A stretch of 32,000 bases of DNA, from positions 1,897,436 to 1,929,435 of the forward strand of contig NC_003902.1 of NCBI RefSeq assembly GCF_000007145.1, in the 5' to 3' direction. The notes below the pieces were generated by a model. That model ran no database searches. It was not told the DNA's origin and was given only the letters and a program-made list of their open reading frames with translations. The position numbers and the translations under genes were made by a program. Source of the stretch: Xanthomonas campestris pv. campestris str. ATCC 33913 (lineage in GTDB: Bacteria; Pseudomonadota; Gammaproteobacteria; Xanthomonadales; Xanthomonadaceae). Below, in pieces: positions 1 to 32,000 of the stretch; the first letter of the stretch is position 1; every line of letters starts with the position of its first letter.

Positions 1-264
1 ACTGCAGTAGCGGACATTCCCTTTCATGGAAGCGATTTTGCAAATCGAACAGGTTTTGAGATCTCTGCTGGTCAGCAGAGCAACTTAAGTCAATCTCTCT
101 TTGATGAAATTCTTCAGAGGGTGATAGGCGAGAAGGATAAGTCTGGAACGGATGAGCTCCTAATTTCGGTTGGCGCCCCTAATCGGAATGGTCGTGCACT
201 TACGGGAGACGTGTCAGCGATAAGCTCGATTCTTAAAAAATGGAAAGGCTTGGTTTGCTCGCCT
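1..264 (+). pseudogene. 3' portion of an unidentified CDS, open from the window edge and cut by the IS insertion
   Basis: Frame 1 is open for all 88 codons (TAVADIPFHGSDF...ISSILKKWKGLVCSP). The first stop (TGA 265-267) is supplied by the IS terminal repeat. The segment is visibly AT-richer than its surroundings. I recognise no family. Confidence 0.3.
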
Positions 265-327
265 TGACCTGCCCCCGCTGAGCCGTACCACGTGAAGCTG
301 TAAAGTCCGTCAACCACGAGGACGGAC

Positions 328-594
328 ATGAAGAAGAGTCGTTTCAGCACCGAGCAGATCATCGGATTCATCAAGCAGGCGGATGCCGGGATGGCGGTGG
401 CTGAGCTGTGCCGCCAGCACGGTTTCAGCCCGGCCAGCTTCTACCAGTGGCGGGCCAAGTACGGCGGCATGGAGGCCGAAGACGCGAAGCGCCTGAAGGA
501 GCTGGAGCAGGAGAACAACCGCCTGAAGCGGTTGCTGGCCGAGGCGCACCTGGACATCGAGGCGCTGAAGGTCGGGTTCGGGGTAAAACGCTAG
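328..594 (+). CDS. IS3/IS407 transposase OrfA (HTH plus leucine-zipper part)
   Basis: 88 aa reading [47 protein letters not shown]...[14 protein letters not shown], typical of IS3-family OrfA. Confidence 0.9.
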
Positions 595-1460
595 CCCCGC
601 AACGCAAGCGCGAGGCAATCCGGCGCATGTGCGAGCTGACGTCGATCAGCGAGCGCCGGGCTTGTCGCCTTGCGGGGATCTCCCGCGATGCTTTCCGCCA
701 CGCGCCGACACCCACGCCGGCGACGCAAACCCTGTCGGCCAGACTGGTGGAACTGGCGCAGGCGCGTCGCCGCTTCGGCTATCGCCGCCTGCACGACCTG
801 CTGCGCCCGGAGTTTCCGCAGGTGAACCATAAGAAGATCTACCGTCTGTACCGCGAGGCGAAGCTGAGCGTGCGCTGGCGCAAGAAGGCCAAGTTCCCGG
901 CGGCACAGCGGCAGCCGTTACGGCCAGCGCGGCATCCCAACGAGGTAATCAGCATGGACTTCGTCTTTGATCAGTTGGCCAGTGGCCGCCGCATCAAATG
1001 CCTGACCGTCGCCGACGACTTCACCCATGAATGCGTGGACATCGCGGTGGACCATGGCATCAGCGGGGCTTACGTGATGCGTGTGCTGGAGCAGATCGCC
1101 TGCTTCCGCGGCTATCCCCGCGCGGTGCGCACGGACAACGGCCCGGAGTTCACCAGCCGCGCCTTCATCGCTTGGGCACAGCAGCGTGGCATCGAACACA
1201 TCCTGATCGAACCCGGCAAACCCATGCAGAACGGCTACATCGAGAGCTTCAACGGCAAGTTCCGCGACGAATGTCTCAACGAACACTGGTTCACGTCGCT
1301 GATCCAGGCTCGCGAGGTCATCGCCGATTGGCGGCGTGACTTCAACGAGGTACGTCCGCACAGCAGCTGTGGTCGCATCCCGCCAGCGCAGTTTGCCTCC
1401 AACCACCGAGCACAAACCGGCAACAACGCAGTACCCTTCAACCCCGGGCTTTATCAGTAA
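582..1460 (+). CDS. IS3/IS407 transposase OrfB (DDE integrase core), presumably made as an OrfAB fusion by -1 frameshift
   Basis: The -1 frame overlaps the orfA end around 581-594 (ggggtaaaacgctag). It carries the DDE-type core motifs [15 protein letters not shown] and [23 protein letters not shown]. Confidence 0.85.
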
Positions 1461-1489
1461 TCACTGGTATGGCCGGTGGGGGCAGGTCA

Positions 1490-1878
1490 CCGGGAATCAG
1501 CTCCTGCAGCTCCATCGTCAGGAAGTTGTCGCCATTGGTAAACAAGCAGGGGCGCTGATCGAGCGTCCGCATGATGTCGGGCAGGAGCGCTGAGGCTGCA
1601 TAACGCGCGGGATGAAAACAGCGCCAGATCCGACGCTGGTCGATAACCAGGTCGTCGTGGCCTGCGTGGAAGACCAGCGCCGGCCCTTGCTTGGGCGGGC
1701 CCTTGCTGACGCAGTGCGAACTGAATTCCACGGATACAGACACCGCCACCGCCGCCCGGTCGGGCGTGGCAATGGTCACTTGGTAAGTGAATGGCTGCAG
1801 ATGCGCCAGTGAAAATTGGGCATCGTCAATCCCGATAAATCCCTTGGCCAGATGATCCGGCCAGTACTTCTCCTTCAT
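1490..1878 (-). pseudogene. Hypothetical protein whose 3' end is replaced by the IS407-group element
   Basis: The ORF starts at MKEKYWPDHLAKGF (ATG 1878, with GAAGGG upstream) and runs uninterrupted into the IS end at 1489. The last 14 codons of the tracked ORF are IS sequence. I recognise no family. Confidence 0.4.
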
Positions 1879-2044
1879 CGATACACGCCCTTCTTGCTCC
1901 AACACCGATTTACCCGGCAACAGAGTGCAGCCACAGCGCCGCTACCAGCAATGGATGACTCGGCATTGCCCCAGGGTTCGCCGCAATCTTTCAGATGTGC
2001 AGGCGTGCTTGCCGGCAAGCACGCGCGCGTACCAGCGCCAATCC

Positions 2045-2069
2045 TTCGTGGTCCCAGCCATGACTTCGG
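2045..2069 (+). promoter_or_regulatory. Plant-inducible-promoter (PIP) box, HrpX-type
   Basis: TTCGT-N15-TTCGG (2045-2049 / 2065-2069) fits the consensus TTCGB-N15-TTCGB. A -10-like TAACCT lies at 2100-2105, 30 nt downstream. The xopE ATG is 65 nt downstream of the box. Confidence 0.6.
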
Positions 2070-2133
2070 TGAGCCTACGCAAATCGGAGAGCTTCTCGCT
2101 AACCTTGATGACTCAGTACTGCAGGAGCTGGAA

Positions 2134-3201
2134 ATGGGTCTATGCGTTTCGAAGCCGAGCGTGGCAGGGTCACCTGACCATTATGCAACTCACGCCCTAG
2201 AGCAAACCCCGCCCTCTACGCCTTCATCCTCCGAGGCGCCCATGTCACCCAGCCTGCATGGCTTGCCATCACTCGGGGCTCGCAGGGCGAGGCGGGCGGG
2301 CGCCGGGCCGACCCTACAGCCGCACGAAGTTCAGCAGGCGGCCTACCAGCTTGGTATGCGCCTCAACGACAGACCCATCGAAGATGCGCGCGACCGCCAA
2401 CGCCTTGCCGACGCCACAGCGACGGTGCACGAGACACGACTCGCCTTGCACCTTGGACGAGGCAATGTCGATAGCGATCTGAGGCTCAGCAACGGACGGA
2501 GCGCCACCTACAGCGCTCTGTCCTACACCCTCAGTAGAAATGACCAGAATTCATGGGCAGGAAGCGCACTGGCTTTGGGGGCTGGCAACTGTGACGAGAA
2601 CGCAGCGATCAATGCACGTCAACATGCCGTCCGCATGGAGGATGGCGGGCAGATGATGACCGTACGTGACTACGGGGTGCCCCACATCTACGCGCTTTAC
2701 CAGCCACCAGGCGCGATAGAGGCGGAGGAGTCCGCGGTGGTCCTTGACTCATGGTGCGATGGTCCAGCCGTGCGACTAGGGGATTCGCGCTGGGCCGAAA
2801 CGTACCGAACGACCACCACTGTAGTTGAACGATTCGACAAGCCTGACGCAATCGAAGCGCTGGACAGGACAAACGGATTCAGAGCCGAGATCGAGGATCC
2901 GCAAACTACGCGGCATGCGTATGCGCGCGACCTGGGGGCAGTCTTTCTTGCTAACCATGCCAAGCATGCGCCGGGCTACATCTTTTCCTCGATGCCGGTC
3001 ATCGCCCCGGATCTTGCCGAAGGCACGCGTCAAAGACTGCAAGAGTACTCACAAGGGACGCTTGAGGATTTAGCCGCCGATGCTGCGCGGCAAGCCTACG
3101 GGCTGGATGAAGCGCAGCCCATTTCGCCGCGCACGACAACAGCGATCCTGGAGGACGCAGAGCGACTGGACGCCTTGGGTCGCCCGCCCTTGAGTTGGTG
3201 A
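2134..3201 (+). CDS. xopE: Type III effector of the XopE / HopX (AvrPphE) transglutaminase-like family
   Basis: 356 aa starting MGLCVSKPSVAGS, the N-myristoylation/palmitoylation motif typical of XopE. It has the GNCDE catalytic-Cys motif (ALGAGNCDENAA). A PIP box lies upstream. The tracked ORF from 1816 is an upstream extension that would cover the PIP box. Confidence 0.9.
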   Translation: MGLCVSKPSVAGSPDHYATHALEQTPPSTPSSSEAPMSPSLHGLPSLGARRARRAGAGPTLQPHEVQQAAYQLGMRLNDRPIEDARDRQRLADATATVHETRLALHLGRGNVDSDLRLSNGRSATYSALSYTLSRNDQNSWAGSALALGAGNCDENAAINARQHAVRMEDGGQMMTVRDYGVPHIYALYQPPGAIEAEESAVVLDSWCDGPAVRLGDSRWAETYRTTTTVVERFDKPDAIEALDRTNGFRAEIEDPQTTRHAYARDLGAVFLANHAKHAPGYIFSSMPVIAPDLAEGTRQRLQEYSQGTLEDLAADAARQAYGLDEAQPISPRTTTAILEDAERLDALGRPPLSW

Positions 3202-3202
3202 A

Positions 3203-3241
3203 CTGTCCTCTGGTCGCGGATGTGTCATTCTCAGAGGACAG
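3203..3241. terminator. Hairpin between the convergent xopE and tnpR genes (possible bidirectional terminator)
   Basis: Perfect 10-bp arms CTGTCCTCTG (3203-3212) and CAGAGGACAG (3232-3241) with a 19-nt loop. There is no clear U-tract. Confidence 0.3.
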
Positions 3242-3253
3242 CTGCACGGAATG

Positions 3254-3820
3254 TCAGAAGTTGGCTGCACTAGTGGATTGCAGCGCGGCGTATAGAGCCG
3301 TCTTGCTCACCTTGAGCCGTTTAGCGGCCTCTCGGACATTAAGCCCGTTGGCGATGTGCTCCCGCGCTCGCTGCAACTTGTCGGCGGTGACAACCGGCTT
3401 TCGCCCGCCCTTCCGCCCGCGTGCGGCGGCAGCGGTCAGCCCGGCCTTGGTGCGCTCGCGGATCAAGTCGCGCTCGAACTGGCCCAGTGCGCCGAAGACG
3501 TGGAAGATGAGCCGTCCGCCCGGCGTGGTGGTGTCGATGCTTTCGGTCAGCGACCGGAAGCCGACGCCACGCGCTTCCAGCGCGGCGATTGTCTCGATGA
3601 GGTGTTGCATTGAGCGCCCGAGCCGATCCAGACGCCAGACGGCCAGCACGTCGCCGGCGCGCAGGTAGGCCAGCGCATCAGCCAAGCCGGGCCTGTCGGC
3701 CTTGGCCCCAGAAGCCGTGTCCTCAAAAACGCGCTCGCAGCCTGCCTTGCGTAGCGCATCCGTCTGCAAAGCGGTGTCCTGTTCCGCCGTCGATACCCGC
3801 GCATAGCCGATCAGTACCAT
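3254..3820 (-). CDS. tnpR: Serine recombinase / Tn3-family resolvase
   Basis: 188 aa. The N-terminus MVLIGYARVSTAEQDTALQ carries the catalytic-Ser motif. GRLIFHVFGALGQFERDLIRERT and a C-terminal HTH (REAAKRLKVSKTALY) are also present. Confidence 0.9.
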   Translation of the reverse strand: MVLIGYARVSTAEQDTALQTDALRKAGCERVFEDTASGAKADRPGLADALAYLRAGDVLAVWRLDRLGRSMQHLIETIAALEARGVGFRSLTESIDTTTPGGRLIFHVFGALGQFERDLIRERTKAGLTAAAARGRKGGRKPVVTADKLQRAREHIANGLNVREAAKRLKVSKTALYAALQSTSAANF

Positions 3821-3832
3821 TACCGCCCCTTT

Positions 3833-3935
3833 TGTCCGTCTTTCTGTCCGCCTATCATAATGTCCGAAAACCCGTTAAGCAAGTGCATTGCCGGACAATG
3901 TCCGGCATGGCCGACTAATGATCGTTTGACGGACA
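3833..3935. promoter_or_regulatory. res-like resolvase binding-site cluster
   Basis: TGTCCG occurs at 3833, 3845 and 3861. A perfect palindrome CCGGACAATGTCCGG lies at 3891-3905 and CGGACA at 3930-3935. All sit directly upstream of tnpR, between tnpR and the TA pair. Confidence 0.5.
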
Positions 3936-3951
3936 TTGAAAGTAAGGCAGT

Positions 3952-3969
3952 TTTGCATTACAATGCAAA
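3952..3969 (+). promoter_or_regulatory. Palindromic candidate operator for the vapBC promoter
   Basis: TTTGCATT-AC-AATGCAAA has perfect 8-bp arms and lies 32 nt upstream of the antitoxin ATG. Confidence 0.35.
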
Positions 3970-4000
3970 GCATCAACCTTGGATTGCGAGGCAAACCATC

Positions 4001-4252
4001 ATGACCACATTGACCGTTACCGCACGGGGACAAGTGACGTTTCGGAAGGACGTACTGCAACACCTCGGCATCAGGCCAGGCGACAAGATCGAACTGAACT
4101 TGCTGCCAGATGGTCGGGGCGTGCTCAAGGCGGCCCGGCCCGCAGGGACGATAGCCAGCTTTGTCGGCCTGCTCGCGGGCAGGACGCAGAAGGTTGCAAC
4201 CATCGAAGAAATCAACGAGGCGGCGGCGCAAGGCTGGGCAGGTAAGCAATGA
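4001..4252 (+). CDS. AbrB/MazE/SpoVT-fold antitoxin (VapB-like)
   Basis: 83 aa reading MTTLTVTARGQVTFRKDVLQHLGIRPGDKIELNLLPDG, a swapped-hairpin AbrB-type DNA-binding motif. It overlaps the downstream PIN gene by ATGA. Confidence 0.8.
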   Translation: MTTLTVTARGQVTFRKDVLQHLGIRPGDKIELNLLPDGRGVLKAARPAGTIASFVGLLAGRTQKVATIEEINEAAAQGWAGKQ

Positions 4253-4644
4253 AGGTCGCCGCCGATACCAACGTCCTTGTGCGTGCGGTTGTGCGTGACG
4301 ATCCCGCACAAGCGGACGTTGCCGCCGCAGTCTTGACCGACGCCGAGTTGATCGCGGTCGCGTTGCCGTGCCTATGTGAATTTGTTTGGGTGCTGCTGCG
4401 AGTCTACGGCTTCCAGCAAGCCGACGCGGCCAGCGCGATCCGGGCACTACTGGCCGCCGCGAATGTGGAAGTGAACCGGCCTGCCGTGGAGGCTGGCTTG
4501 CTGGTGCTCGACGCGGGCGGAGACTTTGCCGATGGCGTCATTGCCTACGAAGGCAACTGGCTTGGCGGGGAAACCTTCGTTTCCTTCGATAAGAAGGCGG
4601 TGGTACTTCTCACAGCGCAAGGGCAATCAACGCGCCTTTTGTGA
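4249..4644 (+). CDS. vapC: PIN-domain toxin (VapC-like ribonuclease)
   Basis: 131 aa. The N-terminal MKVAADTNVLVRAV carries the first PIN acidic residue, and later acidic positions occur at LDAGGDFADGVI. It has a 4-nt overlap with the antitoxin gene. Confidence 0.85.
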   Translation: MKVAADTNVLVRAVVRDDPAQADVAAAVLTDAELIAVALPCLCEFVWVLLRVYGFQQADAASAIRALLAAANVEVNRPAVEAGLLVLDAGGDFADGVIAYEGNWLGGETFVSFDKKAVVLLTAQGQSTRLL

Positions 4645-4805
4645 CGGACATGAGCATGAACGAATTCCGTCGACTGGCCGCGAAGATAAGGGGCGGCAGG
4701 GATTCGTGTAAAAAACAGCCAAAAGTGAGCTAATCGCTGTTGGTAGTGGAGTTTTGTTACCCAGAAATATCCGCTAACTCACTGATGCAATGGGTGAAAT
4801 CCGAG

Positions 4806-4843
4806 CTTGTGAGTCATTTTCACACGTATGTCGGCTGAACCCC
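4806..4843 (-). repeat. Tn3-family 38-bp terminal inverted repeat (outer end at 4843)
   Basis: The reverse complement reads GGGGTTCAGCCGACATACGTGTGAAAATGACTCACAAG. It has the GGGG start, an internal GAAAA..ACTCAC block and an AAG end, resembling Tn3/Tn21-type IRs. Confidence 0.5.
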
Positions 4844-4932
4844 GCATTCTCTCTGGCTCCCGCTGAAAGCCAACAGATCGAGCCGGTTGACCAGCATGAG
4901 GCTGCCTGATACGCCCAGGGTTCCGTAGACAC

Positions 4933-5838
4933 TCAAGACCCTCGTTGCGCGTAGCGCCGTTCAAACTCTACAGGTGACAGGTCGCCAGTTGAACCGTGGC
5001 GGCGGTTGGGGTTGTAGAACATCTCGATGTAGTCGAATACCTCGGCGCGAGCGGCGTCCTTGGTGGGATAGGTCCGCCGCCTGATCCGCTCGCGTTTGAG
5101 CAGGCCGAAGAAGCTCTCCACGGGTGCGTTGTCGTGGCAGTTGCCACGCCGACTCATGCTGCACACCAAGCCATGGGACGCCAGGAAACTGCGCCAGTCA
5201 TCGCTGGTGTAGACAGACCCTTGGTCCGAGTGAACCAAGCAACCAGTGTTGGGTTTGCGCCGCCACACCGCAGACAACACCGCCTGCACGACCAACTCGG
5301 TGTCGGCCCGATCGCGCATCGCCCAGCCGACGACCTGCCTGGAAAACAGATCGATCACAACAGCCAAATACATCCAGCCTTCATGCGTGCGGATGAAGGT
5401 GAAATCGCTCGCCCAGGCCGTGTCCGGCTCCGTCACGTCGAACTGTCGGTCAAGCAGGTTGGCCGCCGCCTTGCACTGCATTCCTCCATGGAAGCGCGGT
5501 TTGCGACCATAGCCCACCTGGGCACGCAGTCCCTCGGTGCGCATCAGCCGATGCACCCGATGACGACTACAACGCTCACCCAGATCGCGCAGATCCGTGG
5601 TGATCTTGCGATGCCCATAGACACTGCCGCTGGCCAGCCAGTGGTGCTTGATTAGTCCAAGCAAGCGATCATCTTCCTTGGCGCGCTCACTGTTGGGCGA
5701 GCACAACCAGGCGTAATAACCCGACCGGTTGACCCGCAATACCCGGCACATTGCACACACCCTGAATTCCCCGCAGTGGGCTTGCATGAAGGCGTACTTT
5801 GCCTTTACCCCTTGGCAAAGTACGCGGCGGCCTTTTTT
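4933..5838 (-). CDS. IS3 transposase OrfB (DDE), reached by -1 frameshift
   Basis: The slippery heptamer AAAAAAG is on the minus strand at 5838-5832. Motifs WASDFTFI, HSDQGSVYTS and GNCHDNAPVESFFGLLKRE are present. Confidence 0.85.
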   Translation of the reverse strand, partial: KKGRRVLCQGVKAKYAFMQAHCGEFRVCAMCRVLRVNRSGYYAWLCSPNSERAKEDDRLLGLIKHHWLASGSVYGHRKITTDLRDLGERCSRHRVHRLMRTEGLRAQVGYGRKPRFHGGMQCKAAANLLDRQFDVTEPDTAWASDFTFIRTHEGWMYLAVVIDLFSRQVVGWAMRDRADTELVVQAVLSAVWRRKPNTGCLVHSDQGSVYTSDDWRSFLASHGLVCSMSRRGNCHDNAPVESFFGLLKRERIRRRTYPTKDAARAEVFDYIEMFYNPNRRHGSTGDLSPVEFERRYAQRGS

Positions 5839-6098
5839 AGGATGTCGCGCTCCTCGGTCACTCGACGCAACTCTGCCTTCAGCCGCCGAACCTCGGCGCT
5901 CTGGTCCACCTCGGCGCGATGCACCACGCCAGACTTGCCGAACGTGCGCAGCCAGGCGTACAGGCTGTGCGTCGTGACACCCAGCCGCTCGGCGACTTCT
6001 GCCACCTTGAACCCACGATCAGTCACTTGCCGGACCGCCTCGATCTTGAACTCATCCGTATATCGCTTGCTGCTCATAGACACCTCCGAATCGACCAT
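5805..6098 (-). CDS. IS3 transposase OrfA (HTH)
   Basis: MSSKRYTDEFKIEAVRQVTDRGFKVAEVAERLGVTTHSLYAWLR is typical IS3 OrfA. It ends ...ERDILKKAAAYFAKG across the slippery site. Confidence 0.85.
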   Translation of the reverse strand: MVDSEVSMSSKRYTDEFKIEAVRQVTDRGFKVAEVAERLGVTTHSLYAWLRTFGKSGVVHRAEVDQSAEVRRLKAELRRVTEERDILKKAAAYFAKG

Positions 6099-6118
6099 TT
6101 TCCATGGCCTTGAGATGT

Positions 6119-9100
6119 CTAGGAAACCCTGGGCGTATCAGTGCCAATCCGCTCGGATGGCCACTTGGAGGCATTTTCCACCCAGCCTTGCAAGACGCCG
6201 TCCTGCTTCACCAGCTCTCGAAGGCCATCTTGAACGGCGACAAAGGGCGTGACGATGTAGAGATCAGGGAGAACCGCGTTGTTTCTCAACGTCCTGAGAA
6301 AAAGCAACAGCTGCTGGCCTTCCTCCGGTGAGAACTTGTCCCGCGCACTTCCAAGCACGTCTATCCAATGGGAGTTGCCCAAGACATCTCGAATGCTCGA
6401 GCCCTTAGGGGGCTTTGCCTGGACCATCAACCCGCCATAAGCAATTGTGTTGGAAATCTCGAACATCGGCGACGCACACCGACGGTGGACGAGCAGGGGA
6501 GATCCCACCGTCCGGAATCCACCGGCCGTATCGAACGTGGCGCAATAGTCTCCAGCCTCGTCGGCCAAGGTTTGAACCGACGCATTTGGGGCTCCGAATT
6601 TGTCAGGGTCGGCATCAAACTCGCGAAGGACGGCAGCAGTCAGCACGTCAGGCAGCGGAACGACTGGCTCAACTTGCTGCGGATCGCCCACGACCACTGC
6701 TCGCTGACATCGAAGCAGGGCACCTACGACTGCTTGCGGCGTCGCTTGCCCTGCTTCATCCACCAGAAGCCAGCCAAAGGTTTCCTGGGGAAGACGTCCC
6801 AACATTCGCTCGACGGAAGCAAACGTTGTTGAAATGACCGGCACGACCAGGAACAAGCTGCTCCATAGATGTCCGCTCAAGTGCTGTCGGTCTGGTGGAA
6901 TGTTGAAGTTTCCTCCGACCAAGGCGTTGATGTTATGGAGAAGGGGCTTTGCTGCTGCGTCGATGAAGGCCCGATGCACTTCCATGGCTGCTTCGAAGAC
7001 CTCCATTCGAAGCTTCTGTAGCTCACTGTCCAGCCAGGGCACGGCCAGCTGCTTCTGCTCGTGCGGCAGTGAAAGGAAATGCTCGTCCAGCACGTGAGCT
7101 CCAGCGCCGATCTGCACCTCGTGGCACTGCTGCTCCGTCGCTTCGCGTTTCTTACTGGCCTTTTCGAGTTCCTGTGAAGCAATCACTGCTTGCTGCCCAG
7201 CTGCCCGCGCCAAACCATCTGCCTTGGATTGGGCTTCTACAGCGATGCCCCTCGCCGTCTTTGCGATGTCAGCCTGATGTTTGAGAGGCCCATGCGTGAC
7301 CTCCCAAGATTTGGCGGACTGGGCACCAAAAAGACGCCTTAGACTGAAAAAACTAGGTCGCTTTTGCGCATGATGGGACAGCGCGGTCTCACACTGCTGT
7401 AGCGCCAAAGTTGCGGTCTGTGTATCTCGAACCAAGGCAGCAAGCAGCGACTGTGCCTGGTTGGCATGACTGGATGCCTCCAGATGTTGTTGGCGTTTTG
7501 CCTTCTCTTCTTCCCGCAGCTTGGGCAGTTGGATCAAGGCGCGTCGCAAGTTTTCCAGCTGAGACAACCGCGTGGAGCACGCACTGGAGAGTTGCTTGAA
7601 ATGCTTTCGAGCACGCTCCCAGCGGTCTTGGGCTTCCTTTGGAGTAGATGGCGCACTGCAAAGTTCGGCCAGGCCCTCGGGAGACCCGTCTTCACGCGGT
7701 GCGATGCCGCTGACCTGTTTGAGGTAGCGTTCAAGGGAGCGTGGCGAGTCTCCCCAAAATTTCTTTCGGAACGCAGACCGATTGGATGCATTGCCGAGGA
7801 CCGCTGTCATCAACCCCCATGCCTCGCGGTCCAATAGATCAGAAGCCAACGGCGCGAAATAGCGCAGGAGGGAGTCGCCGGGAATCGCTTGCATCGATGG
7901 CATTTCTGCACTGACGTTCTCGACGGCCTTGTTGTTCGAGCTGGCAACGATCATCTCGAATCCCCGCAAGCTGGCATCCAGCGCGTGAAGCTCCTGGGTC
8001 TCTCCCTTGGCCCTCTTTGTCCAACCGACTTTAAAAGCTTGGGTCGGGTCGGTGAACGCGCACATGGCTGTGGCTCGGCGAGTCAGCAAATCCGCCACAA
8101 TGTCACGCAGCAGGGTGCTTTTTCCCGTCCCAGGTGGGCCATTGACGCCTAAAATCCCGGGGCCTCCGGACAAACGCCCCGCCGAGTTGACAGCAGCCTG
8201 CTGTAACAGGGCAGGGGTATGCGATGCAGGGGTGGGCCATCGACCCAGCGGCACATCGGCTGGAGCCAACGAAGCTTCCAGGGCGGCATCGTCTTTCAAT
8301 AAGTCCCGTCGTGCTGCTGGCTTCTGGCTGCCCAGATAGAGAGACAACGCTTTGGGGAGTTCGCCCTTGTTGGCGATCTCTCGTGCCTTGGCCAAGTCGC
8401 GCAGGTAAAAGCTATTGAGAAGAAGCGGATCTGGAACAATCCGCAACGTGTAGTAGAGGTAATGGGCGACAGCGAATGTCGGGCCGCTTACTTGGTGTCC
8501 GGATAACCCAAGGGTGTCTACCAGCCAGGAAGAGGCGCGTTGTAGCGCTTCCCACGTCAGTGGAACTGGGGTCTCTGTTGATGAAACGCCCAACTGCTTG
8601 GTGAGGCCTTCGATCAGCCGCGGTTCTTGTTGGGTCCAGGCAGCCAAGTCCTTGAGCGACCCTCCCAGGGCGACAGGCAAGCCCCATCCGAACGCGGACA
8701 GCGAGACGGGTGCCTCTCCAGCAAGGATTCCTTCCTTGTCCACAAGCAATGAGGCAAGAACAACGTCACCTTTAACGCTCGGGCGTTCAAGACGGGAGTC
8801 TTTGAAGCGGTCGATCAATGCAGCGAAAGCGGGCGCGGCAGGAATGGTTGCCAAAACGATGTGGAAATAAATCTTCTGCCTGGGGCGCGAGCTCGCAGGC
8901 CCTCTGTCCCAAGGCAGGCGGCCATCACTGATGGAAACGATGGCGCGGTCTCCCTTCGCCAGGTCGATAGGGCGGTCATAGGTTTGGGGTGACAGGACCT
9001 CCAGCGCAGACCACGCAGCAAGCACATCCTTGGGGCGATTGGCATAAATTTTGGGGCGGTGTGCCGAGTCAGGCGGAGCCACGGGTGGAGACCAGAGCCT

Positions 9101-9190
9101 GTCCCTATCTCCGGTGGCACCTTCGGCCTGCGATGGGGGTGCAGGACGTTCTTGCTCAGCTTCCGGGCTCAAGCGAGCCAAGGTCTGCAT
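6119..9190 (-). pseudogene. Large SF1 (Upf1/DNA2-like, AAA_11/AAA_12-type) helicase with an unrecognised ~390-aa N-terminal domain and a coiled-coil insert; 3' end cut by the IS3 element
   Basis: Walker A is GVNGPPGTGKSTLLRDIVA, motif II is LLVDEAGQATP and motif III-like is VVVGDPQQVEPVV, followed by IVTPFVAVQ. The native sequence stops at ...KWPSERIGT at 6151. The last 10 codons are IS sequence, and the expected (T)VHxxQG motif V/VI region is absent. I prefer the start ATG 9190 (MQTLARL) because GGAGGT lies 8 nt upstream. The ORF is open up to 9301. Confidence 0.75.
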
Positions 9191-9479
9191 CACCTCGACC
9201 TCCAACTCTTTTGCCCGTGCAGTTCCGGCAAACGAAGGACTTGGCGCAGGCCTACGTGCGTGCGGTCGTGCTTGGGGAGGGCTATGCTCGGCTCTTCGCA
9301 CAGTTGAAGGATCAACGCGTGGCCAAGCTCAGCAAGTCGGACGCTGCTCATAGCTCGTCTGACGAGTGCCGGGAATCTCCAGGAGCTGACGCTCAAGCGC
9401 ACCCATCAGCTGCACGGCAGGATGACGGAGCAGCGGCAAATCGGCAGCGCTAAGGACCGGAAGTTTTCTTAGAACCTGT

Positions 9480-9998
9480 TCACGATCTTCTGAGCAATAG
9501 TGCCAAGAAGGCCAAATGGATGAACTGCAGGCTGGTGTTGAGTTTGCGCTCGCAGTTCTTCCATAGCCTTCGGTTCTTCTCCAGCCAAGCAAAACTACGC
9601 TCGACGATCCATCGCTTGGGCATGACCTTGAAGGTATGCAGTTCGCTGCGCTTGGCAATCTGCACCGTGAGCTGTTCGCCTAAAATCTCTCGCACGCCGT
9701 CGGCAAACCGTACTCCGGTGTAACCGCTGTCGCACAGTAAGCTTTGTACATGCGTCAAGTTTGACTGGCAGCGCTCCAACGCTTGCAGCGCACCTTTGCG
9801 GTCGGTCACCTCCGCCGTCGTCACCGCGATTGCATGGGGCAATCCCTGAGTATCAACAGCGATATGCCGCTTGATGCCCGACACCTTCTTGCCCGCGTCA
9901 TATCCCTTTTGCCCTGCTGTGTCCGTGTTCTTTACGCTCTGCGCGTCCACGATCAAGAACCTGGTGCAAGCGTTGCGCTCCTGTCTGGCGCGGGCCAC
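9480..9998 (-). CDS. IS5-family transposase C-terminal (DDE) ORF, joined to the N-terminal ORF by -1 frameshift
   Basis: LIVDAQSVKNTD...KRHIAVDTQGLP...LLCDSGYTG...RWIVERSFAWLEKNRRLWKNCERK shows a DDE_Tnp_1-type pattern. The -1 reading from the A-run joins the two ORFs. Confidence 0.85.
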   Translation of the reverse strand: MARARQERNACTRFLIVDAQSVKNTDTAGQKGYDAGKKVSGIKRHIAVDTQGLPHAIAVTTAEVTDRKGALQALERCQSNLTHVQSLLCDSGYTGVRFADGVREILGEQLTVQIAKRSELHTFKVMPKRWIVERSFAWLEKNRRLWKNCERKLNTSLQFIHLAFLALLLRRS

Positions 9999-10293
9999 GC
10001 CAACCTGATTTTTTAAGTGCCTGCTCCAGCAGGCTCACTCCCTCATCGTTGCACTCGCTCCACTTGGCAAAGTACGAGTGCACGGTCCGCCACTTTGGAA
10101 AGTCGCTGGGTAGCGCTCGCCATTGGCAACCGGTTCGCAGTACGTACAACACTGCGCACCACACCTCATACACATCCACACGGCGTGGCTTGGTGCGCTT
10201 ACGCGCTTGTTCCAGGATCGGCAGCACGTGTTCGAACTGCTCCCGGCTCATGTCGCTCGGATAGGTCTTTTGGCGCATCCGCATAGTCTGCAC
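9898..10293 (-). CDS. IS5-family transposase N-terminal ORF
   Basis: KTYPSDMSREQFEHVLPILEQARKRTKPRRVDVYEVWCAVLYVLRTGCQWRALPSDFPKWRTVHSYF is the typical IS5/IS427 HTH part. An A6T slippery run lies on the minus strand at 10014-10008. Confidence 0.85.
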   Translation of the reverse strand: MQTMRMRQKTYPSDMSREQFEHVLPILEQARKRTKPRRVDVYEVWCAVLYVLRTGCQWRALPSDFPKWRTVHSYFAKWSECNDEGVSLLEQALKKSGWRGPRQTGAQRLHQVLDRGRAERKEHGHSRAKGI

Positions 10294-10320
10294 TGATCAG
10301 GAAAGATCGTGAACAGGTTC

Positions 10321-10532
10321 GTAGGCAGCTGATGGAATTGGAAGGTCTGGCGGACCAAGACCTCCCGCCACTTGTTGGCGAGCGTGTTGTGATTGCCATA
10401 CCCGCAGCGAAGCACGGCCCGGCCGAATTGGGCGACCATGAGCAACGCGTGCTCGACGATGTCGGTCGGCACGTTGTCGCAGTCAAGCAATACCGCAACA
10501 CGTGCTTCACGCGGTCTGTTCGGGTTGCTCAT
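10321..10532 (-). pseudogene. 5' fragment (about 70 codons) of a NYN/LabA-like (PIN-related) domain gene, ending at the IS5-family element
   Basis: MSNPNRPREARVAVLLDCDNVPTDIVEHALLMVAQFGRAVLRCGYGNHNTLANKWREVLV matches the N-terminal pattern of NYN/LabA proteins (xAVLIDxDN...YGDW...W). Excising the IS in silico gives a stop after 7 more codons. Confidence 0.6.
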
Positions 10533-10677
10533 GCCGGCGAGATCCAAGTTTTACGCAGACAGACAATGGCGTCAGCAACTCCCCTTGGCAAACGGGCGCT
10601 AGCAAGAGGGCGAAGCGCGGAGCTCTGATCATGTCAACACTGAAAGCAAACCTGCCGAACAGGCTTCCTGCAACGGT
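10436..10677. repeat. Direct repeat copy A (NYN 5' coding end plus ~145 nt leader)
   Basis: It aligns over its full 242 bp with 19839-20080. My hand alignment gives about 45 differences including two 1-nt indels, roughly 80% identity. A 25-nt block CAGACAGACAATGGCGTCAGCAACT is identical in both copies. Confidence 0.7.
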
Positions 10678-10879
10678 TTGACTTCGTTACATTCGGAGTG
10701 CCCCGAGCCGCTGCCGCTGACGCGGCCACCCTTACTCCAGACAATCTTTCTGTCCGCAAACGCCTCGCTTGTCGGCGCATCACTAATCCGATATCGTCGA
10801 AACTAGCGGTCCCTTCGTGGGACTGGTTGTAATCACCACCGCTGCCAGCGTGGGGTGGGTGGGAATGGATTCCTAACTG

Positions 10880-13060
10880 ATGCTGCAAGTGCAGCTGACA
10901 AGGAGTGTTGCCGTGTCAATTCGGGCCGTTGCGTGTCTCTCTGTTTACTCAGTCCCGTCAAAGGGCGCGCGTTGCGCAGCTCTCTTGATACCGTTTTTTT
11001 TTAGTGCCTATGGGTTACTAGGCGCTAGCCCTGCGCACGCCCAAACCCCGCCTAAAGCTACATTCTGCGCGCTGCCCCTCGGCTGCTACGACACGATGGA
11101 GAAGGCTGCCGATGCCCTTCGCAACTCCAAGGACTATCAAGGCATCGGGCAGTATTTGAAGCCCTACTCAAAAGCTTTTTTGAATCGGGGAGCGGGAGAG
11201 GTCTGGACCTATTTCCGTGTCCCGTTTCTAAAGGCCGCCTCGGTCTCTGGCCCGTCCTATGGAGTCAATTTGGGTATCTACGGGGTCGGAAACCCCGGCT
11301 GCACAGCGTCCCCAGAGTTTGGATCAAGCTGGTGCACGGAGGAAGGCGCACTCATCGCCAAGTCCTTGGACATCCTAACGACAAAGCTCGGGAAATCTTG
11401 TTCACTTCAGTCCAGTACTCAAACGTCGGATTACAATACGACTGGTCTTGGCCTCTCCTCAAATGGCGATGTTAGTTATAGCTCAGACAAATATTTCAAC
11501 GCGACATTTAATTGTCTGTCGAACTCGGGGGCACCTGTCTCAGTGTCGTGGCGTTGGAATGTCTACAAGAAGCGAAAGTTGACGTGCGAAGCAAACTTCA
11601 CGCCTTCTCAGGGAAATTTAATTCTCGCGGAGGCAGCTCTTACGACAGAGGCTGTTTGTAAGCCCAAGAACGATGACAACACCTGGGTCACGTCGCCCTT
11701 GAAGCAGTTCCAAAGTTGCAGCACAAACAACCCTTGCCATCCCACGACAGGCGATAAGTCTCGCGAAGAGAAAGACTTCGAGTTCGCAGGTCGTTCTTTC
11801 AATCGCTATTATCATTCCGTCAATCAGACCAAGAGTGTCATACCGGTCGGAGAGGGCTGGTCGTTGAGTTACAGCGACCGATTCGACAGTTCCAACACAG
11901 CCTATCTCGACGAGGCGGGCAACAGGGATGTTTTCACCACGGTTGCTGCTGGCACCGGCCGTGCCCGGAATTCGGGACGGCTGTATCGCCGCATCAGCAA
12001 TAGCACTACGTATTACCGAGTCATCGAAGAAACTGGCGAATATCGCGATTTCGGCAAGGATGGCGAGCTGCTCGCGGTGCGCAATCCAGCCTCGCCGGAC
12101 CGTGACGTAACCGTAGTCTACGAGGGCACGCGCATTGCGCGATTGGTCGATGGTCATGGCCGCGCCGTGACGTTCGCCTATACGGACGGGCGTGTCACGG
12201 GCATGGAGATTCCGGGTGGCGGAATCGTTCTTTACGACTACGATGTTGACGGTAATTTGATTGCCGCCACGTATCCCGATGGTGCGAAGCACCTTTACCA
12301 CTATCACGAGAAGGGACTTGCGGAACCTCAGCTGGTCAACTATTTAACTGGTATCACCGGGGAGAGCGGGCAGCGCTATGCATCGTTTGGTTACGACACC
12401 TATGGACGCGTGATAAGCAGCGTTCTCCATGGCGATACCGGGGCGGTCGATGGAGTGACTCTGAACTACGTGGCCGAAGGCGTCACGGAAGTCACCCAGG
12501 CATCTGGCGCGGTCAAGCGCTTCGAGTATGGGTCTACCATTTTCAGCCCGGTCAACAACGTAACCGAAGGCGCAGCAAGCACGTCCAACACCTACTTCAG
12601 CGATGGTCGACTGCAAAGCGTGACGGACGCATCGGGCAGTAAGGTTTCCTACGAATACGCGCCGGCGTATCGATCAGCCGTGACGGTCGGTGACGGCACG
12701 CAGGAGGCGGTGCGCACTGAGAGCGTGAGGGATGCGCTGACCCACCAATTGACCGAGCTCAATGTGAAGGGGGCACAGGGGCTGGTTGTGTCCAAGCGAT
12801 GGACTCGCAATGAGCGTGGCCAAGCACTGACCCAGGTCGAGCAAGATGCCGTTTCCGGGAAGCAGCGTCAGCAGACCTTCACCTATTGCGAGCAGGCCGA
12901 CGTAACCGCAGGAAGCTGCCCCCTGGTGGGAGTGCTGCTGCGTGTGGACGGAGCGCGAACAGATCTCAGCGACGCCACCACGTACGACTACTATCCCGCG
13001 GCTCAGGGCGGGGACCTGAAGACGATCACCAACGCAGTGGGCCAGGTCACCCAGTTCCTT
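10880..13060 (+). pseudogene. rhs: Rhs/YD-repeat protein, 5' segment (Sec signal peptide, Cys-rich N-domain, YD repeats), interrupted by an IS5-family element
   Basis: A signal-like LLIPFFFSAYGLLGASPAHAQ-TPP is present. NPCHPTTGDKSREEKDF marks the start of the shell, followed by YD repeats (FAYTDGRVTGMEIPGG, YDYDVDGNLIAATYPDG...). The frame continues in 14569-16789 once the IS is removed. Confidence 0.85.
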
Positions 13061-14568
13061 AGTCGCCCCTGAAAAACCCCCAATCACCCAACGCCCGCAA
13101 GGCCTTGATGTCTGCAGCGGCGTGCCAGAACTACCAGTTTTCGCTACGCTGAAGGCTGGTTTCTGGCAATTTCCACTCATGCATACACGCCGTCCTGCTG
13201 CCGAGCACATGCCTGCCGAGGAGTTGTTTCGTTCGCGCCTGGAGAACCAGATCGATCTGCGGCATCCGCTGGCGCAGCTGAGCCAACGGATGCCGTGGAC
13301 GGCGTTGGAGCAAGCACTTTCATCGCGCTTGCCGGCCACCCAGGCTGGTGGCGGTCGGCCGGCATTGCCGGTGCGGCTGATCGCCGGTTTGCTCTACCTC
13401 AAACACGCCTACGACCTGTCCGATGAGGCGGTGTGCGAGCGTTGGCTGGAAAATCCGTATTGGCAGTTTTTCACTGGCGAGGTCGTGTTCCAGACGCGCT
13501 TGCCGTGCGATGCCAGCTCGCTGACGCGCTGGCGTCAGCGGCTTGACGAAGCGGGGATGGAAGAGTTGCTGGCACACACCATCAACGCTGCACATGCCAT
13601 GCAGGCGGTGGACGCACGCGAGTTGTCGCGGGTGATCGTGGACACCACGGTGCAGGAAAAGGCGATTGCCTATCCGACCGATAGTCGGTTGCTGGAGGTG
13701 GCACGCAAGAAACTGGTGCTGCTGGCCAAGCGTTACGGCATCGGGTTGCGGCAGAGCTACGCACGGCAAGGTCCGGCCCTGAGCCGCAAGGCGGGCCGCT
13801 ATGCGCATGCACGCCAGTTCAAGCGCATGCAGCGCGTGCTGCGACGTCAACGCACGGTCTTGGGGCGGGTGTTGCGCGATATCGCGCGCAAGCTGGACCA
13901 GGTGGAACCCGGCGTGCGCGAGCGCATCGCGGTCTGGCTGGAACGTGCGCAACGGCTGTACACGCAGCGTCCGAAGGACAAACAAAAACTGTACGCATTG
14001 CATGCCCCGGAAGTGGAATGCATCGGTAAGGGCAAGGCGCGTCAAGCGTACGAATTCGGCGTCAAGGTCGGCATTGCGGTCACCGCCTGCAAGGGATTGG
14101 TCGTGGGTGCGCGTAGCTTCCCGGGCAACCCGTACGACGGCGACACCTTGGCCGAGCAGCTGGAGCAGACACGCGGGTTGCTGCAGGATCTGAGCGTAGA
14201 ACCGACGGTGGCGATCGTGGACCTGGGCTATCGCGGGCGCGAGGTCGATGGCGTGCAGGTGCTCCATCGTGGCAAGGCCAAGACGCTGACGCGACGGCAA
14301 TGGCGCTGGATCAAACGACGGCAGGCGGTGGAACCGGTGATCGGACATCTGAAAGACGACTGCAGGTTGCGTCGCTGCAGGCTGAAAGGTGCACAAGGCG
14401 ATGCGCTGCACGTACTCGGCTGCGCCGCCGGCTACAACCTGCGCTGGCTGCTGCGCTGGATCGCGTTTTTGCGTGCCTGGATGCGGGCGATGGGATGGCC
14501 ATCCTTTAGCGCCGTGCCGCTGTCGCCGATGACACTTGGTGCTTGAAGGGGGTTTTTCAGGGGCGACT
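13061..14568 (+). mobile_element. IS5-family insertion sequence (IS5 group, IS1479-like size, ~1.5 kb) inside the rhs gene
   Basis: The IRs are AGTCGCCCCTGAAAAACCCCC at 13061-13081 and the reverse complement at 14548-14568. Both junctions carry CCTT(AG) (13057-13060 and 14569-14572), consistent with a 4-bp TSD. Confidence 0.9.
13122..14546 (+). CDS. IS5-family DDE transposase
   Basis: The ORF is up to 474 aa; the true start may be the internal MPAEELFRSRLENQIDL. LPVRLIAGLLYLKHAYDLSDEAV, VIVDTTVQEKAIAYPTDSRL, AIVDLGYRG and VEPVIGHLKDDCRL are typical of IS5-group transposases. Confidence 0.9.
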   Translation: MPELPVFATLKAGFWQFPLMHTRRPAAEHMPAEELFRSRLENQIDLRHPLAQLSQRMPWTALEQALSSRLPATQAGGGRPALPVRLIAGLLYLKHAYDLSDEAVCERWLENPYWQFFTGEVVFQTRLPCDASSLTRWRQRLDEAGMEELLAHTINAAHAMQAVDARELSRVIVDTTVQEKAIAYPTDSRLLEVARKKLVLLAKRYGIGLRQSYARQGPALSRKAGRYAHARQFKRMQRVLRRQRTVLGRVLRDIARKLDQVEPGVRERIAVWLERAQRLYTQRPKDKQKLYALHAPEVECIGKGKARQAYEFGVKVGIAVTACKGLVVGARSFPGNPYDGDTLAEQLEQTRGLLQDLSVEPTVAIVDLGYRGREVDGVQVLHRGKAKTLTRRQWRWIKRRQAVEPVIGHLKDDCRLRRCRLKGAQGDALHVLGCAAGYNLRWLLRWIAFLRAWMRAMGWPSFSAVPLSPMTLGA

Positions 14569-16789
14569 CCTTAGTTACGATAGCGCCGGCCGCCTGCTGT
14601 CGCAGAAGGATCCGAATGGGGTCGTGACCGACTACAGCTACGATGCGCGAGGTCGGCTGACGGCAAGCATTGTCCGGGGACAGGACAGCGGCTCGGAGAC
14701 GGATGACCGCATTACGCGCTACAGCTATTGGCCCACCGGCTTGGTCAAGCAGGTTGCGCTGCCGGGTGGCGACGTGTCTGACTTCACCTACGACAGCGCA
14801 TTCCGCCTGACCAAGGTTTCGGATCGTTACGGAAATGCCATCCTCTATACGCTCGACAAATCCGGACGGCGAGTTAAGGAGGAGATCCAGGACTCAAAAG
14901 GTGTGCTTAAGGCCACCATGTCCCGGCTCTACGATGAGCTAGGCCACCTAAAAACAACCGCAGATGCGCAGGGCAACCCGACGGATTTTACCTACGATGC
15001 AGTGGGCACGTTGAAGGAGCGGACAGATGCCATGGGTAGGTCAAGCACCTATACCTATGATGCCTTGCATCGCTTGAAGCAGAGTATCGAAGACGCCGGC
15101 GGCATCAAGGCGACGAGCGCTTTTCAATACGACGTGCTTGGACAACCGTCAGTGGTGACGGATCCGAAAAGCTTGAAGACTACCTACCAGCGCAACGGTC
15201 TGGGCGAACTGTTGGCGCTGACAAGTCCCGACACGGGCAGCACCGGCTTCACCTACGACGACGCAGGCAACGTGCTGTCTAGGAAGGACGCAGCCAACCG
15301 GCAGGCCACCTACACCTACGATGCCTTAAACCGGCCAGTATCGGTGTCCTATGCCGATGCAGCGCTTGAGACCCGTTTTGTCTACGACGTGGCCCCGGCT
15401 GTCTGCGTGGCGGGAGAGCAGTTCGCAGCCGGGCGCCTGGCCAGCATGAAGGACGGCAGCGGCACAACGCAGTATTGCTACAACCGATTCGGTGACCTGG
15501 TGCGCAAGGTCCAGACGACCAATGGCAAGGCACTGACGGTTCGTTATGCCTACACGGCAGGCGGGCGCCTGACGAGCATGGTCTATCCGGACGGGGCGAT
15601 GGTTGACTATGTACGCAATGAGCTGGGCCAGGTCGCCGAGGTGGGCTATACCGCGCCTGGAGGCTCGCGCGAGGTGTTGGTCAAGGGTGCCACGTATCTG
15701 CCCATGGGCCCGGTGGACGGCTGGACCTACGGCAACGGCCGCGTGCTGACTCGAGCTTACGACCAGGATTACCGCCCCAAGGCCATTCAGGACAAAGCGG
15801 TTGGCGGTCTGGATGTCGGGTTCGGGTTCGATGAGGTGGGCAATCTCACCTCACTGACCCCAGCCGGCAATCCAACGCCGGAGATCGGCCTGGGCTACGA
15901 CACGCTCGGCCGCCTCACAGCCCTCACCGACGGTGTCACCGGAACCGTCATTGATGGCTATAGCTACGACGCCACCGGCAATCGCCTCAGCGCCAAAGTC
16001 GGCAGCGTTACACAGGCTTACACCTATCCAACGACCAATCATCGCCTGAGTGCAGTAGCCGGCGTGGCGCGCACGTACGACAAGACAGGCAATACGCTGA
16101 GCATCGGTGGCAAGGCGCGGGAGTTCCCCTACGACGCATCCGGCCGCATGAGCATGGTCAAGCGTGCAGGCGTGCTGGTGATGAACTATCGCTACAACGG
16201 TAAAGGCGAGCAGGTGCGCCGCTTCTTGGGCACAACTATCACCTACACGCTTTATGACGAAGCCGGCCACTGGCTGGGCGACTACGATAACAATGGCGCG
16301 CCCAAGCAGCAGGCGATCTGGCTGGACGACCTACCGGTGGGCCTGCTGGCCAACGCCAACAAGCTGCACTACATCGAACCTGATCACCTGGGCAGCCCGC
16401 GTGTGGTGGTTGACCCGGTTCGTAACGTGGCGGCGTGGAGCTGGAGCCTAAAGGGCGAGGCCTTCGGCAACACTGCGCCGAATCAGGATCCGGATGGCGA
16501 TGGTGCGGCGCTGGTGTTGGATATGCGCTTTCCGGGGCAGCGGTTTGATGCGGCTAGCGGGTTGAATCAAAATTACTTCAGGGACTACGACTCTGCTACC
16601 GGGCGGTATGGGCAGAGTGATCCGATTGGATTGGGCGGCGGTTTGTCGACATTTGGCTATGTTGGAGGAAGTCCACTTTACCTGATTGATCCGCTAGGGC
16701 TTGAGTCTGGCACATTCCAATTTGGCCAGTACCGAATGAAGCAGCAGAATTTGAGTCGGGCGCTAATCGAGGTGGTGCGACGGCAATGA
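14569..16789 (+). pseudogene. rhs: Rhs/YD-repeat protein, 3' segment including the core end (DPLGL) and a 28-aa tail
   Basis: It has many YD repeats (YSYDARGRLT, FTYDSAFRLTKV, YTYDALHRLKQ, YTYDALNRPVSVSY...). The Rhs core-end signature is RYGQSDPIGLGGGLSTFGYVGGSPLYLIDPLGL. Only ESGTFQFGQYRMKQQNLSRALIEVVRRQ follows before the stop. Confidence 0.85.
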
Positions 16790-17148
16790 AGATACTTTCC
16801 TCGTTGAATTCAGAAATGAAGAGCCGAAATATTGCGGGGAGCGATCAGTTCTATCACTGCCTCGCTTCTTGTAGGGCAACGCAAGCGACAAAGAATCCTG
16901 GCCTAGTCTTAGAAATGATGGCACTTAAGGAAACCAAGGATTACTACGCTGGACGCTTGGGATTGTATGGGGATGGAAGGCGGCGTGGCCATTACGAGAT
17001 GCAAAGTGACAATCAGCAAGATATGGCCGCTAATCAGCTAGGTGCGACATGTCAGATGGGCGAGGATTGCCCCCGTCGTTGTATGGGCCTTGTCCCGGAG
17101 CGCTCTCGGCCATTTTTATCCAATTACATCCCGGAATGGGGTCAAGAT
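16786..17148 (+). CDS. Serum-amyloid-A-like small protein, ATGA-coupled to rhs; last codons displaced by the IS4 insertion (reconstructs to 122 aa ending ...EWGQDE)
   Basis: NIAGSDQFYHCLASCRAT matches the vertebrate SAA signature NYIGSDKYFHARGNYDAA. NPGLVLEMMALKETKD aligns with GPGGVWAAEAISDARE, DMAANQLG with DQAANEWG, and GLVPE with GLPEKY. The start ATG overlaps the rhs stop (caATGA). The ORF runs into the IS at 17149, and the native end gag-tag lies at 18508-18513. Confidence 0.55.
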
Positions 17149-18498
17149 CTAAGGTATCCCCACGTTTTACACCGTAAGCGTCATCTGCTCGCGCACTGCC
17201 GCAGGCAGTGCGCGCAAGCGCCCTATCCACCGTGAGACGGGTTCCATCGGCCACTGCCTGACCAGCGCTTCTCGGCCGATGCGTAGCGTGGAGTAAAGCT
17301 TGCGTGTGCTGTTGCGAGGAGACAGCCACTGGGCGATACCGGTCGCTTCGCATCCCAGCCCCGCCAACCAGCTGGCGAATGCAGCCAACGTATTGATCAG
17401 CAGCAGGATCTGCAGTCGCTCGCCGCGTCGGGTCAAACTGTCTTCCAGCGCCTGGCCGTAGCGATGTGATTTCAGATCGCGAAATGCAAGCTCGATCTGC
17501 ATCCGTCGTGCGTACACATTGACCAACTGCTTTGCGCTGGGCGCCTGCAGCTGCGGGGATGCAACGATGAGCCAAGGCTCGCGCTCGCGCGCTGCGGCCT
17601 TCAGACTCGATGACGCACGCGAGACTTTGGCGGGTGAGCGGCGATTGCACTGTTTGCGCCCTTGCCGTGCCTTGGCGTAAATCACCAACCTGCAATCGAG
17701 TGGATCGCTGCGATTGGCCTGCATCGGCGGTAACTCGCATGCACGATTGGACGCCAACACATGCAGTTTCCGGCTGTCGATCCACTGATCTGCTTCATCC
17801 CGCACGTCCTGCGGCTTGACTTGCGTGCGCCCGCGCAGTCGCCCAACCCAACACCAGCCCATGGCCGATACAGCGCGGAACCACGGTGTCCGGAAGCCGG
17901 CGTCAGTGACCAGGATCGGGCGAACATCGTCCGGAACCAGTGCCCTCAGTTGTTGCAAGAAGCGTCTTTCTGCACCAGGCGATCCCTGCTGCTTTCCTGG
18001 CACTACCATGTCCAGCAAGGTAAGCGTGCGGCCGCCCACCGGCACCGCTGCGCGCAGCAGACACCACGATTTGTCTGGCTTCAGATCGCTCCAGTCGATG
18101 ACGATTACCGGCTGCGCGCCGCGCAGCAGCCAGTGCGCCATCTCGTGGTCGATCACTGATCGCTCGACCTGCAAATTGCGATTACTCAACAGGCGATCAA
18201 CTGCCTTGAGCGGCGCGCGCACCCGCAGTGCGCTCGGCCACGAACGTGCGATGTCCATCAGTGTCAGCCTGCGTCCGTGCAACAACGCCTCGACCGCATG
18301 CAGCAACGCGCGTTCGCGCAACGCATGCATCCCGGACAGTGAGTTGGGCAGGCACTTCTGCAATACTTCGCTGGCGCGCATGGTCGTCAACCTTCTCTGG
18401 CTTAGTCACCTTGAAGATTGCGCCATGCGCGCACTTTCTTCCAGGCAATTACGTCGCAAGTGATTGATTTGCCAGGAGGAAATGTGGGGAAACCTCAG
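17149..18498 (-). mobile_element. IS4-family insertion sequence (IS10-like ends, 1350 bp) with a perfect 9-bp target duplication
   Basis: The ends are CTAAGGTATCCCCACGTTTT (17149-) and the reverse complement CTGAGGTTTCCCCACATTTC (-18498). The direct repeat GGTCAAGAT lies at 17140-17148 and 18499-18507. Confidence 0.9.
17167..18390 (-). CDS. IS4-family DDE transposase
   Basis: 407 aa. VIVIDWSDL, ILVTDAGF and the Y-x2-R-x3-E-x6-K signature in YARRMQIELAFRDLK are present. Confidence 0.9.
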   Translation of the reverse strand: MTTMRASEVLQKCLPNSLSGMHALRERALLHAVEALLHGRRLTLMDIARSWPSALRVRAPLKAVDRLLSNRNLQVERSVIDHEMAHWLLRGAQPVIVIDWSDLKPDKSWCLLRAAVPVGGRTLTLLDMVVPGKQQGSPGAERRFLQQLRALVPDDVRPILVTDAGFRTPWFRAVSAMGWCWVGRLRGRTQVKPQDVRDEADQWIDSRKLHVLASNRACELPPMQANRSDPLDCRLVIYAKARQGRKQCNRRSPAKVSRASSSLKAAAREREPWLIVASPQLQAPSAKQLVNVYARRMQIELAFRDLKSHRYGQALEDSLTRRGERLQILLLINTLAAFASWLAGLGCEATGIAQWLSPRNSTRKLYSTLRIGREALVRQWPMEPVSRWIGRLRALPAAVREQMTLTV

Positions 18499-18505
18499 GG
18501 TCAAG

Positions 18506-18988
18506 ATGAGTAGGTCCACACTTTTTTCGTTCGCTCTTCTTGCTCTTTCGGGCTGTGCCCCCTATGACGCCCCAAGAAGTTATAAGGATCTAGAAAGCCT
18601 GAAGAGGTCGAATGATTTTTCAGTTTCAGCGTCGCTAGGTGGCATACCTAGTGATGCTACCGAAATCGATGTTTACTCTGATATTGATTCGGGTCTCACG
18701 ATGATGTCCTATAAAACTGCTCAGAGTGTGGCTGTTTCTGAAGTGTTCAATCGCCGGTTGCCTGCTGGCCAATACCAGCTTGTCCAGGACAACGTTGGAT
18801 TTGCAGGTGCCACTATCGTGGACATACGTTATGGATGTGAGAGCAGAGAGGTGAAGGCGAGCGACGAGTCGCTGAAATATCAGCAAGTCGTGTTTTTAGG
18901 GGCGGCTTCCGGCAGGCAGTATCGGTGGAACAGCGTGAATCCTGATATTTACAGGAAGCTCTGCTCAAATCCAGCGGTAGGAGCCTAA
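18506..18988 (+). CDS. Small lipoprotein of unknown family (candidate immunity partner of the Rhs tail module)
   Basis: MSRSTLFSFALLALSGC carries a lipobox (LSGC). 160 aa in AT-rich DNA. Before the IS insertion its ATG overlapped the end of the SAA-like ORF by 8 nt (caagATGAGTAG). Confidence 0.65.
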   Translation: MSRSTLFSFALLALSGCAPYDAPRSYKDLESLKRSNDFSVSASLGGIPSDATEIDVYSDIDSGLTMMSYKTAQSVAVSEVFNRRLPAGQYQLVQDNVGFAGATIVDIRYGCESREVKASDESLKYQQVVFLGAASGRQYRWNSVNPDIYRKLCSNPAVGA

Positions 18989-19153
18989 TTGGGTAGCAGA
19001 TGATGCCCTTCGTTCGATTGCTTGCAGCCATTTAGGGCGCAGTCTGTTTGATGCGACAGATGCGCCTTGGCTGTAGCTGTGGATGCCTGGCGTTACTTAA
19101 GGAATGTAGAGGATATTTTCGCTCGTTGTCAGTTGACGCCTTCGCTGAGGTCA

Positions 19154-19838
19154 TCAAGCTCTCAGAGCATTGCTTTTCAAGGAAACGACTGACGTTGTCT
19201 GATTCATCAAGGCCGACAGGGAATCGAGGCTGAGGCCGTAATCAAGCACGGACAGGCCCGGCGAGACAGCCCGGAGTCCGTCCAGCTTCTCCTTGGCGGT
19301 GAAGGCCCGGCTGTAAGTGACGTGGTGCTCGTCGTCCAATTCGTGGTCGACCAACTGAGCCCGGAGCTCGGACACCACGCCGGCGCCTTGCAACTCTTGG
19401 ATCAGGGTTTTGCGAAGCGAGTGAAAGCCGCGCTTGGCCGTGGGCCAGTTTTTGCCCACTTCGGCCAGGTGCCGGCTGAAGGCTTTGGAAATCCAGTTGC
19501 CCTGGCCGTTCTTGGCATCGGCTTTGGCCGCCGGGAACAAGCGCTCCTGGCCTTGGCCCCGCGCCTGCTCGACCCAGTCCAGGAAGCCCAGGGCGAGCAA
19601 GTCGGGGTGGACCGGCACCGTCCTCAAGCTCACGTCCGTCTTTACCTTCTGATGCTCTCCCTCATCTGAAATCTGGATGCAGGGGATACCGCCGTCCTCC
19701 ACCACATCGGCGGTCAGCAGTTGGCCGACCTCCGACGCGCGGGCGCCGGTATACAGGCCAATGAGGGAGGCCCATCGCGCTGCCAGGTCAGGGCTTCGAA
19801 GGTCGCGGGTGCGATTAAGGCCTGGACTTGGTGGGCCA
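19154..19838 (-). pseudogene. Tyrosine recombinase (phage-type integrase), catalytic C-terminal domain only; 5' part missing
   Basis: LIGLYTGARASEVGQL carries the Arg I region, GFHSLRKTLIQ the HxxR motif, and DHELDDEHHVTYSRAF the His/Tyr region. There is no N-terminal SAM-like or arm-binding domain. The homology stops where repeat copy B begins. Confidence 0.75.
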
Positions 19839-19935
19839 CCATGAGCAACGCGTGCTCCACGATGTCCGTCGGCACGTTGTCGCAATCGACCAACACGGCG
19901 AAATGTGCTTCAAGCGGGTTGTTTGAGTTGCTCAT
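19839..19935 (-). pseudogene. Second, shorter 5' fragment (about 32 codons) of a NYN/LabA-like gene
   Basis: MSNSNNPLEAHFAVLVDCDNVPTDIVEHALLMVA parallels the fragment at 10436-10532. It diverges immediately afterwards into integrase-derived sequence. Confidence 0.5.
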
Positions 19936-20080
19936 GTCTGTGAGGTCCGAGTTTATGCAGACAGACAATGGCGTCAGCAACTTGCCGATGGCAAGCGGGC
20001 GCTAGCAATCGAGCCAAGCCCGGCGTTATGATCGAGGAAACATCGAAAGGAAACCTGCCCAGCAGGCTTTCTGCAACGGT
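19839..20080. repeat. Direct repeat copy B (NYN 5' coding end plus leader)
   Basis: See copy A (10436-10677). Same orientation, roughly 80% identical by hand alignment. Confidence 0.7.
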
Positions 20081-20260
20081 GAGAAGGGCTTGAGTCGAAG
20101 GTGATCCGATCCCACTCTCTCCGCCAATCGTCTTGTGCGTTCGACCTCGACCGCCGCTAAGCCTCGAATAGTTAACTCCGAAGGCTCTCCTCCTGCTTCT
20201 CGACATCGCATTCGCGGAAGGCACGGTTCACTACCGCGTCTCTCGACATTTCTGCCACAC

Positions 20261-20665
20261 ATGCGTAGCGCGACTCCCAAGCAAGCAGCTGACGGGCCTC
20301 TCCGCACCCCAGATGGCCGGTATCTCGTAGTCTGCGGGCGCTTGTGGCGCGCGACCAATCCTGATCTACCGGCAGAAGCACGCGATGCGCTGGTGCATGC
20401 CTTGATGGACGCGCGACGTGCGGTCAAAGCGGCGCTACGTACGCGCGACGCGATGCAACTCAAAGCAGCGCGCGGTGAGGTGGATGCTGCAAAAACAGGA
20501 CTCGGTGAGCGTGGGGCGGTCTGGTGGAACGACGGTGCACCCGATTTCAATCGTCACCTGATGCGGACGGCGCGGAGTAACCGGGGTGTACGGGGTACAT
20601 GCCGATTCCGAGCACCGGCCGCGCCCGCTTGGCGGCTGCGCAGTCGTTTTGATCGCTGCTCTTAG
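20261..20665 (+). CDS. Conserved hypothetical small protein (RTPDGRY...GRLWRATNP...GERGxVWW type)
   Basis: MRSATPKQAADGPLRTPDGRYLVVCGRLWRATNPDLPAEARDALVHALMDARRAV...LGERGAVWWNDGAPDFNRH resembles a widespread proteobacterial DUF that I cannot name. The last ~39 codons lie inside the 112-bp repeat element, so the native C-terminus is uncertain. Confidence 0.5.
   Translation: MRSATPKQAADGPLRTPDGRYLVVCGRLWRATNPDLPAEARDALVHALMDARRAVKAALRTRDAMQLKAARGEVDAAKTGLGERGAVWWNDGAPDFNRHLMRTARSNRGVRGTCRFRAPAAPAWRLRSRFDRCS
20548..20659. repeat. ~112-bp repeat element, copy 1 (inverted relative to 25701-25812)
   Basis: The reverse complement aligns with 25701-25812 (GC.ATCAAAAC.ACTGCGCAGCCGCCA.GCGGGCGCGGCC.GTGCTCGGAATC..CATGTACCCCGTACA...). 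By eye it is roughly 85-90% identical. Confidence 0.6.
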
Positions 20666-20674
20666 TGGAGAGGG

Positions 20675-21352
20675 TCAGCCCAGGCTTGGGCTGGCTGCCA
20701 GCAGGGCTGCCTCCAGGCGCAGCAGATAATCGGCGAAGCCGCCACTGGCACGTGCACTGCGGCGCGCGCTGGTGTTCACCACCGGGCTGGCCAGGCGCGC
20801 GATGCGCATGCCGGCCTGTTCCAGGGCGGCGACCAGCGCGACATCTTCGCTGCTACTCGCGTTGGAAAAGCCGCCGGCGGCCAGATAGGCGGAGGTCCGC
20901 ATGCCCAGGTTTGCGCCATGCACATGCGGATGGCCGTCGTGCCGGATTTCGCTGGCCAGAAACGCGGCGCGGGTCTGGCTCAGGTGATCGCGCCAGTCGG
21001 TCACTTCCACGACGCCGCAGAAGGCATCTGCCGCGCAGGCGAGTTGCGCCATAAGCCAATCGGGCGGCACGCGGGTGTCGGCATCGGTGCACGCCAGCCA
21101 ATGCGCACCGCGCGCAATCGCCGCGCTTGCGGCGGCCGCGCGTGCAACGCCCACGCCGCCGCACACCTCCTGGGTGATCGCGCCATGCGCGCGGGCGATG
21201 ACGCCGGTTTGATCGGTGCAACGGTCCAGTGCGACGTGAATCTCGACCGCTTCGCCTTGCAGTGCCGGGTGCTGCGCGGCCACGCGGATGGACTGCAGGC
21301 ACGGCCCGATCAGTGCCTGCTCGTTATGCGCGGGGATGGTGACCGCGATCAT
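20675..21352 (-). CDS. Family 2 glycosyltransferase
   Basis: 226 aa from MIAVTIPAHNEQALIGPCLQSI, a GT2 N-terminal pattern, with the DxD region CTDADTRV. Its ATG overlaps the upstream gene stop (ATGA). The tracked 285-aa ORF is an Arg-rich 5' extension. Confidence 0.8.
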   Translation of the reverse strand: MIAVTIPAHNEQALIGPCLQSIRVAAQHPALQGEAVEIHVALDRCTDQTGVIARAHGAITQEVCGGVGVARAAAASAAIARGAHWLACTDADTRVPPDWLMAQLACAADAFCGVVEVTDWRDHLSQTRAAFLASEIRHDGHPHVHGANLGMRTSAYLAAGGFSNASSSEDVALVAALEQAGMRIARLASPVVNTSARRSARASGGFADYLLRLEAALLAASPSLG

Positions 21353-21945
21353 CGCAACTGCTCGCGTTGTGCGATTGAGGGGCCGGCCATCCATGCCTGC
21401 AGCAGGAAATCTGCGTCTTCGTAGCGGCACAGGGTATCGCGCGCCAGCACCTGATCGAGCGCTTGATGCACCTGCTCCGCACTGCGCACCGCGCCTTCGA
21501 ACGGATGCCGCCAGTGGCAGGCCACCAGGCAACCTTGCGGCGCCAGCGATGTGGCGAACAAAGCGACGGTGCGCTCGAATGCATTTGCGTCGAGGTAATA
21601 ACCGACTTCGCTGAAGACGATCAGGTCGAATTGACCGGTTGGCCAGTCGGCCGGATGGTTGGCTTGTTGCAGCGTGATGCCTGGGTGCTGCTGCACGCGC
21701 TCGCTGGCCAGCTTGACGGCGTGGTGAGAAAGATCGGTTGCCAGCAAGCGGGTGCAGCGCGTGCCCAGCTCTGCGGTGAGCTCGCCATTGGAACAGCCGA
21801 ATTCCCAGCCGCGGTCGACCAAGGGAAAGGGCAGGGCGGCCAGCAGCACGGCGCGCTTGCGTTGCTCGTACCAGCGCGAGCGGTAACCGAACGGGTCAGC
21901 GTCCGCGTAGAGCTGCTCGGAGTCGTCGCTGTTCAACACGCTCAT
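21349..21945 (-). CDS. NodS-like SAM-dependent methyltransferase
   Basis: 199 aa from MSVLNSDDSEQLYADADPFGYRSRWYEQRKRAVLL...GWEFGCSNGELT...FDLIVFSEVGYYLD...ACHWRHP, the NodS-family pattern. There is ATGA overlap at both ends. Confidence 0.8.
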   Translation of the reverse strand: MSVLNSDDSEQLYADADPFGYRSRWYEQRKRAVLLAALPFPLVDRGWEFGCSNGELTAELGTRCTRLLATDLSHHAVKLASERVQQHPGITLQQANHPADWPTGQFDLIVFSEVGYYLDANAFERTVALFATSLAPQGCLVACHWRHPFEGAVRSAEQVHQALDQVLARDTLCRYEDADFLLQAWMAGPSIAQREQLR

Positions 21946-22703
21946 GCGAGGAACACTTCGAACGTGCGATCGAAACGCGCCAGCACATGCGGCGGAAGAA
22001 TCGGCTCGTTGACCGGCGGAGTGCAGGTGCCGAGCTGGGTGGAAAAACACGTGATCGCGCGCTGTTTGGCGGCGTGCACGGCGGGCGTGAGCTCGAAACG
22101 CAGCGCGCGGTCATCTTCGAAAACGCCGTCGCCCGGTTGCGACCAATGCCATGCCCACACCGGATAGGTGAGCAGGCGCACACCGTGGCGCGCGCAGGCG
22201 GCGCGGGTGGCACGCGCAGCGGCTTCGTGGTCGGGGTGCGCGTCGCGGTGCCAGGTGACCAACACAAGATCCTGTGGCTGGAGATGGCTGGCAATCGCGT
22301 GCGTCATGGCGTCTTCGTGCTCGTGCAATGCGCCGTCGCCAAGATCGCAATGGGTCACCGCGTGATTGGTCAGCCCAAGGGCCGCCAGTGCCGCATCGAG
22401 TTCCTGCCTGCGCGCAGGCGCCAACAGGTGCGGTGCCCAGGCGGGCACGTGCGGGTAGGCCATCTCGCCATCGGTCAGCGCAATCACACAGACTGGAATG
22501 CCGTGTGCTTGCGCGGCGGCCATCAAACCACCACAGCCAAGCACTTCATCGTCCGGATGTGGCGCAACCACCACCAGCCGCCGCGCATCCTGCAGCAGCG
22601 CGCCCAGTGACGCTTGCGGCATGTGCTGGAGCACGGCTGCAGCGCGCCACACCGATTCCGGAGTTCCGGTGCCTTCGATCGGCTGCCCTGCTAGAGCGTC
22701 CAT
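21942..22703 (-). CDS. PIG-L/LmbE-family N-acetylglucosaminyl deacetylase
   Basis: 253 aa from MDALAGQP. VVVAPHPDDEVLGCGG and HRDAHPDHEAA are the zinc-binding motifs of the family. It overlaps the upstream gene by 13 nt. Confidence 0.85.
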   Translation of the reverse strand: MDALAGQPIEGTGTPESVWRAAAVLQHMPQASLGALLQDARRLVVVAPHPDDEVLGCGGLMAAAQAHGIPVCVIALTDGEMAYPHVPAWAPHLLAPARRQELDAALAALGLTNHAVTHCDLGDGALHEHEDAMTHAIASHLQPQDLVLVTWHRDAHPDHEAAARATRAACARHGVRLLTYPVWAWHWSQPGDGVFEDDRALRFELTPAVHAAKQRAITCFSTQLGTCTPPVNEPILPPHVLARFDRTFEVFLA

Positions 22704-23689
22704 GCGGCCGCCTCCTGGTGGCAGCGCTCGCCCAGTGATTGCAGGTCCCGCTCTGCATGGTGTTGGCGAATGAAGACCAGCAGATCTGCACACCGCTGCG
22801 CATGCGCGCCCTGCATGCAAAGCGGGCCCGGGCCGAGTGCGCGGGCGACGCGATCCACGGTGTCGCGGGCGATAGCTTCGACACTGCTGCGCAGCTGCAT
22901 CACCTCGCGCTGATGCGCCAGGTGTTGCTGCGCATCGATGCGTGCCGCCAGCTCGCGCATGAGCGCACGTGTGCTGGCCAGGCCCGCATCGATGGCGCCG
23001 AGGTGCGCAGCGGCGTGTGGGTCGCGGCGCACGCGCGGTGATTGCCGCAATACGTCGGCCACCGCCGCGGTTGCGCCGAACCAGCACGCAGCAATGCCGG
23101 CACCGCCGTGCCAGAACCCCGGGCGCGCCAGATAGCCGCCATCTGCGGCAACCAGCTGTGCCGGCGTGGCAGAGAAGGTGACGTTGGCCGTTTCGATCGC
23201 GCGCATGCCGAGCGCCTGCCACGCGCTGGCATCGATGCGAATGCCGGGCTGATCGAGCGCAACGGCAAACAGACCTGGGGCACCCTGGTGCGGAGCGGTG
23301 ACCAGTGTATGCGTGACATGCGCTGCGCCCGAGCACCAGGCCTTGGTGCCGTGCAATGCGTTGCCGGTGAAGTGCATGTCTGTGCCTGGCGGCTCGGTCG
23401 CCCACACGGCCCAGCACTGCCCTGGCTGCATGAGATCACTGCCCAGATCCGCGCAGATGGCCTGCGCGTCGTAGTGCGCCTCCAACAATTTGGCAACGCA
23501 CAAGTCCGCCGCCGCGATGTCGGCGAGGATGCGCCAGCGTGCGAGGGTGTCGCCACGGCCAGGTAGGGGCAGCGTGGGATGCATGGCCAGCCACGTATTC
23601 GCTGCGGCCAGGTCGAGGCCGCTCTGCGCAGATGCTGGAGAAAGTGATGACGAAATGAGTGTCATCGGACTGATGCGTGCGTTCATCAC
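22691..23689 (-). CDS. Acyl-CoA dehydrogenase-like protein (short form)
   Basis: 332 aa. LHGTKAWCSGAAHV, ALGMRAIETANVTF and the C-terminal helical part resemble ACAD middle and C-terminal domains. This is the first gene of the overlapping four-gene operon. The call is by general resemblance only. Confidence 0.6.
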   Translation of the reverse strand: MMNARISPMTLISSSLSPASAQSGLDLAAANTWLAMHPTLPLPGRGDTLARWRILADIAAADLCVAKLLEAHYDAQAICADLGSDLMQPGQCWAVWATEPPGTDMHFTGNALHGTKAWCSGAAHVTHTLVTAPHQGAPGLFAVALDQPGIRIDASAWQALGMRAIETANVTFSATPAQLVAADGGYLARPGFWHGGAGIAACWFGATAAVADVLRQSPRVRRDPHAAAHLGAIDAGLASTRALMRELAARIDAQQHLAHQREVMQLRSSVEAIARDTVDRVARALGPGPLCMQGAHAQRCADLLVFIRQHHAERDLQSLGERCHQEAAAWTL

Positions 23690-23965
23690 GAAAAGCTAAG
23701 CAGCGCTCGGTGCAAGAGGTGTGAGGCGGTCATCGCGGCGCGGTGATGACGCCGGTTGAGTTGGCTTGCGTGTGCTGTGAGCAGGCAGTCACGAGGATTC
23801 GTTGGCGTGCAAGCAACAGAAAGGCGGGAGTCTCGGAGCGGCGGCATTTGCAGCGACGTTGCGAAATTGCAGCCAGCAAGCACATGCACTGGCGCAACAG
23901 CCAGTTCACCTCGCGTGCGTGGCAGATCTTTTACGGTCGCACTGAACTTTCGCGATCAATGAATC

Positions 23966-24583
23966 ATGGCGATGAACAATGAAACGCCGCAGATCCACGA
24001 GGTACATGCGTTGGACGAAGCGGATGCCGGTGCTCCCAGCACCGTCTGGACGATTGGCCATTCCACACGCAGTTGGGAAGCGTTTTTCGCACTGCTGCGC
24101 GTGCACCGCATCGAGGCGGTGGTGGATGTGCGGCGCTTTCCTGGCTCCAGGCGGTATCCGTGGTTTGCAAGTGACGTAATGGCATCGGCGTTGGCCGAGA
24201 TCGGCTTGGCCTACGTCTGGTTGCCGCAGCTCGGTGGACGCCGTCGTGCGCAGCCGGGATCGCCGAATGGGGCCTGGCGTAATGCCGCGTTCCAGGGCTA
24301 TGCCGATCATATGACCAGCGCGGAATTCCAGCAGGCATTTGCGCGAGTGACCACGCTTGCGGCGAGCACGCGTAGCGCGCTGATGTGTGCAGAGGCGCTG
24401 TGGTGGCAGTGCCACCGCCGGTTGATTTCCGATTTGCTGGTGCACCGCGGCCATGCAGTGTTGCACGTGATGAGCGAGAAGCCCCCGCAGCCGCACCAAC
24501 TGACGCCCGGCGCGCAGGCGGCAGGCACGGATTTGATTTATCCACCGCAGCAGGGCGCTTTATTTGCGGAGCACGATGCGTAG
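23966..24583 (+). CDS. DUF488-family protein
   Basis: VWTIGHSTRSWEAFFALLRVHRIEAVVDVRRFPGSRRYPWF and ALMCAEALWWQCHRRLISD are the characteristic DUF488 motifs. Confidence 0.8.
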   Translation: MAMNNETPQIHEVHALDEADAGAPSTVWTIGHSTRSWEAFFALLRVHRIEAVVDVRRFPGSRRYPWFASDVMASALAEIGLAYVWLPQLGGRRRAQPGSPNGAWRNAAFQGYADHMTSAEFQQAFARVTTLAASTRSALMCAEALWWQCHRRLISDLLVHRGHAVLHVMSEKPPQPHQLTPGAQAAGTDLIYPPQQGALFAEHDA

Positions 24584-24752
24584 CCTGCACGCATCGCGCG
24601 CAGCGCCTAAGCAAGCTGCAGTGTTTTGACGCAAGCCTGCCAGCACGCGTCATGTCGTCTGCTGATAGCGAGCGCGAGTCCAGCAGTCAGCAGCCATCGC
24701 ACCACGCGAGCGGCGAAGCTAGGCTACCCTTGCGCACTTCCACTCATGACGC

Positions 24753-24989
24753 ATGCCCATGCCTTCCTTGCCTCCACTCCCGTCCATTGAGCCCGGCCGT
24801 TATCGGCATTTCAAAGGGGGGCACTACGAGGTGTTGGACGTGGTTCGTCACAGCGAGACATTGGCGCCGCTGGTGCTGTACCGCCCGCTCGAGACGGACG
24901 TAGGGATGTGGGTGCGGCCATTCGAGATGTTTGTGGCGCAGGTCGAGGTAGAGGGCATGATGCGGCCGCGGTTCGAACGTATCGGCTGA
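24753..24989 (+). CDS. DUF1653-family protein
   Basis: GRYRHFKGGHYEVLDVVRHSETLAPLVLYRPL is the typical DUF1653 core. Confidence 0.75.
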   Translation: MPMPSLPPLPSIEPGRYRHFKGGHYEVLDVVRHSETLAPLVLYRPLETDVGMWVRPFEMFVAQVEVEGMMRPRFERIG

Positions 24990-25024
24990 CCGCAGGCCCT
25001 GCGTCGCTTCTGCCGCTTCGATGC

Positions 25025-25243
25025 TTACGCGTCGTGCTGGCGGTCGAGCGCCTCCCGCGACAGCAGGCCAAGTCTGGAGGCGAAGGCGATCACCAGCTCC
25101 ACCGCTTCGGCGCCATCGTCGGGATAGCGGCGGAGCAGGTCGCGCTCGAACGCTTCGATCGCCTCCCACGGGTCCGCGCTGGTCGCCACGCGCCGGCAGA
25201 GCTGCTCGAACAGACTGGTGGGCGGGTGAGGTGGGGGTGCCAT
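25025..25243 (-). CDS. Hypothetical small protein (72 aa)
   Basis: It starts MAPPPHPPTSLFEQLCRRVATSADPWEAIEAFERDLLRRYPDDGAEAVELV. The composition is plausible for coding, but I recognise no family. Confidence 0.3.
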   Translation of the reverse strand: MAPPPHPPTSLFEQLCRRVATSADPWEAIEAFERDLLRRYPDDGAEAVELVIAFASRLGLLSREALDRQHDA

Positions 25244-25304
25244 GGCAGAAGTGTCGCCAGTCCGCGTCTCATGCCGTGAGACGGTGTGGCCGATACTAGG
25301 TCGG

Positions 25305-25529
25305 ATGGATCGAACCGCGCTGCGCACACATCTGGATCATCTCGATGCCGCGGTGCCGGCGTTGCTGAAGTCGTGCCCGGATCGCTGCCATTTCTGGCAA
25401 GCCTTTGCCGGGATGGCTGAGGTCATCGAGGCACGCGCATTGTCGGTCGAAGATGCACGCTTTGTCGGTCGGCGCATCGACGAGATTCTTGCCTGGCATG
25501 GTCTTGAAGAGCTCGGCCGTGATGCGTAG
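25305..25529 (+). CDS. Hypothetical small protein (74 aa)
   Basis: It starts MDRTALRTHLDHLDAAVPALLKSCPDRCHFWQAFAGMAEVIEARALSVEDARFVGRRIDEIL and is divergent from the previous ORF. I recognise no family. Confidence 0.3.
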   Translation: MDRTALRTHLDHLDAAVPALLKSCPDRCHFWQAFAGMAEVIEARALSVEDARFVGRRIDEILAWHGLEELGRDA

Positions 25530-25700
25530 GCGCTGCGCGGCGATCCAGTTCCACACGTAACCCGACAGGTCACCGCGCTTGAGGCCGGCCACGGCTACGC
25601 AGTTGCTCGGCATCGGGACGCACTGCAGTTACGGCGCGCGTATGCATCGGCGTGGGCGTCGGGCACGAACCTGATCACAAACGCGCCACCGATGTTTAGA

Positions 25701-25812
25701 GCAGCTATCAAAACTACTGCGCAGCCGCCAGGCGGGCGCGGCCAGTGCTCGGAATCCTCATGTACCCCGTACACTCCGGTTCCTCCGCGCCTTCCGCACC
25801 CACCTGACGACT
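25701..25812. repeat. ~112-bp repeat element, copy 2 (inverted relative to 20548-20659)
   Basis: See copy 1. This copy lies in intergenic DNA. Confidence 0.6.
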
Positions 25813-25941
25813 GCTCGCTACGTTTTGTTAGCCGCTCTTAGCGGTTCGGGCGAACGCCAAGAGCCAATCTCGCCGGCCTGCAATGCATGGAGTGCAAGCA
25901 GGCAGAAGCTTTAGTAAGTAGCGCGACTATGCGCCGCGCGT

Positions 25942-25970
25942 AAAAGCAAAAAGCCCTGCATACAGGGCTT
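25942..25970 (-). terminator. Rho-independent terminator of the endonuclease gene
   Basis: The stem is AAGCCCTG (25951-25958) and CAGGGCTT (25963-25970) with a 4-nt loop. On the minus strand it is followed by TTTGCTTTT (25950-25942). It lies 23 nt after the stop. Confidence 0.6.
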
Positions 25971-25992
25971 CTTGCGCATTACGTCAGATCGG

Positions 25993-26730
25993 TTAACCCA
26001 GGTCGCAATTGCTCGGCTGCGGCCAGGTGGTTGCAGGCAGCATTGCCTTCACTGCGGCTGGTGCTGAGATGCCGATCTCGCTGGCACCGTAGAGGTCTTC
26101 CAGCTCATCGATGCTGACGATGTAGCTGTCCAGTGAGCCAAGCGTGGCGCTGTTGGGAATCAGCCAGCTGATCGCGCGCGTGCCGCCGCCCGGGTTGGCG
26201 GTGATGATGGTCTTCCAGAAGAAATCCGGTGTGCGGATGCCGTGGCTGGCCAGGAAGTAGTCGTTGCTGGTGTCGCTATAGATCACGCCGCCATAGACCT
26301 GCACGCTGGCGATGTCGCGGTAGCACTCGGCGACATTTTCTGCACGTACCCAGATTCCCTGGTTGAAGCCAGCCACCTGCGGAACGATGTTGGACATGAA
26401 GTTGGCACGGCGAATGTAGGTGGCGTTGTAGTCCATGTGGTTGGAGGTAACTAGATGGCCACGGTCGTAGCCGGAGCGCACGCTCGCATACGAGTTGGTG
26501 GTGGTCTGGCCGGCGCAACCGCTGGGCAGATCGGTGTCCAGGAAGAAGCTGGACGGACGCGCGGCCGAGCCGGTGTCGGCGGTGAGCGTGTATTCGTAAC
26601 GCAAGGCCGTGCGGTTGGTGCAGTCGTAGCGCAGCAGGAAGCCGCCCTTGTTGAGCGTGACCACCTGGGCCTGGGCACCGGCACTGAAGGTGGTGAGGAG
26701 GAAAACGGCGAGGAAGATTCCCAAACGCAT
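25993..26730 (-). CDS. Secreted DNA/RNA non-specific endonuclease (Serratia NucA / beta-beta-alpha-Me family)
   Basis: The signal peptide is MRLGIFLAVFLLTTFSAGAQA-Q. The active-site region is SGYDRGHLVTSNHM...NFMSNIVPQ (DRGH motif plus downstream Asn). Confidence 0.85.
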   Translation of the reverse strand: MRLGIFLAVFLLTTFSAGAQAQVVTLNKGGFLLRYDCTNRTALRYEYTLTADTGSAARPSSFFLDTDLPSGCAGQTTTNSYASVRSGYDRGHLVTSNHMDYNATYIRRANFMSNIVPQVAGFNQGIWVRAENVAECYRDIASVQVYGGVIYSDTSNDYFLASHGIRTPDFFWKTIITANPGGGTRAISWLIPNSATLGSLDSYIVSIDELEDLYGASEIGISAPAAVKAMLPATTWPQPSNCDLG

Positions 26731-27603
26731 AGCGGCACATCTCCGTGGGTAGTGTGTCTGTCAGTTAGGCGCACGCCGCTGGCGCCAGGCACCGGAAACG
26801 TCCGCCGCCTGTCGAGCGAGATGCGTGATTGCGTTGATGTCGCGGGCAGCCGAAGGCCGCCTGTGTAGGCCTGTCAGTGAATGGTGGTGCCGCGCCCCTA
26901 TCGCCACGCAGTGGCACGCGGTGAGTTAGATATCCGTCAAGCGAGCGCGAGCGTCAACGCTGGATTTCGCGAGCTGTGACTCAGCGCAAAAACTTCAACT
27001 GTGTAATAGCGCGATCACCTGCGTGCAAACAAACTGTCGTGCACGTGCTGCATCGTTGTGCATGCGCGCGTACTGATGCATGCCATCGCTTTGTTGCACG
27101 CCAATGGTGCATCAACATCAAGATGCGTTCTGGATGCACAGCAAGCCCGAATCGCCAGAGCACGGCCGATCGGCAAACACGCAAGCACCAGCATGCGTGG
27201 TCTTGCACTCACAGCAGCATCCAGCGGCGCGGCATGATTGAGCGCTTGCGTGGCTGATGCGTGCCACACCATCAGCAAAGAACGCGACACCTTCATCAGC
27301 GACCTGCGACAACAGCAACATGCACTCCAGGCGTGCGTGCTGGACGTGGCTGCGCCGCACTCCCATCATTTGCGGCAGCGGCTGCTAGCCCTCGTCACGT
27401 GCAGCTGCGGTGTCGCATTCCCTTTGCTTTCTGGTGTTCAGACACATGTATGCACGCGTGACCACGGATGCCACGGCGTTGTTCGCCAGCGTCAACGCCG
27501 TAGAGGTGTTTATCGGCGAAGTGTCGCTGCCGTGCGCGATGATGGCCCCGCAGGTGCGGCGGGAACGCGCGTGACGGCGGCATTTCCGCACGGTGCCAGC
27601 ATC

Positions 27604-30438
27604 ATGGCGCAAGCGGTGCGCGAGCACGATTGGGCGCTGACGCCACTCGGGCCGCCAACACAATGGCCGGCACCGCTGCGCAGCGCGGTCAACCTTATTC
27701 TGAGCTCGCCCGAAAGCATGTATCTGGTGTGGGGCGAGGCGCTGACATTCTTCTACAACGACGCCTACACCCCGATCCTGGGCCCGCGCCAACGGCGTGC
27801 GTTGGGCGCGCCGTTGCGCGCGTTGTGGGCCGATGCGTGGGACGCCGTGCGTGGGCCGATCGAGGCCGCGTTTGCCGGCCACGCGTCGCGCTTCGAGGAA
27901 ATGCCCATCGGCATGAATCGGCACGGCAGCCCGGAGCAGACCTGGTGGACGTTTTCGTTTTCGCCGATCTATCTGGACGATGGCCGTGTGGGCGGTGCGT
28001 TCTGCGTCACCAACGAGGTCACCGATCGCAAGCTGGCGCAGCAGCACCTGGCCGACGAACACGAGCGCCTGATCCGGTTGTTCGAGCAGGCGCCGATGTT
28101 CATGGCGTTCCTCACCGGGCCGCAGCATCGGGTGGAGTTCGTCAATGATGGCTATTCGAAGCTGATCGGGCACCGCGATGTGATCGGCAAGCCGCTGGCC
28201 GAGGCATTGCCGGACGCGGCCGAGCAGGGCTACCTGCAGCCGCTGGACGAGGTGTACCGCTCCGGCCGTGCGTACACGGCCAATGCGCTTGCCTACACCA
28301 TGCAGGCCGAACCGGACGGTGCAGTGGAGCGGCGCCTGCTGGATCTGGTGTATCAGCCAATCACCGGCAGCGATGGCGCGATCTCCGGCGTGTTCATTCA
28401 GGGCCTGGATATCACCGACCGCCTCAGCCTGGAACGCGCCGTGCGCGAAGCGGAGGTGCGCAACCGGCAGATCCTGGACAGCGTGATGGATTACGCCATC
28501 ATCGCCACCGATCTGCAGGGCCGGGTGACGTCCTGGAATGAGGGCGCGCGGCGCATCCTGGGCTGGGCCGAGGCCGACATGTTGGGCCAGACGCTGGAGC
28601 GCACCTTCACCCTAGAGGACATCGCACGCAAGCAGTTGTTGGTCGAAATGGCGAGTGCGTTGGAAACAGGCAGCGGCACGGATGAGCGCTGGCATGTGCG
28701 CAGCTCCGGCGAGCGCTTCTGGGCCAACGGCTCGATGATGGTGCTGCGCGAGGAAACCGGCGCAGCCATCGGGTTCGTGAAGGTGTTGCGCGACCGCACC
28801 GCCGAGCGCCTGGCCGGCGAAGCGCTGCTCAAGAGCGAGCGCCGCCTGGATGCGCTGGTGCGTGCGTCGTCGCATGCGATCTTTTCGGCCAGTGCCGATT
28901 GGAGTGCCTTGCGTCACCGCGTGGGCAATGGCGTGCTCAGCGACGACCTGCCGGCCAATCCACGCTGGCAGCAGGAGCTGGTGCATCCGGACGATCGCGC
29001 GCAGCTGGCACAAGCCAGTGCCACCGCCATCGCGAACACGGCCAGCCTGGATGTGGAGTACCGCGTCAATCTTCCCGACCAGCAGACCGGCTGGACGCAG
29101 ATGCGTGCGGTGCCGCTGCTGGATGCGCACGGGCGCATCATCGAGTGGTTCGGCACCGCCACCGACATCACCGACAAGCGGCAGGCCGAGGCGCAGTTGC
29201 GCCAGCTCACCGATACCCTGGAAGAGCGCGTGCGCGAGCGCACCGCCGAGCTGTTGTTGGCCGAAGAAAAATTGCGCCAGAGCCAGAAGATGGAAGCGGT
29301 GGGGCAGCTCACCGGCGGGCTGGCGCATGACTTCAATAATCTGTTGACTGCCATCAGCGTGGGGCTGGAGCTGCTGCAAACGCGCATCGCGCAAGGCCGT
29401 TACGACCGGCTGGAGCGCTATGTAGAGATGGCGCAATCCAGCGCGGCGCGTGCGGCGGCGCTGACCCAGCGCCTGCTGGCGTTTTCGCGGCGGCAAACGC
29501 TGGCGCCCACGGCGCTGGAAGTGGAAACGCTGGTGCGCGGCATGCGCGAGATCATTGCGCGCACGCTGGGACCATCGATCGCGCTGCAACTGCGTGCCGA
29601 TGCGCAAGCGTGGCAGGTGCTGGTCGATGCGCCGCAGCTGGAAAACGCCTTGCTCAACCTGTGCATCAATGCACGTGACGCCATGCCCGATGGCGGTGCC
29701 CTGACCATCGCCATTACCAATGCCGAGCTGCGTGGCAGCGCCGCGCAGCAGCTGGAGCTGCCGGAAGGGCAATACGTGTGCCTGAGCGTGCAGGACACCG
29801 GCACGGGCATGAGCGAAGAGGTGATGGAAAAAGTGTTCGAACCGTTCTTCACCACCAAGCCGATCGGGCAGGGCACCGGCCTTGGTCTGTCGATGATCTA
29901 TGGGTTTACCCGGCAGTCCGGCGGGCAGGTGCGCATGCATTCCGAAGCCGAGGTCGGTACCACCATGTCGCTGTACCTGCCGCGCTTTACCGGCGAACCG
30001 TTGCCCGCCGACCAGGCCGCCATCGACGCGCCCACGCTGCCAACGGCCGGCGACAGCAAGACCGTGTTGCTGGTGGAAGATGAAGCGCCGATCCGCATCC
30101 TGATCTGCGAAGTGCTGATCGATGCCGGCTACCGGGTCATCGACGTCGCGGACGGCAGTACCGCGGTGGAGCGCCTGCAATCGGCGGAGGTGATCGACCT
30201 GCTGGTGACCGACGTCGGCCTTACTGGCGCGCTCAATGGACGGCAGGTGGCCGATGCCGGCCGTCTGCAGCGGCCAGCGCTGCCGGTGTTGTTCGTGACC
30301 GGCTACGCAGCGAGCGCGGCCGTGGGTGCCGGGCAACTGGAAACAGGCATGGAAGTGCTGACCAAGCCATTCCTGGCCGCCGACCTGGAGCGCAGGGTTG
30401 GCCAACTGCTCGCAAGCTCTGGCGGCGGTGCTGCCTGA
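27604..30438 (+). CDS. Hybrid sensor histidine kinase / response regulator with multiple PAS domains
   Basis: I chose the start at MAQAVREHDWALTPLGPP. Several PAS-like blocks are present, plus a coiled coil, the H-box GGLAHDFNNLLTAI, the N/G boxes NLCINARDAMPDGG, DTGTGM and GQGTGLGLSM, and the C-terminal REC domain VLLVEDEAPIR...DLLVTDVGL...TKPF. The 5' 122 codons of the tracked ORF look non-coding. Confidence 0.85.
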   Translation: MAQAVREHDWALTPLGPPTQWPAPLRSAVNLILSSPESMYLVWGEALTFFYNDAYTPILGPRQRRALGAPLRALWADAWDAVRGPIEAAFAGHASRFEEMPIGMNRHGSPEQTWWTFSFSPIYLDDGRVGGAFCVTNEVTDRKLAQQHLADEHERLIRLFEQAPMFMAFLTGPQHRVEFVNDGYSKLIGHRDVIGKPLAEALPDAAEQGYLQPLDEVYRSGRAYTANALAYTMQAEPDGAVERRLLDLVYQPITGSDGAISGVFIQGLDITDRLSLERAVREAEVRNRQILDSVMDYAIIATDLQGRVTSWNEGARRILGWAEADMLGQTLERTFTLEDIARKQLLVEMASALETGSGTDERWHVRSSGERFWANGSMMVLREETGAAIGFVKVLRDRTAERLAGEALLKSERRLDALVRASSHAIFSASADWSALRHRVGNGVLSDDLPANPRWQQELVHPDDRAQLAQASATAIANTASLDVEYRVNLPDQQTGWTQMRAVPLLDAHGRIIEWFGTATDITDKRQAEAQLRQLTDTLEERVRERTAELLLAEEKLRQSQKMEAVGQLTGGLAHDFNNLLTAISVGLELLQTRIAQGRYDRLERYVEMAQSSAARAAALTQRLLAFSRRQTLAPTALEVETLVRGMREIIARTLGPSIALQLRADAQAWQVLVDAPQLENALLNLCINARDAMPDGGALTIAITNAELRGSAAQQLELPEGQYVCLSVQDTGTGMSEEVMEKVFEPFFTTKPIGQGTGLGLSMIYGFTRQSGGQVRMHSEAEVGTTMSLYLPRFTGEPLPADQAAIDAPTLPTAGDSKTVLLVEDEAPIRILICEVLIDAGYRVIDVADGSTAVERLQSAEVIDLLVTDVGLTGALNGRQVADAGRLQRPALPVLFVTGYAASAAVGAGQLETGMEVLTKPFLAADLERRVGQLLASSGGGAA

Positions 30439-30460
30439 CTGCTGCTGCCAGCGCGGTGAG

Positions 30461-30880
30461 TTACAGCGAGGTGCGAACGGTGTCCAGCAGATCGCGCAGC
30501 GTGAACGGCTTGGTGAGCAGACGCATGCCGCTGGCCAGAAAGTCCTTGCGCGCCGATGCCGCACCTGCGAACCCGGTCATGAACACGATGGGCAAGCTCG
30601 GGTACAACACACGTGCGTTATCGGCCAGGTCGCGCCCGTTCATGCCGGGCAGGCAGATATCGGACAACAGCAAATCAAAGACCGGCAGGTTCTGTAGCTG
30701 CTGCAATGCAACTTCGGCATCCTCCGCGGCGACCACCGTGTAGCCTTCGTCACTCAGGATGTCGGTGGTCATCAGGCGGATAGCGTCGTTGTCTTCCACC
30801 AGCAGGATGCGTGCGTGTGCAGTTGCGTGATTCACCAGAGCCTCAAAACAATCTGTCGCGGTGCAGCGATCTGCATGCAA
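30461..30880 (-). CDS. Single-domain (REC-only) response regulator
   Basis: RILLVEDNDAIRLMTTDIL...DLLLSDICLPGMNG...LTKPFTLRDL shows the CheY-like receiver motifs. No output domain is present. Confidence 0.85.
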   Translation of the reverse strand: MHADRCTATDCFEALVNHATAHARILLVEDNDAIRLMTTDILSDEGYTVVAAEDAEVALQQLQNLPVFDLLLSDICLPGMNGRDLADNARVLYPSLPIVFMTGFAGAASARKDFLASGMRLLTKPFTLRDLLDTVRTSL

Positions 30881-31027
30881 CGCTAGGGCAGTGGCCGTGA
30901 GGGTTGCGTTGGGGCAGGTGTGACGGTGTCCAGCGGCAGGCCTGGCAGCAAGCTGAGCACTTCAGCCGGCTACGGTGAAGGAGTGAACGCGCGTGTTAAC
31001 CTGAATGGCCTAGGGACACTTCATCCA

Positions 31028-32000
31028 ATGACCTCAACGCGTATCGCCACGGGAACAAGCGGACTCGACACCATCCTGCGTGGTGGGTTGCCGTCCAACC
31101 GGCTGTACCTGCTCGAAGGCCAGCCAGGCTCGGGCAAGACCACGCTGGCGCTGCAGTTCCTGCTGGAAGGCGCGGCCAAAGGCGAGAGTTGCCTGTACAT
31201 CACCTTGTCCGAAACGCTGGATGAGCTGCAAGAGGTTGCGCAGTCGCACGGCTGGTCGCTGGATGCGCTGCATATCTTCGAGCTGGCATCGGCCGAAGCG
31301 TTTCTGGGCGACGGGCGGCAGCAATCCATCCTGCATCCGTGGGAACTGGAACTGGATGGCACCGTCAAGCTCATCCAGGCCGAGGTGGACCGGGTCAAGC
31401 CGCAGCGCGTGGTGTTCGACTCGTTGTCCGAGCTGCGCCTGCTGGCGCAGGACTCGCTGCGCTACCGCCGCCAGGTGCTGGCGCTCAAGCAGTTCTTTGC
31501 GCCGCGCAATATCACCGTGCTGCTGGTAGACGATCTGACCGGCACCAGCGAGGGACGCGATTCGCATCTGCATAGCCTGTGTCATGGCGTGGTGTCGCTG
31601 GAGCGGTTGACCCTGGATTTCGGCGCCGCACGTCGGCGCATGCAGGTGCAGAAACTGCGCGGCGTGGATTTCATTGCCGGCTATCACGATCTGTCGATCC
31701 TGCGTGGCGGCCTGCGGATCTATCCGCGCCTGATCGCCTCCGACCACCATGTCACCTTTATCGGCGATGCAGTCTCCAGCGGGGTGCAGGAAGTCGACGA
31801 TCTGCTGCACGGTGGGCCGTTGCGTGGCACCAGTACCTTGCTCACCGGCCCGGCCGGCAGTGGCAAGACCAACCTCGCCCTGCAATACGTCGCTGCGGCG
31901 TGTGCGCGTGGCGAGCACTGCTGCATCTTCGAATTCGACGAGCGTACCGGCACCTTGCTGGCCCGTGCCGAATCGCTGGGGCTGGATCTGCGCCGGCATC
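31028..32000 (+). CDS. KaiC-like double RecA-fold ATPase (partial, continues past the window end)
   Basis: MTSTRIATGTSGLDTILRGGLPSNRLYLLEGQPGSGKTTLALQFL carries the first Walker A and VVFDSLSEL the Walker B. The second domain reads VSSGVQEVDDLLHGGPLRGTSTLLTGPAGSGKTNLALQY. The ORF has no stop in the window, so it is absent from the ORF track. The tracked 31034-31999 minus-strand ORF is its antisense shadow. Confidence 0.85.
   Translation, partial: MTSTRIATGTSGLDTILRGGLPSNRLYLLEGQPGSGKTTLALQFLLEGAAKGESCLYITLSETLDELQEVAQSHGWSLDALHIFELASAEAFLGDGRQQSILHPWELELDGTVKLIQAEVDRVKPQRVVFDSLSELRLLAQDSLRYRRQVLALKQFFAPRNITVLLVDDLTGTSEGRDSHLHSLCHGVVSLERLTLDFGAARRRMQVQKLRGVDFIAGYHDLSILRGGLRIYPRLIASDHHVTFIGDAVSSGVQEVDDLLHGGPLRGTSTLLTGPAGSGKTNLALQYVAAACARGEHCCIFEFDERTGTLLARAESLGLDLRRH

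Follow-up and report, generated by a model that had tools for sequence, protein, structure and literature searches.

The rhs gene and its insertion elements

The window (the whole 32,000-nucleotide stretch of DNA that was analyzed) contains an rhs gene that lies in two parts on the plus strand, an N-terminal part (10880..13063) and a C-terminal shell part with the Rhs-associated core (14568..16702). The N-terminal part starts with a probable Sec signal peptide, as judged by eye, and carries a header that matches Pfam DUF6531 (E = 5e-9) together with the first YD/RHS repeats (RHS_repeat). The YD/RHS repeat shell was also found in the C-terminal part (RHS_repeat, PF05593, 12 stretches, E = 8e-63), and TIGR01643 matched it as well. 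The Rhs_assc_core model TIGR03696 matched residues 640-720 of a 748-aa ORF (14543-16789), and residue 720 is the L of the DPLGL autocleavage motif at 16688-16702 that closes the Rhs core. As the original prediction had stated, just 28 residues (ESGTFQ...VVRRQ) follow this motif in the ORF; an in-frame toxin domain of ~100-200 aa after DPxGL is absent from the window copy, while a metagenome allele (L002, protein P0002) has 150 aa at this position. The N-terminal part is collinear with an intact 1589-aa orthologue of X. euroxanthea (L003) and with an uninterrupted 1465-aa gene of X. campestris CP029483.1 (L014). Beside the rhs gene, neither PAAR, VgrG nor any other secretion gene was seen.

The two parts of the rhs gene are split by an IS5-family insertion sequence (13064..14567, plus strand), whose transposase (13122-14546) matches NF033578 (E = 1e-164) and which is flanked by the direct repeat TCCTTA(GT). 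This insertion is strain-specific, and both L002 and L014 have an empty site. An IS4-family insertion sequence of 1350 bp lies further downstream on the minus strand (17149..18498); its transposase (17167-18390, minus strand) matches NF033591 (E = 5e-107), its terminal inverted repeats are imperfect, and it is bordered by a 9-bp target duplication, GGTCAAGAT, at 17140-17148 and 18499-18507. The IS4 element cuts the final two codons away from the tail, displacing the last sense codon GAG and the stop TAG to 18508..18513 (plus strand). As predicted, in-silico removal of the element yielded a 122-aa ORF ending in EWGQDE-TAG, and the junction found in L002 (...GGTCAAGATGAGTAG) is exactly the same. 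The IS4 element is absent from L002 and present in L014 and assembly L015, and it is also implied by lipoprotein copies that lie at contig ends (P0083, 28 member sequences). The rebuilt ORF overlaps by 8 nt (ATGAGTAG) a gene at 18506..18988 (plus strand) that encodes a 160-aa lipoprotein with the lipobox LSGC, and the GC content of the tail (0.51-0.53) and of the lipoprotein gene (0.48-0.52) is below that of the rhs core (0.58-0.64). Both the overlap and the AT-richer character of this module had been described in the original prediction.

A single-nucleotide deletion detaches the toxin tail

The first 14 residues after DPLGL (ESGTFQFGQYRMKQ; 16703..16744, plus strand) keep the rhs frame and match the tails of P0002/L002, of X. 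dyei (L005) and of Stenotrophomonas (L001/L006), with LESGQFQFGKYRMKQ as the L001/L006 counterpart. A DNA alignment with L002 revealed that one C has been lost at 16744..16745 (plus strand), where the window reads AAGCAG-CAGAA and L002 reads AAGCAGCCAGAA. The loss shifts the frame, so that 14 out-of-frame residues are followed by a stop at 16787-16789. This deletion, which detaches the rest of the tail, explains both why just 28 residues follow DPLGL and why a coupled ORF seems to be present. That remainder lies in the shifted frame at 16745..17148 (plus strand) and consists of a linker followed by a domain similar to serum amyloid A (SAA), the prok-SAA Lipocone domain discussed below. The SAA frame is closed upstream by a stop at 16702-16704, as the prediction had noted in confining any frameshift to 16705-16789, and the missing C falls within this interval; its alternative proposal, that of a toxin domain recently split off from the core, was thus borne out.

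The same deletion is carried by the complete genome L014 and by L015, and the intact allele by L002 and L005. Because the deletion and the IS4 insertion recur in three assemblies, one of them a complete genome, they represent real mutations rather than read errors. The L002 allele is more than 99.7% identical over window positions 12520-24513, lacks both insertion elements, has the extra C, and encodes the core and the 150-aa tail in one frame (P0002 ...DPLGLESGTFQFGQDRMKQPEFESGANRGGATAMKILSS...EWGQDE); its shell itself bears one frameshift and one stop. In X. dyei, the gene encodes at least 1455 aa before it runs off the contig, with the tail in frame and an overlapping lipoprotein gene. Among the alleles compared, L002 and L005 included, no fully intact allele of the exact window gene was seen. 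The SAA-type domain is also fused in frame to an Rhs core in Stenotrophomonas L001 and L006. An exhaustive search returned 82 relatives, 68 of which bear the conserved motif. All but one of these 68 (67) have the domain at the C-terminus, and in 40 of them DPxGL lies 37-85 aa upstream of it, fusing it to an Rhs core.

The original prediction had favored a separate polypeptide, translationally coupled to a nearly tailless Rhs protein and acting as an effector or accessory in its own right. The stop TGA (16787-16789) does overlap the ATG at 16786, as had been claimed, and the same arrangement in L014 and L015 means that several X. campestris strains are alike in this respect. However, this ATG, at which the apparent 122-aa ORF begins, encodes a Met inside the intact tail (...GGATAMKILSS...), which is continuous with the core in L002, L005, L001 and L006, and the single missing C accounts for the split. 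The strains with this arrangement also carry IS4 in the ORF, which argues for decay, and the 40 of 68 relatives fused behind DPxGL speak for a tail rather than a free protein. Moreover, a stand-alone product would lack a signal peptide and have no way of reaching the periplasm, the location of its partner lipoprotein. A coupled polypeptide is therefore very improbable, and the alignments show the separate ORF to be an artefact created by the loss of one nucleotide.

The rhs gene of the window thus carries three lesions (the 1-nt deletion, IS4 and IS5), and the candidate immunity gene is undamaged. Since the in-frame toxin is lost in the window through the deletion but kept in L002/P0002 and L005, the window copy is a pseudogene, and the locus, a pseudogenised Rhs polymorphic toxin, is a broken but otherwise unremarkable representative of a known family. 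Overall, we consider it about 85% probable that the stretch is the 3' end of such a locus with a prok-SAA tip, a lipoprotein immunity protein and an attack on head groups outside the cytoplasm.

Homology to serum amyloid A and the prok-SAA family

The similarity to vertebrate SAA, first seen by eye, proved to be more than chance. As a single sequence, the window protein matched Pfam SAA (PF00277) with E = 2e-4 and 22.1 bits, below the gathering threshold of 30.8 bits. In comparison, a profile of the 53-sequence family matched solved SAA crystal structures with E-values of 6e-13 to 1e-10, and 40 of the 53 relatives matched PF00277 themselves (best E = 9e-22). The homology is accordingly real at the sequence level, resting on the family profile rather than on the single sequence. 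An AF2 model of the domain (pLDDT 95.3) has four helices and a short fifth (2-14, 20-35, 38-57, 69-87, then short ones from 95). Its best six Foldseek matches were all SAA1 or SAA3, at TM 0.5-0.63, with weak E-values (0.5-2) and probabilities of 0.77-0.99, and the matches included SAA3 with bound retinol (PDB 6py0). The domain shares with vertebrate SAA (PF00277; PDB 4IP8, 4Q5G, 7ZH7) the fold and the motifs GxDxxFH, E..D and D..AN..G; in contrast, the vertebrate protein is secreted into plasma in free form, lacks the conserved cysteines of the tail, and has no Rhs carrier or immunity partner.

The prok-SAA family of the Lipocone superfamily was described as a polymorphic-toxin tip by Burroughs, Nicastro and Aravind (eLife 2025, PMC12419801). 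Their context network connects Prok-SAA with RHS and with immunity genes, and they predicted that prok-SAA proteins cleave or exchange phosphate-linked head groups of lipids or lipid carriers outside the cytoplasm. Several observations place the window tail in this family. Conserved positions in the tail are D20, H24, C25, C29, E49, D52, D75, D79, N83, G86, C89, C95 and C99; across 53 sequences, H24, E49 and D79 show no variation, D52 reaches a conservation of at least 90%, and the window copy retains all four. They correspond to the family's conserved His in helix H2, Glu in H3, Asp in H4 and acidic residue at the end of H3. The invariant H/E/D set and the D, N and G positions agree with the published Lipocone active-site pattern. 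In the region of the sNxxGR motif of the clade, in H4, the window reads AANQLGA; this subfamily has kept the small residue, N83 and G86 but not the R. In addition, the domain sequence of P0033, a member of the homologue set, is identical to WP_219723883.1 from the Prok-SAA list of that paper. On these comparisons, the tail domain belongs to the prok-SAA Lipocone family (SAA-Wnt clade). It shares with the described proteins the four-helix cone with a short fifth helix, the H/E/D site, the C-terminal position behind RHS and a downstream candidate immunity gene for a membrane-anchored protein or lipoprotein. It differs from them in that the window copy is a pseudogene, the R of sNxxGR is not kept, and the lipoprotein fits neither the described 'Imm-SAA' nor clearly the BamE-like immunity proteins. 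Since this kind of toxin was already described by sequence analysis in 2025, the window locus is not a new kind, and the earlier view that Rhs systems with an SAA fold were undescribed is outdated. Xanthomonas is not mentioned in the accessible part of the supplementary text of PMC12419801.

SAA is a binder of retinol (6py0) and of lipoprotein particles, and homology to it, together with the membrane anchoring of the partner, is also what might be expected if the tail were a non-enzymatic toxin that binds lipid or inserts into the membrane and kills by disturbing or permeabilising it. However, the invariant polar residues D20, H24, E49, D52, D75, D79 and N83 occupy the published catalytic positions in a pattern typical of an active site rather than of a lipid-binding surface, and the Lipocone protein TelC has lipid II phosphatase activity. 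We thus regard a non-enzymatic tail as unlikely and an enzymatic one as the preferred reading.

The lipoprotein partner and the proposed mode of action

The partnership proposed for the lipoprotein was supported by the finding that homologous genes follow SAA-type tails in L001, L005, L006 and the metagenome contig L010, and probably in L007. The toxin and lipoprotein genes overlap by 4-8 nt in Xanthomonas, Stenotrophomonas and L010, and both position and overlap are conserved even though the toxins share only 40-73% identity. When the window is compared with L001, the lipoproteins are 27% identical and the toxins 73%, the lipoprotein diverging faster. In Xanthomonas species other than X. campestris (L003 and L004), orphan copies of the lipoprotein gene lie downstream of Rhs genes with other tails, where the toxin is missing. 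In a BLASTP comparison, the window lipoprotein matched the L010 partner with E = 2e-14, and hhalign of the Xanthomonas/Stenotrophomonas lipoproteins against a YbbD-type set (A9) gave 86.7% probability (E = 4e-6), two tests that are not fully independent since A9 includes the L010 partner. The lipoprotein therefore appears to be distantly YbbD-like in sequence. In its moderate model (pLDDT 74), the signal-peptide helix is joined by about four further helices and six strands; Foldseek returned no convincing structural relative (best TM 0.24-0.28), and there were weak hints of PsbP/DcrB-like lipoproteins. BamE-like immunity lipoproteins have a two-helix hairpin and then three strands, fewer elements than the model, and no BamE was among the listed Foldseek matches of this model. 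Imm-SAA has one helix, four strands and four absolutely conserved cysteines (PMC12419801); beyond the lipobox, the Xanthomonas/Stenotrophomonas lipoproteins have just two conserved cysteines, C111 and C153, and the L007 type has neither.

Taken together, these data suggest that the lipoprotein is probably the cognate immunity protein. It is quite unlikely that it is instead an unrelated neighbor or a helper in toxin export or maturation, as might be proposed from its failure to match any characterised immunity family in sequence or structure and from the PsbP/DcrB-like hints, a fold also found in some secretion adaptors. Such a role sits poorly with the conserved location directly downstream and the 4-8 nt overlap, with the divergence being faster than that of the toxin, and with retention of the gene alone after toxin replacement, which is usual for immunity genes and not for export helpers.

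Among Lipocone toxins, experiments exist only for TelC of Streptococcus intermedius, with its immunity protein TipC (PMC12419801). TelC acts only outside the cytoplasm and cleaves a phosphate-linked head group (lipid II), and TipC acts at the membrane's outer face. However, TelC belongs to the TelC clade rather than to SAA-Wnt and is delivered by type VII secretion on an LXG protein rather than by Rhs, and TipC is unrelated to the window lipoprotein. We found no experiment on any prok-SAA toxin in the literature, and the chemistry, target and toxicity of the tail are therefore predictions. The intact gene would encode a signal peptide, the DUF6531 header, the YD-repeat shell, the core up to DPLGL and the 150-aa C-terminal toxin. 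The Rhs core is predicted to cleave itself after DPLGL, and the shell may carry the freed tail into a neighboring cell. There, the tail would be active in the periplasm or on the surface of the membrane rather than in the cytoplasm; the lipoprotein partner, the four to five cysteines that are conserved, the published Lipocone inference and the TelC precedent all point to this site. The His24/Glu49/Asp79 site (with Asp52, Asp75 and Asn83) could then attack a phosphate-linked head group, the likely target being a membrane lipid or an undecaprenyl-linked cell-wall precursor, comparable to lipid II for TelC. The lipoprotein would bind and block the toxin in the periplasm, protecting the producer.

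A related module lies after rhsD-ybbC in E. coli, with copies in 2856 of 5426 complete genomes. As in the window, a tail of the same family (...DPLGLSPADV...GTDQFFHCMAFCRVSK...) is followed by an overlapping gene for a membrane-anchored protein, here YbbD_head (PF26610), to which the window lipoprotein appears to be distantly related. In contrast, the E. coli toxin domain is ~34% identical to that of the window, its YbbD has a transmembrane anchor rather than a lipobox, and the copy is an orphan fragment that is not attached to a full rhs gene. We take the RHS core fragment after rhsD-ybbC to be ylbH in K-12. The E. coli module is often disrupted by IS1 or by frameshifts.

Three lesions disrupt one rhs gene

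The rhs gene of the window is read as two ORFs on the forward strand, an N-terminal piece (10880-13072) carrying the DUF6531 header and the first RHS repeats, and a C-terminal piece (14543-16789) carrying twelve RHS-repeat stretches and the Rhs-associated core. The DPLGL motif lies at 16688-16702, with its L at residue 720 of the second ORF, where the core model TIGR03696 stops. As the original prediction stated, 28 residues follow this motif; the first 14 are authentic tail and the remaining 14 are read out of frame. The overlap of the stop codon (TGA, 16787-16789) with an ATG at 16786 was likewise confirmed, and the ORF that starts there enters an IS4-family element (17149-18498; transposase on the minus strand, NF033591 E 5e-107) with imperfect terminal repeats and a 9-bp duplication, GGTCAAGAT. 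Removing the element and one copy of the duplication in silico yielded the predicted 122-aa ORF ending EWGQDE-TAG, which overlaps by 8 nt a 160-aa lipoprotein gene on the plus strand (ATG at 18506; lipobox LSGC). The module was also correctly described as AT-richer than the rhs core, since the GC content of the tail and lipoprotein genes is 0.48-0.53 vs. 0.58-0.64 for the core.

An exhaustive profile search found P0002, a 707-aa protein on a metagenome contig (L002) that matches window positions 12520-13063, 14568-17148 and 18498-24513 at 99.7-100% identity and lacks both insertion sequences. The junction on this contig (...GGTCAAGATGAGTAGGTCC...) is the same as the product of the in-silico removal of IS4. 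Where the window reads AAGCAG-CAGAA, L002 reads AAGCAGCCAGAA, with one extra C, and with this base a single ORF spans the Rhs core and the SAA-like domain (...DPLGLESGTFQFGQDRMKQPEFESGANRGGATAMKILSS...EWGQDE). One base was thus lost from the window between 16744 and 16745, within the interval (16705-16789) to which the original prediction had confined a frameshift under its alternative of a toxin domain recently separated from the core. In the continuous tail, the ATG at 16786 encodes an internal Met, and the favored idea of a separate, translationally coupled SAA-like effector did not survive, as the tail is in frame in L002 and in three further loci. In X. dyei CFBP7245 (L005), a gene of at least 1455 aa carries the tail in frame at 92% identity and is followed by an overlapping lipoprotein gene. 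Two Stenotrophomonas loci, L006 and L001 (the latter with orphan tails in an array), have the tail joined in frame to the end of an Rhs core or to a fragment of one (LGLESGQFQFGKYRMKQ...).

A complete X. campestris genome (CP029483.1) and a draft contig share with the window the deletion allele, the IS4 junction and the identical 149-aa ORF, so that a sequencing error behind the frameshift is ruled out by the presence of the same deletion in three assemblies, one of them complete. Programmed frameshifting was rejected as well, because there is no slippery run at CAGCAGAA, the relatives read in frame and the insertion sequence lies within the same ORF. The split ORF is a frameshift artefact, and the deletion is genuine.

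The third lesion is an IS5-family element (about 13064-14567; transposase 13122-14546; flanking repeat TCCTTA(GT)) that splits the rhs shell. In CP029483.1 the rhs gene encodes 1465 aa and is free of IS5, yet has the frameshift and IS4, indicating that IS5 is the latest of the three lesions and strain-specific. A "partial" X. campestris lipoprotein entry starts RVK, the IS-side reading, and 28 member sequences lie on contig ends; such partial copies on contig ends point to a wide spread of IS4 in X. campestris. The locus therefore displays the order of decay in this species, with the frameshift and IS4 common to strains, IS5 later, and the probable immunity gene kept throughout. The rhs shell of L002 has its own frameshift and premature stop (about 900-1030), which represent either independent decay or an assembly error. 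Decay of this rhs gene is thus probably under way in several lineages. For annotation, the locus should be recorded as one disrupted rhs gene with an intact gene for the probable immunity protein, not as a minimal-tail Rhs protein with a new coupled effector.

The tail belongs to the prok-SAA family

The likeness of the tail to vertebrate serum amyloid A (SAA), originally noticed by eye, was borne out by profile and structure searches. The window protein alone matched Pfam SAA with E 2e-4 and 22.1 bits (cut-off 30.8 bits), a two-sequence profile gave no match against PDB even at E 10, and a k-mer-indexed protein search with the 122-aa ORF returned one relative only, P0001. The exhaustive profile search recovered 82 relatives at E <= 1e-3, and a 53-sequence alignment matched the SAA structures 7ZH7, 4IP8, 4IP9 and 4Q5G in PDB (E 6e-13 to 6e-10). 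These profile alignments end near residue 90, and speak neither for nor against the by-eye pairing GLVPE/GLPEKY. PF00277 was matched individually by 40 of the 53 members, with a best E-value of 9e-22. The AlphaFold2 model built with this alignment (pLDDT 95.3, pTM 0.89) has helices at 2-14, 20-35, 38-57 and 69-87, then short helices, and its best six Foldseek matches in PDB were human SAA1 and mouse SAA3 (probability 0.77-0.99, TM 0.50-0.63). The Foldseek E-values for these matches were weak, a common outcome with small helical bundles. Overall, the SAA homology of the tail domain is well supported. NCBIfam holds no model for the toxin tail or the lipoprotein, and a related-locus search with a narrower alignment (A5) gave three loci.

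Eight positions are invariant in the 53-sequence alignment (D20, H24, C25, E49, D79, G86, C95 and C99) and four more are at least 90% conserved (C29, D52, D75 and N83). All are retained in the window copy, which argues that its inactivation is recent. Among the 68 relatives with a [FYWH]HC motif, the SAA-like domain occupies the very C-terminus in 67, and the search for homologues fused in frame to Rhs was productive, with DPxGL found 37-85 residues upstream of the motif in 40.

The SAA fold in an Rhs system, which the original prediction did not know to be described, had in fact been published as prok-SAA toxin tips in 2025. Burroughs, Nicastro and Aravind (eLife 2025; PMC12419801) defined the Lipocone superfamily, placed prok-SAA in its SAA-Wnt clade, which is characterized by a short fifth helix and the motif sNxxGR, and proposed that animal SAA derives from prok-SAA. 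Their supplement lists 195 prok-SAA loci, and in their context network Imm-SAA is linked upstream to Prok-SAA (75), RHS (17) and MuF (14). The Prok-SAA sequence file of that paper contains WP_219723883.1, the same domain as our homologue P0033, and an E. coli-type sequence close to our homologues P0018 and P0024; since these listed sequences fall within our own homologue set, the window domain is a member of the published family. The ancestral Lipocone active site consists of His (H2), Glu (H3) and Asp (H4) with an acidic residue ending H3 (PMC12419801), and H24, E49, D52, D79, N83 and G86 of the window fit the published site; the R of sNxxGR is not retained. The locus is thus a decayed member of a known toxin family described computationally, and SAA-like tips on Rhs and other polymorphic toxins are already catalogued.

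A lipoprotein gene is linked to the SAA-type tail

Entries from X. campestris match the lipoprotein at 100% identity, and proteins of X. euroxanthea, X. vasicola, X. arboricola, X. nasturtii and X. hortorum match it at 86-93%. Two of these species (X. euroxanthea, L003; X. hortorum, L004) have another tail on the orthologous rhs gene, followed by a downstream gene belonging to that tail, and the lipoprotein gene (8001-8483 of both loci; 86-93% identical) stands further downstream as an orphan, without the SAA-type toxin. Such an arrangement is classically seen where a module has been displaced and its immunity gene retained. Upstream of the X. nasturtii lipoprotein gene (P0086) there remains only about the last 20 codons' worth of the toxin 3' end, in an out-of-frame reading.

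Co-occurrence with the toxin extends beyond the species. As well as in X. dyei, related lipoproteins are encoded behind SAA-type tails in Stenotrophomonas (27% identity, E 5e-13), on metagenome contig L010 (27% identity, E 2e-14) and, probably, in the same position in a Burkholderiales locus (L007). Between the window and L001 the toxins are 73% identical and the partner lipoproteins 27%, so divergence is much faster in the partner. PF26610 (YbbD_head) is present in some distant partners, and hhalign of the Xanthomonas/Stenotrophomonas lipoproteins against the YbbD-type set, which included the L010 partner, gave 86.7% probability (E 4e-6). The AlphaFold2 model of the lipoprotein is moderate (pLDDT 74), and Foldseek found no convincing relative for it, only PsbP, DcrB and thioesterases at low TM (best 0.24-0.28). 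A Pfam search of the lipoprotein gave nothing significant, and a KTSC match was set aside at E 0.07. Compared with the immunity proteins of PMC12419801, the lipoprotein does not have the four cysteines conserved in Imm-SAA, nor a clear likeness to the BamE-like proteins; YbbD is not mentioned in the supplementary text that was searched. Tentatively, and at somewhat less than even odds, the YbbD-like lipoproteins and transmembrane proteins may constitute an undescribed immunity family specific to SAA-type Rhs toxins.

The same pairing is very common in E. coli as an orphan module after rhsD-ybbC, to which the window locus, with its YbbD-like partner, ties the SAA-type toxin. Of 5426 complete E. 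coli genomes, 2856 have matches to the P0018 tail and its YbbD_head partner at >=90% identity. In the K-12-derived strain ER1709 (L012, 6772-7930), the module with the SAA-type tail lies just after rhsD-ybbC and comprises a fragment of an RHS core, annotated as a pseudogene, and then an overlapping 86-aa protein, which RefSeq names "YbbD family protein" in another strain. We take this fragment and its partner to be ylbH and ybbD, for which our literature search found no functional study. The YbbD-family partner ORF is itself broken in K-12, and IS1 lies within the tail in several E. coli strains. If correct, the proposed immunity family would tie this long-unexplained K-12 pseudogene pair to the SAA fold.

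Proposed action and genomic surroundings

By analogy with established Rhs biology, the core would cleave itself after DPxGL, and the shell would enclose the tail until its delivery to a neighboring cell. TelC of Streptococcus intermedius, the only Lipocone toxin tested, acts as a lipid II phosphatase, and does so only outside the cytoplasm, and the immunity proteins of Lipocone toxins are all transmembrane proteins or lipoproteins (PMC12419801). Together with the conserved cysteines and the lipoprotein partner, this suggests that the tail works in the periplasm or on the surface of the membrane, where its His/Glu/Asp site would cut a phosphate-linked head group off a lipid or an undecaprenyl-linked wall precursor and where the lipoprotein would neutralize it. 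The window toxin can be neither made nor delivered, which leaves the probable immunity gene alone functional, and its product would still protect against neighbors with a live toxin allele. The biological addition made by the window is small, as SAA-like tips were already catalogued and this copy is dead. Because none of the eight papers found to mention the Lipocone superfamily describes an experiment on prok-SAA, an intact X. dyei or E. coli toxin/immunity pair could provide the first direct test of the SAA fold as an enzyme that cuts lipid-linked wall precursors. Bacterial pairs of this kind offer a practical route to SAA-fold biochemistry, and the outcome would bear on vertebrate SAA function.

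By eye, the N-terminus of the rhs product resembles a Sec signal peptide (...AALLIPFFFSAYGLLGASPAHA/QTPP). No PAAR or VgrG gene was seen near the rhs gene, and X. campestris pv. campestris is not known to have a type VI system. At least five IS-related genes lie in the 32-kb window. A DDE transposase gene fragment (9480-9998, minus strand; DDE_Tnp_1, E 4e-33) closely precedes the rhs gene, and IS3-family transposase genes (408-1460, plus strand; 4933-5787, minus strand) stand on either side of a XopE/AvrPphE-family type III effector gene (1816-3201, plus strand; NF041338 E 6e-203), which is adjoined by a 157-aa ORF (3195-3668) with no family match. A 1060-aa AAA_11 helicase-like protein (6119-9301, minus strand), with MkoC as its best PADLOC match (E 4e-42), may belong to an anti-phage system. 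The lipoprotein gene is closely followed by a truncated tyrosine-integrase gene (19154-19885, minus strand; 243 aa, Phage_integrase E 3e-6); at the matching place in X. hortorum a 493-aa integrase is encoded next to dnaX, suggesting that the rhs locus lies at the edge of an integrated island.
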